The notes beneath the pieces are model-generated. The model searched no databases, was not told the origin of the DNA, and was given only the letters and a program-made list of their open reading frames with translations. Source: Alphaproteobacteria bacterium (GTDB taxonomy: Bacteria > Pseudomonadota > Alphaproteobacteria > UBA828). From it: 64,000 nt of DNA. Every line of letters begins with the position of its first letter. Position 1 is the stretch's first letter. The stretch is from contig CBDCCI010000002.1 of the NCBI GenBank assembly GCA_965214705.1, positions 2,464,001 through 2,528,000 of the forward strand, given 5' to 3'. Below, piece by piece: positions 1 through 64,000 of the stretch. The translations under genes and the position numbers were made by a program.

Positions 1-2
1 AT

Positions 3-305
3 GAGAAGGCGCGGATTGTCTCGGAGAGCTTTGAGCCGGGCTCTTCGGTTGCGGCGGTCGCGCGCCGCCATGGCGTCAGCGATACGACCCTGACCAAGTG
101 GCGGCGGCGCGCGCGGGAGGGAACTCTTCCGGGCGCTCGGATTGGTGGCTCTGCACCGCCATTTGTTCCCGTGGTGGTTGATAGCGTGACGTCCGAGCGG
201 ACGGTGGCGATCGAGGCGCTAGGCGTGGTCGTTCGCCTTCCGGTGGAGAGCGCGGTCGATCGGATTGTTGCGGTGGCCTCGGGCCTGGGCCGGGCGTCGT
301 CATGA
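3..305 (+). CDS. tnpA: IS66 accessory protein TnpA (HTH), 5' end outside window
   Basis: Frame 3 reads EKARIVSESFEPGSSVAAVARRHGVSDTTLTKWRRRAREG. TGA at 303-305 overlaps the tnpB ATG (ATGA). Not in the ORF track. Confidence 0.88.
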   Translation, partial: EKARIVSESFEPGSSVAAVARRHGVSDTTLTKWRRRAREGTLPGARIGGSAPPFVPVVVDSVTSERTVAIEALGVVVRLPVESAVDRIVAVASGLGRASS

Positions 306-652
306 TCGCGGCCCCCTCGCTTCGCATCGTGTTGGCGACGCGGCCGGTTGATTTTCGTCGCGGCCACGACGCGCTTGCGGCGACGGCGGCGGGGGAGCTG
401 GACCTCGATATCTATTCCGGGGTGATCGTGATCTTCCGCTCGCGCCGCGGCGACAGGCTCAAGCTCCTTGCGTGGGACGGCAGCGGTCTGGTGATGACCT
501 ACAAGCGTCTGGAGCAGGGCCGCTTCGCCTGGCCTCGGATCGAGGATGGTGTGATGCGCCTTACGAAGGGCCAGTTCGAGGCCCTCTTCGAGGGTCTGGA
601 CTGGCGCCGGGTGAAGGCCCGCCCGGTTCGCCGCCCGCTGGCGGCGGAGTGA
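302..652 (+). CDS. tnpB: IS66 accessory protein TnpB
   Basis: Motifs PVDFRRGHDAL, FRSRRGDRLKLLAWDGSG and KRLEQGRFAWP. Confidence 0.95.
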   Translation: MIAAPSLRIVLATRPVDFRRGHDALAATAAGELDLDIYSGVIVIFRSRRGDRLKLLAWDGSGLVMTYKRLEQGRFAWPRIEDGVMRLTKGQFEALFEGLDWRRVKARPVRRPLAAE

Positions 653-745
653 GGCGGCACGCAGGCGGGGCCGCAGATTTCGGTCGCGGTCCCGCCTGCA
701 CTTTTCCCTGGTCATGCATTGGCGAATCGGATTAAGGGGTGGCCC

Positions 746-2461
746 ATGCCGAAGGTCACGCCCTCACCCCTCAGCAGCGCCGGTTCGCCGTCGCCTGCGG
801 TGGTTTCGGCGGCGCTGGCGGCCCTGCATGCGGAGCTTGACGACGAGCGCGCGGCGCGCCGGGCGACGGAAGCAGCCCTATGCGAAGCGGAGCAGGCACG
901 CGGCGCGGCGGAGGCGGCGAGGCAGACGGCGGAAGCGCGGGCGGCACGGCTGGAGGCCGAGAACGCGCAGAGCGCGGAGCAGATCAGCCGGCTTGAGCAT
1001 CTCAACAAGGAGCTCAGGAAGGCGCTGTTCGGTCCGCGCTCCGAGAAGCTCGGCGAGGACGAGCGCCAGCTTACGTTCGAGGAGTTTTGGGCGGCGATCG
1101 CTGAAGCCGGCGGTCGGCCCGAGGCAGATGACCAGGAGCAGGACGAGGGGGCTGGCGGCAAGCGCCGGCGGCGCTCTTCCCGGGGGTCGCGCAGCGGGGT
1201 GCGCTTCGGGCCCCAGGTCGACCGGCGCGAGGAGGTGATCGAGCCGGACACGATCATGTGCCCCTGCGGCTGCGGCGAGATGACGAAGATCGGCGAGGAC
1301 CGCAGCGAGCGGCTGGACTATGAGCCGGCGAAGTTCACCGTCATCGAGACCGTGCGCCCCCGCTACGCCTGCAACAAGTGCAAGGGGGGCGGGGTGGTGC
1401 AGTCGCCGGCGCCGGCCGCTCTGGTCGAGGGCGGCCTTCCCACCGAGGCTCTTCTGGCGCAGGTGCTGATCGCGAAGTACGGCGATCATTGCCCGCTCTA
1501 TCGCCAGTCGCAGATCTACGAGCGCTCGGGGATCGAGGTTCACCGTGCGACGCTGGCGACGTGGGTGGGCCAGGCGTCGTTTCACCTGCGCCCCGTGGTC
1601 GCTTGCCTGGAGGATGAGCTGAAGAAGTCGGATCACCTGGGTCTGGACGAGACCACGATCCGCGTTCTCGACCCGGGCCGGGGCAAGACGAAGACGGGCT
1701 ACATGTGGACCCTTGTGCGTGACGAGCGCCACTGGAGCGGCACGGACCCGCCGGGCGTCGTCTATCGCTATGCGCCCGGCCGCGGCGGCAAGTATGGCGC
1801 CGAGCTTATGGAGGGCTTTTCGGGGACGGTGCAGCTCGACGGCTACTCGGGCCACAACATCCTGGCGCGGCCGGACCGGGCGGAAGGCCCTGTGACGCGG
1901 GCCCTCTGTTGGGCGCATGTAAGACGGAAGCTGAAAGAGGTATACGACTCGAGCGCATCGCCGATCGCGCTGGCCGGTCTGAATCGGATCGCGAAGCTCT
2001 ATGCGATCGAGAAGAAGATCCGGGGCAAGCCGCCGGCGGAGCGCCGCGCGATCCGTTGGGAGGAGTCGGCGCCGATCGTGAACACCTTCGGTGTCTGGCT
2101 CGACGAGCAGCGCTCGCGCGTCTCACCGCGCTCGCGTCTCGGCGAGAAGCTGACCTATATCGCCAACCAGTGGGACGGGCTGCTGGAGTTCCTGCACGAC
2201 GGTCGTGTCGAGATCGACTCGAACCTGGTGGAAAACCGAATCCGGCCGCTGAAGCTCACCGCCAAGAACGCGCTCTTCGCCGGCAACGACGAGGGTGCGC
2301 AAGCCTGGGCCCGCATCGCCTCGCTGATCGAGACCTGCAAGATGAACGGCGTCGAGCCCTACGCCTGGATGCGGAGCACGCTCGAGAAGATCGCCAAGGG
2401 CCACCCGCAGTCGGGCATCCAGGAGCTTCTGCCGTGGAACTTCCAGCCCGAGGCAAAATGA
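746..2461 (+). CDS. tnpC: IS66 transposase TnpC
   Basis: Coiled coil + LFGPRSEK, Zn finger CPCGC/CNKC, LDETT, QLDGY, CWAHVRRK, IDSNLVENRIRP, ELLPWN. ATG 746 chosen over TTG 719. Confidence 0.95.
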   Translation: MPKVTPSPLSSAGSPSPAVVSAALAALHAELDDERAARRATEAALCEAEQARGAAEAARQTAEARAARLEAENAQSAEQISRLEHLNKELRKALFGPRSEKLGEDERQLTFEEFWAAIAEAGGRPEADDQEQDEGAGGKRRRRSSRGSRSGVRFGPQVDRREEVIEPDTIMCPCGCGEMTKIGEDRSERLDYEPAKFTVIETVRPRYACNKCKGGGVVQSPAPAALVEGGLPTEALLAQVLIAKYGDHCPLYRQSQIYERSGIEVHRATLATWVGQASFHLRPVVACLEDELKKSDHLGLDETTIRVLDPGRGKTKTGYMWTLVRDERHWSGTDPPGVVYRYAPGRGGKYGAELMEGFSGTVQLDGYSGHNILARPDRAEGPVTRALCWAHVRRKLKEVYDSSASPIALAGLNRIAKLYAIEKKIRGKPPAERRAIRWEESAPIVNTFGVWLDEQRSRVSPRSRLGEKLTYIANQWDGLLEFLHDGRVEIDSNLVENRIRPLKLTAKNALFAGNDEGAQAWARIASLIETCKMNGVEPYAWMRSTLEKIAKGHPQSGIQELLPWNFQPEAK

Positions 2462-2537
2462 CTCGCGCGCTCACGGCGCTCCTCAAGAAATCCCCGTCGT
2501 AGTCAAGCCAGATTCCGGTATGGGGTCTGCGTACCGC

Positions 2538-5500
2538 TTACGCCAGAAGTGCGCGCAAGGGCCCGACGTCCAGGGCCACACGCAGGTTGTTCTCCACGAG
2601 CATGCCTTCCGGAAGAGACGCGGCCGCCAAGCGCACCGCCCGCTCGGCCGTGGAAACGGAGGCGACCTCACCGCTTAGCGCCACCCCCCGCGCAACCCGC
2701 TGCACCTGCACCCCGTCCAGCCCCGGCTCATCGGCCATGAGAGAGCGCAGCGGCCCAAGGTCCAGCCCAACCTCAAGGTTGTCCTCGACCAGCATCTCCT
2801 CGGGGATGGAGGCAGCGGCGAGGCCGACAGCGCGCTCCGCCGCCTCTGCCGATCCGACCGCTCCGGTAAGTGCCACGCCGCGTGCCAGCCGCTGAACGCG
2901 CACATCCCGAAGGTCGGGGTCCATGGCCAGAAGTGCGCGCAAGGGACCGATGTCCAGAGCCACCCGCAGGTTGTTCTCGACCGAGATGTTTTCCGGGAGC
3001 GAGGCGGCCGCAAGCCGCACCGCCCGGTCGGCCGTGGCGACGGAGGCGACCTCGCCACTCAGGGCCACGCCCCGTGCAACCCGCTGCACCTGCACCCCGT
3101 CCAGCCCCGGCTCTCCCGCCATGAGCGAGCGTAGCGGCCCGAGGTCCAGCCCAACCTCAAGGTTGTCCTCGACCAGCATCCCCTCGGGGATGGAGGCAGC
3201 GGCGAGGCCGACAGCGCGCTCCGCCGCCTCTGCAAACCCGACCGCTCCGGTAAGCGCCACGCCGCGTGCCAGCCGCTGAACGCGCACATCCCGCAGGTCG
3301 GGGTCCATGGCCAGAAGTGCGCGCAAGGGACCGACGTCCAGGGCCACCCGCAGGTTATTCTCGACCGGCATGTCCTCCGGAAGAGAGGCGGCCGTTAGGC
3401 GGACCGCCCGATCGGCGGTGGCGACGGACGCGACCTCGCCACTCAGCGCCACCCCCCGCGCAACCCGCTGCACCTGCACCCCGTCCAGCCCCGGCTCATC
3501 GGCCATGAGAGAGCGCAGCGGCCCGAGGTCCAGCCCCACCTCAAGGTTGTCCTCGACCAGCATGCCCTCCGGAATGGAGGCAACGGCAAGGCCGACTGCC
3601 CGATCGGCCGCCGCCGGAGAGCCCACCTCGCCACTGAGCGCGACCCCACGTGCCAGCCGCTGAACGCGCACATCCCGAAGGTCGGGGTCCATGGCCAGAA
3701 GTGCACGCAAGGGACCGACGTCCAGGGCCACACGCAGGTTGTTCTGGACCGGCATGCCTTCCGGAAGAGACGCGGCCGCAAGACGCACCGCCCGATCGAC
3801 AGTGGCGACGGAGGCGACCTCGCCGCTCAGGGCCACACCCCGCGCAACACGCTGCACCTGAACCCCACCCAGCCCCGCCTCGCCCGCCATGAGCGCGCGC
3901 AGCGGCCCGAGGTCCAGCCCCACCTCAAGGTTGTCCTCCACCAACATCCCTTCCGGGATAGAAGCCACCGCGAGCCCAACCGCACGCTCGGCCGCCGCCG
4001 AAGAGCCCACCTCGCCACTGAGAGCGATCCCGCGCGCCAGTCGCTGCACGCGCACATCCCGCAGGTCGGGGTCCACGGCCAGAAGTGCGCGCAAGGAACC
4101 GACGTCCAGGGCCACACGCAGGTTGTTCTCCACGAGCATGCCTTCCGGAAGAGACGCGGCCGCAAGGCGCACCGCGCGCTCGGCCGTGGCGACGGAGGCG
4201 ACCTCGCCGCTCAGGGCCACACCCCGCGCAACCCGCTGTACCTGTACTCCGTCCAACCCTGGCTCACCCGCCATGAGCGAGCGCAGCGGCTCGAGGTCCA
4301 GCCCCACCTCAAGGTTGTCCTCCACCAGCATCCCCTCGGGGATGGAGGCAACGGCAAGACCGACCGCACGCTCGGCCGCCGCCGGAGAGCCCACCTCGCC
4401 ACTCAGAGCGACCCCGCGCGCCAGCCGCTGCACCTGCACGCCCTGCAGATCCGGATCGGCGGCCAGAAGTGCGCGTAGCGGTGCGACATCGAGAGCCACC
4501 CGCAGACTGTTCTCGACCGGCATGCCTTCCGGAAGAGAGGCGGCCGCAAGGCGCACCGCCCGATCGGCGGTGTCGACGGACGCGACCTCGCCGCTCAGAG
4601 CCACCCCCCGCGCAACCCGCTGCACCTGCACCCCGTCCAGCCCCGGCTCTCCGGCAAGGAGCGAACGCAGCGGCCCGAGGTCCAACCCAACCTCAAGGTT
4701 GTTCTCCACCAGCATCCCCTCGGGGATGGAGGCAACGGCAAGGCCGACCGCACGCTCGGCCGCCGCCGGAGAGCCCACCTCGCCACCGAGAGCTACCCCG
4801 CGCGCCAGCCGCTGAACGCGCACGTCGCGCAGATCCGGATCTGCGGCCAGCAGTGCACGCAAGGGCCCGACGTCGATCACCACGAGAACATCCCGCTCCA
4901 GAACGGAGCCATCCTCGCCAAGCACGGAAATCGACGTGCTGCCCGCCGTCTGACCTAGGACGTACAGCACAGTGGGAGAGAGAAGCTGCACGTCTGCGAT
5001 CTCGGGGGAAGCAGCCGCCACTGCCTTTGCGGGACTGTCGAGATGCCACCGACGACTCTTTCCCAGCACGACAATCCACTCGTCATGGGGGAGCGCATCA
5101 CCTGGAGGATACTCAGGCGGCTGGGACTCCAAATTGGGTAGATCTTCCGCGGACGCTAGCGATAGCGAGGGAGCGGCGGAATAGGGCGCGGCACCGCCGG
5201 TCCAGGCATGTGCTGTCGGCCGTTCGTTCGGACTCATCCCCGACGGCGTGGAAGCAAAGGAAGCGAAAGGCGTATCGGAAGTCCGAACTCGATCAGGGGC
5301 GGGTTCTGCGAGGGCCACACTCTCGTACCACCCCGCCTGGCGCTCTCCTTCACCGTTGAGCCGTCCAGGCCCATCCTCAGGCAGTAACGCGGCGGTCAGG
5401 AGAGCTGCGTCCGATTCGGAGGTTGGATCGGACGCGAACGCAGTCGCGCTCGACGTGGACGAGGCGCGGTCGGGTGAAAATGCCGGCTGCAGGAACGCTC

Positions 5501-7238
5501 CTTCGGACCATGAAACGAGACCGAGGTTGGCAGCCGAGAGAGTCATGTTCCTGGGCCACGCGGCTCCTTGTTCCCAAACGTGGCCGCGCGACGAAGGTGT
5601 AGCTCCGGAATAGAATGCGTCTACCAAGGATGCCGCGCCGGCTCTGCGCGCGAATTCGGACGCCGTCGCGTTCGTGCCTGACTGCAGCATCGTGAGGTCG
5701 AGCAAGAAGATGGACTGCAGGAATGTCGCATGTGACAAGGAGACGTGACCGAAATCGGCAGCACCGAAGATCAGTCGTTGGGACAACGCGGCTCCCGGCT
5801 CCCACCAGCCGTTAGGCGGCGCGGATGAGCGGCTGGAAGTGGACGGGACGGGACGGGATGGCGCATGTCCTTCGGTCATTGACTGGGACGCCGCAGGCGT
5901 CGCTCTTCGCGTCAACCTGATGGGATTGGACGGAAGAGCAGGATGATCGAATGATGCATCCGACAAGGTGTCGACGTTGAAGTCGGCAGCCGCCACGGTC
6001 GCTCTCTCCAACCATGCAGAATCCGGCTCCTGCATGCCGCTCATCAATAAGGGTGCAACACCGGTAGAGGACGGGTTGGGAACGGGGACCGCGTCGGATT
6101 CGGTCGTTGGTGCCGGCGCCGACGCTGTCGCGGCGGTCGGCGTTGTGGCGTCTGCGGTCGAAAGGAACAGGGGAGTCGGAGACCCCTCGGGCGGCGCGGT
6201 GAAGTCGGGGTCGGTGGCGCCGGAGACGGCCATGATCGCGGACCGAGCGGCATAAGGATTCGGAACGCCCTGCTGCGATGCAAACGAGGCTTTTGGCGAA
6301 GGCGGGTTCGGGGCGCCCGCCTCCCCGCCCCCGGATGTGGATTGGGGCCGAGGCGCTCCGGCGTAATCGGGAACGGCGAATACTGCGTCCGCCGCGGGAA
6401 GAACGTCCCAGCCAGCCTCGCCGGTGAGGCGGAGCGTCAGCCCCAACGTACCTCCGAGTGCAATACCTGTTGAGGGCCCGAGCCCTTTGCTCGCGATCAA
6501 TGGCGGCGGGTCGAGGGGAGGCCACTCCAGCAGGAGTCTGGTATCGACCCGGCGCGGCGGCATTGACTGTCGGCGGGCAGTGTCCACAAGGTTCTGCAAT
6601 GCGCGTGAGTCGTCTTCCTCCCAGTAGGACGCGTCATATCGTTCGTAGATACCTGCTGCCGCGTCGATCCGACCGGAAGCGATCAGCATACGAACGAAGT
6701 TGGCTGCGATCCGGGGATGTGCCGAGGGATGGCGGAGCGCTTCGGTGTAGTGGGTTTCGGCGGTCTCGTAGTCGGCTTCGAGTACGGCGGCGACGGCGAG
6801 GCCGTTTTCGATCCACATGACTGACGAGGGATCTTGTACGAGCGCTCGCGCATCCAGCAGGTGTTGACGCGCCGCTTGGGTATCGCCGAGAGCGAGCGCC
6901 GTCCGCCCGGCACCGAGGAGCGCCTCTCCCCTGGTAGCGGGTGAGGCCTGCGCCAGGTCCGCAGCCTGGAGAAACTGTCGGCGCGCCGCGTTGAAGTCAT
7001 GGTCGTGCAGGAAGATGTAGCCCAGTCCCAGGACAGGTTCAGGCGCATCGTCGAATCGCTCTGCAAGCGAAAGGTAGAGCCTCCGGGCAACGGCCGGCTG
7101 TCCCGCCGCGAGCGCGGCGGAAGCGACGGACAGATGGTCTCGAAGCAGCTCCCTGGCGCCGGGCCTGTCGGCCGGCTCGGAGACGCCGGAGCAGGCGGCG
7201 ACAAAAATAAGCGTGGCAAGCGCGGCGGTTGCGGGCAT
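2538..7238 (-). pseudogene. TadD-like TPR lipoprotein fused to a CpaC/RcpA N-terminal domain and >=12 BON-like repeats; C-terminus cut by IS66
   Basis: Likely start ATG 7238 with lipobox FVAAC. TPR helices (NGLAVAAVLEADYETAETHYTEAL), CpaC N-domain (LGKSRRWHLDSPAKAVAAASPEIADVQLLSPTVLYVLG), then 64-aa repeats. The stop codon lies inside the IS66 IR. Confidence 0.75.
2542..4874 (-). repeat. Tandem 192-bp (64-aa) BON-like repeats, alternating A/B (384-bp period), 12 complete + 1 partial
   Basis: A: DVGPLRALLAxDPDLRDVRVQRLARGVALSGEVGS...EDNLEVGL. B: DLGPLRSLMAGEPGLDGVQVQRVARGVALSGEVASV...ENNLRVAL. Confidence 0.95.
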
Positions 7239-7362
7239 GCGTCTTGCGGAATTCAAGCGCAATACCGAACTTTTGAATCGGGACGCCAAACTTCGATGAT
7301 GAGCAGTTCGGACGTTCAAAATCTTCGCCTCCCGTGCCCGCGGTGAACCGGCGGCCGGAAAC

Positions 7363-8451
7363 TCAGGCGCAATCCACATGCCGAAACGAATTCGCGGAGA
7401 ATCGTGATCTCCAGGCATCGAACAGGGCATCGCGAGAACCGCTGAAGCGCGCCTGAATGGTCACGTACTCCTGCTGTGTTGTCGTGTTCGCGGCGGATTG
7501 AACGGAATATCCGAGCCTCTTCAGGCTGGTCATCCGCCGCTGCGCATTCGCTCTGCTCCTGTACACACCGAGCGAGACCGCGTTTCTCAGTTCACCTCCG
7601 AGGATGACCGCGACGTCGCGGATTCCCCGGCTCTTGAGTTCGCGCAATGTCCGAAGGGCACTCTTGCGGCTGTCCAAGGGCGGGATGTAGACCCGGTGGC
7701 TCTCGATCGTCTCACGCGGCTCCGCGGCTATCGCGAGAATCTCCGCCCCTCGCGAGCGCAGCCATTGCTTGGCGTCCTCAACGTCGTCGCGAGTCTCGAA
7801 CTCGCCCACCGACACACAGGCGGCATCGGCAACGGCCAAGGCGGCAGTCGGGCTCTGACGCTCTTCGCGTGCGAACCGGTCTGTAGCCCGTGCACCGGCC
7901 TCGCCCATCTCGGGCGCCTCTGAAACGACCGGTTCCGAGGTGCGCGGAATGGATGAGCGGACCGGCTCGCTGCGCTCTCGGACTATGGTCGTGCCGAAGC
8001 CGAGTTCCCGGGCGCGGGCGTAGGCACCGCGCGCCAGCTTCACGTAGATGTCGCCCAGGTTCTGGTATCCGATGGCGTCGGTCTGGCGTTCGAGTGCACC
8101 GAGGAGGACCCCGCGCGCGTCCTCGAGCCGGCCCTCTTGAACGTAGACGACGGCCAAATTGTTGTAGGCCTCGAACAAGTCGGGAAAGTCCCGCACGAGT
8201 GAGCGGAAGGTGTCGATCGCCTCGTCCCGATCTCCCTCGTGCAGGCGTAAGATCCCGTGCAGAAGCCGTGCATGGGAACTGCCGGGCTCTCGCTCAAGCA
8301 GCGGATCAAGGGTGAGACGTGCTTCCCGATAGCGTTCTTCGTCTGCGAGCGAGATCGCGCGGTCGAGCGTGTCCTCGGACAGCGCGGCGTTGGACGAGAG
8401 AGTCGCCGCTGACATCGCCAGCGCCAGCAGGACCGCGCCGATCTTCGTCAT
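7363..8451 (-). CDS. Exported TPR + SPOR-like domain protein
   Basis: Signal peptide. TPR motifs EAYNNLAVVY and YQNLGDIY. C-terminal VSLGVYRSRANAQRRMTSLKRLGY (SPOR-like). Confidence 0.8.
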   Translation of the reverse strand: MTKIGAVLLALAMSAATLSSNAALSEDTLDRAISLADEERYREARLTLDPLLEREPGSSHARLLHGILRLHEGDRDEAIDTFRSLVRDFPDLFEAYNNLAVVYVQEGRLEDARGVLLGALERQTDAIGYQNLGDIYVKLARGAYARARELGFGTTIVRERSEPVRSSIPRTSEPVVSEAPEMGEAGARATDRFAREERQSPTAALAVADAACVSVGEFETRDDVEDAKQWLRSRGAEILAIAAEPRETIESHRVYIPPLDSRKSALRTLRELKSRGIRDVAVILGGELRNAVSLGVYRSRANAQRRMTSLKRLGYSVQSAANTTTQQEYVTIQARFSGSRDALFDAWRSRFSANSFRHVDCA

Positions 8452-9089
8452 GGCCGCCTCCAGTGCTCATCCAAGGCAGTGTTGTCTGCTCGCCGCGGCA
8501 GATCTGCGCGCGTGCGCTGGACCGCCTCATCGACATGCGGCGGACGCGTCTCCCTGGATTGCTGCCCAGTGGGATGGTCGTTCGCTTCACTGCGGTTGCT
8601 GGTACCGGCGATCCAGCCGGCAATGAACTTGTTGGCGATCGCGCGGATCCCTTCGTGAAGGTTCTCTGCAACCAAAGCGACCCGGGCAATCTCCTCAGGG
8701 TCTCGAGGGTCCGGTGCCTCGGCGGTGGAGGGCCATCCGGCTGCATTCCGCGCTGCGGATCCGACGCTCTTGAAGGCGTCCGAAATCATCGACGCCTCTT
8801 CCAATGCAGTCGGCATCGGCTTGTCGTATGCGCGTCTGACGCGGTCGAGCGTGAGTTCCAGCCTGCGAGCCGCTTCCAGCGTCTCGCGTTCGTTCTCCGA
8901 GAACTCACTGCCTTCGGCTTCTCCCTTGTCCAGGATCCAGCTGCTCTCCTTTCCGGCGTTCTGCAGCTCGTTGTGTGCTCTCCGAGCGTCCAGCGAATAG
9001 GTGAGACCCAGACGAACCTGCTGGATCAAGCCGAGGGGCGTAAGATGACCGACGGCACCGGTCTCGATTTCGATGGCGCGGTATCCCAC
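8448..9089 (-). CDS. Hypothetical protein, 213 aa
   Basis: AAGGAGAG before GTG; ATGA overlap with the downstream TPR-SPOR gene. Confidence 0.6.
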   Translation of the reverse strand: MGYRAIEIETGAVGHLTPLGLIQQVRLGLTYSLDARRAHNELQNAGKESSWILDKGEAEGSEFSENERETLEAARRLELTLDRVRRAYDKPMPTALEEASMISDAFKSVGSAARNAAGWPSTAEAPDPRDPEEIARVALVAENLHEGIRAIANKFIAGWIAGTSNRSEANDHPTGQQSRETRPPHVDEAVQRTRADLPRRADNTALDEHWRRP

Positions 9090-9166
9090 CTCTCCTTCTT
9101 CTTCGTGTTGGAGGCGGATACTCTTCGTGCGCGTTCCCTCACTCGTCTGGGCGCCTGCGTCCGTCA

Positions 9167-9198
9167 GAAAAGGTTAAGGGTTGAAAAGGTTAAGGGTT
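9167..9198. repeat. 16-bp perfect tandem duplication GAAAAGGTTAAGGGTT x2
   Basis: Copies at 9167-9182 and 9183-9198. Confidence 0.9.
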
Positions 9199-9233
9199 GG
9201 GCAGGCTCTCTCTCGAGAGCCTGCCCAACCCTT
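9192..9233. repeat. Perfect 19-bp-stem hairpin (terminator or insertion target)
   Basis: AAGGGTTGGGCAGGCTCTC-tctc-GAGAGCCTGCCCAACCCTT. Confidence 0.85.
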
Positions 9234-9495
9234 TTGAACGAAGCCGCGGGCCACGAGAGGCGAAGTTGAGCTATGTGGAAAGTGCGCTGATGTCAGCGTC
9301 AGGCGGCATCCACCGGCAGCAGAGTTGCGCATAAAATCGACGCTCGCGCCGGTCTTTCGGCAGGCATGCGGGCGCACGCTGCGAGGACTGAGCGGGGTGT
9401 GAGCCGAGGGCTGTCAGCCCGGCTCAAGCGGAGACAGGTTCGGTCGTGCGTCGGCGCTTTGGCGCCGTTGCGCGGGGCCGAAGCGAGCGGGCGTC

Positions 9496-10737
9496 TCACG
9501 GTTTCCCCCTGTGGGTCGGCGGCAGCGCCGGCGGGCCGCGCGTCGAGCGGGGCTCATGGCGGCGGCGGATTTCGCGGACGAGGCGCATGACGCCGCCGCA
9601 GTGGGGGCAGGCCACGGGCGCGGTGCCGATCTCGGGCTCTTCGTCGGGCTCGGCCCGAGCGCCGTCCACGCTTCCCTCGGGGGCGGCGCAGCCGAGGGCG
9701 CCGAGAGCCTGGCGTGCTCTCTCCAGCGTGCTGGCGCGGCAGCCGTTGGCGAGGATGCCGAAGTAGCGAATGCGGTGCATGCCGTCCGGCAGGACGTGCC
9801 TCAGGAAGCGGCGGATGAACTCGTCGGCGCTCACGGTGGCGATGCCGTAGCGCGGCTTTCTCTGCCCCGGCGCCTTGGGCTTTCGGTGGCGGAAGGAGAC
9901 CGTCTCGCCGTCGAAGGAGACGATGCGGCTGTCGGAGATGGCGATCCTGTGCGTGTAGTGCGAGAGGTACCGGAAGACCTGCTCAGGCCCGCGGAAGGGC
10001 CGCTTGGCGTAGACCACCCAGTCCCTGGCCCGGGCGGCGGCAAGCGTGGCGTGGAACTCGCCGGGATTGGCGAGGTGGGCGAGGGTGCCGTGGAACTCCA
10101 GGTCCCCCCGGCCGTGGGCGCGGGCGAGCTCCTCGAGGAAGAGGCGGCGGAACAGGCTGCCGAGGACCTTGACGGGGGCGAGGAAGGTGGTGCTCCCCGT
10201 CTTCCACTCGCCACTGTCTACGTCGAAGCCCGCGTTGGGCACGACCACGTGCAGGTGCGGGTGGAAGCGGAGCTTCTGATCCCAGGTATGGAGGACCGCG
10301 GTGCCGCCGATGCGCATGCCGCCGTGGCGGGGATCGGCGGCGATGGTGCGCAGGGTCTCGGCGACGGCCCGGAAGAGGATGTCGAACACCACCCTGCGGT
10401 TGCAGAAGGCAATGGCGGCAACCTCCTTGGGCAGGGTGAAGACCACATGGAAGTAGGGCACCGGCAGGATGTCCCCGGCGCGCTCCTCGCTCCAGAGGTT
10501 GGCGGCGAGACCCTGGCAGGTGGGGCAGTGGCGGTTGCGGCAGGAGTTGAAGAGCGGATGCTCGCGCCCGCAGCCCTCGCAGGCGTACATGTGGCCGCCG
10601 AGCACGGCGGTGCGGCACGCCTCGATGGCGCCCATGACCTTGAGCCGGGCGGCGTCGATGCGCCCTTTGTGGCGCTCACGGAAAGCGGCGCCGGCGCGGC
10701 GGAAGATCTCCGCCACGCCCGCGCGTTCGGCCTCCAC
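9496..10737 (-). CDS. IS91 family transposase (Zn-binding + Y2 HUH)
   Basis: CRTAVLGGH, SCRNRHCPTC, YFHVVFTLP, LHTWDQKLRFHPHLH (HUH), YLSHYTHR (YxxxY), RIRYFGILAN, CPHCG. Confidence 0.95.
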   Translation of the reverse strand: MEAERAGVAEIFRRAGAAFRERHKGRIDAARLKVMGAIEACRTAVLGGHMYACEGCGREHPLFNSCRNRHCPTCQGLAANLWSEERAGDILPVPYFHVVFTLPKEVAAIAFCNRRVVFDILFRAVAETLRTIAADPRHGGMRIGGTAVLHTWDQKLRFHPHLHVVVPNAGFDVDSGEWKTGSTTFLAPVKVLGSLFRRLFLEELARAHGRGDLEFHGTLAHLANPGEFHATLAAARARDWVVYAKRPFRGPEQVFRYLSHYTHRIAISDSRIVSFDGETVSFRHRKPKAPGQRKPRYGIATVSADEFIRRFLRHVLPDGMHRIRYFGILANGCRASTLERARQALGALGCAAPEGSVDGARAEPDEEPEIGTAPVACPHCGGVMRLVREIRRRHEPRSTRGPPALPPTHRGKP

Positions 10738-10743
10738 GCGCCG

Positions 10744-11622
10744 TCAGTTGCGCAACGCTGCGAAGCCTGAGATCGGGTGGTCGAGGCCCTCGAACATCTT
10801 GCCGGTGACGCGGGCGTAGTGACGGGTCGTGTTCGCGCTTCGATGGCCGAGCATGTCCCGGATCACCTCGATATCGCCGCCGCGCTCGAGGAGATGGGTC
10901 GCCGCCGAATGGCGCAGGCAATGGAAGGTGTAGCTGCGGTCGAGCTCGGCAATGTCGCGCGCCCTCCTGAAGGCGGCCTGCAAGGTCTCCGTTGCGATGG
11001 GCCTGTCGAGCGAGACGCCGTAGAAGAGCCAGCTCGTCGGACGCGGCCAGATGTTCCTGTAGTAGACGCGCAAGTAGTGGATGACGATGTCCGGCAACGG
11101 TGCCATTCTCTCGGTGCCGCCTTTGCCGGAGGGGATGTGCAGCAGCTTCTTCTCCGACAGGATGTCGCCGACCTTGATGGCCAAGGTCTCGGAGATGCGG
11201 AGCCCGCCGCCATAGCCGGTGACAATGGCAGCACGGTGGCGGAGGTCGGGTGTCGCAAGGATGAGGTGCTCGACCTCCTGCTCCGACATGTAGCGCGGCA
11301 GCTTGCCGGGCTTCTTGCGGGAGCGCAGGCCGGCGACATGGTCAGGCCAGCCGAGTGTGTCGATGTAGAGGAAGTTCAGCGCGGCGAAGGAGACGTTGGT
11401 CGTGCCCGGACTGAGCCCCTTGTCGATCCGCCCCAGGTACCACTGGCGCACCTGCTCGGCGTCGAGCTCGTCCGGCGAGGCGTCGTAGTACCTGGCCAGG
11501 TTCTTGATCTCGCAGATGTAGGCCTTGGACGTGCTCGCGGCCAGATTGGCGATGCGGAGCTGCTCCTCCATGCGCTGGCGAAGAGGGGTGACGGTGTTCG
11601 TGTCGCACGCGGTCCCGGTCAT
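10744..11622 (-). CDS. Tyrosine recombinase/integrase
   Basis: N-terminal TPLRQRMEEQLRIANL; GLRISE, GKGG, HCLRHSAATHLLE, LGH, TRHY. GGAG precedes ATG 11622. Confidence 0.93.
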   Translation of the reverse strand: MTGTACDTNTVTPLRQRMEEQLRIANLAASTSKAYICEIKNLARYYDASPDELDAEQVRQWYLGRIDKGLSPGTTNVSFAALNFLYIDTLGWPDHVAGLRSRKKPGKLPRYMSEQEVEHLILATPDLRHRAAIVTGYGGGLRISETLAIKVGDILSEKKLLHIPSGKGGTERMAPLPDIVIHYLRVYYRNIWPRPTSWLFYGVSLDRPIATETLQAAFRRARDIAELDRSYTFHCLRHSAATHLLERGGDIEVIRDMLGHRSANTTRHYARVTGKMFEGLDHPISGFAALRN

Positions 11623-11818
11623 TATCGATCTCCCTGGATCGCGACGGCGCGCCGCCGGACCGATCCGGCGACGGTCCGTCGCAGGGGTCGATACTAACCA
11701 CTGGTGATCGGGAGGCTGCTGGGGATCCGCCACCCGACGGGCGGAGCGCCACTGACGCAACCGGGAAGCGAACGCACAGAACAAACGGCACCCGCGACGC
11801 CTCGGAAATGAATGAACT

Positions 11819-13090
11819 CTACGCCGCTAACTCCGCGTAGCGGCTTCGTTCAAATGCGGATGCCAGTTCTTCGAGCCAGCGGGGGGCGCGCTGCTTCGCC
11901 ATGACGGTGCTGATTTCGGCGCCGAGCGCATCGGCATCGTCGGCGCCGCGCAGGCGCGACAGCGCCTGGGTGAATCCGATGCCGTAGGACTCCCTCATCC
12001 GCCGCCGCACGGCGTCGGAGATACGGTTGGCAGCGACCTTGAGCTCGGTCAGTTCGTTGTCCCGAACGAGCGCGTCGGGACGGGTGAATTGCAGAGTGCC
12101 GGTGTCCTCGTTCGCAGCCCGGATGCGCGCCTCAAGCGCGTAGAAGTCTGCTGGGGACGCCTCCGCGCTCCTCGCCTCGGGCTCCGGGACGGTCGCCGTT
12201 CGGGTGCCGGCGGGCTTCTTTGCAGCATTCTCCGGAACACTCTCTTCCTGTTCTTCTTCGACGACGACGATCTCGGCGTGTTCGGCCAGGGCCCGCAGCC
12301 AGCGGATTTCATTGGGATCGAAGGCGTGCAGGCGATAGCTGGTCGCGGGCGTGTAGTAGCGCCGCAGCGGCGCACGCACGCCGCGTCCAGCTCGCAGGCG
12401 GATCGCGCTGAGCGACGCGCGCGTCTTCAAGCTCTGCCCGTTCCAGGCCCGCTCGAGCGCGTTTGCCACGCCTGCAGTCGTGCGGCGCTCCCGCACGTCT
12501 TCGAAATGGGATTGGAGATGCTCGAAGATCCTGACGGCGCAGAGGACCACAAGGCTCGATTCCGCGCCGGCCGCCGCCTTGTGCCTCTCGCCGGCCTGGG
12601 TCCAGCGCTCGGCGGTTTCGTGCACCGTCGTCGCCAACTCGAGAGCGAGGATCACGTATCCGGCAACCGACTCGGGACGAATGCCGACATGAAGCTCGCC
12701 CTTCGAGCCGTTCCATACGCGGTAGCACTCGCCTTCCGCCGCGACGGCTACGCTTCGACTCCAGGCGCCCGCAGAGACGACATTCTCAGCACCGGCAGCG
12801 AGGTCGGAGGCCGCGATCCCGACATCTCCGATCAGCCGGTTCCCGAGGACTTCGACAGGCTCAGGCAGGCGTCGGTGCGCACGGGCCGCTTCGCCGAGCA
12901 TGGCCCCCGTCTCCGGACGCTCGAGCGCGGTCCAATCGAGCGGCGCGTCTGCGTCGAGCCTGTCTCTGACCGCATTCGGGAGCGCCTTCACGGCGCGGGT
13001 GAACAGTTTGTCGGTATTCACACTGAGACTCCTTGCGACTGGTATGGAAAGCTCCGACTGGGAAGGTCCAGGGTCCCGCCTTTCTGTCAT
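11819..13090 (-). CDS. Hypothetical protein, 423 aa; last residues overlap the element's inverted end
   Basis: Long ORF 39 bp downstream of cpaB on the same strand. No recognised motif. Confidence 0.6.
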   Translation of the reverse strand: MTERRDPGPSQSELSIPVARSLSVNTDKLFTRAVKALPNAVRDRLDADAPLDWTALERPETGAMLGEAARAHRRLPEPVEVLGNRLIGDVGIAASDLAAGAENVVSAGAWSRSVAVAAEGECYRVWNGSKGELHVGIRPESVAGYVILALELATTVHETAERWTQAGERHKAAAGAESSLVVLCAVRIFEHLQSHFEDVRERRTTAGVANALERAWNGQSLKTRASLSAIRLRAGRGVRAPLRRYYTPATSYRLHAFDPNEIRWLRALAEHAEIVVVEEEQEESVPENAAKKPAGTRTATVPEPEARSAEASPADFYALEARIRAANEDTGTLQFTRPDALVRDNELTELKVAANRISDAVRRRMRESYGIGFTQALSRLRGADDADALGAEISTVMAKQRAPRWLEELASAFERSRYAELAA

Positions 13091-13129
13091 CGCCGGCTTC
13101 CTAGCCCCTGAGAGTTGTGGACGAATGGA

Positions 13130-14077
13130 TTAGGGAGTCGTTTCGAGCTCCGCGTTTTCGAATGCGGCCGGCCCTGCGTCCGCCTCGAAGGCCACGCCGG
13201 TGACTTCCGTTCCCCGGATGACACGCACTGTCGTGTGCAGCTCGGGTTCAGGCGCCTCGGGTGGTGCTGGCTGCAGAGACAGCAAGGTTCGTGCGTCGAC
13301 GGGGCCGGTCCGTACCGTCTGCGCGCCGCCTGCAGCGAGCGGTCGAACGGCCAGAGCGAGCTCGCCTTCGAACTCTCCGAGCGCGAGGAGTCCCGTCTGC
13401 TCGGGCAACACCTCCAGGGTGGCCGTGACGATTTCGGTGCGCTCGATTTCCCGGCCGTCTTCCCCCGGCGCGGCGGTGCTTCCGATGCTTCTGTCGACCG
13501 CGAGCACCCGCACGTCCTCGAGGATCGTCCGCGAGAGCACGTTTTGCAGACCGTCCGAACGCGATTTCGCCGTGAGGACGACATCCACGCGATCGCCGGG
13601 ATCAACGAGGCCGGAGTGGCGCGTGCCGGCGCCTAGACGGATGGTCATGGCCCGCATGCCGGGCTTGAGCACGGCTGCGAGGAATCCTCTCTGGCGCGGC
13701 CCAACCAGCGCCCGCCAGGTCACCGGTGCGGCGTGGGCGAGCGCCTCGCGCACGACATAGCCGTACGGCACCTGGGCCGCGTCCGAGCTGTCCAAGAGGA
13801 TGTGGCTGCGGCGGACCGAATCCTCTTCGATCCCGAGTTCCGTCAGGTCCTCCTCTCGGAGCAGGGTGCCGACCGGCAAGTCGCGGGCGGCCGCAAGCAC
13901 CATGCGAAGCTCGGGCTCCTCCACAGGCGGCGGCTCCGGCTGGGCGGCAACGGCGGCCTGAGTCTCGACCTGCTCGGGCTGGCCGGCGGGCAGCATGTAG
14001 CGCATCACGAACACGCCGACGATCATCGGAACAATGCCCAACAGGGCCACGATGATCACGGTGCGGTATCGTCTCAT
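13130..14077 (-). CDS. cpaB: Flp pilus assembly protein CpaB/RcpC
   Basis: N-terminal TM, SAF domain VLAAARDLPVGTLL, LKPGMRAMTI, PGDRVDVVLT, ILEDVRVLAVD, TATLEV. Confidence 0.93.
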   Translation of the reverse strand: MRRYRTVIIVALLGIVPMIVGVFVMRYMLPAGQPEQVETQAAVAAQPEPPPVEEPELRMVLAAARDLPVGTLLREEDLTELGIEEDSVRRSHILLDSSDAAQVPYGYVVREALAHAAPVTWRALVGPRQRGFLAAVLKPGMRAMTIRLGAGTRHSGLVDPGDRVDVVLTAKSRSDGLQNVLSRTILEDVRVLAVDRSIGSTAAPGEDGREIERTEIVTATLEVLPEQTGLLALGEFEGELALAVRPLAAGGAQTVRTGPVDARTLLSLQPAPPEAPEPELHTTVRVIRGTEVTGVAFEADAGPAAFENAELETTP

Positions 14078-14095
14078 CGAGTCAGCTCCCCCGGT

Positions 14096-14569
14096 TCAAA
14101 TGCCATCGGACAGCGCACGCAGTGTCACGACGATGATGGCGGGCGGTGCGATCGCGACGGCGAAGGGCAGTTCCGAACGCATGCGCCGTGTGCGTTCGAA
14201 AGGCAGCAGAGCGACCAAGCACAAGGCGAGCGCGAATGCGGCCAGACTGCATAGGAAGATTCCCAGCCAAGCCAGCGTCGGCCCGATCCAGAGGCCGGCG
14301 ACAGCAAGAAGCTTGGCGTCGCCTGCACCGAAACGCCCCGTGAGATAGAGCGCGAAGCCCGCGACCAGGATGAGTGCTCCAACGGCGAAGTGCTGCCACA
14401 GGGATCCCGCCGGGCCGGCGGCGCCGGTCGCCGCGTAGATCGCGAAGAACGCGAGCAGCATCAGGGGAACCTCGTTGGGGATTCGTCGTCGGCGGACATC
14501 GGTCGCAACGCTGGCGGCGAACAGCCCGCAGGCCGCCGTCTCCGCGACATACACGCCTAGGCTCTCCAT
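14096..14569 (-). CDS. cpaA: Prepilin peptidase CpaA/TadV (A24)
   Basis: TDVRRRRIPN and FGAGDAKL catalytic Asp motifs, ELPFAVAI, multiple TMs. Start is approximate. Confidence 0.9.
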   Translation of the reverse strand: MESLGVYVAETAACGLFAASVATDVRRRRIPNEVPLMLLAFFAIYAATGAAGPAGSLWQHFAVGALILVAGFALYLTGRFGAGDAKLLAVAGLWIGPTLAWLGIFLCSLAAFALALCLVALLPFERTRRMRSELPFAVAIAPPAIIVVTLRALSDGI

Positions 14570-14612
14570 TCTCGGCCACTCCTGCTCGAGTCCGCATGCC
14601 CGCATAGCCCTC

Positions 14613-16352
14613 TTAGGGATTGGGTACGCCGGCCGGCAGCGTGATCTGCGCCACGGTTCCCTGGCCGGGCAACGAGTTGATCTTGATGACGCCTTCGTGC
14701 CTCTTGACGAGATAGCCGGCGAGCGTGAGACCGATCCCCAGCGCCTCCTCCCTGGTCGTGTAGAAGGGCTGGAAGATGTTCATGCGCTTTTCGGCGGGAA
14801 TACCGTTTCCGTTGTCGATGACGGTGATGAGGATCTCGTCGTCTTTGCGCGTCGAATCGACTCGGACCATGCCCTTCCTCTCGCCCAGGTCGCGCACGGC
14901 AAGCACGGAGTTGTCGATGATCTTGGTCAGCATGAGGCGCAACTCGGCCCTCGACGCCAGGATCTCGGGGATGTCACCCAGCCTCTTCGTGATCAGCCTG
15001 TTGGCCTCGGGCCCGCATTCCTCTATGGCCTCTTCGATGCAGGCGTTGATGTCGGTCATGCTGCGGTTGACATGGTTCCGCGGCATCGCGCTCACGGACT
15101 CGAGCCGTCTGGCCAAATCGGAAATGCCCTTCGCCTCCTGGCGGACGCTGGATGAAATCGCCGACAACGCTGCCATCTCCTCGTCGAGATCGATGCCGTC
15201 GTGCACCTCGGCGACGGTGTCGCCGTTGTCGAGCGCGTTCTGCAGGTGCTGCCGGGTCTGTCCCAGATAGTCCATGCGGGCATCGATCTGATCCGCCGAG
15301 GCGGCCAGGCTGCCGGCGGCGCACTTGACCACGAACCCGTTGATTGTCGCCTTCTCCAGATCGGCTTCGGCGCTCGTCGGCGGCGAGGCCTCGGCCTGTC
15401 GGACCGCGACGGGAGCCGGGGACGGGCGGGGGCCAATGCTCGGCTGCGACGACGCCAATGGCTCCGGCGGCGGGGCGGCGGCGGCGGTTCCGGCGGCGGC
15501 CGCGTCGGTCCCGCCCCGCCGTCTCTGGTGCAATGCAAGCAGAATCCAGAAGAGCGCCAACAGGGCGATGACGACCAGCATCCCGCGATCGTAATAGGCG
15601 AGCTGAACTTCCTTGCGGCCCAGCTCGAACCGCAAGCTGCCAGCGAGCTCGTCGGTGAGGCGGGAAATCTTGTCCGACGTGGCCTCCTCGAAGAGCTCCT
15701 CAATCGGACCCTGCCTGTTAAGAAGCACCTCCGCGTGTGAAAAGAGATTGGAGAGCGTGTTCGCCAGGGCCGGCGGATAGCGCACGCTCGTTTCGCGAAG
15801 GGATTCCATTTCGCGTCTGAGACGGGTCTGGGCTTCGTCGCTGGGTGTGACCAGATAGAGGTCCATCTCCTGGGTCAGTCCTGAGATGTCCCGCGCCAGT
15901 TGCTGGTCGCCCAGCTGCTCGGCCTGCTGCACCGCGTTCGCGGCCGCCAGGGGCAGATAGCGGGTCGAATTGCGCACCACCGCGTAGCCGGTCTTGAAGC
16001 GCTCGACCCGCTCCTCCTTCGCATCGATGGCGCTGATGTAAGCGTTGATGGAGTTGGCGAGTCGGTCAGGAAGATCGGGAATGCTGCGGGCGGTCTCGGA
16101 CAGATCCGTCTTGAGACGCGCCATGCGGGGAATGAACGCGGCCAGCGAATCGAAGTCCGCGAGAGGATCCGACTTGACCCGCGAGAGCTCGATGCTCCAG
16201 TCCGAGGAGAGCCGCTGGATCTGCTGGACCGTGCCGATGGAGCTGCGGTAGTGCCGCTCGCCGCCGTCGTTCGCCATCAGGTACAGGACGCCGGCCGCCG
16301 CCAACAGGATGACGGTCGCGACGGCACCGACAATCAGTGCGCCAGGTTTCAT
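14613..16352 (-). CDS. Membrane sensor kinase-like protein (DAHL-like periplasmic domain + HATPase_c), H-box degenerate
   Basis: ATG 16352 overlaps the peroxidase stop (ATGA). TM, VERFKTGYAVVRNSTRYLP (DAHL-like), TM, then IDN, DNGNGI, IFQPFYTT, GIGL boxes. Confidence 0.85.
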   Translation of the reverse strand: MKPGALIVGAVATVILLAAAGVLYLMANDGGERHYRSSIGTVQQIQRLSSDWSIELSRVKSDPLADFDSLAAFIPRMARLKTDLSETARSIPDLPDRLANSINAYISAIDAKEERVERFKTGYAVVRNSTRYLPLAAANAVQQAEQLGDQQLARDISGLTQEMDLYLVTPSDEAQTRLRREMESLRETSVRYPPALANTLSNLFSHAEVLLNRQGPIEELFEEATSDKISRLTDELAGSLRFELGRKEVQLAYYDRGMLVVIALLALFWILLALHQRRRGGTDAAAAGTAAAAPPPEPLASSQPSIGPRPSPAPVAVRQAEASPPTSAEADLEKATINGFVVKCAAGSLAASADQIDARMDYLGQTRQHLQNALDNGDTVAEVHDGIDLDEEMAALSAISSSVRQEAKGISDLARRLESVSAMPRNHVNRSMTDINACIEEAIEECGPEANRLITKRLGDIPEILASRAELRLMLTKIIDNSVLAVRDLGERKGMVRVDSTRKDDEILITVIDNGNGIPAEKRMNIFQPFYTTREEALGIGLTLAGYLVKRHEGVIKINSLPGQGTVAQITLPAGVPNP

Positions 16353-17317
16353 TGCGAGAAGTCCTCCGATTCGCCCGCCAGCGTCTTGATGAAGGCAACG
16401 ATGGCGTCCTTGTCTTCGTCGGGCGCCTCGCGCCCCAGCTGGAACTCGAACATCGCGTCCACGGCGTCCCGCAGGGTCTCGGCGGTTCCGTCGTGGAGGT
16501 AGGGCGCGGTGTGGGCCGCCATGCGCAGGCTGGGAACCTTGAAGGAGTGGCGATCCTCTTCGTTCCCGGTGATGTTGTAGAGACCGAGATCCGCGTCGGT
16601 TATGTCGCCCCTCTTCTTGAAATAGTCGTTCAGCACGCCGAAGACCTGAAACATGTTGCCGCCGACGTTGACTCCCTGGTGGCACGACACGCAGCCGTAG
16701 TCCTTGAACAGGGCATAGCCCTCGTTTTCCAAGGGGCTCAGGGCGTTGTCGTCGCCCTTCAGCCACTGGTCGAAGCGGCTGTTCGGGGTGATGAGGGACC
16801 TGACGAACTCGGCGATCGCGTTCTTGACGTTCTTGCGGTTGATCCCGTCCGCATAGATCGCCGCGAACTCGGCCGGATAGCCGTCGTCCTGATAGAGTTT
16901 GGCGACGACCTCCGGCCACAGATTTCCCATCTCGATGGGGCTCTGCACCGGGCCGTCGATCTGCGCGTCGAGTGTCTTGGCGCGCCCGTCCCAGAATTGC
17001 TTGAAGTTGAAACCGGCGTTGAACACCGTTGGCGAGTTGATGACCCCGGGCCTGCCGTCGATTCCGATGGAAACCTTGAGCCCGTCGTCGCCCCCGCTCG
17101 AGAGGTCGTGGCAACTCGCACAGGAGACCGTGTCGTCCTTGGAGAGCATGGTGTCGTGGAACAGCATCCTGCCGAGCTCCACCTTGCGCGGATCCACGTC
17201 GATCGCCTCCGGGATCGGCTTGATCGGCTCCTCCTCCTCCCGGCCCACCGCCAGCGCGACCGACAGACAAAGGGCGAGGCCGGCAACTGCCGGGATCAGC
17301 AGCGATCTTGCGTGCAT
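16349..17317 (-). CDS. Di-haem cytochrome c peroxidase family protein
   Basis: Signal peptide, LGRMLFHDTMLS, CASCH, NSPTVFN, QFWDGRA, CVSCH, FKVPSLR, TAPYLHDG. Confidence 0.95.
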   Translation of the reverse strand: MHARSLLIPAVAGLALCLSVALAVGREEEEPIKPIPEAIDVDPRKVELGRMLFHDTMLSKDDTVSCASCHDLSSGGDDGLKVSIGIDGRPGVINSPTVFNAGFNFKQFWDGRAKTLDAQIDGPVQSPIEMGNLWPEVVAKLYQDDGYPAEFAAIYADGINRKNVKNAIAEFVRSLITPNSRFDQWLKGDDNALSPLENEGYALFKDYGCVSCHQGVNVGGNMFQVFGVLNDYFKKRGDITDADLGLYNITGNEEDRHSFKVPSLRMAAHTAPYLHDGTAETLRDAVDAMFEFQLGREAPDEDKDAIVAFIKTLAGESEDFSQ

Positions 17318-17318
17318 G

Positions 17319-18320
17319 TCACTCGCCACCCGGTCCGGCTCCGATGCTGCCAAGTCCGCCCAAGGCATCCATGGCCGACAGGAACGCAGGCCCAGCGATG
17401 AGCAGCATGGTGCCGGGGACCACCAAGAGAAGCATCGGAAGGGTCATGAGCACCGGCAGCTTGGCTGACCAGGCCGTGATGCGGGCGGCGCGCTGAACAC
17501 GCTCGCCGGCTGCAATGTTCTTTATCGACTGAGTGAGGGGGGTTCCGTAGCGATCGCCCTGGATGAGGGTCATCGCGAAGTCGCGCAGGCCCTCCACGTC
17601 GCTACGCTCGTGATAGGCCTTCAGCACCGCCCGGCGGTCGGATCCGAGCCGAAGTTCGGCGTCGATGAGACGGAACTCACTCGCGAGGTTCGGCTCGATG
17701 GGCATGAGCTCGTGTGCCACCGTCGCAAGGGCCCGCTCGAAGGTAAGGCCCGATTCGAGGCACATCACCATCAAGTCGAGGGCGTCGGGGAGCGCGGCGG
17801 CCACGCGGCGCCTGCGCCGCTTCACCATCGAGCGCACCACGTACTCAGGCACGATGCCGCCGATCACGAGGCCGGCTACACCGGCGAAAGCGACGAGAGC
17901 GCCGGGAGGAACCATGGTCACGGCCGGACCGATCAGGTTGCCGACCAGCGCGCAGAGGCCGGCACCGACGAGTCCGCATACAAGCTTGCAGGACAGGAAG
18001 AGGGAGAGGGTGTCCTCCCGTGCGAACCCGGCCTGGCGCAGCGTCCGCGTGAGTTTCTCGCGCTCGCGCGCGCCGAGGGGCACCAGCATCGATGCGGCTT
18101 GAAGCAGCAGAGGGCCGAGCGCCCGTGCCGACAGGCCCGCGGTGGCTGACCTGGCGGAACCGGAAGCCGGATCCGCGCGGAGAAGCTCGTGTCGGGGTAA
18201 GGCGAGCCGCCTGTCGAGCACGCGGGTGCGCTGGGTCTCAAGGAAGATGAACGGGGCAAAGATCGCGAGGATGGCGCCGCAGGCGACGGCGGCCACGATC
18301 ACGAACATCGAGCTGACCAC
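17319..18320 (-). CDS. tadC: TadC inner-membrane platform protein
   Basis: LPDALDLMVMCLESGL, GDRYGTPL, AKLPVLMTLPMLL. GTG start after GGAGAG. Confidence 0.92.
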   Translation of the reverse strand: MVSSMFVIVAAVACGAILAIFAPFIFLETQRTRVLDRRLALPRHELLRADPASGSARSATAGLSARALGPLLLQAASMLVPLGAREREKLTRTLRQAGFAREDTLSLFLSCKLVCGLVGAGLCALVGNLIGPAVTMVPPGALVAFAGVAGLVIGGIVPEYVVRSMVKRRRRRVAAALPDALDLMVMCLESGLTFERALATVAHELMPIEPNLASEFRLIDAELRLGSDRRAVLKAYHERSDVEGLRDFAMTLIQGDRYGTPLTQSIKNIAAGERVQRAARITAWSAKLPVLMTLPMLLLVVPGTMLLIAGPAFLSAMDALGGLGSIGAGPGGE

Positions 18321-18336
18321 GGCCCTCTCCCCTTCG

Positions 18337-19293
18337 CTATTTCTCGCCACGGGCGCCGAGCTGGCGCGCGACGATGAGGCCGGCAACGATGAGGGCTACG
18401 CCGAGCTGCAGCAGGGTCTGGCCGTCCTCGGTGTTGAGCAGCAGGTCGACCGACTCGGGGGACGTCATGCTTTGCACCGCCAGGACCAGAGGCGGCATCA
18501 GCATCAGAACCAGGAGCGTGAGGCGGGTCTGCGCGGTGGAGGCCTTCGCCTTGAGCGCGGTCGTCCGCCTCTCGCGGAGCGTGTCCGCCAGGTTGGTGAA
18601 GGCCGTCGAGATGCTGCCGCCGGCGCGTCGTTGCAGGCGGATGACGGCAGCGAACAGCGTGAAGTCCGGGAGCCTTATCCGCTCCGAGACCATGCCGAGG
18701 GCGGTGTCGGGATCGAGGCCGGCGAGCAGCGCGTCCGTGACCTCGCGAAGGACGGGCTGCACCGGGGGCTGCGCATCCTCGGCGACACTCGAAAGCGCCT
18801 CGAGAGGAGGCAGGCCGGCCCCGGACAGGCGCACGATTTGATCGACGATCTCCGGGAATTGCTGAATGAACTGGCTCTCGAGCTTGGTCTGGAGCCGCGC
18901 CAGCGCATACCAAGCGCCGCCCACGCCGGCGAGCGCCGCGACGGGCGTGGACCACCAGCCCGACATTCCGAGCGCCCACATCCCGAGCCAAGCACCGGCG
19001 GCCGCGAGCACACCGATCGCCAACAAGCGCGGGAGGGCTCGCGGGGCATCGACCAGCGGATAGCGCGACTCGACGATCCCCAGGAGCCAGGTCAGCCGGG
19101 AACGGCGCCTAGCGGGGCGGAAAATGCTCTCCTCCGGCACGACCTCCTCGGCGGCACCGTGCCCCGAGAGCGGTGCGCCCACCCATTGGAGCCTCCGCTG
19201 GAGCGCCTTGTCCCTGCCGCCGAGCAGGAAGGCTGCGCCGAGCGGGACTGTCACGCCGGCAGCGATGAGGACGACGAGAACGAAGATGCTCAA
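18337..19293 (-). CDS. tadB: TadB inner-membrane platform protein
   Basis: FIQQFPEIVDQIVRLSGAG, QRRAGGSIS, LADTLRER. TTG start overlaps the cpaF stop. Confidence 0.92.
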   Translation of the reverse strand: MSIFVLVVLIAAGVTVPLGAAFLLGGRDKALQRRLQWVGAPLSGHGAAEEVVPEESIFRPARRRSRLTWLLGIVESRYPLVDAPRALPRLLAIGVLAAAGAWLGMWALGMSGWWSTPVAALAGVGGAWYALARLQTKLESQFIQQFPEIVDQIVRLSGAGLPPLEALSSVAEDAQPPVQPVLREVTDALLAGLDPDTALGMVSERIRLPDFTLFAAVIRLQRRAGGSISTAFTNLADTLRERRTTALKAKASTAQTRLTLLVLMLMPPLVLAVQSMTSPESVDLLLNTEDGQTLLQLGVALIVAGLIVARQLGARGEK

Positions 19294-20705
19294 CTCCCGG
19301 CCTCCCCTATCCTCGGGTCTGCCTGGAGCGCGGCCAGAAGAGGCTCGCGCATGCCGACCGCGTCGACGGCATCCATCCACGAGGGTTGGCGCCCGGAGGT
19401 CTCAAAGATGTGCTGCTCGTCGCTCGTATGGCGCCGCCGCCAAAGCTCCTCGGTGGTGACGATATCGTTCTCGATCCCGACCACATTGGTGATGCTGGTC
19501 ACGCACCGGTGCCCGGAACGGAGGCGTGCGAGTTGAACGACGATATCAACCGCAGACGCGATCTGGCGCCGGAGCGCCGAAAGGGGCATGTCGGCGCCGG
19601 CCATCATCAGCATGTTCTCGAGACGGATGAGCGCATCGCGCGGGCTGTTGGCGTGCAGGGTGCACATGGAGCCCGGGTGGCCAGTGTTCATCGCCTGGAG
19701 CATCTCAGTTGCTTCGCCGCCCCTCACCTCGCCGACGATGATGCGGTCGGGACGCATCCTGAGCGTGTTCACCAGCAGATCGCGCATGGTGACCTGGCCG
19801 GTGCCTTCCGCGCTCATCGTGCGGGTCTCGAGGCGGACGACGTGCGGCTGCTGCAGCTGGAGTTCTGCCGCGTCCTCGATAGTCACCAGCCGCTCGCCGT
19901 GGTCGATTTTCTGGGACAGCGCGTTCATGAACGTGGTCTTGCCGGAGCCGGTGCCCCCGCTGATCAGGATGTTGAGCCGCGCGCGCACGCAGACGCGGAA
20001 GAGCTCGGCCATCGCCTCCGACATGGCTCGGCGTTCCGCCATGTCTTCGAGACCGATGCCCCGCATGGTGAAGCGTCGGATGGAGATTGCAGCGCCGTCG
20101 ATGGCGAGCGGCGGTATCACGATGTTGACGCGCGAACCGTCGGGCAGGCGCGCATCGACCATGGGGCTGGATTCGTCGACCCGGCGTCCGACCCAGCCGG
20201 CGATGCGCTGAGCGATGTGAAGCAGGTGCTGCTGATCCCGGAAGCGCACGTCGACGTGCTCGAGTCGGCCCCGCCGCTCGACGTAAACGCTGTCCATGCC
20301 ATTGATCAGGATGTCCGAGACCTGGCGGTCCAGGAGCAAAGGCTCTATGGGCCCCAGCCCCTTGATGTCGTGGACGAGCTGAGTGACGACCTGCTGCCGG
20401 TCCAGCGGGCTGAGGTCGGGTAGGCCCGCTTCGCCGGTCTCGAGAAAGGCGAGGAGCTGGGCCGCCAGCCTCTCGTTGTCCAGCTCCGCGATCTTGGTCA
20501 TGTCGAGAGACTTGACGATCGTGGGGTGGATCTTGGTGACAACGTCCGATATCGCGGCGCTCGTCTTAGCGTGCTGTCGGCGGGCGTCGGGCTGCTCGGG
20601 CGCGTCGGGCAACGGCTGAGGCTGAACCGCCGGGCGCGCCGCCGACGTCGGCCTCAACGAAGCGGCGGTGGGCCGGGGACGGCGACCGAAAGCGCGGGCG
20701 ACCAT
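19290..20705 (-). CDS. cpaF: CpaF/TadA pilus ATPase
   Basis: GLGPIEPLL, DARLPDGSRVN, GGTGSGKTT, IEDAAEL, LRMRPDRIIVGEVRG, AMNTGHPGS. Confidence 0.96.
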   Translation of the reverse strand: MVARAFGRRPRPTAASLRPTSAARPAVQPQPLPDAPEQPDARRQHAKTSAAISDVVTKIHPTIVKSLDMTKIAELDNERLAAQLLAFLETGEAGLPDLSPLDRQQVVTQLVHDIKGLGPIEPLLLDRQVSDILINGMDSVYVERRGRLEHVDVRFRDQQHLLHIAQRIAGWVGRRVDESSPMVDARLPDGSRVNIVIPPLAIDGAAISIRRFTMRGIGLEDMAERRAMSEAMAELFRVCVRARLNILISGGTGSGKTTFMNALSQKIDHGERLVTIEDAAELQLQQPHVVRLETRTMSAEGTGQVTMRDLLVNTLRMRPDRIIVGEVRGGEATEMLQAMNTGHPGSMCTLHANSPRDALIRLENMLMMAGADMPLSALRRQIASAVDIVVQLARLRSGHRCVTSITNVVGIENDIVTTEELWRRRHTSDEQHIFETSGRQPSWMDAVDAVGMREPLLAALQADPRIGEAGS

Positions 20706-20707
20706 AG

Positions 20708-23440
20708 TCAGGAACTCATGGGCGGAGAGGTCGCGACGCCTGCGCCGATGCGGCGCGAGGGCTCAAGGAGCCTGTCGGTCAGCGCCCTCACGGGCTTGCG
20801 GAGAGAGCGGGGCAGGCGGGACTGAGGCCAGCCCCGATCGGCGGCCTCTGGCAGTTCCGGCTCGAACGGGATCAAGAAATCGGGCGCAATCGCGAGACCC
20901 GCGCTACGCAGCGCGCGTGCGCCTCCGCCACGCTTGAAGGCGCGTGTATGGTTCTGAACGAACAGCAGCGGCGGGTCCGCACCCAGCAGGCTCATGGTGT
21001 GGCCGAGGGGGGCGACGTTTGCTGCGGTCGGCTCTGCGACAAAGACGCGCGCGTCCAACTCGGATGAGGAAGAGAAGCGAAACGCCGGCTCATCCAGGCC
21101 ATCGACCAGGACGAGCTGCGAGCGATCCCGCAGCACGGCAAGCAACGATTCCAAGGCCTCCCGCGAGGGGACTGCGGGGAGGGTCGGGTTCCAACGATGG
21201 GCATAGACATGAATCCTGTCGGAGCGCTGGGTACAGACACCCTCCACCATCTCTGGATCGGGCGTGCCTCTTCCTGCGGCTTCGAGGAGCTGGTCGAGAC
21301 CGGCAGCCGGTTCTACGCCAAGGGTGAGCGCCGCCGCCGCGACGGAGCGGTCTAGATCGAGCACCGAGACGTAGCAGCCGCGCTCAGCCGCCTGCAGCGC
21401 CGCCGCTGCCAGCACTGTCGTGGTCCCGCTGCCGCCGCAGCCGACGAACCCGGCCACGCAGCCTCCTGAGCGGCGGGTCGCCGCATCCGGGCCGGCACGG
21501 TGCGCGGCGGCACGCACCGCTTCCGCCGTCAGCGGCTTGGCCAGGTAGTCGCTGACGCCCGCAAGCAGCAGTTCTCGGCCGGGCCGCGCTGTGTTGTCGG
21601 AGCCCAGGGCAATCACGACGGTGCCCACCTCGCAGACCGCCGCAAGCTCGTGGATGGCGCCGGCCGGATACGCGATGCGGTCGATGTCCACGAAGATGAG
21701 TGGAGCCGAATGTCCTTCCTTCAACGCGCCAATGGCCGCGCCGAGCCCGCCTTGCCACACTTGCGGATCGCCGTAGCCGGGCGAGAAACCCTCGTAACCC
21801 AACAAGCCGTCGCGGAGCGCTGCCTCGGTGTCCGGGTCGGCTGCGAAGGCGAGCGCACGAGAGGGCCCGGGGGGGACGGTCTCGAACGGAATGTCGTGCA
21901 GTTCGGCGGCGTTCTCAGTGTCAGGCACATCGGAACGCGCGACGCTCTTGTCGGGCGGGCCGCCGTCGAAGGCGGTCTCAGCAATGGGTATCTCAAGGCT
22001 GTCGTCAATCTCTATGGGATGCTCGTCGCCTGCCCCGCTGCCGGATGCGGGAGAGGACGGGCCGAGGTCGTCGGACGAGACGGACGGCTCGTCGACGATG
22101 CTGCGGAGCAGCCCTTCGTTCAGAGGGCCTTCGGCCGGTGCGGCCGGCGCTTTGGCCCGGTCGAGTGCCGCGGAAGCCGTTCCGCTGCCGCCATCAGCGC
22201 GCTCAACGTCGGATTCGGGGACGGGCGGGACTGTCTCTTCGGGCAAAGGTGCCGTCTCGGCTGTACGATCCGCACGTGGAGCCCCGTCCACGGCCGGCGC
22301 TGCGGCCGCATCCGGGCGGGGCGCGGCATCATGCGCTGTGATGTCGTCGAACTTGGAATCGTCCGAATCGTCCCGGTCGGACGAGACCGCCGGTGCGTTC
22401 GCAAGCTGCCGGAGGTATCCGTCGTCAATGTCGGCGGCCGCGCCGCCGCTGAGATCCGGCAAGGCGATGACGGTCGGTTCGGGGTCTTCGTAGGGCGGAC
22501 GCTTGCCATCGGCGGAACCCTCGAAGCCACGAGGAGCAGCCGGTTCAGGCGATTCGGCCCCGAGGACGGATGACGCATCGCCGAATGGTGCGCCGAAGTC
22601 GGGCACGGACGCTTCGACCCAAGTGGACGGGTCGGACAGCGCGTCGGCGATTCGGTCGAGAGAGGACGTTTCGCGGTCGGGATCGTTCTCGTGGAGTTCC
22701 GCGGTAAAAGCACCTGTGCCGCTGTCCGAATCCGCGTCTTGAGGGTAGGGAGCTGCCCCGGCACCCGACTCGTCCCCGGCGTCGCGATCGACCGCATCGC
22801 CGTGTGTCGCACGCGCGGACTCTGCGTGTGTCGCGGACTGCCCGGAGAGGTCTGAAGAGGCGCCGGCCATTCCTGGGGAGAGGACGCCATCCGAGTCGGC
22901 TTGGTCTCCGGCGTGCGTCGCGTCGGCGGAAGCGGTTAGTAGGATGGTGTCCGCGAGGTCAGAGTCTTCGCGCGATCTGCCGCCTTTGGCCCCGCGAGTG
23001 GAGAGCGTCTCGGAGGTGACGGAGGGAGCGTCGGCGGTCCCATCCGGCGGCGCGGAGCTGAGTTGGAAGGCGCTCACACCGGTTGAAGAAGCCGGCGAAC
23101 CAAGCGCCACTGTATCGTGAGTGTCCGGCTCCCTGCCCGGCATGGGTGGAATGTCGATGGCAGATTCGGTGATTGGGGCGAGCGGGCAGGAGGGAGCCAT
23201 GCCGGCGCGCGAACCGTCGAGGGAGGCCGAAGCCTCGGAGTCGGCCTTCGAGCTCGCGGATGCAGCCGAGAAGTCCGCGGAATCTTGATCGTCGGCGGAC
23301 GCACGCATTGGGTTCTCGGGTAGCGCTCCGTTGCCGTGCGGGTCGGCCTCCTCGTGACGGGCGCGGGCAGACGGGTCCATCGAGTCTGGCTTCAACGCCA
23401 GCGGACGCGCAGCTGTCGACCGGGAGGAGTGAAAGGCCAT
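20708..23440 (-). CDS. cpaE: CpaE/TadZ-like protein with very long acidic N-terminal extension
   Basis: C-terminal REC-like domain (LIFVDID, GVSDYLAKPL) and MinD-like domain (GCGGSGTTT, VLDLD); lies directly before cpaF. Confidence 0.8.
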   Translation of the reverse strand: MAFHSSRSTAARPLALKPDSMDPSARARHEEADPHGNGALPENPMRASADDQDSADFSAASASSKADSEASASLDGSRAGMAPSCPLAPITESAIDIPPMPGREPDTHDTVALGSPASSTGVSAFQLSSAPPDGTADAPSVTSETLSTRGAKGGRSREDSDLADTILLTASADATHAGDQADSDGVLSPGMAGASSDLSGQSATHAESARATHGDAVDRDAGDESGAGAAPYPQDADSDSGTGAFTAELHENDPDRETSSLDRIADALSDPSTWVEASVPDFGAPFGDASSVLGAESPEPAAPRGFEGSADGKRPPYEDPEPTVIALPDLSGGAAADIDDGYLRQLANAPAVSSDRDDSDDSKFDDITAHDAAPRPDAAAAPAVDGAPRADRTAETAPLPEETVPPVPESDVERADGGSGTASAALDRAKAPAAPAEGPLNEGLLRSIVDEPSVSSDDLGPSSPASGSGAGDEHPIEIDDSLEIPIAETAFDGGPPDKSVARSDVPDTENAAELHDIPFETVPPGPSRALAFAADPDTEAALRDGLLGYEGFSPGYGDPQVWQGGLGAAIGALKEGHSAPLIFVDIDRIAYPAGAIHELAAVCEVGTVVIALGSDNTARPGRELLLAGVSDYLAKPLTAEAVRAAAHRAGPDAATRRSGGCVAGFVGCGGSGTTTVLAAAALQAAERGCYVSVLDLDRSVAAAALTLGVEPAAGLDQLLEAAGRGTPDPEMVEGVCTQRSDRIHVYAHRWNPTLPAVPSREALESLLAVLRDRSQLVLVDGLDEPAFRFSSSSELDARVFVAEPTAANVAPLGHTMSLLGADPPLLFVQNHTRAFKRGGGARALRSAGLAIAPDFLIPFEPELPEAADRGWPQSRLPRSLRKPVRALTDRLLEPSRRIGAGVATSPPMSS

Positions 23441-23682
23441 GGCCGTGCGTCCGGGTGAAATGTCTTGATCAGCTCAGTACAAGGAGCCCAGGGGGGAGGC
23501 GTGTAGGCCCCCCTCCTGGGAAAGTGTTAGGGATGGGAAACTACGGAAATGTGTGTGCAAAACTCTATTCAGTGTCGTCATCGTTAATTCTGCCTCAAAT
23601 TCCGTTGCAAACGAGGGACTCAGAAAGCGTATGTTCCAGTCGTTTCACACTTGAATGGCGGCAATTATCTGGTCGAATCCAC

Positions 23683-23889
23683 CTATTCTTCGATTACTAC
23701 GTCTGGCGTTTCGATGGCCGCAACATTTGTGCCCAACTGAACAATCGGTTCGTTGATGTCGTCCGAAAACGCGATCAGAACACCCCCGATGCCGGCCAGG
23801 ATGAAGCCCAGGAGAATCGAGTGCTCCAGGGCCGATACGCCCCTTCCGGTTCGCAGAAACAGACCGCAGCGCTTCAGCCATGCTCTCAT
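23683..23889 (-). CDS. Flp family pilin (variant)
   Basis: RG|VSALEHSILLGFILAGIGGVL: Gly-1, Glu+5, His in place of Tyr+6. Confidence 0.75.
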   Translation of the reverse strand: MRAWLKRCGLFLRTGRGVSALEHSILLGFILAGIGGVLIAFSDDINEPIVQLGTNVAAIETPDVVIEE

Positions 23890-23932
23890 GTCGATGCCCG
23901 GATCGATCGAGGAGGAGTCCCGGATGCGCCGT

Positions 23933-23961
23933 TGGGGGCGGCGTAGCGGATGCCGCCCCCA
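23933..23961. terminator. Hairpin between the two flp genes (stabiliser or partial terminator)
   Basis: TGGGGGCGGC...GCCGCCCCCA 10-bp perfect stem, no clear U-tract. Confidence 0.45.
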
Positions 23962-24007
23962 GGCCGCATGACAGCAGTCAGCCGATTAGCTCAGAGGCCA
24001 TGAAACA

Positions 24008-24232
24008 CTATTGCCCTGCCGCCAGATTGCCTTGGCTGACGGTACCCGTGCCTTGTGTCACCTTGGTTCCGACCGCTTCGATCGCGTCTTCGACGTCCCC
24101 GGTGAAGACGGCGAGCGCCCCTCCGACTCCGGCGACGACGACGCCGACGATGATGGCGTATTCGAGAGCCGATACGGCCTCCTGGGCACGGACGAAGCGG
24201 CCGAGAAAACGCAGCATGGTCTTCAACTTCAT
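24008..24232 (-). CDS. flp: Flp family type IVb pilin
   Basis: GGAGG RBS; EA|VSALEYAIIVGVVVAGVGGAL Flp motif; 74 aa. Confidence 0.9.
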   Translation of the reverse strand: MKLKTMLRFLGRFVRAQEAVSALEYAIIVGVVVAGVGGALAVFTGDVEDAIEAVGTKVTQGTGTVSQGNLAAGQ

Positions 24233-24443
24233 GAGATCCTCCACTAAACGGTTGCCGGCGAGCCGCACCGGCGCGGTGATGAGGACCGGGAGAGTTTTCC
24301 GATGCTCCCAGTCCGAAGCTGAGGACGCGGAATTGAGGTACGTCCGCCGTCCTGTGTTCCTTGCAGGTGCACGCGATGTGCCGCAGCCGGGGATGGCCGA
24401 GACATCGCGTGCCTTAACCGCGTCGTCTGAAGTTTCGTCATCG

Positions 24444-25287
24444 TCACGCGACCTCCGGCACCGCTGTAGGCGCGGCTGCGACGGGCGAATCGAGGGATGC
24501 CCATCGGGCAGGTGCGCCGTCCTCGGAGGCTTTGGATTCGACGGGGCTCGGCTCCGTCGACTCTTCGGAGTCCTGCGCTGGTGCGTACACCGGCTGCGCC
24601 GGCGCCTGTTCCGTGTTGCGCGCCGGCAGTGCGTGGAGACGGTAGATGTTGCCCGTGACGAACCGGCTTGTAAGCATTCCCTGGCGAAGCAGCTTGGCGC
24701 AGACCTCGACGACGACGACCACATCGTTGGGCGCGAGGACAATGCTGCGCTCTTCGCCTTGGCCCAGCAGGGAACGGCGCCAGCCTTGCTGGCTGCGGAG
24801 CTCGCACTCTTGGGCGAGGGCCGCCGTTTCCTCTGCGTCGCCGATCCGGATCGAGTCGTCTTCCCAGAGCGCCACAGCCGCCGCATCGTCACCGGGCGGC
24901 TGCTGGACCGCGGAAATTCTATAGACCAGCTCGGCGGGCGCGCTGAACTCCCTCTCGTGAAGATCGCGACCCAGCGCGGCCATCTGGTCGCCGTCTGGAG
25001 CCGTCTCGACCGATACGTAGTCCGCCATCGTGGTTGCGATGCGGGCGCCGGCGGTGCGGGCCGCCACGAGGGAATAAACGTCGAGGGCGACCGCGGCGAT
25101 GGCCAGCAACACGACCGCGCCGATCGCGAGCTCGATTCCGGCCGAGGCTCGGCCGTCGCGCGCGAACCGCGATAGAGAGGCCGGAAGTGTCCCGGCGGAG
25201 GTTGGCCCGCTGTTGCGGCTGAAGCGGCGCGCGCGCGATGGCCGAGACATCGTATACGGGGATCGCGACTTCCGAAGTCTCGTCATC
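24444..25287 (-). CDS. TadE/TadF-like pseudopilin
   Basis: RFARDGRA|SAGIELAIGAVVLLAIAAV followed by TTMADYVS. Start uncertain. Confidence 0.75.
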
Positions 25288-25288
25288 G

Positions 25289-26107
25289 TTACGCGACTTC
25301 CGTCAACGCTTGAGGCGCGGAGCCGAGGGGTGCTGCGCGGGATGCCCATCGTGCACTTGCGCCGTCGCGGGAGGCTGAGGGTTCGCTCGGTTGCTCCTCT
25401 GTGGATTCCTCGGACTCCGATTCCCCGTCTGTCGACTCCTCGGACTCCGATTCGTCATCTGCCGCTTGCGCGGGAACCTGGATTGCCGGTTCGCGACGGG
25501 CGACTCCTGTGGCCATCCCCGCGCCGGAGCCCCCCAGCAACTCCGCGGCGTGTGCCCAGGGCAGCTGGCTCCAACCGAGTTCGACCAGAACCATGTCGCC
25601 GGTTTCGCCACCGGAATTGACACCGGTGGCAAGCGCCGTCGGCGTCAGGCCCGTCGTGATGGTGACGGTCCAGGCTGCGGCGCAGTCGAAGTCGGCCTCG
25701 AGGTCGAGCTCCTGCCTGATGGCTGCGCACGCAATGCCGGCAAGCGCGGCCTGGCTCGCCGAAGTGTCTGTTTCCAGAGCAACGGCGCGGGCAGCGGCGC
25801 GGGCGGCACGACCCATGCGGTCGTCGGTGTATGCGGCGTGCACGATCGCCATGAGGCCGCCGAACAAGACGACGAGCACGGCGATCGCCATCGCCGACTC
25901 GACTGCCACTCCACCGCGCTCGACACGCAAGAACGTGGCTATCAGAGGCCGCACTGGCAGCCGGCATGGCACTTGGCCGCAACCGGGGTACAGCGTCGGA
26001 AGGGCCCGAGCCTGCGGCTCGAAACCCGAAACTTCTGGGGCGACCTCCAGCCCCTTTGGGGCGTCGCGCAGCCCGATTCCGGTGAATGTACTGGCTAACA
26101 TTCTCAA
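25289..26107 (-). CDS. TadE-like pseudopilin
   Basis: ERG|GVAVESAMAIAVLVVLFGGLM...RAARAAARA. True start is probably near 25950-25975. Confidence 0.75.
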   Translation of the reverse strand: MRMLASTFTGIGLRDAPKGLEVAPEVSGFEPQARALPTLYPGCGQVPCRLPVRPLIATFLRVERGGVAVESAMAIAVLVVLFGGLMAIVHAAYTDDRMGRAARAAARAVALETDTSASQAALAGIACAAIRQELDLEADFDCAAAWTVTITTGLTPTALATGVNSGGETGDMVLVELGWSQLPWAHAAELLGGSGAGMATGVARREPAIQVPAQAADDESESEESTDGESESEESTEEQPSEPSASRDGASARWASRAAPLGSAPQALTEVA

Positions 26108-26292
26108 CCGGTGCTACTCTAATTGTTGCGAATGGCCGGCAACTAATGACCAAGCCCGATTCCTAAAACAAGGGATTATTTCTCAATGATGACACCAAAA
26201 TCGCTGAATAATGAAGGAATTGGAACGAACCATTGCGCGAATATGATCAGTGGAGCATTCGGCAATTGTTTCTATAAAGGAAAGATAGAAAC

Positions 26293-26928
26293 GTGAGCGA
26301 CCTGCCATCCCTCAACGCATTGCGCGCCTTCGACGCCGTGGCGCGCTTGCACTCGGTCACCGCGGCAGCCGCAGAACTCTCCGTCACGCCCAGCGCGATC
26401 AGCCGTCAGATCAGCAACCTGGAGGAGGAGATTGGCATTGCCCTTTTGACACGTAATGGCCGCGGTGTGCGCCTCACGGACGACGGAAAGCGATTGGAGG
26501 GAGGTCTGGCCGGCGCCTTCGACCAGATCGCCGACGCCGTCAGCGGGCTACGTCGACCGGCGTCTGTCAAGCCGCTCCGTATCGTCGTTCCGCCGATGCT
26601 CGCGTCAGTCTGGCTAATTCCCCGACTCGACCGGTTCACTGTGCAACACCCCGGGACCGACATCATTCTCGTCGACAGCGAAGAGCAGGCGGAGATCGCG
26701 GCCCGCTCCGACTGCGCGATCGGCTGGGGACGCTTCCAGGACAGTGCCACGATGGTCGCCGAGCGCATGACTCCCTCGGAGCAGGTGTTCCCCGTGTGCC
26801 GGCCGGATGTGTGCGAAGCTGTCGGGCTCAAAGGCGTAACGCTCCTGGAGCTCGAAACGACTGCATACGCGCAAGACTGGCCGGACTGGTTCGCATTCAT
26901 GACGGCAATCGGCCTGGACCTTTCCTAG
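26293..26928 (+). pseudogene. GcvA-like LysR regulator, C-terminally truncated (211 aa)
   Basis: LPSLNALRAFDAVARLHSVTAAAAELSVTPSAISRQISNLEE; stops partway through the effector domain. Confidence 0.8.
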
Positions 26929-27541
26929 CCACGTCCCTCGTTTAGCATCTCGACACACACATCGCCAAGTTGAGGCATGTGCGCTGCGGGGATTATCGAG
27001 CGTGCAACATTGATCTGAAGCGTTCGGATACCTTCGCGTTGAAGACACCCGGAGGTGGGGGCTACGGGCCATGTTGAAATGCCGTGTGGCGCGTCCCGAG
27101 GGCTTCCGACGCGGCGCGCAGCGCCGGAGATACTCGTCCGCGAACTCCGCCACCCATGCTGAGAAACCGAAGAATAAGGGGTCAAGCGAATCATCGCTTC
27201 TTCTGTGACCGGTTCCAAGAACCAGTTTGTGAGTCCGGTTCAAGCGGCATTATCGGTCGCGCCGACGCGTTCGCGGTTTTCACCGACCTCTGCGGCGCGC
27301 TTCAAGCGACCCTGTCTGCGCATTATTAGCGATTCGGAGCAGCAACCTCTTCATCCACAAATCACAATCTAGACATGACTTTGTGAATATAACGTGTCCT
27401 GTTGAAAACAATTTGTGCTTTTATCGTGCCTCCGCTGCCAGAGAGCGTTACTCTATTACCCTGCGCGCCCGGCTTCGGCCGGCGCTCCTGCACCGTCGCC
27501 CATGCGCGCCGGCGTCTGTCCCATTCCGCACGGATACGCCA

Positions 27542-29894
27542 ATGAACGGTCCCGAAGAGAGAGACCGTGAACTCCAAGCGCTCAGGGATCGCATCTCTGC
27601 GCTCAGCGCGGCCACCCTGCGGATCAGCGCGAGCCTCGACCTCGCCACAGTACTGCAAGAGGTCGTCGACAGTGCGCGCGCGCTCACTGGTGCGCGCTAC
27701 GGCGTCATCGCGACCGTCGACGACACGGGTGAGGTGCAAGATTTCGTCTCTTCCAGCTTCTCACCGGAGGAGCACGACCAACTCGCCGAGTGGGCCGACG
27801 GACCACGCCTCTTCGAGCACTTGCGGAACCTGCCCGGACCGTTGCAAGTCGGAGACCTGCACCATTACGTGCGCTCCCTCGGCTTTTCCCCGGACCTGAT
27901 GGTCTCAAGCACCTTGCAGGGCGTGCCGATGCACCACCGCGGTGTGCAGGTCGGCAACTTCTTCCTTGCCGGGAAGGGGGGCGGCGTAGAGTTCACCAGT
28001 GAGGACGAGGAGGTCTTGGTCCTGTTCGCTTCGCAGGCGGCGACTGCCATCGCGAACGCCCGCGCCCACCGCAAAGAGCAACGCGCCCGGGCCGACCTGG
28101 AGGCCCTCATCGACACCTCGCCGGTGGGTGTCGTGGTTTTCGACGCCCAAACCGGAAAGCCAGTGTCCTCCAACCGGGAGGCCAATCGAATCATCGAGCC
28201 CCTTCGCATCCCGGGCCGCCCCGCAGAAGAGCTGCTCGAGGTGCTGAGCTTCCGGTTTGCCCACGGGCGCGAGGTCGCGCTTGACCGCTTCTCGCTTGCG
28301 CAGGAGCTGAAGAACTCGGGGGTGGTGCGCGCGGAGGAAGTCGTGGTCTCGGTGCCCGACGGGCGGAACGTATCGATGCTGGTCAACGGAACGCCGATTC
28401 ATGCCGATGATGGAACGGTGGCGTCGGTGGTCGTCACCATGCAGGACCTTGCGCCGCTCAAGGAGCTTGAGCGGCTGCGCGCGGAGTTCCTGGGCATGGT
28501 AAGCCACGAGCTGCGCGCGCCGCTCACCTCCATCAAGGGCTCGACGGCCGCGGTGCTGGGCGCCGAGCCCGCCCTGCCGCGCGCCGAGCTAATGCAGTTC
28601 TTCCGCATCATCGACGATCAGGCCGACCACATGCAGGGCCTCATCGGCAACCTCCTCGATGCGGGGCGCATCGAGGCGGGGACGCTGTCCGTGGATCCAG
28701 AGCCCTCCGATATCGCCGCGCTTGTGGACCGGGCGAGGAACACCTTTCTGAGCGGCGGCGCCAGACACACGGTCATGATTGACCTGCCGCCCGACCTTCC
28801 GCGAGTGATGGCGGACCGCGAGCGCGTCGTGCAGGTGCTGAACAACCTGCTATCCAACGCGGCCCATCACTCTCCGGAAACCTCCCCCATTCGCGTGGAG
28901 GCGGCGCGCGAAGGGGTGCACGTGGCGGTCGCGGTCTCGGACCAGGGCCAGGGAGTGCCCCCTGAAATGCTGGCGAAGCTCTTTCGCAAGCATGTGGCGC
29001 TTGCCGGCGGCGACGGAGAGGGCGGAATCGGGGCGACAGGGCTCGGGCTTGCAATCTGCAAGGGGCTGGTGGAGGCGCACGGGGGCCGCATCCGCGCCGA
29101 GAGCGCAGGCCTGGGCCAGGGCACAAGGTTTACCTTCACGCTTCCGCTCTGCGACGACGGCGTCGGCGAGGCCCGATCCGGTCAAGCTCGCGCGCGCACC
29201 GCTGGCGTCTTTGGGCAGAAGCCGCGCATCCTCGTCGTCGACGACGACCCGAAGACCCTGCGCTACGTGCGCGACGCGCTTTCCCGGGCGGGCTACGCCA
29301 CGCTGGTCACGGGCGAGCCGGAGGAGCTGGCGAACCTGATTCGCACGGAGAGGCCCAGGCTCGTACTCCTGGATCTCCTGTTGCCGGGCACCGACGGCAT
29401 CGAACTGATGGCGCAGGTCCCGGAGCTCTCCGACCTGCCGGTGATCTTCATCTCGGGTTACGGCCGCGACGAGACGATCGCGCGGGCCTTTGAAAGCGGT
29501 GCCGCCGACTACATTGTCAAACCCTTCTCGCCGACGGAGCTGGTGGCGCGGGTCGGGGCAGCACTGCGAAGCCGTGCCGGCGCCGACCCCTTCGTTCTGG
29601 GAGCACTCGCCATCGACTACGAGCGGCGCAGAGTGACGGTGGAAGGGCGCGTGGTGGCGCTTACCGTTACCGAATACGAGCTGTTGCGCATCCTCTCGGT
29701 CAACGCCGGACAGGTGGTGACCTCCGACTCCCTGCTTCGCCAGGTATGGGGCGCGCGCGCCCGGAGACACCGAGCCCGTGCGCGCCTTTGTCAAGAAGCT
29801 CAGGGCGAAGCTCGGCGACAGCGCGGCGAGCCCCACGTACGTCTTCAACGAGCGGGGCGTCGGCTACCGCATGCCGAAACCCGGGGAGGACTGA
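27542..29894 (+). pseudogene. Hybrid GAF-PAS-HisKA-HATPase-REC-OmpR wHTH regulator with a frameshift at ~29751-29760
   Basis: SHELRAPLTSIKG, NLLSNA, GLGLAIC, LVVDDD, LLDLLLPG, DYIVKPF. The wHTH end (VRAFVKKLRAKLGD...NERGVGYRM) is in another frame and stops at TGA 29892-29894. Confidence 0.85.
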
Positions 29895-30009
29895 GTACCT
29901 TCCCCTAGCGCCCGATCCCGCGACGGGGGGCCGACTTGGAGCACGCAAGGACGGGGGAGAAGCGATTCGGTCTTGAGGCCGACTCGCGCCACGCGCCGGT
30001 CTGGCGCGC

Positions 30010-30942
30010 TCACGCGCGGGACGCCTCATTCGTCAGGGTGCCGAGGGCGTCGAGACACCGGCGGGCGGCCCGCCGTTGGCGTCCACGTCTGGTGAGCCGG
30101 GCGAAGCAGCTCCGGTTGGGTTCGACGAAGCCGTCCACGACCGTGACCAGCGTCCCAGCGTTGAGGTAGCGATCGATGAAGTGACGCCAGCCGAGCGCCA
30201 GGCCCTGCCCGGCGACGGCCGCTTCGAGCAGGTAGATGTAGTCGTCGATGCCGATGTACCGGGGCAGCGGCGCCGGATATCCGGCCGCCTCGAACCAGTC
30301 ATGCCAAGTCGCCCAGCCTCGCGGGGACCGGGCGAGTCTAAGAAACGGCAACGAGCTCCAATCCGCGACGGGTCGGGCCAAGACGTGCGCGTGGGTTGCG
30401 GCGAAGCCGGGCGAACAAACCGGCGTGACGGCCTCCTCGAAAACCGTCACCCAATCCGCGGGCGCGCGGTCAGTTTCATCGAAGACGATCACCAGATCGG
30501 CCTCATCGTCGCCCAGCCGGTCGAGCATGTCGGGGTCGAGCGTGAGGACGCGCAGGCAGGCGTCCTCGCCGATCGCCTGGCTCAGGTCTTGGAAGCGCGG
30601 CATCACAAACTGGTACGAGGTTCCAGGGCCGCAGGCGACGACCACCCGCTGGTCCTCCGAGACGCTCGAAGCCGTACGCGCACCCGCGGCGATGCGCGCC
30701 AGACCGACGGCGACGGCGCGATGGAAGACTTCTCCCGCCGGAGTGAGGCTTACGGCGCGGTGGCTGCGTTCGAACAGTCGGACGCCGATCTCGTGCTCCA
30801 GCTCCGCGATGTAGCGGCTGACGGAAGGCTGGTGGGTCCCCAGCTCCTCGGCGGCACGGTTGAAGCTCGAATGTCGTGCGGCGGCGTCGAACGCACGCAG
30901 GGCGTGCATCCGCGGGAGCGGTCCATCGGGATTTTTTAGCAT
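30010..30942 (-). CDS. LysR family regulator (GcvA-like)
   Basis: LRAFDAAARHSSFNRAAEELGTHQPSVSRYIAELE; AAVAGQGLALGW. Confidence 0.93.
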   Translation of the reverse strand: MLKNPDGPLPRMHALRAFDAAARHSSFNRAAEELGTHQPSVSRYIAELEHEIGVRLFERSHRAVSLTPAGEVFHRAVAVGLARIAAGARTASSVSEDQRVVVACGPGTSYQFVMPRFQDLSQAIGEDACLRVLTLDPDMLDRLGDDEADLVIVFDETDRAPADWVTVFEEAVTPVCSPGFAATHAHVLARPVADWSSLPFLRLARSPRGWATWHDWFEAAGYPAPLPRYIGIDDYIYLLEAAVAGQGLALGWRHFIDRYLNAGTLVTVVDGFVEPNRSCFARLTRRGRQRRAARRCLDALGTLTNEASRA

Positions 30943-31231
30943 AACAGAACCGGTATCGATTCGCCGAAAACTTTGTATTTCACAAAGGCGGTGCGCTTCC
31001 GTCTACTCGCACGCATCCCGGCTAGGATCAAGGGGTTGGCGGAGTGCCGGAGCGGATCGAGCATCGGGAACGACACCCGCTGGCGCGGCGCAACCGACAC
31101 AGTTTCGTGGGTCACTAATGGCCGGTGGGAGATCGCTGTCGCCTTTGGCAAACCTGAACGAATCCGCGCCGCAGCGAGGTGCAAGCTGATGGGCTGCGCC
31201 TGCGCCGTCACGAGCCGCGGATGAGCCAAGA

Positions 31232-32473
31232 ATGACCCGCGGCCACCCGATTATCCGGGGACGAGAAGAAGATGGTCGCGTCAGCGAAAAGGGCCGCCGG
31301 AACCGTCAGTCGGTTCTCGAGCAAATCCTGCTGTTCGGACCCATATCCAGAACGGCAATTGCGGATAGAGTCGGCCTGACCGCAGGGGCAGTGTCGCGCA
31401 TCGCACGTCCACTAATCGATGAAGGTCTGGTGCGGGAATTGCCCGAGAAGCTCCGCGATGGTCCGGTCAAACCGGGTCGCCGCACCATGCGCTTGGATAT
31501 TGACCCCCAAGGAGGCCAAGTGCTGGGAATCGGCATTGACCCGACCTTCCTGACAATCACGTTGGCCGATATCAAGAACAATACCGTTGCGACCAGCAGT
31601 GTTGAGCTCGATACCATTGAGGAGCCCGACTTGGTCATCCGGCGCGTAGCACGAGAGAGTCGACGCCTGATCGGGGCGCATCTCGATGACCGAAGGCGCC
31701 TGATCGGCGGTGTTCTTACGATTGCGGGCGCGGTGGACCCGGTACGAGGAGACCTTCTGGTTTCGCCTCATCTTGGATGGGGCCCCTTCCCGGTACGCGC
31801 CAGGCTTGCAGACGTCCTCGACCTGCCGGTGAGAGTCCGATCAATGGCGGCCGCCATCGCGCAGGCAGAGACGCTCTTTGGTGCGGCACGCGGTTTCAAC
31901 AACGTGCTGACGCTGGTCTGCGGGCTGGGGATCGACGCGGTCGTAATTTTGGGAGGCCGACTGGTTGATCGAGAAGGATTCCCTGGCGGGGGGATCGGCG
32001 AAATGGAAGTGACCGGAGAGGACGGCACTGTCTCGACGCTTGACCAGCTGGGGGGTGGGCTCGGCATGCTGCGGTGCTTGCGCGGTGAAGACTTGACGCC
32101 CTCACGATGGCCGCTCTCTTCGGCAGCGCGAGCCCTTCGCGAAGCCGTAGAGCGTGACCAAGCCGACGATCCGATGGTTAGAGCGTTGATGGCGCGAGCG
32201 GGTCGCGAGTTCGGTCGCGTCGTTGTTCAGTTCGCCCGTCTGGTTGTGCCTGAGGTCATATTGCTTGCCGGCCCGTTGTCAGAAGCGCCCGGCTTCATCG
32301 AAGCGGCTAGACAAGTCGTTGCCGGGGGGATAGCGCCGCGTCGTGCCGAGGTCATCACCGGTACCTTCGCGGGCCCCTCCTCCGAGGGGTCGGTGGGTTG
32401 CGCGATGGCCATCCACGAATATCTGCTTGGAGGCGCCCTCAATTTGGACCGTCCGCGCCTCCGACCCGGATAA
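31232..32473 (+). CDS. ROK family transcriptional regulator
   Basis: GPISRTAIADRVGLTAGAVSRIARPLIDEGLVRE HTH, GRR, LGIGID; degenerate ROK domain. Confidence 0.85.
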   Translation: MTRGHPIIRGREEDGRVSEKGRRNRQSVLEQILLFGPISRTAIADRVGLTAGAVSRIARPLIDEGLVRELPEKLRDGPVKPGRRTMRLDIDPQGGQVLGIGIDPTFLTITLADIKNNTVATSSVELDTIEEPDLVIRRVARESRRLIGAHLDDRRRLIGGVLTIAGAVDPVRGDLLVSPHLGWGPFPVRARLADVLDLPVRVRSMAAAIAQAETLFGAARGFNNVLTLVCGLGIDAVVILGGRLVDREGFPGGGIGEMEVTGEDGTVSTLDQLGGGLGMLRCLRGEDLTPSRWPLSSAARALREAVERDQADDPMVRALMARAGREFGRVVVQFARLVVPEVILLAGPLSEAPGFIEAARQVVAGGIAPRRAEVITGTFAGPSSEGSVGCAMAIHEYLLGGALNLDRPRLRPG

Positions 32474-32559
32474 CGACAGCGCTCTCATTAAAGACCCTCG
32501 ACGCGGCCCGGGACTCCGGGACGAGGGATTCGGTGAGCCATTCCATCGCCTTCATCCCT

Positions 32560-33672
32560 CTACTTACGGGAGAGTAGGCGTAGCGGGTCCTGCGGCTCGC
32601 CGTCGCGCCGGATCTCGAAATGGGCCTGCGGGCGAGAGACGCCGCCAGACCTGCCCGAGTGCGAGATCACCTGGCCGCGCCTCACCACGTCGCCCTTCCC
32701 CACCAGGAGGGAGTCGTTGTGGGCGTAGGCCGTCATCCAGCCGCCGTCGTGCCGGATGAGCACGAGGTTTCCATACCCCCTCAGCTCGTTGCCGGCATAG
32801 GCCACCACGCCGTTCTGCGAGGCGCGCACCTCGCTGCCGACAGGCACGGCGATGTTGATCCCGTCGTTATGCTTGCCGCCGGGCTTGGCGCCGAAGCCCG
32901 AGATCACCCGGCCTTCGAGCGGCCAGAGGAAGGTGTTGCGCGTGGGCGGCAGCGGCACGTGGTCCGGCCCGGACTGCCGCGCCAGCGCGTACAGCGTGGG
33001 GCGGGGCGGCGTCGCTTCCGGCTCCGCTCGCGCCACGCGAGGGCCGGGGGAGTCCGGCGGCTCCGGTGCCGCAGGCCCCGCCCGGACCGACGGCGCGGAC
33101 TCCACGGGCTCCACATGGATGTTCGGAGCGGGCGCCGCAGTCACTGTACGCGCGGGTTCTTTGGGCTCCACGCGGGCTGACGCTGCGGGCTCGGCTTCGA
33201 ACGCGGCGACCGTTGTACCGTTCCGAGCGAGGGGCAGTGTCTCCCCCGTCGGCGCGCGATGCCGGGCGACGGCAAGGGCATTCTGTGGAAGCCGAAGCCG
33301 CTGCCCCGTTCGCAGCCAGTAGGGGTAGGTCAGGCCGTTCAGCTTGATGACCGCGACCGTCGCCACGCCGTAGCGGTGGGCGATTTCGCTGACCGTGTCG
33401 CCGGCGCCGACCGTCAGCAGCAGCGCCGGCTTCTCGCGCGGCGGCGGCTGGGGCTCTGCCACCTCGAAAGGCGGCGGCATCCTCTCTTCCGGTGCCGGAG
33501 CGGCACGCGGCTCCGCCGGAACCGGATCGACTTGGGCGGTCTCCTGTTTCATCAGCTTTTCAACGCTGGCCTGAAGTTCGCCGCAGGCGCTCACTCCCAC
33601 GAGCACAGCCACCATCAGTGGGGCGCCCACGACGGGCGCGATCAAGCCGGTCTCACGCAGGTGTCCCATCAT
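32560..33672 (-). CDS. nlpD: LysM + M23 peptidase lipoprotein (NlpD-like)
   Basis: Lipobox VSAC, LysM VGAGDTVSEIAHRYGV, FLWPLEGRVISGFG, NDGINI, YAHN, HFEIR; follows surE. Confidence 0.88.
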   Translation of the reverse strand: MMGHLRETGLIAPVVGAPLMVAVLVGVSACGELQASVEKLMKQETAQVDPVPAEPRAAPAPEERMPPPFEVAEPQPPPREKPALLLTVGAGDTVSEIAHRYGVATVAVIKLNGLTYPYWLRTGQRLRLPQNALAVARHRAPTGETLPLARNGTTVAAFEAEPAASARVEPKEPARTVTAAPAPNIHVEPVESAPSVRAGPAAPEPPDSPGPRVARAEPEATPPRPTLYALARQSGPDHVPLPPTRNTFLWPLEGRVISGFGAKPGGKHNDGINIAVPVGSEVRASQNGVVAYAGNELRGYGNLVLIRHDGGWMTAYAHNDSLLVGKGDVVRRGQVISHSGRSGGVSRPQAHFEIRRDGEPQDPLRLLSRK

Positions 33673-34424
33673 TCGATGACCTCCCGCAGCCATGTCAGGG
33701 TCCGCCGGTGGGTAAGGTCCATATGAAGCGGGGTGACCGAGACGTAGCCCTTGTCGAGAGCATTCATGTCGGTGCCGCGCTGCCCGCTGCCGGCGGCAGG
33801 CAACTGCGCACCGATCCAGTAGTAGGACCTGCCCCGGGGGTCGATCCGCTCCTCCAGGGTGTCGTCGAGCGCGTGCAAGCCCTGCCGCACCACCCTGATC
33901 CCGCGCACCTCGGCAGCCGGCAAGTCGGGGAAATTCACATTGATGAGGACACGCTTGGGCCATCCGCGCTCGATCAGCATGGGCAGGAGACGCCCAGCCC
34001 ATTGCTCTGCAGTCGCCCAATGGTGCTTGCGGTCATCCCCGTAGGCCTGGCTAAGCGCAACCGCGGGCGCGCCGAACAGTGTCGCCTCCATGGCTGCCGC
34101 GATGGTGCCGGAATAGGTCACGTCCTCGCCGACGTTGGGGCCGTCATTGACGCCGGAAAGCACCAGGTCGGGCCGGCCGTCGGCCATGATCTTGTTGAAG
34201 GCGAGGAAGACGCAGTCGGTGGGCGTGCCGTTGACCGCGTGGCGGCGCTTCGAGATGCGGCGGATGCGGAGCGGCCGGTGCAGGGTGAGTGAGTGCGACG
34301 CCGCGCTCTGCTGGGTCTCGGGCGCCACCACCCACACGTCGTCGGAGAGGCCGCGAGCGATCCGCTCCAGCACCTTGATGCCGGGCGCCTCGATGCCGTC
34401 GTCGTTGGTGACGAGGACGCGCAT
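33669..34424 (-). CDS. surE: 5'/3'-nucleotidase SurE
   Basis: [35 protein letters not shown]. Confidence 0.97.
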   Translation of the reverse strand: MRVLVTNDDGIEAPGIKVLERIARGLSDDVWVVAPETQQSAASHSLTLHRPLRIRRISKRRHAVNGTPTDCVFLAFNKIMADGRPDLVLSGVNDGPNVGEDVTYSGTIAAAMEATLFGAPAVALSQAYGDDRKHHWATAEQWAGRLLPMLIERGWPKRVLINVNFPDLPAAEVRGIRVVRQGLHALDDTLEERIDPRGRSYYWIGAQLPAAGSGQRGTDMNALDKGYVSVTPLHMDLTHRRTLTWLREVIE

Positions 34425-35698
34425 CAGCCGATCGCCTCCAGGCCGCCGAGATAGGAGCGGAGCGCGTCGGGCACCGCCACGCCGCCGCCCTCCTGCTGGT
34501 AGGCCTCCAGCACTGCGACCAAGGTGCGGCCGACCGCGAGCGCCGAGCCGTTGAGGGTGTGAACGAACTGCGTCTGCCTCTCGCCGGCCTTGCGGTAGCG
34601 CGCGTTCATCCGCCGCGCCTGAAAGTCCCAGCAGTTGGAGCAGCTGGAGATTTCGCGATAGCGCCCCTGCCCCGGCAGCCAGACCTCGATGTCATAGGTC
34701 TTGCGCGCCGCAAAACCCATGTCGCCCGCGCACAGCACCACCACCCGGTAGGCAAGGCCGAGGCGCCTCAGCACCTCCTCGGCGCAGGCGGTCATGCGCT
34801 CGTGCTCGGCCTCCGAATCCTCCGGCCGGGTCACGCTCACCAGCTCGACCTTGGAGAACTGGTGCTGGCGCAGCATCCCTCTGGTGTCCTTGCCGGCGGC
34901 ACCGGCCTCGGCCCGGAAGCACGGCGTGTAGGCGGTGAAGCGCAGCGGCAGCGAGTCCGCCTCCAGGATCTCGCCGGCCACGAAGTTGGTGAGCGGCATC
35001 TCGGCGGTGGGGATCAGCCAGAAGCCGTCGGTGGTATGGAACAGGTCTTCCTCGAACTTCGGCAGGTTGCCGGTGCCGAAGGCAGCGGCGTCGCGCACCA
35101 GCAGCGGCGGCGCGGTCTCGGTGTAGCCGAACTCGGTGGTGTGCATGTCCAGCATGAAGGCAGCCAACGCCCGCTCCAGCCGCGCCAAGGCACCCGAGAG
35201 CACGACGAAGCGGGAGCCCGAGAGCTTGGCCGCCCGCTCGAAGTCCATGAGGCCCAGCGCCTCGCCGATTTCGAAGTGTTGCCTCGCGCTGCCGTCCGCA
35301 TGCGCAGGCTCGCCCCAGCGCCTGATCTCGACGTTGGCGCCCTCGTCGTCGCCGTCGGGCACATCGTCTGCCGGCAGGTTGGGCAGGCCCGCGAGCAGCG
35401 CGTCGAGCTTGGCGCCGAGCGCCTTCTCCTCCCGCTCTAGCGCTTGGGCGGTTTCCTTCAGCACCGCCACTTCGGCGCGAAGAGCGCCCGCGTCCTCGTC
35501 GTCGCCGCGCGCGCGGGCGGCGCCGATCTCCTTCGACATCAAATTGCGCGTATGCTGCTGTCCTTGGAACTTCGCCTGGACTTCGCGTCGGCGTGCGTCG
35601 AGCTCGAGCACCTTGTCGGCATGCGGTTCCACGCCGCGCCGGGCGAGGCCCGCGTCGAACGCGGCGCCGTTCTCGCGAATCCACCGGGCGCTGAACAT
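34424..35698 (-). CDS. serS: Serine--tRNA ligase
   Basis: [52 protein letters not shown]. Confidence 0.98.
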
Positions 35699-35708
35699 GA
35701 CGGCCGGG

Positions 35709-35736
35709 CTTGTAACCCTCGGGCATCCGTTGTCAA
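35709..35736 (-). promoter_or_regulatory. Possible sigma70 promoter of serS
   Basis: TTGACA-16 bp-TACAAG on the minus strand, just upstream of the ATG. Confidence 0.4.
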
Positions 35737-35919
35737 TACATCAATGCGCAGAATGGCTTCGGGCTTTGAGCTATCACCCGGTGCGCAATTGTGCGGTTAT
35801 GCCCGTAAAACAAGGCAAATTGGGCGCATCGGCGTTCATGGCATCGGCGGGAAGTCTGCCCCGGACCCTGCCCACGAATTGCGCCTTGCGGCGTCGAATC
35901 CTGTACAATTCTTCGCATA

Positions 35920-36708
35920 ATGACCGCCGAGTCGCGGCCCGTGCCGGGCACCGCGCGAGCGGTAGAGGCGGCGGGGCCGGAAAGGAGTGAGCGGGTGGCC
36001 GAGAGGCAGGTGGAACGGACGCTCTCCATCGGCGACGCCGTGCGATTCAGCCATCGCGGACGGACAATTCACGGCCACCTCCTCCGCCGGCCGGGCCACA
36101 GGCGCCTCGCGACGGTGATCGACGGCGAAGACCAGACGTGGAAGGTGTCGGAGGCGGCGCTCTCGCCCTCCGGCCGCGCCCGCCGCGCGACGATGCTGAC
36201 ACCGCAAGACACGGCGCGCGCCCGCTGGCGGGTGGGCGACCGGGTGACCTTCGCCAGCGCCGACGGCGCGCTTCAGGGCAAGATCGTGAAGCTCAACCCG
36301 ACCCAGGCCAGGGTGCGGGTGAGCCGGACCCTGTGGAACGTGCCCTACGCCGGCCTGAGCGACGCGGGCACCGGCAAGGGCCGTTTGAGGAACGGGGCGG
36401 AACGGCTGACCCGCATCGCCGCGATGGCGCGGGATTTGATGGACGAGCACGGCCTCGACACGTGGACCTTCGCCTTCCTCGAAGCCGAGCGGCGCCTCGG
36501 CGACTGCAACTTCCAGGAGCGCGTGATCCGCATCGGCCGGGCTCACGCCCTCGACGCCAGCGAGGCCGAGATCAGGGATACGATCCTGCACGAGATCGCC
36601 CACGCGCTGGCCGGCCCCGAAGCCCGCCATGGCGCTCGGTGGAAGGCCATCGCCAAGCGCATCGGCGCCACCCCGAGAGCGAACGTCTACGAACGCCGCG
36701 GGCGGTAA
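35920..36708 (+). CDS. SprT-like zinc metalloprotease domain protein with two N-terminal SH3/KOW-like repeats
   Basis: RRLGDC, DTILHEIAHAL, HGARWKAIAKRIG. Start uncertain. Confidence 0.85.
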   Translation: MTAESRPVPGTARAVEAAGPERSERVAERQVERTLSIGDAVRFSHRGRTIHGHLLRRPGHRRLATVIDGEDQTWKVSEAALSPSGRARRATMLTPQDTARARWRVGDRVTFASADGALQGKIVKLNPTQARVRVSRTLWNVPYAGLSDAGTGKGRLRNGAERLTRIAAMARDLMDEHGLDTWTFAFLEAERRLGDCNFQERVIRIGRAHALDASEAEIRDTILHEIAHALAGPEARHGARWKAIAKRIGATPRANVYERRGR

Positions 36709-36727
36709 GGGCGGGACGGCACAGTGG

Positions 36728-37015
36728 CTACGCCGTGATCCGCACCTGCAATCCCAGCGCCCGCGCGATCCGCGTCACTGTCGCAAAGCTGGGGTTCCCG
36801 TCCTCGGACAGCGCCTTGTAGAGCCCCTCGCGGCTCATTCCCACGTCGCGAGCCAACTGGCTCATGTTGCCCGCCCGCGCGATGTCGTTCAGAGCGGCGC
36901 GGACCAGACTGCCGTCGCCCGGATCCTCATCGGCGCAGGCTTCCAGATAGAGGCGCGCATCCTCGCGGGTCCGCAGGTGCTCGGTAACGTCCCACTTCGT
37001 GAACGCTTCGGTCAT
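36728..37015 (-). CDS. Addiction module antidote protein (HI1420-like)
   Basis: FTKWDVTEHL, ALNDIARAGNMSQLARDVGMSREGLYKALSEDGNPSF. Confidence 0.92.
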   Translation of the reverse strand: MTEAFTKWDVTEHLRTREDARLYLEACADEDPGDGSLVRAALNDIARAGNMSQLARDVGMSREGLYKALSEDGNPSFATVTRIARALGLQVRITA

Positions 37016-37308
37016 CGATTCCTCCACTCCCTCGCCAGCCTGCCGGCGCGCCCGATGTCGCGATTCTGGCTGCCCTTGTCGCCCCCGCAGAGCAAGACCA
37101 CTGCCGAGCCCTCGCGCAGGAAATAGATGCGGTAACCGGGTCCGTGATGCACCCGCAACTCGAACAGGCCGTCGCCCACCGACCTCGCATCCCCGACGTT
37201 GCCCAGCGAGACGTTTCTCAAACGCGCGTTGATCCGTGCAACGGCGACCCGATCGCGCAATCCACGAATCCAACGCCTGAACGTGGCGCTCTCAACAACC
37301 TCGGGCAC
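37012..37308 (-). CDS. RelE/ParE-family addiction module toxin (HI1419-like)
   Basis: GNVGDARSVGDGLFELRVHHGPGYRIYF, LLCGGDKGSQNRDI; ATGA overlap with the antidote. Confidence 0.92.
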   Translation of the reverse strand: MPEVVESATFRRWIRGLRDRVAVARINARLRNVSLGNVGDARSVGDGLFELRVHHGPGYRIYFLREGSAVVLLCGGDKGSQNRDIGRAGRLAREWRNR

Positions 37309-37410
37309 GGATTAAGTGTAAACTATGGTTCACATCTAATCAAGAGCGGCGGCGACAAGTGTGAAGCGAACGGGGCCGCTTGAACGGAGCGGCCCCTGGC
37401 AAACCGCCTA

Positions 37411-38517
37411 CTATTCCTTCGTGCCGACGAAGGAGCCGAGGAAGGCGCCCTCGCTCCCGCCGGCGCTGGTCGCTTCAGCGCCAAAGGTGCCGGCCACCAG
37501 GCGGGGATCGCCGGCGCTGTCGGCAACATTCGAGAACCGGCCGCCCCACGCACCCTCCGTGCTCGCGATTGAAATGTCCGGGTGCTCCAGGCGCATATCC
37601 TCGCCGAGGAACGTGCCATTCGGGTCGAGGACGGTGGAGTCGAGGCGCAGACGGTAACCCGAATCCTCAAACATGACTTCGGTGCTCTCACCGGTGTCTG
37701 CGTCGTACAGTTCCCCGAACAGCGCGACCCCATCGCGGCAGCCCACACATCCGGAAATGGTGTTGTCTGCAAAATCGGCCGCGAGCTCGACGGTCGAGTC
37801 GAAGATGCCGCCCTCCGTCGAACCCGGGACGACCCCCGTGTCGGTGCCATGGAGGACGCTGTAGGCGCCCGATGCCGGCCCGTAATATGACGCCGTTCCC
37901 CCGGCCGGCAGATTGGCCGGCGGTGCCATGAGCTCAGGCCCATCGACGAACGCTCCGATCTCCGCGCCGGTGAAGCTGAATTCGGCCACATCGACAGCGA
38001 TGTGCATCCAATGACCCACGGTCAGGTAGTCGGCCACATCGTCCTCGTTCGCAGTCACCGTTGCGACCGCGACCGACATGCCGTCGGTGGTGGGCTCAAA
38101 CAGGACCCAACTTCGAGCGCCGTGGCCGCCGATGGGCGAGTCGACGGTTTCGGAACCCTCGGACGAATCGCTCCCCGAGTTCAGCGTCAGCGCGCTGCCA
38201 TCTTCGCGCGATATCGTGACGGTCAGTTCAGTGCCGTCGAAGCTCGTGGAAACGCTGGAAGCGCCCGCTACGCCAACGCCTGCGGACTGAACAACGCCTC
38301 CGCCTCCAAATTGGGGCAGCGAAACTGCTGCCTCGCCGGTCACGTCCAGGATTTCGGTCGCGTTGGTCCCACGCAAATCGTCGAAAGTTTCTGTGGACTC
38401 GTCCGTTTCGCCGGTCGTTGGACGGTCTGAAGCGCCGTCCCCGTTATCGTGCACGCAAGCCGGAAGTGCCAGCAGACCAATTGTGGCCAGCATCGCTGCG
38501 CCTGTGGTTGCCTTCAT
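37411..38517 (-). CDS. Acidic lipoprotein with TbpB-like C-terminal beta-barrel
   Basis: GGAGG RBS; lipobox-like LPAC; GTASYYG, ADFADNTISG, WGGRF, VAGTFG, FLGSFVG. Confidence 0.65.
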   Translation of the reverse strand: MKATTGAAMLATIGLLALPACVHDNGDGASDRPTTGETDESTETFDDLRGTNATEILDVTGEAAVSLPQFGGGGVVQSAGVGVAGASSVSTSFDGTELTVTISREDGSALTLNSGSDSSEGSETVDSPIGGHGARSWVLFEPTTDGMSVAVATVTANEDDVADYLTVGHWMHIAVDVAEFSFTGAEIGAFVDGPELMAPPANLPAGGTASYYGPASGAYSVLHGTDTGVVPGSTEGGIFDSTVELAADFADNTISGCVGCRDGVALFGELYDADTGESTEVMFEDSGYRLRLDSTVLDPNGTFLGEDMRLEHPDISIASTEGAWGGRFSNVADSAGDPRLVAGTFGAEATSAGGSEGAFLGSFVGTKE

Positions 38518-38564
38518 GGTTGTCCTCCGTGGTTGTCGCGCCTCCCACGACTGGCTCACGCTTG

Positions 38565-39350
38565 CTAGCGCGGGAAAGACGCTCCGTTGATGTCGATGAT
38601 GGTGCCGGTGGCATGCCGCGCTGCGCCCGAGGCGAGGAAGGTCACGATGTTTGCCACCTCCTCGGGCGGGATCAGCGTACCCAGAGCGTTCTCGCCGAGC
38701 GGGCCGCGATCGCCGGTCTCGTTGATGTAGTCCCACGACATGTCGGTGCCGACCCAGCCCGGCGCCACCGCGTAGGAGAGGATGCCGTCGCCGCCATGGG
38801 TTCGGGCGAATGTGTGGCTCAGCGCGTTGAGAGCGCCCTTGCTCGCCGCGTATGAGCCGAGCAGCGGCTTTTCGCCCCGATGCGCGGCCCGGCTCGAAAG
38901 GTGAACCAGGATGCCGCCCTCGCCGCGCTCGCGGAAGTGCGCGACGGCGCGGGTGGCAAGCTCGGCAGGCGCCAGGAGATTGAGCTGCAGCGTGCGCTGC
39001 CAGACCGCGCGCCACGCCTCGGGCCAGGCGTCGTCTTCGGCAAATGCAGGCTCGGCCTCGTAGACCGCCGCGTTGTTGACCAGCACGTCGATCCGGCCCT
39101 GCCAGGCGAGCGCCTGCTGCCAAAGCGTCTTGGGCGCCTCCTCATCCGTCAGATCGGCACCCACTAGGTGGCAGCGATCAGGCGCCGCTTCGGCCAGCGC
39201 CTCGGCCGCCTTCCGGTTCTGGTTGTAGTGGATGACGACGGACGCGCCGCCATCAAGCAGCGCGCGCACGCAGCACGCGCCGATGCCGCGCGATGCCCCG
39301 GTGATCAACACCACCTTGTCCTTCACGCTTGCCGCACGATCTTCCGCCAT
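38565..39350 (-). CDS. SDR family oxidoreductase
   Basis: TGASRGIG, NNAA, YAASK. Confidence 0.93.
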   Translation of the reverse strand: MAEDRAASVKDKVVLITGASRGIGACCVRALLDGGASVVIHYNQNRKAAEALAEAAPDRCHLVGADLTDEEAPKTLWQQALAWQGRIDVLVNNAAVYEAEPAFAEDDAWPEAWRAVWQRTLQLNLLAPAELATRAVAHFRERGEGGILVHLSSRAAHRGEKPLLGSYAASKGALNALSHTFARTHGGDGILSYAVAPGWVGTDMSWDYINETGDRGPLGENALGTLIPPEEVANIVTFLASGAARHATGTIIDINGASFPR

Positions 39351-39492
39351 CGCCTTCTCCGCCGGTCATCGCAACGACTCGAGGATTTCGACCGTACAGA
39401 ATGGGCAATCTCGCCGGCACGTCACGCACATTTCGCAGCCGGCGCGGGCGTGCCATGCTGGTTTGCGGCCGCGGCCCCGGAGGCGGACGCCG

Positions 39493-40845
39493 ATGAAGAA
39501 GCGCATCCACCTCAACGCGTTCTCGATGAACTGCGTCTCCCACATCCAGCACGGCCTCTGGATGCGGGACGACACGCGCCAGCGCGAGTTCAACCGGATC
39601 GAACCCTGGATCGAGCTCGCCCGGCTGCTGGAGAGGGGCGGCTTTGACGCGCTCTTCCTCGCCGACGTGATTGGCACCTACGACCTCTATCGCGGCGGAC
39701 CGGAGACCGCGATCGTCGAAGCGGTGCAGATCCCGGCCAACGACCCGATGCCGCTGATCCCGGCGATGGCGATGGCGACCGAGCATCTCGGCTTCGCGTT
39801 CACCAGCTCCGTCCTGCAGGTGCCGCCCTTCACCTTCGCCCGCCAGATCTCGACGCTGGATCACATCACGCGGGGGCGGATCGCCTGGAACATCGTGACC
39901 TCGTACCTGCCCAACGCAGGCACCAATCTCGGCCTCGGCGGGCTGCCGCCCCATGACGAGCGCTACGCCCGCGCCGAGGAGTATCTGGAGGCCGCCTACA
40001 AGCTCTGGGAGGGAAGCTGGGAGGAGGACGCGGTGCTCTGCGACACCGCGCGCGGCCGCTATGCCGACCCAGCCAAAATCCACCCCATCGACCACGCGGG
40101 CGCATACTACGAGGTCGAGGGGCCGCACCTCTCGGAGCCTTCACCGCAGCGCACGCCGCTGCTCTTCCAGGCGGGCTCGTCGGAGCGCGGACGGGAGTTC
40201 GCCGCGACCCACGCCGAGTGCGTCTTCATGTTCGCCTCAATGCGGAGCCTCAAGGCATCCACCGGCGTGGTGCAGGACATCCGCGCCCGCGCCGCGCGCC
40301 GAGGGCGAAATCCCGAGGACATCCTGTTCTTCCAGGGCGTGACCCCGGTGGTGGGCGGAACGGAGGCGGAGGCAAAGACCAAGGCGGCGGACTACGCGGC
40401 GCAGTCGAGCGTCGACGGCGGCCTCGCGCACATGAGCGGCAGCGTCGGCGTGGATCTCGGCGCCATCGACCTCGACGCGCCGCTCGCGAGCCTCGAAACC
40501 GACGCCATGCAGGGCGTGGTTCGGGGGCTGATCGAATCGGCGCCGGACAAGTCGGTTACCTTCCGCGACCTCATCCGCTCCCGCGCCTCGGGCCAGTTCC
40601 TCGTCGGCACGCCGGAGCAGATCGCGGACACGTTCCAGGCCTGGCACGAGGCCGGCGTGGACGGCTTCAATATCGTCTACGCGGTGACGCCCGGCACCTT
40701 CGCGGACTTCATCGAGGGTGTGGTGCCGGAGCTTCGCCGGCGCGGGCTGGTGCAATCGGACTACGCGCCGGGCACGCTTCGCGAAAAGCTTTTCGGCGAG
40801 GCGCGACTCTCGTCGCGCCACCCCGCCGCCGCCTATCGAGGTTAG
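39493..40845 (+). CDS. NtaA/DszA/SnaA-family FMN-dependent monooxygenase
   Basis: FDALFLAD, GRIAWNIVTS, HDERYARAEE, PSPQRTPLLFQAGSS, PGTLREKLFG. Confidence 0.93.
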   Translation: MKKRIHLNAFSMNCVSHIQHGLWMRDDTRQREFNRIEPWIELARLLERGGFDALFLADVIGTYDLYRGGPETAIVEAVQIPANDPMPLIPAMAMATEHLGFAFTSSVLQVPPFTFARQISTLDHITRGRIAWNIVTSYLPNAGTNLGLGGLPPHDERYARAEEYLEAAYKLWEGSWEEDAVLCDTARGRYADPAKIHPIDHAGAYYEVEGPHLSEPSPQRTPLLFQAGSSERGREFAATHAECVFMFASMRSLKASTGVVQDIRARAARRGRNPEDILFFQGVTPVVGGTEAEAKTKAADYAAQSSVDGGLAHMSGSVGVDLGAIDLDAPLASLETDAMQGVVRGLIESAPDKSVTFRDLIRSRASGQFLVGTPEQIADTFQAWHEAGVDGFNIVYAVTPGTFADFIEGVVPELRRRGLVQSDYAPGTLREKLFGEARLSSRHPAAAYRG

Positions 40846-40859
40846 AGAGGAATCGCACC

Positions 40860-41381
40860 ATGGACGCCGACCAACTCAGATCGCTGCAAGCGCCGCTCAA
40901 GGAGCGTTACCGAGAGGACGCCGATGCCGCCCTCATCGTGCTCAAGGCCGCGGGCGCGGTGGACGATTCGGAGATCGCGTGCTCTGTCGATACTGGCAAG
41001 GCGCTGGTCGAGGCCGGTCTGCACCCCTCGGGCGGCGGCACCGGGCTGCAGGCGTGCTCCGGCGACATGCTGCTCCAGGCCCTGGTCGCCTGCGCCGGCG
41101 TGACGCTGCGAGCGGTGGCGACGGCGCTCTCCATCGACATACGGGACGCGCAGGTGAGCGCCGAAGGCGATCTCGACGTGCGCGGCACCCTCGGAGTCGA
41201 CCGCGACGCGCCGGTGGGTTTTCGGGCGATCCGCCTGCACTTCACGCTGGAAAGCGATGCCGCGCCGGAGGACCTCGAGAAGCTCTACAAGCTGACCGAG
41301 CACTACTGCGTGGTCTACCAAACGCTGACGGGCGGAGCCCCGGTGACCATCAGCCGCTCGGACTGCGCAGACTCGAACTGA
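40860..41381 (+). CDS. OsmC family protein
   Basis: LQAPLKERY, AGLHPSGGG, CSGDMLLQALVACAGVT, TEHYCVVYQTL. Confidence 0.92.
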   Translation: MDADQLRSLQAPLKERYREDADAALIVLKAAGAVDDSEIACSVDTGKALVEAGLHPSGGGTGLQACSGDMLLQALVACAGVTLRAVATALSIDIRDAQVSAEGDLDVRGTLGVDRDAPVGFRAIRLHFTLESDAAPEDLEKLYKLTEHYCVVYQTLTGGAPVTISRSDCADSN

Positions 41382-41439
41382 GCCGGCCCGAGGCCCCGAC
41401 CGTGGCCAATGCGGGGCGGGCGGGTTAGAAGGCCCGGTC

Positions 41440-43029
41440 ATGGCCGGCAAGACCTCATATCGACCCGTCGTCCTCTGCGTGCTGGACGGGTGGGGCCATC
41501 GGGCGGAGACCGAGCACAATGCCATCGCGCTGGCAGAGACGCCGGTGTGGGACCGGCTGTGCGCCGCGCGCCCTTACGGCCTGCTCGCCACCGCCGGCGC
41601 CGCCGTGGGCCTGCCCGAAGGCCAGATGGGCAATTCCGAGGTGGGCCACATGACCATCGGCGCAGGCCGGGTGATCCTGCAGGACCTGCCTCGCATCGAT
41701 GCCGCCGTGGCTGACGGCTCGCTCGCGCGCAACCCGGCCCTGCTCTCGCTCATCCGGCGGCTGCGGGAGAGCGCCGGCAGCTGCCACCTGATGGGCCTGG
41801 TCTCGCCGGGCGGCGTGCATTCGCACCAGAACCACATCGTGGCGCTCGCGCGGATCGTGAGCGGCGCAGGCGTGCCGGTGGCGATCCACGCATTCCTCGA
41901 CGGCCGGGACGTGCCGCCGCGTTCGGCCATCGACGATCTGCCGGCATTCGAAGACTCGCTCCGCGATCTCCCCACCGTGCGGCTCGCGACCGTCGCCGGC
42001 CGCTACTACGCCATGGACCGGGACCAGCGCTGGGAGAGGACCGCGCGGGCCTACGACGCGATGGTCTCCGGAGAGGGCCGACCCGCGGCAAGCGCAATCG
42101 AAGCTGTGCGCGCGAGTTATGGGGAGGACGTGGGCGACGAGTTTGTCGAGCCCGCGGTAATCGCCGGTTACGAGGGAATGGCCGATGGCGACGGGCTTAT
42201 CATGGCCAACTTCCGCGCCGACCGCGCACGCCAGATCATGACGGCGCTGCTCGACCCGGACTTCGAAGGCTTCACGCGCACCCGGCGCGTGCGCTTCGCC
42301 GCAGCCTGCGGCATGTGCAGCTATTCCGAGACCCTGGATAGGCTGGCCGATACGCTGTTCCCGCCGCTGCAGGTGACGGACCATCTGGGCGAAATCGTCT
42401 CACGCGCCGGGCTGCGGCAGCTCCGCGTCGCCGAGACCGAGAAATACGCCCACGTCACCTTCTTCTTGAACGGCGGCGAGGAGACGGAGATGCCGGGCGA
42501 GGAGCGGGAGCTCGTGCCCTCGCCCAAGGTCGCGACCTACGACCTCCAGCCCGAGATGTCGGCGCCGGCGGTGACCGACCGCGCGGTGGGGGCGGTCGCG
42601 GGCGGGCGCTTCGACCTGATCGTCGTGAACTACGCCAACACCGACATGGTGGGCCACAGCGGCAACCTCGACGCGGCGATGGCGGCGGTGGCTGCCGTGG
42701 ACCGCTGCCTCGGCCGGCTCGCCGGTGCCGTGGAGGAGGCTGGCGGCGCATTGCTGATCACCGCCGATCACGGCAACGCCGAGCGGATGCGCGGCGCCGA
42801 CGGCACGACCCCCCACACGGCCCACACAGACGGCCCCGTCCCCGCCGTGCTCGTCGGTGCGCCGGGCCTGGCGCTCGGCGATGGCGCGCTTTCCGATATC
42901 GCACCGACCGTCCTCGACCTCATGGGCCTGCCCGCGCCGGCGGCGATGACCGGGCGCTCGCTGGCTATTCCGCTCCCATCGGCGGGCGCGGTGCCGGTCA
43001 GGAGTCGCCAGCCAGCACAGGCTCGATAG
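41440..43029 (+). CDS. gpmI: 2,3-bisphosphoglycerate-independent phosphoglycerate mutase
   Basis: LDGWG, QMGNSEVGH, LDGRD, GRYYAMDRD, AETEKYAHVTFF, DMVGH, TADHGN. Confidence 0.98.
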   Translation: MAGKTSYRPVVLCVLDGWGHRAETEHNAIALAETPVWDRLCAARPYGLLATAGAAVGLPEGQMGNSEVGHMTIGAGRVILQDLPRIDAAVADGSLARNPALLSLIRRLRESAGSCHLMGLVSPGGVHSHQNHIVALARIVSGAGVPVAIHAFLDGRDVPPRSAIDDLPAFEDSLRDLPTVRLATVAGRYYAMDRDQRWERTARAYDAMVSGEGRPAASAIEAVRASYGEDVGDEFVEPAVIAGYEGMADGDGLIMANFRADRARQIMTALLDPDFEGFTRTRRVRFAAACGMCSYSETLDRLADTLFPPLQVTDHLGEIVSRAGLRQLRVAETEKYAHVTFFLNGGEETEMPGEERELVPSPKVATYDLQPEMSAPAVTDRAVGAVAGGRFDLIVVNYANTDMVGHSGNLDAAMAAVAAVDRCLGRLAGAVEEAGGALLITADHGNAERMRGADGTTPHTAHTDGPVPAVLVGAPGLALGDGALSDIAPTVLDLMGLPAPAAMTGRSLAIPLPSAGAVPVRSRQPAQAR

Positions 43030-44383
43030 CACTCCCCAGGCGCAGCAGGCGCTCCTCGTCGCCGGGCGGCGCCATCAGCATGAGTCCCACCGGCACACCG
43101 TTGCCATCCCGCCCGCAGGGGAGCGTCAGCGCGCAGCACGCGAGATAGTTGGCGAGGCGCGTGTTGCGCAGGATCGCGGCGTTCGCGGCCTTGTAGACTT
43201 CGATGTCGGCTTCGAGATCGGCGATGGGCGACGGGCTCACCGCCACCGTGGGCATGACGAGAACGCCGTGCCGCCTGATTCGCGCGTGCAGGCGTCCGGC
43301 GATCTCGCCAAGCCCCTGCTTGGCCCGCGCTGCATCGGTGGCCGACATCTCCGCGCCGGAGCGAATCCTTTCCAGGATCGGCGTGTAGACCTGCTCGGGC
43401 CGCGACTCGATCACGTCGTACCACAGCGCGTGGCATTCGGCGGCGTGATAGGGGCCGAGACGACCGACCAGCGCCTCGGCCTCGTCGAACTCGGGCACCG
43501 GCGTCTCGCCGATGGCGCAGCCGGCTGCCCGCAGGCGCTCGACCGCGCCCCGCGTGGCGGCCTCGACCCCGGCATCGAGGGACTCCCACACGAGGGTGGT
43601 GGGCAGCGCAAAGCGATCGCGGTCGAGCGTGGCGCCTTCGAGGTCGGGCGCCGGGCGGTTGCCGGCGCCGAAGCGCCCGTCGAGCACCGCGAAAAGCGCC
43701 GCGGCGTCGGCCACGTCGTGGGCGAGCGGCCCCACCGTGTCCATGCTGGTGCTAAGCCCGAGCACACCGTCCAGCGGTAGCAACCCAAAGCTTGTCTTGA
43801 GACCGACGAGGCCGTTCCACGCGGCCGGCACCCGCACGGAGCCGCCGGTGTCCGAGCCGATGGCGGCGGCGGCGAGACCGCGCGAGAGGGAGACGGCCGC
43901 GCCCGAGGACGAGCCGCCGGGCAGGCGGTCGACGGTGGCGTCGAAGGGATTGGGCGGCGTGCCCAGCTTGGGATTGAGACCCAGAATGGAGAACGCGAAC
44001 TCGCTCTGGTTGGTCTTGCCGAGGCAGACCAGGCCCGCGCGGGTGGCGCGCGCCAGAACCTTTGCGTCGCGTCGGGCGACGCGGTCGGCCAGCGCAGGCG
44101 TGCCGTGGCCGGTGACGTCGCCGGCACTGTCGTAGAGGTCCTTCCACGAGATCGGCACGCCGTCGAGCGGCGACCGCCTGAGGCCCGCCTGGGCACGACG
44201 GTGGGCGGCCTCGGCCTCGGCGCGGGCGCGCTCGGTGGTGAGGCGTAGGTAGATCGCGCGGTCGCCGTCGGCGGCCCCGATTCGCTCGAGGAAGTGCTCG
44301 GTCAGCGCACGCGGGTCGATGGCGCCGCTCCCGATGCCCGCGCCGAGCGCGAGCGCGCTCATCCCGTGCCAGTCGCCGCTCAT
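42998..44383 (-). CDS. Amidase signature family enzyme
   Basis: PLDGVPISWKD, GKTN, PGGSSSG, IGSDTGGSVRVPA. Confidence 0.93.
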   Translation of the reverse strand: MSGDWHGMSALALGAGIGSGAIDPRALTEHFLERIGAADGDRAIYLRLTTERARAEAEAAHRRAQAGLRRSPLDGVPISWKDLYDSAGDVTGHGTPALADRVARRDAKVLARATRAGLVCLGKTNQSEFAFSILGLNPKLGTPPNPFDATVDRLPGGSSSGAAVSLSRGLAAAAIGSDTGGSVRVPAAWNGLVGLKTSFGLLPLDGVLGLSTSMDTVGPLAHDVADAAALFAVLDGRFGAGNRPAPDLEGATLDRDRFALPTTLVWESLDAGVEAATRGAVERLRAAGCAIGETPVPEFDEAEALVGRLGPYHAAECHALWYDVIESRPEQVYTPILERIRSGAEMSATDAARAKQGLGEIAGRLHARIRRHGVLVMPTVAVSPSPIADLEADIEVYKAANAAILRNTRLANYLACCALTLPCGRDGNGVPVGLMLMAPPGDEERLLRLGSAIEPVLAGDS

Positions 44384-44637
44384 GGTCCATTGCCTCCGGC
44401 CGCTCCCGTTTCCGCGCCCGCCCTTGTAGCCGCTCCCACGGCTGCGTGACAGTCGAGGCGCCGGGGCAAAGCGGGCGGCGGCAATAGCCTCCGTCAGACC
44501 GGCGGCTTTGCGCGCTTGCACCCTCTGCGGCGCCCTCGCTAAACTCGCATTCACAACTTTGAAGACTCGGTCGGCGCGGCGCTTCGCCCGTCGGCTGGTG
44601 TGCGACCTTCGAACCACAAGCAAGGGGAGGCGGCTCG

Positions 44638-46038
44638 ATGGAGTGGTTTCACAAACGGAAGCAGACGAAGAAGCAGAAGTTCGACGAGGAGATCAAGGCC
44701 TCTGGCGGTCTGATCGATCCGCTGAACCCGTCGCGGCGCGGCTTCATGTCGATGGCGGGCACTGCGGCGATCGGCGCGATGGGCGTGGCCGGGGCCAACA
44801 CCCTGATCGCCCTCAACAACGGCGCCAAGGCCGACGGCGAGCCGATCCCGGTCGGCGCCATGCTGCCCTACACCGGATGGGGCGCGGAGGATTCGCGCAA
44901 CTTCGAGGCGGGCATCACCTTGGCGGTGGAGGAGATCAACTCCTACGGCGGCATCAATGGCCGGCCCATCGAGGTCCACTACGAGGACACCAAGGAGATC
45001 ACCGCTGAGACCGTGACCTCGGCCGCGCGGCGCCTGATCGACCGGCACGAGGTGCACGCCATCATCAACGGCTACAACTCGCTCTCGGTCCGAGCGGAGT
45101 ACGACACCATCGCGGATGCGGGCATTCCGTACATGCACGACAACACGCAGTACGGACACCAGTTCGCGGTGAGAGACAATCCGGATCGCTACTGGTGCAT
45201 CTTCCAGGACGACCCATCCGAGTACTACTACGGCTCGGGCCTGATCTACTTCCTCGATGAGCTCGAGAAGCTCGGCAAGTGGAAGCGCCCGAACAACAAG
45301 TTCGTGCTCTTCTCGGGCAGCATCGACTATGCGATCACCATCGCCGCTGCGGTGCGCGACACGGCTCCGCAGTTCGGCTGGGAGCTCGCGATCGACGATG
45401 TCGTGACCCAGCCGGTCGATGACTGGGGACCGGCACTGGTGCGTGCGCGTGAGGCCGACCCCGCAATCATCGCGGCGACTCACGGATTCCCGACCGATCA
45501 GACGGGCCTGGTCACCGGCTTCGCCGAGAACCCGACCAACAGCCTGGTCTACGTGCAGTACGCGCTGCAGCAGCGGGCCTTCCTCGACATCGTCAAGGAG
45601 ACCGGCCAAGGCGTGTTCTGCTCGACCACGATCGGCACCTTGCAGGACGAGATCGGCAACACCTTCTCGAGGAAGATCCGCGACCGCTGGGGCGAGGATA
45701 TGACCCCGATGGTCGGGGGGCAGGTGTACGACTCGTACTTCCTGTGGGCGATCGCGGCCTGCCGTGCCGGCGGCTCGGGCGTGCCCTACGACGGCATCGA
45801 GCAGAACAAGAAGGTCTGCACACTCATGCGCGAATCGATTTATCGCGGTGTGGTGGGCACCATCAAGTTCATGTGGGGCCAGGCGGCGCAGCCCTATCCG
45901 GCTGAGACGCCCGATCCCTCGCTCGGGATGCCGACGATCATGATGCAGTGTCAGGATTGGACCAAGGACGTGGTCTTCGTCGGGCCGGATCTCTACGCCA
46001 CGGCCGATTGGATGACCCCGCCGTGGCTCACCAGCTAG
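44638..46038 (+). CDS. Liv-type ABC transporter substrate-binding protein, Tat-exported
   Basis: SRRGFM Tat motif; AVEEINSYGGINGRPIE. Confidence 0.9.
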   Translation: MEWFHKRKQTKKQKFDEEIKASGGLIDPLNPSRRGFMSMAGTAAIGAMGVAGANTLIALNNGAKADGEPIPVGAMLPYTGWGAEDSRNFEAGITLAVEEINSYGGINGRPIEVHYEDTKEITAETVTSAARRLIDRHEVHAIINGYNSLSVRAEYDTIADAGIPYMHDNTQYGHQFAVRDNPDRYWCIFQDDPSEYYYGSGLIYFLDELEKLGKWKRPNNKFVLFSGSIDYAITIAAAVRDTAPQFGWELAIDDVVTQPVDDWGPALVRAREADPAIIAATHGFPTDQTGLVTGFAENPTNSLVYVQYALQQRAFLDIVKETGQGVFCSTTIGTLQDEIGNTFSRKIRDRWGEDMTPMVGGQVYDSYFLWAIAACRAGGSGVPYDGIEQNKKVCTLMRESIYRGVVGTIKFMWGQAAQPYPAETPDPSLGMPTIMMQCQDWTKDVVFVGPDLYATADWMTPPWLTS

Positions 46039-46077
46039 GCTCCATCGCCCCGGAAGCATAGGAACACGGTTCATTCG

Positions 46078-46884
46078 ATGGTTTCCGGGGAGAGTACACC
46101 GCTGCTGGCGTGCCGAAACATTTTCAAGTATTTCGGCGCGCTGGTGGCGGTGAACGATTTCGATCTCGACGTTCACGTGGGCGACGTGGTTGGTATCGGC
46201 GGCCCCAATGGCGCCGGCAAGACCACGTTCCTCGACGTGATCTCCGGCATCAATCCGGCGACCAGCGGCGAGATCAAATTGCAGGGGCGGGATATTTCGA
46301 AGCTCCGTCCCGACCTCATCTGCCATCGGGGGATGGCGCGGACCTTCCAGCTCAATGCGGGCTTCGATTCACTGACGATTCGGGAGAATGTCCTGATCGG
46401 CTCGGCCTTCGGCCTTGGCGACCGCGGCGTGCCGGCTGTGACCTTCTCGCGGGCCATGCGCGAACGGGTGGACCGCGCGCTGGAGCTCTGCCGGCTCACC
46501 GAGCGCGCCGATGCGGTCGCCCGCGACGTGCCGGTGCTGGAACGCAAGCTCCTGATGCTCGCAAGCGCGGTGGCGACGGAACCCAAGCTCCTCCTGGTCG
46601 ACGAGCCGGTGGGCGGCCTCAACCCACACGAGGTCGACGACGTGATGGAGATCGTCGACGGACTCGCTGCGGAGGGCATGACGATCATCCTGATCGAGCA
46701 CGTGATGCGCTTCCTGCTCCAGATTTCGTCGCGCGTCGTCATCATGCACCACGGCGAGAAGATCTATGAGGGCGACACTCAGGGGCTGCTGAGCGACCGG
46801 CGGGTCGTCGAGGTCTATCTCGGCGAGGGCACGGCAGACCGTTTGCAGCACATGCTGGCGGATCGGGCGGGCGCCAATGGCTGA
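46078..46884 (+). CDS. ABC ATP-binding protein (LivG-like)
   Basis: GPNGAGKTT, ARTFQ, LVDEP, IEH. Confidence 0.93.
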   Translation: MVSGESTPLLACRNIFKYFGALVAVNDFDLDVHVGDVVGIGGPNGAGKTTFLDVISGINPATSGEIKLQGRDISKLRPDLICHRGMARTFQLNAGFDSLTIRENVLIGSAFGLGDRGVPAVTFSRAMRERVDRALELCRLTERADAVARDVPVLERKLLMLASAVATEPKLLLVDEPVGGLNPHEVDDVMEIVDGLAAEGMTIILIEHVMRFLLQISSRVVIMHHGEKIYEGDTQGLLSDRRVVEVYLGEGTADRLQHMLADRAGANG

Positions 46885-47593
46885 GCCCCTCCTCTCCGTT
46901 CAAAACCTGTACGCGGGGTACGAAGGACAGAGCGTCCTGAAGGACGTCTCTTTCGATGTGCCCGAAGGCGGGCTCATCAGCATGCTCGGCCCCAACGGGC
47001 ACGGCAAGACCACGCTACTGCGCTGCATAGCGGGCTTGCTTCGACCGAGCGGCGGCCACATCCATTTTGCAGGACGGCGGATCGAGGGCGCCGAGGCGGA
47101 AACGGTCGTCGGGATGGGCGTCGTCCTGATCCCTCAGGGGGACATGCTGTTCCCCGACATGAGCGTCTACGACAACCTCAAGATGGGCGCCTACCTGCCC
47201 CGGGTGCGCAAGACCTTCGACCAGGATGTCGAGAATATCTATGAGATCCTACCCCGACTGAAGGAGCGCACGACGCAGCTCGCGCGCACGCTCTCCGGCG
47301 GCGAGCGGCGCATGCTCGCCATCGGTCGCGGACTGCTCGCCGGCGGGCGCATCCTGATGATCGACGAACCCTCGCTCGGCCTCGCGCCCATCGTCATCGA
47401 CCAGATTTACGAGATCATTACCGACCTCAAGGCGTCGGGACGCACGATCCTCCTGGTAGAGGAGAATGCGAGCCGGATCATCGATCTCGCCGATCGCATT
47501 CACCTGCTCGACACGGGCCATATCGTCTGGGCCGGCGACGGCAGGGAGCTCCAAAACAACCAGCAAATCCTCGAGACCTATCTCGGCGGCTGA
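46877..47593 (+). CDS. ABC ATP-binding protein (LivF-like)
   Basis: GPNGHGKTT, LSGGERRM, DEPSLGLAP. Confidence 0.93.
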   Translation: MAEPLLSVQNLYAGYEGQSVLKDVSFDVPEGGLISMLGPNGHGKTTLLRCIAGLLRPSGGHIHFAGRRIEGAEAETVVGMGVVLIPQGDMLFPDMSVYDNLKMGAYLPRVRKTFDQDVENIYEILPRLKERTTQLARTLSGGERRMLAIGRGLLAGGRILMIDEPSLGLAPIVIDQIYEIITDLKASGRTILLVEENASRIIDLADRIHLLDTGHIVWAGDGRELQNNQQILETYLGG

Positions 47594-47611
47594 CGGTATC
47601 GGCAACGCACA

Positions 47612-48505
47612 GTGAACTTCTTCATCCAGATCATCGTCAGCGGCCTCACCTTCGGCGCCATGTATGCGCTCGCGGCGGTTGGGCTCGCCCTCGTCTGGGG
47701 CGCGTTCAACATGCTCAACATGGCCCACGGCATCATCATGACCTTGGGCGCCTATTTCGTCCTGGTCTGGGCGGAGTTGTTCGGTTTGCCGCTGTGGTTC
47801 GCGGGTCCCTTTGCCTTCCTCGCGGGCGGGATCGTGGGTGCGGTCATCTATTTCATCTCGGCCCACTGGATGCTGACGCAGAAGAACTTCGAGGTGACGA
47901 TCATCATCGCCACCTTCGGCCTCGGCATGGCGCTGGAAGCGGGCCTGATGAAGCTGCTGCGCGAGCTGTTCCAGGCCGCACCCTACGCCCAGCCGCTCTC
48001 GCTCGGCGCCGATTCATTCCTCGTGGGCGACGTCCCGGTCAGCTATCAGCGCCTCATCATCTGGGCGGTTGCGGTAGCGCTCATCGTCCTTGTCGCACTC
48101 TTCCTCACCCACACGACCATGGGCCGTGCCATCCGCGCGACCGCACAGAACCGCGACGCGGCGCGACTCATGGGTGTGAAGGTGAAGCGCGTCTACGTCA
48201 TCGTTCTGGGGCTCGCGAGCGGCCTCGCGGGCGTCGCCGGCATCATGCTGAGCTCCTTCAAGGACGTGGTGCCGCTGATGGGCCAGACGCCGATGCTCAA
48301 GGCGTTCATCGTCATCGTGCTCGCCGGCCTCGGCAACATGACCGGCGCCCTCTATGCGGCACTCCTGATCGGCATGGTGGAGGCGGCGGTGAAGGTGCTC
48401 GTGGCCGACAAGTGGGGCTTCCTCGCCATGCTCGTCGTGGTGGTGATCGCGATCATCTGGCGCCCCGCCGGGCTCTTCGGCAAACACCAGATCGCGCGCC
48501 AGTAG
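47612..48505 (+). CDS. ABC permease (LivH-like)
   Basis: YALAAVGLALVWG, NMAHG, GRAIRATAQN. Confidence 0.92.
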   Translation: MNFFIQIIVSGLTFGAMYALAAVGLALVWGAFNMLNMAHGIIMTLGAYFVLVWAELFGLPLWFAGPFAFLAGGIVGAVIYFISAHWMLTQKNFEVTIIIATFGLGMALEAGLMKLLRELFQAAPYAQPLSLGADSFLVGDVPVSYQRLIIWAVAVALIVLVALFLTHTTMGRAIRATAQNRDAARLMGVKVKRVYVIVLGLASGLAGVAGIMLSSFKDVVPLMGQTPMLKAFIVIVLAGLGNMTGALYAALLIGMVEAAVKVLVADKWGFLAMLVVVVIAIIWRPAGLFGKHQIARQ

Positions 48506-48515
48506 CGGCGGAACG

Positions 48516-49574
48516 ATGAAGACTCGCGATTACATCCTCTTCGCCATTCTGCTGGCAGTAGCCGCGGCATTCCCCTTCATGGGTGTGCCTCGCTACATCA
48601 TCGCGAGCGCGCTGCTGCTTTTCTGCTACGCGACCGTGGTCAGCCAGTGGAACCTGGTGTTCGGCGTGGCTGGCATCTTCTCGCTGGCGCAGCTCGCGAT
48701 CTTTGCCTTCGGCGCCTACACATCGGCGCTGATGGGACGCTATCTCGATTGGAGCCTGTGGCCCACCTTCCCCGTCGCCGGCGCCGCCGGCGTGGTGTTC
48801 AGCATCTTCATCGGTCTCGCCTGCCTCAGGATGCGGGGCATCTACGTCGCCCTGCTGACGCTCGCGATCTCGCAGACCATGTTCGTGCTGATCCAGACGG
48901 ACTCCGACTGCAGCGCGCTCAACAAGGTCATCAATCCGGCGACCTGCGTCTCGTTCACGGGCGGCGCGCAGGGACTCGGCGACTTCGGCACCTTCGGCTG
49001 GCGCGAGGTGCTGGGCGGGCGCAACTGGATGATGGGCGACTACTACACGATGCTGGGCCTCCTCATCGTCGCGCTCGTCTTCACCGCGGCGATGACTCAG
49101 AGCCGCATCGGCCTCGCCTTCAAGGCGCTGCGAGACAACGAGGAGCTCGCCACCTCCCGAGGCGTGAGCGTCTTCAAGTACCAACTCATCGTCTTCGCCG
49201 CCTCGGCCTTCCTGACCTCCATGGCGGGCGCCTTCTACGCGGCGCACTTCGGCTCGGTCGGCTCGAACCTCGTGGGCTTCGCGCTGCTGCTCTTCCTGAT
49301 CTCGATGCTCGTAGTCGGCGGCATCGGGCGCCTCTGGGGGCCGCTGCTCGGCGCCGGGCTGTTGATGGTCGCCGACGAGTTCTTCAAGGAGTTCTCCGAC
49401 CTGCGCAATATCGGCCTCGGGGTGGTGGTCCTGCTCTTCATGATCTTCCTGCCGGAAGGCGTGGCTGGCGCGATCGAATCCGTCTGTAAGCGCCTGCAGC
49501 GGATTCCTCTGGTCCGACGCATCGAGCAGCAATTGGCCGAGAGACTACGACGACGCTCGGCCGCGCCCGACTAG
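48516..49574 (+). CDS. ABC permease (LivM-like)
   Basis: WNLVFGVAG, RMRGIYVALLTLA, ALRDNE, GGIGRLWGP. Confidence 0.92.
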   Translation: MKTRDYILFAILLAVAAAFPFMGVPRYIIASALLLFCYATVVSQWNLVFGVAGIFSLAQLAIFAFGAYTSALMGRYLDWSLWPTFPVAGAAGVVFSIFIGLACLRMRGIYVALLTLAISQTMFVLIQTDSDCSALNKVINPATCVSFTGGAQGLGDFGTFGWREVLGGRNWMMGDYYTMLGLLIVALVFTAAMTQSRIGLAFKALRDNEELATSRGVSVFKYQLIVFAASAFLTSMAGAFYAAHFGSVGSNLVGFALLLFLISMLVVGGIGRLWGPLLGAGLLMVADEFFKEFSDLRNIGLGVVVLLFMIFLPEGVAGAIESVCKRLQRIPLVRRIEQQLAERLRRRSAAPD

Positions 49575-49595
49575 ACTCTCAGAGGACCGAACGCC

Positions 49596-51257
49596 ATGAC
49601 GCGGTGGCATAAGCGTGTAAGCGCCGCCATCGTGATGCTGGCCGTGCTGGCGGTGGCTGCCAGCGCGGCCGGCTCGCAGGCTGCCGACATCACCGAGCCT
49701 GTTGCGCCGCGCTTCGTCAATGTCGCCGCCACAGCCGGGGTCGAGCACGCCTATACCGGCGACTGGACGCACTACGTGGGTGGCGGTGTCGCTGCATTCG
49801 ACTGCGACCTCGACGGCGATCCGGACCTCTTCTTCGCCGGCGGTGCGAGCCCGGCCCGGCTCTATCGCAACGACAGCGCGCCGGGCACGTTGCGCTTCTC
49901 CGCACTGGCCGACAGCGAACTCGTCGAGACCGGCGTGACCGGCGCCTACCCTCTGGATATCGACGGCGACGGCATGATGGACCTCGCCGTGCTCCGGCTC
50001 GGCGCGAACCGGCTCTACCGGGGTCTCGGCGACTGCCGCTTCGCGCGCGCCGACGACGCCTGGAACGTGCCCGGTGGCGACGGCTGGACCACCGCGTTCA
50101 GCGCCGTCTGGGAGGGCGACAGCCGGCTGCCGACCCTCGCCTTCGGCGACTACGTCGACCGCGACATGTGGGCGGCCATGCACACGCCTTTCGGCGATTC
50201 GGCGACCAGCGCGGCGCCGACCCCGGCCTGCCCCGACAATGTCCTGTTCCGCCCGGCGAGCGTCGATGCCGCGACGTACGGGCCGGTGATACCCCTCAGT
50301 CCGGGCCACTGCCCGCTCTCGATGCTGTTCTCTGATTGGAGCCGCACGGGGCGTCCGGACCTGCGCGTCAGCAACGACCGCTTCTATCACGAGGACACCG
50401 GCGAGGAGCAGCTCTGGCATCTGGGCGCCGAGCCCCGGCTCTACGGCCGGGCCGACGGCTGGCCGCGCCTCAGAATCTGGGGCATGGGGATCGCCAGCCA
50501 CGACCTCACCGGCGACGGGCTGCCCGACTACTTCCTCTCCAACATGGGGGCGAACAGGCTGCGCACGCTCGCACCTGGCGCCATCGCCGGGCCCGAGTTC
50601 CGCGAGATTGCCTTCGAACGCGGCGTGGAGGCCAAACGCCCCCACGCGGGCGATGACGAGCGCCCGTCTACCGCCTGGCATTCGCAGTTCGCCGACGTGA
50701 ACAACGACGGCTGGATCGACCTCTTCGTCGCCAAGGGCAACGTGGAGGAGATGGAGGAGGCTGCGGCGGACGACCCGAACAACCTGCTCCTGGGTGGCCC
50801 TGACGGCCGCTTCCGCGAGGCCTCGGTGGAGGCAGGCGCGGCCAGCATGGGGCGGAGCCGTGGTGGCGCCGTGATCGACCTCGACCTCGACGGCCTGCTC
50901 GATATCGTCGTGGTGAATCGCATGACCAACGTCGAGATCTTGTACAACCGGAGCCGGGGCGCCGGCCGCTGGCTTCAGGTCATGCTGCAGCAGGAAAGCG
51001 CCAACCGGAACGCCATCGGCGCCTGGATCGAGGTGCGTACCGCCGGCCGCATCCAGCGCCACGAGGTGGTGGTCGGCGGCGGCCACGTCAGCGGGCAGGC
51101 CGGCTGGATTCACGTCGGCCTGGGCGCTGCAGAAACTGTGGAGATTCGGGCCCAATGGCCGGACGGGACCTGGAGCCCCTGGCAGCACACCGCCGCGAAT
51201 CGCTTCCTACTGATCGAGCGCGGGCGTACAGTGGTCGACGCGCGTCGAACCAGGTGA
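49596..51257 (+). CDS. CRTAC1/ASPIC-UnbV family secreted protein (FG-GAP repeats)
   Basis: Signal peptide; repeated DxDxDGxxDL; NRNAIGAWIEV...IHVGLG...QWPDG. Confidence 0.9.
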   Translation: MTRWHKRVSAAIVMLAVLAVAASAAGSQAADITEPVAPRFVNVAATAGVEHAYTGDWTHYVGGGVAAFDCDLDGDPDLFFAGGASPARLYRNDSAPGTLRFSALADSELVETGVTGAYPLDIDGDGMMDLAVLRLGANRLYRGLGDCRFARADDAWNVPGGDGWTTAFSAVWEGDSRLPTLAFGDYVDRDMWAAMHTPFGDSATSAAPTPACPDNVLFRPASVDAATYGPVIPLSPGHCPLSMLFSDWSRTGRPDLRVSNDRFYHEDTGEEQLWHLGAEPRLYGRADGWPRLRIWGMGIASHDLTGDGLPDYFLSNMGANRLRTLAPGAIAGPEFREIAFERGVEAKRPHAGDDERPSTAWHSQFADVNNDGWIDLFVAKGNVEEMEEAAADDPNNLLLGGPDGRFREASVEAGAASMGRSRGGAVIDLDLDGLLDIVVVNRMTNVEILYNRSRGAGRWLQVMLQQESANRNAIGAWIEVRTAGRIQRHEVVVGGGHVSGQAGWIHVGLGAAETVEIRAQWPDGTWSPWQHTAANRFLLIERGRTVVDARRTR

Positions 51258-51258
51258 C

Positions 51259-52227
51259 GTGATGGACGACTGGATTGCCCGCAAGGACCTGATCGAGGCG
51301 CCGCGCCTGAAGGCGCTGTCGCGACGCTCGGACCTCCTGGGCTGGCTCCAGACCCTGAGCCAGCTTGGCGCCGCGGGGCTCACCGGCTACGCGATCCATG
51401 CGCTGTGGGGCAGCTGGTGGGTGGCACCGCTATTCGTGGCTCAGGGCGTGATCCTCTGGGGCTTCTGCTACGCGGGCCAGCACGAGCTCGGGCATTGGAC
51501 GGTCTTCCGCAACCGGACCCTCAACGACGCCTTCGGCCACCTGGCGAGCTTCCCCCGCTTCTATGCCCACAACTATCAGCGCTTCTTCCATTTCGCTCAT
51601 CACCGCCACACCAAGGTCGCCGGTCACGACCCGGAACTCTTGGTCCAAAAGCCGTGGACGTTCTGGCGCTATCTCAAATTTATGGCCGGCTTGGCCCTCT
51701 GGATTGCCCTGATACGCAACGTCGTGGAGCACGCCTTCGGCCATGCACCCGAGCCCTTTCTCCGGGAGAAGGAGCGGCGCATCGTCATCCGCGAAGCGCG
51801 GCTCTACCTGCTCGGCTATGCGGCGGTCGTCGCGCTCTCGGTCTACTTCGAGAGCTGGGCTGCGCTGATCTGCGTGTGGGGACCGATGATCGTCACCACG
51901 TGCTTCTATCGCTTCTACGTCGCAGCCGAGCACCACGGCCTGCCCAACGGGCAGGGCGTGATCGGCAGCACGCGAACGACCCGCGCCGGGCCGATCCTGC
52001 GCTGGCTGATGTGGCAGATGCCCTACCACACCGAGCATCACCTTTTCCCCGGCGTGCCCTTTCACAAGCTGGGTGCGCTGAATCGGGAGCTGCGCGAGCG
52101 GCCGGACTCCAAGCTCGCCGGTATCAACGACATCGCGCCCGGCTATATCGCCGTGAATCTCAAGCTCCTCGCCATGCTCTGGCGCGGCGAAGACCCCACC
52201 TTCCTGGCCGAAGCGGCGCGGGCGTAG
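51259..52227 (+). CDS. Membrane fatty-acid-desaturase family enzyme (MocD-like)
   Basis: His boxes HELGH, HFAHHRH and YHTEHH. Confidence 0.88.
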   Translation: MMDDWIARKDLIEAPRLKALSRRSDLLGWLQTLSQLGAAGLTGYAIHALWGSWWVAPLFVAQGVILWGFCYAGQHELGHWTVFRNRTLNDAFGHLASFPRFYAHNYQRFFHFAHHRHTKVAGHDPELLVQKPWTFWRYLKFMAGLALWIALIRNVVEHAFGHAPEPFLREKERRIVIREARLYLLGYAAVVALSVYFESWAALICVWGPMIVTTCFYRFYVAAEHHGLPNGQGVIGSTRTTRAGPILRWLMWQMPYHTEHHLFPGVPFHKLGALNRELRERPDSKLAGINDIAPGYIAVNLKLLAMLWRGEDPTFLAEAARA

Positions 52228-52249
52228 CGAGCGGAAGGGAGGTCTCCTC

Positions 52250-53206
52250 GTGAGCGGAACCGACGCGGCGGTCGGCGTGCGCACTATCCACGCACGCCAT
52301 CAGCACATGACCTGGGACAACGCCTGCGAGCCGGCGGCCACGGTCGCGCCGGGCGAGACCGTCGCCTTCGCGGAGGTCGATGCGGTGTGCGGGCAGCTCG
52401 CCCCAGATTCCACCCCGGAGGCGGTCGCCAATCTCGATTTCGACCGGGTCAACCCCATCGCCGGGCCCATCTACATCGACGGGGCCGAGCCCGGTGACAC
52501 CATCAAGGCGACCCTGGTGGATCTCACGGCCTCGGGCTGGGCGTGGACGGCGATCGTTCCGGGCTTCGGCCTGCTGGCCGAGGACTTCCCGGAGCCATCG
52601 CTCAACATCTGGTCCTACGACACGAGCTTTCGCGAGCCCGCCGCCTACTCCGGCATCGCGCGCGTGCCGCTCAAGCCCTTCTGCGGCACCATCGGCCTCG
52701 CGCGCGCCGAGCCCGGCGGCTTCAGCACCGTGCCGCCCTACGAGAGCGGCGGCAACATGGACATCCGCGACCTCACCATCGGCGTCGATCTCTATCTGCC
52801 GGTGCAGGTGCCGGGCGGGCTCTTTTCCATCGGCGACCCGCACTGCGCCCAGGGAGACGGCGAGGTCTGCGGCACGGCGATCGAATCGCCGATGGCACCG
52901 GTCGTCTGCCTCGACCTGATCAAGGGCGAGGGACTTCTCTTCCCCCGCTTCGAGACGCCGGGCCCGGTCTCGCGCCATCTCGACGCCAAGGGCTACGAGG
53001 TCACCACGGGGATCGGCCCGGACCTGATGGAGGCGGCGCAGAACGCGGTGCGCGGCATGATCGACCGGCTCGGCGCCTCGCGCGGCCTGGCGGCGGATGA
53101 GGCCTACATGCTGTGCAGCGTCTGCGCAGACCTGCGCATCAGCGAGATCGTCGACCGGCCCAACTGGGTGGTTTCCTGCTATCTGCCGCGCATCGTCTTC
53201 GAGTAA
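52250..53206 (+). CDS. Acetamidase/formamidase family protein
   Basis: GPIYIDGAEPGD, GGNMD, GDPHCAQGDGEVCGTAIE. Confidence 0.93.
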   Translation: MSGTDAAVGVRTIHARHQHMTWDNACEPAATVAPGETVAFAEVDAVCGQLAPDSTPEAVANLDFDRVNPIAGPIYIDGAEPGDTIKATLVDLTASGWAWTAIVPGFGLLAEDFPEPSLNIWSYDTSFREPAAYSGIARVPLKPFCGTIGLARAEPGGFSTVPPYESGGNMDIRDLTIGVDLYLPVQVPGGLFSIGDPHCAQGDGEVCGTAIESPMAPVVCLDLIKGEGLLFPRFETPGPVSRHLDAKGYEVTTGIGPDLMEAAQNAVRGMIDRLGASRGLAADEAYMLCSVCADLRISEIVDRPNWVVSCYLPRIVFE

Positions 53207-53250
53207 CGGTGTCCAGCACGGCCAGAGGTTTCAGCGAAGGGAGGACTACG

Positions 53251-53655
53251 ATGAAGGTGGACGGCGCCTGCTTCTGCGGGCAGATCACCTACGAAGCGGA
53301 ACTCAACACAGACCGAATCGTCATCTGCAACTGCACGGATTGTCAGTCGCTCTCCGGCTCGGCATTCCGCACGGTCGCATTCACGCAGGAGGATGCGTTC
53401 ACCCTGCTCACCGGCGAGATCAAGGTCTACGTTAAGATCGCGGACAGCGGAAACCGGCGCCAGCAGGGCTTCTGCGGGACCTGCGGCTCGCCCATCTATG
53501 CGACCTCGGACCCGGCCGGGCCCTTCTACGGTCTCCGTGTCGGCACCATCAAGCAGCGCGATCAACTGGTGCCGAAGGTCCACATCTACAACCGCTCCAA
53601 GCAGCACTGGCTCGACCAGATCCCGTCGCTCCCCACCATCGAAGAAATGCCGTAG
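53251..53655 (+). CDS. GFA family protein
   Basis: GGAGG RBS; GACFCG, CNCTDCQ, FCGTCGSP. Confidence 0.92.
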   Translation: MKVDGACFCGQITYEAELNTDRIVICNCTDCQSLSGSAFRTVAFTQEDAFTLLTGEIKVYVKIADSGNRRQQGFCGTCGSPIYATSDPAGPFYGLRVGTIKQRDQLVPKVHIYNRSKQHWLDQIPSLPTIEEMP

Positions 53656-53768
53656 GGGAAACCCTGTGCGGAACCTCTCTCGCCCACTCTGGTGCGCCGT
53701 GGGATAAGACCCAATCGATGGCGCCTTCGTTCGAGGGCAGCGCCTCAGCAACGCAAAGGGAAACAAGC

Positions 53769-54131
53769 ATGATCGGCTATATCACCGTAGGCACCAACGA
53801 CATGGAGCGCGCGGCGACGTTCTGGGACGCGCTGCTGGCCGACTTGGGCGCCAAGCGCGCGTTGGAATCGGACCGCTACGTCGGCTGGTCCGACGGCAAA
53901 GGCGCCATGTTCATGATCATCAAGCCCGCCGACGGCAACGACGCGCAGCCCGGCAACGGCACCATGACCGCCTTCGATGTCGGCAGCAACGACAGGGTCG
54001 ATGCGCTCTACGCCAAGGCCATCTCGCTCGGCGCCACCGACGAGGGCGAGCCGGGCCCCCGTGCGGGCACGTTCTACGGCGGCTACTTCCGCGACCTGGA
54101 CGGCAACAAGCACGTCTTCTTCAACACGTGA
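53769..54131 (+). CDS. VOC/glyoxalase family protein
   Basis: MIGYITVGTND, GNGTM, FYGGYFRDLDGNK. Confidence 0.92.
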   Translation: MIGYITVGTNDMERAATFWDALLADLGAKRALESDRYVGWSDGKGAMFMIIKPADGNDAQPGNGTMTAFDVGSNDRVDALYAKAISLGATDEGEPGPRAGTFYGGYFRDLDGNKHVFFNT

Positions 54132-54185
54132 TCGCCTGCCGTGCCAGTGTAGAAACCTCTTTGATGAGACAGCGAACCGAATCTC

Positions 54186-55562
54186 TCAGCGGGTGAAGCG
54201 CTTGTCGATCACCGTGAGCGAGGCGTCCAGCGCGTCGGCTGCGGTGTCGATCTCCTCCTGGGTGATCGTGAACGGCGGGCCGACCTTGATCGTGTTGGGC
54301 GAGAAGCCGCCCATAAAGACGCCGCGCTTCGCGTTCTCGGCCGCGACGATGACGTTGGGATGCGTGCCGAGATCGCCGGTAAACGGCGAGTAGCGGTCCT
54401 CGGGCACGATGGGCTCGCCATTCTTATCGACGAGATCGAGCGTGTAGAAGAGCCCGCGCCCCGACACGCGGCCGACGCAGGGATGCCCCTCCTTCAGCGC
54501 GTCGAGCCGGTCCTTGAGGTAGGCGCCGCGCTGGCGCACCTGCTGCATGATGTCGTTGGCGAGCATGTATTCGAGATTGCCGACGATGGTGGCGCAGATC
54601 AGCGGATGACCGTCCCAGGTGCTGCCGGTCCACCAGCGGGCCTTCTCGAAGAAGTCGGCGATGGGCGCGCTCGCAATTACGGCGCCGACCGGCAGCGCAG
54701 AGCCGTTGATGCCCTTGCCGGCGGCCATCAGGTCCGGCTTCACGCCGGGCCAGTGCATGTAGCCGAACCACTCGCCGAGCCGCCCGAAGCCCGTGATCAC
54801 CTCGTCGTCGATCCAGAGGAAGCCGTACTTGTCACAGAGCGCGCGGAGCCCCGGCAGGTAGTCCGTGTGCGGCAGGGTGCCGCCCGCGCCGAACATCGGC
54901 TCGCTGATCACCGCCGCGATGTTCTCCGGCCCCACCGCGCGGACGATGTGCTCCGTTGCCTCCAGAGACGGCAGCCGCCCGTTGGCCTGCCAGTCCTCGT
55001 GCTCCGGCGGCGGGATCGGGATGTAGCCGTGGGGCGGCCAACCCGGCACGTCGGCGACGTCGGCGAAGCCGTCGTCGGTCGAGATGTTGTTGCGGTAACC
55101 ACGCATCATGGTCGCGCCCACGGTCATACCATGGAAGGAGTGGGCCTGGGTCAGGATGACGCTGCGCCCGGTGTAGAGCCGCGCCATGGTGATGCAGCTC
55201 TCCGTCGCCTCGGTGCCAGACGGCAGGACGCGCAGCCTTCCGGCCCAGCCCTCCTGTCCCAGGATGTCCTCGATCACCAGCTTCGCCGCCCGCGCGCGAT
55301 ACTCGTTCGCCATCGTGTAGGTGACGTGGCCATAGCGCTCCATGGCCTCGGCCAGCGCGCCGTGGATCGCCGGATGCCGGTGCCCCAGGTTGTCGGAGAT
55401 AAGCTGGCTCATGAAGTCGAGCAGCCGCGTACCGTCGGCAAGCGTGAGATAGTTGCCGTCGGTGCTGTCGACCGCCGTGATGCTGAGCTCGTCCTCAGCC
55501 TGGAGGCCGTGCAGGTAGTAGGCCCGGTCCCAACGCTCGAGCTCGTTCCAATCGCGTGTCAT
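54186..55562 (-). CDS. Class III PLP aminotransferase
   Basis: NLGHRHP, SGTEATE, SFHGMT, DEVITGFGRLG, PDLMAAGKG. Confidence 0.93.
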   Translation of the reverse strand: MTRDWNELERWDRAYYLHGLQAEDELSITAVDSTDGNYLTLADGTRLLDFMSQLISDNLGHRHPAIHGALAEAMERYGHVTYTMANEYRARAAKLVIEDILGQEGWAGRLRVLPSGTEATESCITMARLYTGRSVILTQAHSFHGMTVGATMMRGYRNNISTDDGFADVADVPGWPPHGYIPIPPPEHEDWQANGRLPSLEATEHIVRAVGPENIAAVISEPMFGAGGTLPHTDYLPGLRALCDKYGFLWIDDEVITGFGRLGEWFGYMHWPGVKPDLMAAGKGINGSALPVGAVIASAPIADFFEKARWWTGSTWDGHPLICATIVGNLEYMLANDIMQQVRQRGAYLKDRLDALKEGHPCVGRVSGRGLFYTLDLVDKNGEPIVPEDRYSPFTGDLGTHPNVIVAAENAKRGVFMGGFSPNTIKVGPPFTITQEEIDTAADALDASLTVIDKRFTR

Positions 55563-55724
55563 GACGCCCTCCCCAGCCGGTCACGGAACGCGCTCAGGTT
55601 AGCCTACCCGCGTGGATCGCCCTACCCGCCCCAATCCGGCCACCGGTTTGACCGCAGAGGCCTGCTGCCTATCATGCGCGCCGTCCGGGCGCGGCCCGCA
55701 GCAAAGCAATGGGGAGATCAAGGA

Positions 55725-56780
55725 ATGGCGAAGGGTAAGGCGGTCGTCGTTGGCGGCCTCGGTATGATCGGGCGCAACATCATCCAGGCTCTCGAGGCCG
55801 AAGGCGGGTGGGAGATCGTCGGGCTGTCGCGGCGGCCTGCGAATTTCGAGACCAAGGCCACCTTCATCTCCGTCGACTTGCTGGATAACGCCGGCGCCAA
55901 GGAGAAGCTCTCGGGCCTCACCGATGTCACCCACATCTTCTTCGCCGGGCTTTCCGGCGGCCTCGAGGCCGAGAACGTGGACGACAACCTCGCGCTCGTG
56001 GCCAACTCCGCCGGCGTGATCGAGCCGATCTCGCCCGTCTTGGACCGCGTGATCCTGGTCCAGGGCGGCAAGTACTACGGCGTCCACCTCGGCCTGCACA
56101 AGACGCCGTCGAAGGAGACCGATCCGCGCACCCTTCCGCCCAACTTTTATTACGCCCAGCAGGACTTCCTCGCCGACCTGCAGAAGGGGAAATCGTGGAA
56201 TTACACCTGCCTGCGCCCCGAGGCGGTGATCGGCCATGCCGAGGGCATCCCGCTCAACACCGCATCGCTCGTCGCGGTCTATGCCTGCGTGTGCAAGGCG
56301 ATGGACGTGCCGCTCAACTTTCCGGGACCGGAAGCGGGCTTCACGGCCTACAACAAGTTCGTCGATGCCAGGCTGCTCGGGCGCTGCGCCGCATGGGCCG
56401 CTCAGAATCCCGCCTGCGCCGGCGAGGCCTTCAACGTGACCAACGTCTCCGGCATGCGCTGGTGCAACCTGTGGCCGGCCTTCACCGAGTATTTCGGCTG
56501 CCGGCCGGGCACGGTGACGCCGATGAGCCTCGCCGACTTCATGGGAGACATGGGCCCGGTCTGGGACGACATCGCCCGCGACCACCAGCTCAAGCCGATG
56601 GCCTACTCCGACCTCGGCGACTGGAGCTTCGCCGACTGGAACTTCGGCCGCACCTGGGACACCATCCTGGAAGACACAAAGCGCCTGCAGTACGGCTTCA
56701 CCGAAGCCATCGACACCGAGCAGAACTTCCTCGAGATCTTCGACGACATGCGCGCCGCGCGGGTGATCCCGGCGGGCTGA
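55725..56780 (+). CDS. SDR of the progesterone 5-beta-reductase/PRISE-like type
   Basis: GGLGMIG, GLSRR, GGKYYG, PNFYYAQQD, GEAFNVTN. Confidence 0.85.
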   Translation: MAKGKAVVVGGLGMIGRNIIQALEAEGGWEIVGLSRRPANFETKATFISVDLLDNAGAKEKLSGLTDVTHIFFAGLSGGLEAENVDDNLALVANSAGVIEPISPVLDRVILVQGGKYYGVHLGLHKTPSKETDPRTLPPNFYYAQQDFLADLQKGKSWNYTCLRPEAVIGHAEGIPLNTASLVAVYACVCKAMDVPLNFPGPEAGFTAYNKFVDARLLGRCAAWAAQNPACAGEAFNVTNVSGMRWCNLWPAFTEYFGCRPGTVTPMSLADFMGDMGPVWDDIARDHQLKPMAYSDLGDWSFADWNFGRTWDTILEDTKRLQYGFTEAIDTEQNFLEIFDDMRAARVIPAG

Positions 56781-56838
56781 AGGATGGCATAGGCACGGGC
56801 CGGGGCCACCCCTCCTTACCCCGACCCTCTCCTCCCCA

Positions 56839-58007
56839 GGATTCCTCTGCGAAATCGGCTCAGCGGGATGTTTTGGGAAGGTTTTGGCATTGGGCGGTGT
56901 TGATGGAGGCGCGTGTGCCGCCGTCGTTGGACGATCTTGTGTCTGAAACGGCGGTTTGCGGGCGCACTGGTCGGTCAGCAGCCCGCAATCAGGCTGGCGC
57001 GGCGCAGGTTGTAGGCGGTGGCAGCGGCGTAGAGGCGGGCGGTGTTCCTCTCGAACACGCAACTCCTGGCTCGCCTCAGCCCGTAGAGGCGCTTCAGCGC
57101 CGAAAAGACCGCTTCCACCGGCGCCCGGCGCCTCGCAATGAGATCGTTGCGGCGCTGCTGCCAGGGCGGCAGCGAGGCCATGTGTTTGTTGCGCCGGTGC
57201 ATGATGCGGTCCTTGATGCCGGCAGCCCTGAGCCTCGCCCGTCTCGGCTTGCTTTCGTAGGCGCGATCGCCATAGACCGCCCCCTCGTCGCCGCAGATCA
57301 GCCGATCGGCCACCTCGCTCTCGTAAGTCTTGGCCGAGCTCAGCGCCACGCGCCGGATCAGCCCGGAGCCTTGGTCGACCCCCAGATGCGCCTTGTAGCC
57401 GAAGAAGCCGCGGCCCTTCTTCCGCGTCCAGCCCGCGCCCGGCTCCCGTGGGTGCCCAGCACCTGCGCCCGCCTTGTAGGGCGGAGGCCGCGAGGCCGAG
57501 GCCACCAGCGTCGCGTCCATCAGCGTGCCCTTACGCAGGATCAGGCCGGCGGCGTCCAGCTGGCGGTTGATCTCCTCGAACGCCGCCTCCAGAACCGCGC
57601 CCGCGTCCGCGCGAAAGCGGCAGATCGTGGTCTCGTCCGGCGTGCCCCCATCCAGCGCAAAGCCGCAGAAACGCCGGAACGACAGACGATCCAGCAGCGT
57701 CTCCTCCAGGCCGGGGTCCGAAAGGTCGTAAAGCGCCTGAAGATAGAGCGCCTTCAGCATCGCCAAAGGCGCATACGGCGGACGACCCCGCCGCCCCTCG
57801 CGCACGCGCGCGGCCAGACGCTCGAGAGGAGCCCAGTCGATCAAGGCGTCCAGACGCTCCAGCTTCCGGTTCGACCCCAGCCCCGGAGACATGAATGCTT
57901 CTGCAAATCCCAGCTGACCCGTGCCGCTCATCGACTCGACCTCCCCATCGCTGCAGCAACGAATCACATGCCAACCAATCCGCAAACCCACTTTCGCAGA
58001 GGAATCC
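56839..58007 (-). mobile_element. IS5 family element, 1169 bp, 16-bp IRs, 4-bp target duplication CCCA
   Basis: GGATTCCTCTGCGAAA (56839-56854) and TTTCGCAGAGGAATCC (57992-58007); CCCA at 56835-56838 and 58008-58011. Confidence 0.95.
56975..57931 (-). CDS. IS5 family transposase
   Basis: GRPPY, LQALYDLSDPGLEE, PDETTICRFR, MDATLV, FGYKAH, YGDRAY, RAPVEAVF. Confidence 0.95.
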   Translation of the reverse strand: MSGTGQLGFAEAFMSPGLGSNRKLERLDALIDWAPLERLAARVREGRRGRPPYAPLAMLKALYLQALYDLSDPGLEETLLDRLSFRRFCGFALDGGTPDETTICRFRADAGAVLEAAFEEINRQLDAAGLILRKGTLMDATLVASASRPPPYKAGAGAGHPREPGAGWTRKKGRGFFGYKAHLGVDQGSGLIRRVALSSAKTYESEVADRLICGDEGAVYGDRAYESKPRRARLRAAGIKDRIMHRRNKHMASLPPWQQRRNDLIARRRAPVEAVFSALKRLYGLRRARSCVFERNTARLYAAATAYNLRRASLIAGC

Positions 58008-58046
58008 CCCAGGGAGGAGAGGGAGAACGGGTGGCGCAGCCTACGT

Positions 58047-58175
58047 TCCCCCCTCCGCCCTCCCGGGCCGTAGGCCCGGACGGCGCGACTGCGCCGCGCG
58101 CGAATGCGCGTAGCCAAGCGAGCGGAGCGAGCGCCCGGCGCTTGAGGGAAATGAATAAGTTGGGTGGGGAGGGGG
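58047..58175. repeat. Structured intergenic element (nested palindromes)
   Basis: CCCCCTCC...GGAGGGGG outer arms; inner CCGGGCC-gta-GGCCCGG hairpin. Confidence 0.45.
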
Positions 58176-59054
58176 TCAGCCGCGGAAGCGGGGCTCCGGC
58201 AGGCCACGGCAGCCCGTGCCGGTGACGGCGAAGATGCTGCCGGCTTCCTCCTGCTTCGCCAGCACCTCGTCGCTCAGGTTCACGCGGGCGCCGGTGACGT
58301 AGAGCACGTCGAGGTCCGCACCGCCGAACATCGGGCAGGTCACCTGCTGGAACGGCATCTCGATCGTGCGGTCCAGCGTGCCGTCCGGCGCGAAGCGGGC
58401 GACGCACCAGCCGTTCCAGCGCGCGTTCCAGAGGTAGCCCTCGGCGTCGACGGTGGAGCCGTCTGGGATGCCCGGCGCGCTGCCGGGTCCGACGAAGACA
58501 CGCTTGTTGGAGATCGCGCCGGTGGCAGTGTCGAGGTCGTAGGCCCAGATCACGTCCTGGTCGAGATCGGCGTAGTACATGGTCTCGCCCTTGGGGCTGA
58601 AGGCGATCGAGTTGGAGACGACGATGCCGGTCTCGGTCTTGTGCAGGCTGAGGTCGTGGTCGAGCCGGTAGAGCGAGCCGAGCGGACGGCCGACCATTCC
58701 ATCGTCCATGCTGCCGGCCCAGAAGCGGCCCTGCCGGTCGCAGCGGCCGTCGTTCATGCGGCTCTCGGGCTGGTCGGTCTCCACCTCGTGGATGGTCTCG
58801 ACCGCGCCGGTCTCGGGATCGAAGAAGCGGAAGCCGCCGTAGAAGGCGACCACCATGCCGCCCTGCTCGCGCAGTACCAGCGAGCCGGGCTGCTCGTCCA
58901 CCGGCACCTGCTTGTGCTCGCCCGTGCCCGGCGTGAACCAGCTGATCGACTGGCCCTTGATGTCGAGCCAGTAGAGGCGCTGGTCGACGGGGCACCAGAC
59001 CGGACTCTCGCCGAGCTGGTCCCGGCAATCGACCACGCATGCGACCTCGGCCAT
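58176..59054 (-). CDS. SMP-30/gluconolactonase family protein
   Basis: LGESPVW, RMNDGRCDRQGRFWAGSM, SNSIAFSP, PDGSTVDAEG. Confidence 0.94.
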   Translation of the reverse strand: MAEVACVVDCRDQLGESPVWCPVDQRLYWLDIKGQSISWFTPGTGEHKQVPVDEQPGSLVLREQGGMVVAFYGGFRFFDPETGAVETIHEVETDQPESRMNDGRCDRQGRFWAGSMDDGMVGRPLGSLYRLDHDLSLHKTETGIVVSNSIAFSPKGETMYYADLDQDVIWAYDLDTATGAISNKRVFVGPGSAPGIPDGSTVDAEGYLWNARWNGWCVARFAPDGTLDRTIEMPFQQVTCPMFGGADLDVLYVTGARVNLSDEVLAKQEEAGSIFAVTGTGCRGLPEPRFRG

Positions 59055-59128
59055 CGTTCTCGCTCCCGCTGAGTTGCCGCCCGGACGGTGCGGCTGGGCT
59101 GTCGCATCGCGGCGGCGACAGGCCGGGC

Positions 59129-59203
59129 TGGTGGGCGCTGCTGGATTTGAACCAGCGACCCCCGCCGTGTGAAGACGGTGCTCTCCCGCTGAGCTAAGCG
59201 CCC
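59129..59203 (-). tRNA. tRNA-Val(CAC)
   Basis: GGGCGCTTAGCTCAGCGGGAGAGCACCGTCTT-CAC-ACGGCGGGGGTCGCTGGTTCAAATCCAGCAGCGCCCACCA; 75 nt with encoded CCA. Confidence 0.97.
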
Positions 59204-59215
59204 GCCCGGCAGGCG

Positions 59216-59244
59216 ATTAGAAGAATCGCGCCCGCCCCTGTCAA
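59216..59244 (-). promoter_or_regulatory. sigma70 promoter of tRNA-Val
   Basis: TTGACA-17 bp-TCTAAT, ending 12 bp before the tRNA 5' end. Confidence 0.75.
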
Positions 59245-59268
59245 GGCGCCACGACGCGTTTGCGCACT

Positions 59269-60270
59269 CTAATCGTAGAGCACGATGCAGCGCACCTCGA
59301 TGCTCCAGCGATCGGGCGCGTCGGGCGCCGTCGTCGGGTCCTCGAAGGCGGTGTGGAAGCTGAAGGTGCAGGGCGCGTCAGGGCTCGCCGCGTCCGCCGC
59401 CGCGCCCTCGGAGCGCGCCATGCCCCCCGCCGAATCCCACTGCTTGATCAGCAATGCTTCGTCGCGGGTGAGCGCGGGATAGAAGTACCAGCGATGGGCG
59501 TCGGCGTGCTTCGCAAAGTAGTTTTCGCCGATGCGGTCCGCGTAGTGGATCTCGAACACCACCAGATCGTGAGGATGCACGCTGGCCGCATCGCAGAGCG
59601 CGAGCGGATGGGTCGCGACCGGCTCCTCGGCGATGTTCCGCCAGACATTGATGAGCGCAAACCGGCCCGAATCGAGGGCATGCGCAACATCCGCCTTGTC
59701 GAGCAGCGTCTCGCCGTCGGCCATCAGCGTGCGGTAGGTGTCGTTGACGGTCGGCGGATTCGATAGGTCGCGCAGGCGCTGCGGGCCGCTGGTCAGCGTG
59801 TAATCGCCGTGCACCACGTGCGCAGGCCGCTGCACGTGCTGCCCGCCCGCGATGCGCTGCCCGCTCAGCTTGCCGGAGGCCGAGCGCACGTTGTGGTCGA
59901 AGGCCTTGACGATGCGCGCGCCGGTGTGCTCCCGGACGATATCGGCACAGTGCGGGTAGTAGCGGCGCACCACCTGCTCGTGATCGAGAAAGTCGAGGGC
60001 GGGCGCCGCCAGCGTCCGTTCGAGCATTTCAAAGCCATTGGCCTCGAGGGTGCGGCGCTCGGGCCCCGCGAGGCCGCGCGCGTCGTGAATTAACACTTGC
60101 CGCTTGTCCCGCTCGGTGCCCTCCCACGGGGTGTCATTGCCTTCGCTATCCCTGCGCACGAGCACCTTGCCGTTGCGGTAGAGCGAGGTCTCGACCGATG
60201 CCGCAAGGTAGGTCACCGCCCCGGTTCGCACCGCGTCGGTCTGTGCTTGTTTCGCCACGTTCATGAGCAT
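59269..60270 (-). CDS. CmcJ/NvfI/AsaB-like oxidoreductase
   Basis: AFDHNVRS, VHGDYT, INVWR, PLALCDA, FHTAF, RWSIEVR. Confidence 0.8.
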   Translation of the reverse strand: MLMNVAKQAQTDAVRTGAVTYLAASVETSLYRNGKVLVRRDSEGNDTPWEGTERDKRQVLIHDARGLAGPERRTLEANGFEMLERTLAAPALDFLDHEQVVRRYYPHCADIVREHTGARIVKAFDHNVRSASGKLSGQRIAGGQHVQRPAHVVHGDYTLTSGPQRLRDLSNPPTVNDTYRTLMADGETLLDKADVAHALDSGRFALINVWRNIAEEPVATHPLALCDAASVHPHDLVVFEIHYADRIGENYFAKHADAHRWYFYPALTRDEALLIKQWDSAGGMARSEGAAADAASPDAPCTFSFHTAFEDPTTAPDAPDRWSIEVRCIVLYD

Positions 60271-60273
60271 TCC

Positions 60274-61335
60274 TTATGTAAGCCAGCGCGCGAGATTAGC
60301 ACGCACGTAGTCGTCGTCGGTGAGGTGCGGATAGGCCGCCGAAACCCGATCGATCTCCGCCGCCTGGCCGGGGCTCAGCCCCTCCTCCGGGTCCAGGCAC
60401 CAGGTGCCACGCATCAGCCCTTGGCGGCGCAGCACCTCGTGGCAGCCGGCGATGCAGCCCCGGAAGTCGTTGGCCACGTCGAAGAGAGCGGCGTTGCAAT
60501 CGGTGATCTGGGAGTCGAGCGCGAGGAAGTCCGCATCGATGGCGCCGGCTTCCGCTGCCGCATGGGCGCACTCCAGCAGCTCCACGGCCCGCTTGACCCA
60601 GACGCTCCAGTGGCCGAGCAGCCCGCCCTTGATGCGCACGGTGACCGCCTCGCCGCCACGCACGAGGCGCCAGGGCGTGACCAGATCGAGCAGGATGTGG
60701 TCGTCGTTGCCGGTGTAGAGGGTCACGCGATCCTCGGCGCCCGCTTCGACGACACCCCGCACCACGTCGAGCGTGCGGTAGCGGTTGAAGGGCGCGACCT
60801 TGATCGCCACCACGTTCTCCAGCGCAGCGAGGCGGCGCCAGAAGCCGGGCCCCAGCACCACGCCGCCCACCGCCGGCTGTAGGTAGAAGCCGACCAGGGG
60901 GATATGCGCGGCGAGCCGGGCACAGTGCTCAAGCCGCTCGTCCTCGCTCGCGCTGGCGAAGGCAGCGAGGCTCACCATCCCTGCGTGATAGCCGAAGCCG
61001 AGCGCGACATCCGCCTCAGCCAGCGCCTGCTCGGTCCGCCCGACCAGGCCCGCGATCCGCACCAGCGGCCGGTCGGTCCAGGCGTCGGCGGTCTCGGCCG
61101 CGAGCTTCAGCACCGGCTCGTAGAGCCCCGCCTCCCTGATCGCGAACTGCGTGGTGTGGACGCCGACCGCAAGCCCGCCGGCGCCCGCGTCGATGTAGTA
61201 GCGGGAGAGCGCCCGCTGCCGCTCCGTGTCCAGCCGGCGTTCGGCGTCGAGCGCGAGCGGATGCGCCGGGATCACGACGCCCTTGGCGAGTGTCGCCCGC
61301 ACCGGCGCCGGCACGTCGCCCCAGGCGAGGCTCAT
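60274..61335 (-). CDS. Dihydrodipicolinate synthase family aldolase/lyase
   Basis: IPAHPLAL, AVGVHTTQF, GFYLQ, AIKVAPF, YTGNDD; ATGA overlap with the epimerase. Confidence 0.88.
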   Translation of the reverse strand: MSLAWGDVPAPVRATLAKGVVIPAHPLALDAERRLDTERQRALSRYYIDAGAGGLAVGVHTTQFAIREAGLYEPVLKLAAETADAWTDRPLVRIAGLVGRTEQALAEADVALGFGYHAGMVSLAAFASASEDERLEHCARLAAHIPLVGFYLQPAVGGVVLGPGFWRRLAALENVVAIKVAPFNRYRTLDVVRGVVEAGAEDRVTLYTGNDDHILLDLVTPWRLVRGGEAVTVRIKGGLLGHWSVWVKRAVELLECAHAAAEAGAIDADFLALDSQITDCNAALFDVANDFRGCIAGCHEVLRRQGLMRGTWCLDPEEGLSPGQAAEIDRVSAAYPHLTDDDYVRANLARWLT

Positions 61336-62387
61336 GACGCCGCCGGCGCGGAGAACACGCCGTCCCTCACTTCGTACTGGGTGGGCTTGGCAAGGCTCGG
61401 CATGTCGCGCGCGACCCAGTCCGCCACCCAGTCGATCATCCGCCCGAGCGGCACGCGCGGATAGCCGAAGAGCGCGAAGGTGCGTTCGGCGTTGGTCAGC
61501 CAACCGCGTGCCGCCTCCTCGCCCGCGAACACGGGCTCCCGGTCGAGGCGCTCGCCGAAGGCTGCCGCCAGCGCGCGGATGCTCACGGTCTCCGGCCCGC
61601 TCACGTTGATCGGCGCGGCCGGCACGGCGCAGTGCTCGAAGCAGCGCAGGGCCATGGCGTTGGCGTCCCCCTGCCAGATCACGTTGACGTGTCCGGAGGT
61701 GAGGTCGATGGGCTCCCCGTCCCGCACCTTGCGGGCCACGTCGTGCAACACGCCGTAGCGCAAGTCGATCGCGTAGTTGAGCCGCACCAGGCGCCCCGGC
61801 GTGCCGAGCTTGCGCGAGAAATACTGGATCAGCCGCTCGCGCCCGACGCAGGAATTGGCGTACTCGCCCGGCGGTGGCGTGGGCGGCGTCTCCTCGACGG
61901 CGCCCTGGTGGCGGACATCGACGAAGGGATAGACGCAGCCGGTGGAGAAGGCGACGATCCGGGATTCGTGGAAGGTCTCGGCGACGATGGCGGGCACGTA
62001 GGCGTTCATCGCCCAGGTCAGATCGTCGTCGCCCACCGCGCCGAACTTGCGGCCGGCCATGAAGACGACGTTGGGGAGACGCGGCAGCGCCGCCACCGCG
62101 TCGCGGTCGAGCAGGTCGCACTGGATGGTCTCGACGCCCCAGGCGGCAAGCTTGTCACACACACGCGGGTCGGTGAAGCGGGCAACGCCGACGATGCGCT
62201 TCTCCGGCGCGGCGCGCTTGGCGAGGCCCGCGAGCGTTGGCCCCATCTTGCCGCCGACGCCGAGCACGATGATGTCGCCGTCCACGCGCGCGAGAGACCC
62301 GCGGAGCGCGTCGTCGGGCGCGGTCATCAGGTCTTCGAGCGCGGCCTCGTCGGCGATGCGCTCGGGCCACGCGGATGCATCGCTCAT
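61332..62387 (-). CDS. NAD-dependent epimerase/dehydratase family protein
   Basis: GVGGKMG, MAGRKFG, STGCVY, YANSCVGRER. Confidence 0.9.
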   Translation of the reverse strand: MSDASAWPERIADEAALEDLMTAPDDALRGSLARVDGDIIVLGVGGKMGPTLAGLAKRAAPEKRIVGVARFTDPRVCDKLAAWGVETIQCDLLDRDAVAALPRLPNVVFMAGRKFGAVGDDDLTWAMNAYVPAIVAETFHESRIVAFSTGCVYPFVDVRHQGAVEETPPTPPPGEYANSCVGRERLIQYFSRKLGTPGRLVRLNYAIDLRYGVLHDVARKVRDGEPIDLTSGHVNVIWQGDANAMALRCFEHCAVPAAPINVSGPETVSIRALAAAFGERLDREPVFAGEEAARGWLTNAERTFALFGYPRVPLGRMIDWVADWVARDMPSLAKPTQYEVRDGVFSAPAAS

Positions 62388-63220
62388 GACGTGAGCTCGG
62401 GGCGGCGGTCGGCGCGGTAGGTCGCGATCGCGCGCCAGCGGTCGAGGTCTTCCTGCGCAATGTCGATCCGCGCCACCGCCAGCCCCTCCCCTTCTGTCAG
62501 CGCCGCCAGAATCTTGCCCGAGGGGCCGGCGATGCAGGAATGACCGAGGCTGGTGAAGGAGAGGCCGGGCGCCAGCTCCTCGACGCCGACGCGATTGGCC
62601 ATCGCCACAAACGTGCCGTTCTCCAGCGCGCGCGTGGCGGCGAGCCCTTGCGTGACCGGCCCGCTCCAGCCCCAGGTCTCACGCTGATAGGCGTCGGCGA
62701 TCCAGTTGGTGCTATTGACGATAAGGTCGGCGCCGAGGTCGCCCAGGCGGCGCACGTAGTCCGCGAAGATGAAGTCGTAGCAGACCGTCATCCCGACCTT
62801 GCCGAGCGCGGTCTCCACCACCCGCACCTCGTCGCCGGCGCGGCAGCTCTCGCGCTCGGAGGCGAAGAGATGGGCCTTGTCGTAGACAGCGAGGCAGCGG
62901 CCGTCGGGACCGAAGAGGAGCTGCGAATCGTAGATGCCGCCGTCCCGCTGCGTGTAGGCGCCGACCGCCATCGTGATCCCGTTCTCGCGCGCGATCTCGC
63001 CCAGGCGCTGCGCGCTCGGCCCGTCCGGCGGCTCCGCTAGACCGGCAAGCCGATCACCCAGGAAATAGCCGGTGGTGGCGCATTCCGGGAAGACCACAAG
63101 GTCGACATGCCGGATCGCGGCCTCACCGGCGAAGCGGGCGATGGTCGCGAGGTTGCTTTCCGTGTCCCCGGTGGCGCAATCCATTTGCGCGACCGCGAGG
63201 GTCCAGGCCACGCCACTCAT
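62384..63220 (-). CDS. Carbon-nitrogen hydrolase (nitrilase superfamily)
   Basis: FPECATTGY, YDKAHLF and VCYD give the E-K-C triad. Confidence 0.92.
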   Translation of the reverse strand: MSGVAWTLAVAQMDCATGDTESNLATIARFAGEAAIRHVDLVVFPECATTGYFLGDRLAGLAEPPDGPSAQRLGEIARENGITMAVGAYTQRDGGIYDSQLLFGPDGRCLAVYDKAHLFASERESCRAGDEVRVVETALGKVGMTVCYDFIFADYVRRLGDLGADLIVNSTNWIADAYQRETWGWSGPVTQGLAATRALENGTFVAMANRVGVEELAPGLSFTSLGHSCIAGPSGKILAALTEGEGLAVARIDIAQEDLDRWRAIATYRADRRPELTS

Positions 63221-63258
63221 GTCGCCCCTCCCCCGCTGTGCCGCTCTTGCCCGTCCGG

Positions 63259-64000
63259 CTAGTTCCTGAGCGGCTTGCCGGTCTCCAGCATGTGCTCCAT
63301 GCGGGCGATGGTGCCGGGCGTGCGGATCAGCGCGAGCAGCGCCTCGCATTCCAGCTCGGAGAGACGGTCCTCCGGGATCTCCCGCACCGCATCGGTCTCG
63401 CCGCCGGTGAGCACGTTGCCGAGATGCTCCACCACCACCAGGTCGTGCGCGGTCGCCTTGCGGGTCTTGGCGAGCCCCTTCACCGCCATCTTGAGCGCGA
63501 CGCGCCCGGTCTTGCCCGGCAGCTTGACCACGGCGGGCTCCGGCGGCGTGTAGTCCTCCGCCAGCGCCAGTGCCCTGGCCTTGGCATCGGCCAGCAGGCG
63601 GTCGCGGTTGGCGGTGATGCCGTCGCCCTCGCGCAGGAACCCCAGGCTCTGCGCCTGCTTGGCCGAGCGCGAGACCTTGGCGAGGCCGATGGTCTCGAAC
63701 ACCTTGGAGATCGCAGGCATCGCGCCGCCGAATCCCTGCCGGCCGCCGGTGAGCCCGCGCAGCATCATCTCCTTGCAGCCGCCCCAGCCGGGCACGAGCC
63801 CGACGCCGGCCTCGACCAGGCCCATGTAGCTCTCGGCGTGGGCCTGCACCGCGTCGCAGTGCAGCAGCACCTCGCAGCCGCCGCCGAGCGCCATGCCCGA
63901 CGGCGCGCCCACCACCGGGAAGGGCGCGAACTTGAGGCTTCTGAAGGCGGCCTGTCCCTGCTTGATCGTCTCCTCGATCATCGGCCAGGCGCCGACGTTG
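63259..64000 (-). CDS. 3-hydroxyacyl-CoA dehydrogenase/enoyl-CoA hydratase (FadB/FadN-like), 5' part outside window
   Basis: ALGGGCEVLLHCD, YMGLVEAGVGLVPGWGG, HMLETGKPLRN. Confidence 0.9.
   Translation of the reverse strand, partial: NVGAWPMIEETIKQGQAAFRSLKFAPFPVVGAPSGMALGGGCEVLLHCDAVQAHAESYMGLVEAGVGLVPGWGGCKEMMLRGLTGGRQGFGGAMPAISKVFETIGLAKVSRSAKQAQSLGFLREGDGITANRDRLLADAKARALALAEDYTPPEPAVVKLPGKTGRVALKMAVKGLAKTRKATAHDLVVVEHLGNVLTGGETDAVREIPEDRLSELECEALLALIRTPGTIARMEHMLETGKPLRN

Follow-up and report, generated by a model that had tools for sequence, protein, structure and literature searches.

Analysis of the window (the whole stretch of 64,000 nt of alphaproteobacterial DNA) revealed a Tad/Flp (type IVc) pilus system, in which the fused ORF at 2538..7430 of the minus strand corresponds to the 5′ portion of the final operon gene. 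This ORF is likely to be a broken copy of a giant Tad secretin carrying its own pilotin module, the intact form of which would target itself and stack its BON units as rings; docking between the TPR module and the C-terminal tail and the stacking of the rings are proposed by analogy with characterized secretins. The intact gene encodes a lipoprotein secretin comprising a signal peptide with lipobox, a TPR module of the PilF/TadD class, a linker, an RcpA/CpaC N-domain, an array of 64-aa BON units, a region of ~110 aa, the Secretin barrel and a variable tail ending in three aromatic residues. An IS66-family element inside BON unit 13 supplies the stop codon, and the window copy is a truncated allele without a channel. 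No description of the fused TPR-secretin-BON-array architecture was found in the literature searched.

Reading Frame and Domain Layout

ORF listing gave a single stop-free frame of 1630 aa counted from the first ATG, with a stop-to-stop extent of 2541..7460 (Table 1). The earlier note had read a lipobox, TPR helices, a linker, a CpaC-type N-domain and BON-like repeats in one frame, and this was confirmed by Pfam and ORF analysis, with BON (E-value = 3.4e-54, 181 bits, 11 stretches), T2SS-T3SS_pil_N and TPR_19 (25.4 bits, cut-off 25), the latter two above their cut-offs. By rough arithmetic, 475 linker codons would stay free of stops by chance with a probability of ~1e-4 at ~70% G+C, and, judging from homology, a chance origin of the open frame is excluded. 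The start at 7238 proposed in the earlier note corresponds to Met65 of the frame and gives MPATAALATLIFVAAC, with a lipobox at Cys80, but it shares its candidacy with in-frame TTG codons at 7319, 7289, 7262 and 7256. Since these would add a positively charged n-region, the true start probably lies within 7238..7319. The lipobox Cys is conserved in at least 90% of 31 aligned sequences.

The linker extends over 475 aa between the end of the TPR profile (residue 304) and the start of the pil_N profile (780), somewhat short of the ~490 aa first estimated, and is composed of 17% Ala, 13% Ser and 12% Pro. It is long and poorly constrained: across four pairs of related loci, its dN/dS is 0.51-0.62, compared with 0.08-0.34 in the domains. 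Its length goes with array size, as the medians are 90 aa for forms with one BON unit (n = 30), 103 aa for those with 3-4 (n = 24) and 408 aa for those with 9-36 (n = 24). Within the giants, however, linker length does not scale with unit number and some one-BON forms reach 456 aa, both of which count against the mechanism proposed below.

Tandem Repeats Finder described 2542..4874 as a period of 384 in 6.1 copies, equal to a period of 192 in 12.2 copies. When cut by hand, the array consists of 12 units of 64 aa of alternating A and B types without indels, followed by 10 residues of unit 13, and its six 384-nt di-units are pairwise 83-90% identical in DNA. The best PDB match of the unit profile is OsmY (8rjx, E-value = 2.1e-8), no secretin N-domain being present among the 10 PDB matches at E ≤10. 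In Pfam, the model for YscD "Bon-like domain 3" is matched above its cut-off by units of the homologues P0012 and P0020. The unit consensus contains no Trp.

Table 1. Coordinates of the features identified in the window.
Feature	Position	Strand	Basis and remarks
IS66-family element	1..2541	+	Runs off left window end; right end ~2541 (+/-1 nt); ORFs, terminal bases
IS66-type tnpA-like ORF	3..305	+	ORF listing
IS66-type tnpB	302..652	+	ORF listing
IS66-type tnpC	719..2461	+	ORF listing
TAA stop of truncated frame	2538..2540	-	Terminal bases of IS66 element
First 10 codons (DVGPLRALLA) of BON unit 13, IS-cut	2541..2570	-	Sequence reading
12 BON units, each exactly 64 aa	2571..4874	-	Residues 853-1620; Pfam, TRF, manual cutting
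T2SS-T3SS_pil_N (RcpA/CpaC N-domain)	4881..5072	-	Residues 787-850; Pfam 52.8 bits (cut-off 23)
Linker, Ala/Ser/Pro-rich	5094..6518	-	Residues 305-779, ~475 aa; profile boundaries, composition
TPR module, PilF/PilW/TadD class	6519..7190	-	Residues 81-304; Pfam TPR_19, PilF 2ho1 match
Signal peptide and lipobox VAAC	7191..7319	-	Cys80 codon 7191..7193; start ATG 7238 or TTG 7256/7262/7289/7319
TPR + SPOR protein	7363..8451	-	Sec-type signal, no lipobox; directly upstream; Pfam; synteny in 14 loci
Conserved operon gene, 213 aa	8448..9089	-	No Pfam/NCBIfam match; tblastn matches in 16 loci
IS91-family Y2 transposase	9496..10737	-	Pfam; part of insertion 9496..11784
Tyrosine recombinase	10744..11784	-	Pfam; part of insertion 9496..11784
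Conserved operon gene, 423 aa	11819..13090	-	No family assigned
CpaB/RcpC	13130..14077	-	Pfam RcpC; TIGR03177 168 bits (cut-off 71)
DAHL-domain histidine kinase, within operon	14613..17270	-	Pfam; tblastn matches in 33 loci
T2SSF platform gene, TadC-like	17319..18386	-	Pfam T2SSF
T2SSF platform gene, TadB-like	18337..19380	-	Pfam T2SSF
TadA/CpaF-type ATPase	19290..20705	-	Pfam T2SSE 223 bits; TIGR03819 E 1e-99, under cut-off
TadZ/CpaE-like protein	20708..23440	-	TIGR03815 E 5.7e-6, under cut-off
Flp-type pilin candidates (two)	23683..23889; ~24008..24250	-	Read by eye, motifs GVSALEH and AVSALEY
TadE-like genes (two)	24444..25349; 25289..26107	-	One: TadE NF041390 E 9.2e-5, under cut-off

Interruption of the Gene and Surrounding Operon

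The IS66 element already recognised in the earlier note is borne out by its tnpA, tnpB and tnpC ORFs and by 717 plasmid records matching at annotated IS66 tnpB/transposase genes; IS66 ends generally start with GTAAGCG. The TAA that closes the frame lies within its right end, hence the gene is cut inside the BON array, and the repeat homology of the interrupted gene begins at 2542, directly after that end. Because the stop falls in unit 13, no channel can be formed from this copy; neither the fused ORF nor the 45 other scanned ORFs of the window yielded a secretin domain. The ORF would amount to ~56% of the full gene, if the intact version resembled the homologue P0002. The insertion of the IS91 transposase and recombinase at another site of the operon speaks for the same conclusion, and the genes flanking it are adjacent in six related loci (L001-L004, L006, L012), with which the gene order is shared.

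The Tad secretin identity put forward earlier is upheld by the Tad gene context and by the RcpA structure (8odn) as best solved relative of the intact orthologue. The TadZ/CpaE-like protein has a ParA/MinD-like C-terminal half, with matches in 66 loci, and an N-terminal acidic extension of ~520 aa. CpaB/RcpC is of ordinary length in the giant-array loci. A strict Flp pattern search returned no match, the pilin candidates coming from reading by eye. The remark that no other rcpA or tadD is visible in the window needs qualifying as to tadD: the adjoining TPR + SPOR gene has a Sec-type signal but is devoid of a lipobox, and gives only a weak profile match with the fused TPR module (hhalign probability 38%).

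Intact Relatives and Spread of the Fusion

An uninterrupted form of the gene is represented by P0002, a protein of 2810 aa with 88% identity to the window ORF (1374/1566 residues, no gaps). It has 27 BON units, followed by a Pfam Secretin domain at 2627-2789 and the aromatic C-terminal tail, placing the barrel where the earlier note had expected it, past the break. Its N-domain and barrel both match RcpA 8odn (E-value = 1.5e-36), the pil_N-matching part aligning with RcpA residues 44-93. TPR module and secretin share a single ORF in 29 of the 68 related loci and in 49 of the 61 protein hits, so that homologues are not always encoded as two genes; two further fused loci (L006, L047) are frame-broken. 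Another 26 loci have a separate ORF matching the TPR profile within the fetched span. The stand-alone ORFs examined (L022, L037, L061) are lipoproteins of ~230-240 mature residues from the same tad loci, and in L037 the lipoprotein gene lies directly before a secretin gene with its own Sec signal. Of the 127 rows that include a secretin part, 123 have a tail ending in [YF]-[HYR]-[YF], and the other four (L021, L065, P0057, P0041) are cut or partial.

The number of BON units ranges from 1 to 36 among relatives, with ~42 in the frame-broken L006, and the periodicity of 64 aa is strict even where units are only 58-88% alike (L002, 36 units). All seven complete proteins of the window subclade have odd counts (27, 25, 21, 19, 15, 11, and 9). 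The dN/dS of the array (0.19-0.26, four locus pairs) indicates that BON arrays are under purifying selection. The eight protein hits (of 61) without a secretin part all break off within the array, and six of these finish in long tails that are out of frame; taken together with the frame break of L006, this means that some unit counts may reflect repeat assembly.

TPR Module and Proposed Function

Apart from TPR_19, the module scores 25.3 bits with TPR_12, under the cut-off of 30.1, and E = 2.1e-5 with TIGR02521 (PilW), far under that model's cut-off. The TPR profile (A2) has PilF (2ho1, E-value = 9.5e-7) as its best natural PDB match, and no TadD-named chain, including the TadD solved with RcpA, appears among the best 60 PDB matches listed. 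By sequence, the module thus seems nearer to PilF than to that TadD chain. N145, N180 and R112 are among the groove residues invariant in A2. The occurrence of both fused and separate states among relatives supports the reading of the module as a pilotin.

By analogy, the tethered TPR module would do the job of separate TadD/PilF lipoproteins, targeting and stabilizing its own secretin at a 1:1 stoichiometry, and the protein may therefore be termed "self-piloting". Its groove plausibly holds the conserved aromatic tail, just as the groove of TadD binds the final 4-5 residues of RcpA, which are required for assembly (PMC10499894, excerpt). The N-domain would dock the CpaB/RcpC alignment ring, as RcpC binds the RcpA N-domain (PMC12307814, excerpt), and the BON units, being of the ring-building-motif fold class, would stack as rings between N-domain and barrel. 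Such a long periplasmic stack would form a conduit with a length set by the number of units, and recombination between the 384-nt di-units would change that number. The long linker would allow a membrane-anchored TPR module and a distant N-domain in one chain.

Alternative Explanations

An error of assembly or gene calling behind the giant ORF or its repeat number is barely credible. It is suggested by the length and similarity of the repeats, by frame breaks within the array of several homologues and by the fact that all related records are metagenome-assembled genomes, but the architecture was found independently in 29 loci and 49 proteins across many assemblies, including contigs of 1-5 Mb, the frame stays open across 2,300-3,400 codons with a dN/dS well below 1, and the units of L002 and L004 differ by 12-42% from their nearest sibling and cannot be collapsed or duplicated reads. 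For the architecture, this explanation is close to refuted. It is also very unlikely that the gene is still functional here, either through separate expression of the 3′ part past the IS66 or because only part of the population carries the element. Although split forms exist among relatives, nothing in the window favours a functional gene; the break splits a BON unit, the 3′ part alone would have neither signal peptide nor N-domain, and a second mobile element has entered the same operon.

More weight is due to two alternatives concerning function. It is rather unlikely, yet worth considering, that the fused TPR module serves as a scaffold rather than as a pilotin, tying the secretin to peptidoglycan-associated or polar partners, with outer-membrane targeting left to the lipid anchor or to another lipoprotein. 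In Caulobacter, CpaO, the orthologue of TadD, is not required, the secretin being partnered by the lipoprotein CpaD; not every TPR lipoprotein of a tad locus is therefore a pilotin. The TPR and peptidoglycan-binding region of PodJ is proposed to stabilize the secretin there (PMC13170226, PMC12637624, excerpts). Sixteen of 20 sampled distant relatives of the module are TPR lipoprotein + SPOR proteins, and the module scores weakly with the curated PilW and TPR models. An aromatic residue at the C-terminus could just as well serve as a signal for the BAM β-barrel assembly machinery. Against the scaffold reading, the stand-alone homologues are TadD-sized lipoproteins of tad loci, PilF is a proven pilotin, and the tail is conserved as a groove ligand would be, in line with RcpA-TadD. 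A more serious contender, though still short of an even chance, is that the array is not a tube of rings but a flexible string of beads in each protomer, acting as tether or spring between barrel and N-domain, or as a phospholipid- or peptidoglycan-binding carpet under the outer membrane. In sequence, the units come closest to OsmY, giant loci show no lengthening of CpaB and a peptidoglycan-binding TPR + SPOR gene is conserved next door. The Thermus PilQ channel measures ~35 nm for six rings and barrel (PMC4463427); extrapolated from it, 27-36 stacked units would make a tube of the order of 100 nm, far beyond an ordinary periplasm, which counts against stacking. BON2 of DolP binds anionic phospholipid, but according to the same source phospholipid binding is not a general property of BON domains, and both DolP BON1 and OsmY are without the key Trp (PMC7806268, excerpt), like the consensus here. 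Moreover, the strict spacing free of inter-unit linkers and the purifying selection fit a regular rigid assembly, and BON belongs to one homologous group with YscD periplasmic domains, ring-building motifs and Secretin_N, of α-β-β-α-β fold (PMC11836899, excerpt).

Comparison with Known Systems

The self-targeting ring-stack secretin proposed here shares with Pseudomonas aeruginosa RcpA-TadD (8odn; PMC10499894) the N-domain family and barrel, a tad operon with CpaB/RcpC, TadA and TadB/C, a TPR lipoprotein partner in the outer membrane and a short tail C-terminal to the barrel. However, pilotin-like module and secretin here form a single chain, with a linker of 56-480 aa between them, and no sequence similarity with TadD was detected for the TPR module among the best 60 PDB matches listed. 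In contrast, RcpA has 416 aa, 20 aa between N-domain and barrel, no BON array and Leu-Ser-Asp in place of the aromatic tail (PMC10499894, excerpt). Caulobacter CpaC/CpaO/CpaD likewise represents an alphaproteobacterial Tad secretin with pil_N, one further periplasmic domain and barrel. "BON + secretin" is an established architecture with 476 UniRef100 entries, mostly alphaproteobacterial (PMC7806268, Table 1, excerpt), to which the one-BON forms of related loci correspond. Unlike the fused array, CpaC and these proteins contain just one BON domain, and their TPR protein is a separate one. The Caulobacter arrangement, with CpaO dispensable and CpaD as lipoprotein partner, also differs, and no CpaD-like gene was recognised among the annotated genes of the window.

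OsmY and DolP belong to the same Pfam family, and the alternating A/B di-unit recalls their dual-BON pair, but they are two-domain soluble or lipid-anchored periplasmic proteins, neither channel parts nor bearers of long arrays. Liposecretins, such as HxcQ and BfpB of the bundle-forming pilus, are N-terminally lipid-anchored secretins generally regarded as reaching the outer membrane with no pilotin of their own as a separate protein, and the polypeptide described here similarly bears its own N-terminal lipid anchor site (lipobox). Liposecretins have a lipidated N-terminus but are not known to carry a fused TPR pilotin module or a BON array. Finally, PilQ of Thermus thermophilus, a type IVa pilus secretin of 757 aa and six rings, stacks repeated small α/β N-domains as rings and thereby lengthens the channel across an unusually wide periplasm (PMC5745081, PMC4463427), as the BON units may do here. 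The giant Tad secretins differ from it in having 9-36 units (~42 in L006) of the BON family and a fused TPR lipoprotein, in proteins of up to ~3,400 aa.

The Truncated Secretin Gene and Its Interruption

Analysis of the open frame beside the left edge of the window revealed a truncated member of the RcpA/CpaC secretin family. The frame runs through a lipobox, a TPR module, a linker, a T2SS-T3SS_pil_N domain and an array of BON repeats, a succession put forward in the earlier note as a pilotin-secretin fusion and borne out here by ORF calling and Pfam. The linker is indeed long, at about 475 aa instead of the approximately 490 aa claimed. Met65 of the frame is the start assumed in that note (7238) and yields MPATAALATLIFVAAC, with the lipobox VAAC and Cys80; TTG codons in frame upstream (7256–7319) would contribute a positively charged n-region, and the upstream gene ends at 7363. 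Given the lipobox start and these TTG codons, we place the true start, as judged from the sequence, within 7238..7319. The array protein comprises 12 units of exactly 64 residues each, alternating between types A and B, and then 10 residues of a 13th unit.

The TAA stop of the frame (2538..2540) is formed by the final bases of an IS66-family element. The repeat homology of the interrupted gene starts at 2542, a boundary from which the right end of the IS66 element was placed at 2541, and the element thus sits within BON unit 13. As had been noted from the sequence, the secretin barrel is not visible in this ORF, with no Secretin (PF00263) match by Pfam. Furthermore, a family-specific profile of the secretin C-domain matched nowhere in the six frames of the 64-kb window, and Pfam scans of 45 other window ORFs detected no Secretin domain. 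The window copy is therefore truncated, and the remainder of the gene, if it still exists, is beyond the IS66 element and outside the window. With the insertion of an IS91-family transposase and a tyrosine recombinase further upstream (see table), the tad operon has been struck twice by mobile elements. Annotations of IS66 tnpB and transposases underlie matches in 717 plasmid records, and a plasmid search with window positions 4800..12000 matched IS91 transposases solely.

Features of the interrupted secretin gene and of its surroundings (window positions, or residues of the open frame)
Feature	Position	Strand	Remarks
IS66-family element	tnpA-like 3..305; tnpB 302..652; tnpC 719..2461	+	Extends past the left window edge; left end and target duplication fall outside the window
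Open frame of the secretin gene	2538..7430	-	One open frame, 1630 codons counted from the first ATG
TPR repeats	N-terminal part of the ORF	-	Pfam borderline; TPR_19 25.4 bits, cut-off 25
PilW (type IV pilus lipoprotein, TIGR02521)	residues 70-286	-	NCBIfam 24.2 bits, below the cut-off of 154
Linker, TPR module to N-domain		-	Rich in Ala, Ser and Pro
T2SS-T3SS_pil_N (PF13629)	residues 787-850	-	Pfam 52.8 bits, cut-off 23
BON (PF04972)	11 stretches	-	Pfam 181.4 bits, cut-off 27
Tandem repeat DNA	2542..4874		Period 384, 6.1 copies, 87% matches; equivalent to period 192
TPR+SPOR gene	7363..8451	-	Sec signal, without lipobox; conserved as the immediate upstream neighbour of the secretin gene (14 loci)
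Direct repeat and hairpin	near 9165..9235		Two copies of ~15 nt, then a G+C-rich hairpin, near the low-coordinate side of the IS91/recombinase insertion; may be the end of that element
IS91-family Y2 transposase and tyrosine recombinase	9496..11784		Inserted between the 423-aa and 213-aa genes, which adjoin in relatives
DAHL-domain histidine kinase	14613..17270	-	Flanked by the platform genes and cpaB; 33 related loci have a match
TadZ/CpaE-like gene	20708..23440	-	Acidic low-complexity N-terminal extension of ~520 aa; C-terminal half alone conserved (66 loci)
Direct repeat of 182 nt	24392..24573 / 25237..25418		73% identity; similar acidic C-terminal tails of two TadE-like genes
LysR-type ORF	26293..26928		211 aa; substrate-binding domain match ends at profile position 90/209; may be truncated
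Third transposase, DDE_Tnp_1 / DUF772 type	56975..58207		Near the tRNA-Val gene
tRNA-Val gene	59129..59203		

Intact Homologues and the BON Array

A protein search with residues 65-900 of the ORF led to 61 proteins. The closest one, P0002 (2810 aa), is identical to the window ORF at 1374 of 1566 aligned positions with zero gaps and carries the array on into the barrel, with 27 BON units followed by some 110 residues, then the Pfam match to Secretin (2627-2789, 135.6 bits) and a short tail. Reading the stretch that separates the final unit from the barrel domain as a degenerate BON unit was considered and rejected (hhalign probability 0.4%). The best solved relative of P0002 is RcpA of the Pseudomonas aeruginosa Tad system (8odn, E = 1.5e-36), with both the N-domain and the barrel matched, and Secretin (PF00263) was present in 12/12 homologues scanned by Pfam. 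Architectures were counted with profiles built from the window BON units and from slices of our alignment A1. TPR module, N-domain and secretin part stand together in one protein in 49 of the 61 hits, the secretin part is missing in eight and the TPR part in four. All eight proteins without a secretin part break off within the array, and six of these finish with a long out-of-frame tail; they look frame-broken or cut rather than representing another architecture. Uninterrupted homologues with the architecture proposed in the earlier note do exist, and the intact relatives of the window ORF are, by domain content, full members of the RcpA/CpaC secretin family.

The number of BON units per complete fused protein is 1 (n = 30), 3–4 (n = 24) or 9–36 (n = 24), the last group being referred to here as giants, and in locus L006 ignoring the one frame break would bring the count to about 42 units. 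Spacing of the units is 64 residues with almost no exceptions across the arrays. It is kept even in the 36 units of locus L002, each of which is 58–88% identical to its nearest sibling, so that arrays of this sort must be old and cannot have come from duplication during assembly. Units close to the N-domain are 88–98% alike in the window and in P0002, and the di-units (pairs of A and B units, 384 nt) are 83–90% identical in DNA, a likeness that indicates recent amplification or conversion. In the subclade of the window, each of the seven complete proteins has an odd number of units (27, 25, 21, 19, 15, 11, 9); these counts fit a change by one 384-nt di-unit per step, a pattern that collapsed short-read assemblies could mimic. 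Frame breaks inside the array were seen in L006 (~13496..13694), in locus L047 (~9781..10636) and in six proteins (P0004, P0013, P0024, P0029, P0030, P0054); they may be sequencing errors in G+C-rich repeats or a repeated inactivation of the gene. For four pairs of loci, dN/dS was 0.19–0.26 in the array, 0.13–0.27 in the TPR module, 0.11–0.34 in the N-domain, 0.08–0.18 in the secretin part and 0.51–0.62 in the linker (Nei-Gojobori method, own script; misaligned repeats may distort these values).

Concerning the identity of the units, a profile of 72 of them matched OsmY in the PDB (8rjx, E = 2.1e-8) and no secretin N-domain; a profile is required, since the di-unit as a single sequence gave no significant PDB match. 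In Pfam, units of P0012 and P0020 score above the cut-off for the YscD ‘Bon-like domain 3’. According to PMC11836899, ECOD unites BON, the YscD periplasmic domains, the type III ring-building motifs and Secretin_N as a single group of homologues that share an alpha-beta-beta-alpha-beta fold.

Fused and Two-Gene States among Related Loci

No relatives emerged when genomes were scanned with the N-terminal 788 aa of the window ORF itself. The second scan, based on A1, used two secretin-domain peptide patterns and led to 68 loci, which are a sample and not a census. All 68 belong to metagenome-assembled genomes, none titled as an isolate, and their titles include Alphaproteobacteria, Rhodospirillales, Defluviicoccus, Thalassobaculaceae, Gammaproteobacteria, Candidatus Binatia and a few others. 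Read from stop-to-stop frames, 29/68 loci hold the TPR module and the secretin in one ORF, two (L006 and L047) hold them fused with a broken frame, 26 show a match to the TPR profile in another ORF of the fetched span, and in 11 a TPR match is absent from that span. Fifteen of the 26 separate ORFs are on the same strand, upstream, and 240–380 aa long from stop to stop; the other 11 are larger, lie on the opposite strand and have a less clear relation. The three separate ORFs examined (loci L022, L037 and L061) have lipoboxes and approximately 230–240 mature residues, and in L037 the next gene after the stand-alone TPR ORF is the secretin gene, with its own Sec signal. The homologues are accordingly not always encoded as two genes, as both loci and proteins include fused forms; two-gene loci exist as well. 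This presence of both states among relatives is a classical argument for a joint function of the TPR module and the secretin. Searching the whole library with the TPR-module profile resulted in 53 representative clusters at E <= 1e-30, 18 of them with a secretin according to our profile; stand-alone proteins and short fragments make up most of the remainder.

A quick maximum-likelihood tree of the secretin part (124 rows) grouped all forms with at least three BON units in one starred clade of 47 rows, in which the giants form two starred subclades with an unresolved backbone, and placed the TPR-less forms in a starred clade of 37 rows. As the tree is unrooted, fusion is not separable from fission. 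Within a giant clade whose other members are alphaproteobacterial lies locus L001, titled Bryobacterales, and some loci with Thermodesulfobacteriota or Actinomycetota in their titles group among Binatia; binning error or horizontal transfer could be responsible for these placements.

Of 31 TPR modules aligned, at least 90% conserve the lipobox Cys, and the invariant Asn and Arg residues of the module repeat at TPR-repeat spacing. Against the PDB, the profile of the TPR alignment (A2) matched PilF (E = 9.5e-7), ranked behind designed consensus TPR proteins, and no chain named TadD was among its best 60 matches; here too a profile is required, since the TPR part as a single sequence had no significant PDB match. 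At the other end of the protein, 123 of the 127 rows that include a secretin part close, after a variable spacer, with [YF]-[HYR]-[YF], whether or not the TPR module is fused. According to PMC10499894, the last four to five residues of RcpA are held in the TPR groove of TadD, and no secretin forms in their absence. The more distant relatives of the module are mostly TPR lipoproteins that carry between one and three SPOR domains at the C-terminus (16 of 20 sampled; P0088, P0092, P0119-P0187), so the module occurs in combination with a secretin in some proteins and with peptidoglycan-binding domains in others.

The tad Operon

The genes upstream of the secretin gene, all on the reverse strand, follow the order of two TadE-like genes and two Flp-like pilin candidates, a TadZ/CpaE-like gene, TadA/CpaF, two T2SSF genes, a DAHL-domain histidine kinase, CpaB/RcpC, two conserved genes with no assigned family, and the TPR+SPOR gene. 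The locus contains a T2SSE gene beside the two T2SSF genes, and CpaB/RcpC scores 168 bits with TIGR03177 (cut-off 71). The Flp-like and TadE-like ORFs were recognised by eye, a strict Flp-motif pattern gave no match, and a scan for promoters and terminators gave nothing exceeding shuffles. The two TadE-like genes look like a tandem duplication. The kinase, CpaB, the 423-aa gene, the 213-aa gene, the TPR+SPOR gene and the secretin gene stand in identical order in L001-L004, L006 and L012. The TPR+SPOR gene was also considered as a paralogue of the fused TPR module, a reading that was rejected (hhalign probability 38%); its product recalls the periplasmic TPR and peptidoglycan-binding region of PodJ, proposed to stabilise the Caulobacter secretin (PMC13170226; PMC12637624). 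The rest of the window has ordinary chromosomal content, e.g., seryl-tRNA synthetase, phosphoglycerate mutase and a branched-chain amino acid ABC transporter.

Probable Working Mode of the Intact Protein

How the intact protein most likely works we infer from named precedents. By the precedent of TadD and RcpA, the lipidated N-terminus and the TPR module would act as a built-in pilotin, and the N-domain should dock CpaB/RcpC, as the N-domain of RcpA is reported to dock RcpC (PMC12307814). The BON units, belonging to a ring-building fold class, would stack as rings, as in Thermus PilQ, whose six N-domain rings and channel of ~35 nm are reported to span an ‘extraordinarily wide’ periplasm (PMC5745081; PMC4463427). 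A single chain arranged in this manner would begin at the lipid anchor, next to the barrel, and would have to extend as far as the distal end of the ring stack, which would explain the long linker; linkers measure 399–479 aa in 24/24 giants, whereas the short forms have medians of 90 and 103 aa. Taken jointly, the intact members would be the largest secretins so far seen (up to ~3,400 aa per protomer), in which 13–14 protomers, each with 27–42 ring-building BON domains, build a periplasmic tube of ~100 nm whose far end is capped by the CpaB-docking N-domain, with the TPR pilotin lipid-anchored at the barrel via the ~400-aa linker and the length tuned in two-unit steps by di-unit recombination. 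We consider this combined reading rather unlikely. If it were true, the envelope of these uncultured Alphaproteobacteria would be unusually wide or layered, or the outer-membrane part could stand far from the inner-membrane motor.

Several points speak against the proposed working mode. A stack of 27–36 rings would amount, by our own extrapolation, to the order of 100 nm, CpaB has an ordinary length in the giant loci, and long linkers also occur in some 1-BON forms. Of the two main rivals, one regards the BON array as a flexible or surface-binding string of beads. The other assigns a scaffold role to the TPR module, whose likeness to a pilotin rests on the PilF match behind designed TPR proteins. 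Whether TadD-like TPR lipoproteins are true Tad pilotins is disputed, TadD being described as required in Pseudomonas and CpaO, its Caulobacter orthologue, as dispensable there (PMC13170226; PMC12637624). This dispensability and the SPOR domains of the distant TPR relatives both count against a built-in pilotin. In favor of the built-in pilotin stands the TadD-RcpA precedent, together with two indirect hints, namely the conserved aromatic tail and the coexistence of fused and two-gene forms.

Comparison with Known Systems

For this genome the significance is more modest, namely a Tad locus with two mobile-element insertions, one of which severs the channel domain of the secretin gene. More generally the family is of real interest for work on secretins and the Tad pilus, an interest tempered by the broken copy, the uncultured organisms and the inferred mechanism. 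The architecture ‘BON + secretin’ with one BON is listed in Table 1 of PMC7806268, and no mention of BON arrays was found alongside it. Literature searches on pilotin-secretin fusions and on secretins with several BON domains likewise brought up no account of either; the supplements of PMC10499894 (Figs 1a and 6, domain layouts of RcpA homologues) and PMC7806268 (file 1, ‘BON + secretin’ accessions) could bear on novelty. The fused TPR lipoprotein and the array of 9–36 BON units depart from every described form that we could find.

Secretin-pilotin pairs are normally two proteins, whereas here the TPR lipoprotein is fused to the secretin in one chain. A TPR lipoprotein that is sometimes fused and sometimes adjacent is Rosetta-stone evidence, supplied by nature, that the two are linked in function directly and 1:1, and it provides a simple construct to test this link. 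The arrays far exceed any described stack of secretin N-domains, including the six rings of Thermus PilQ, itself termed ‘one of the largest’ in a paper on it. Being strictly periodic and under selection, they pose a concrete structural question, that of the maximal length of a periplasmic conduit and of the envelope requiring it.
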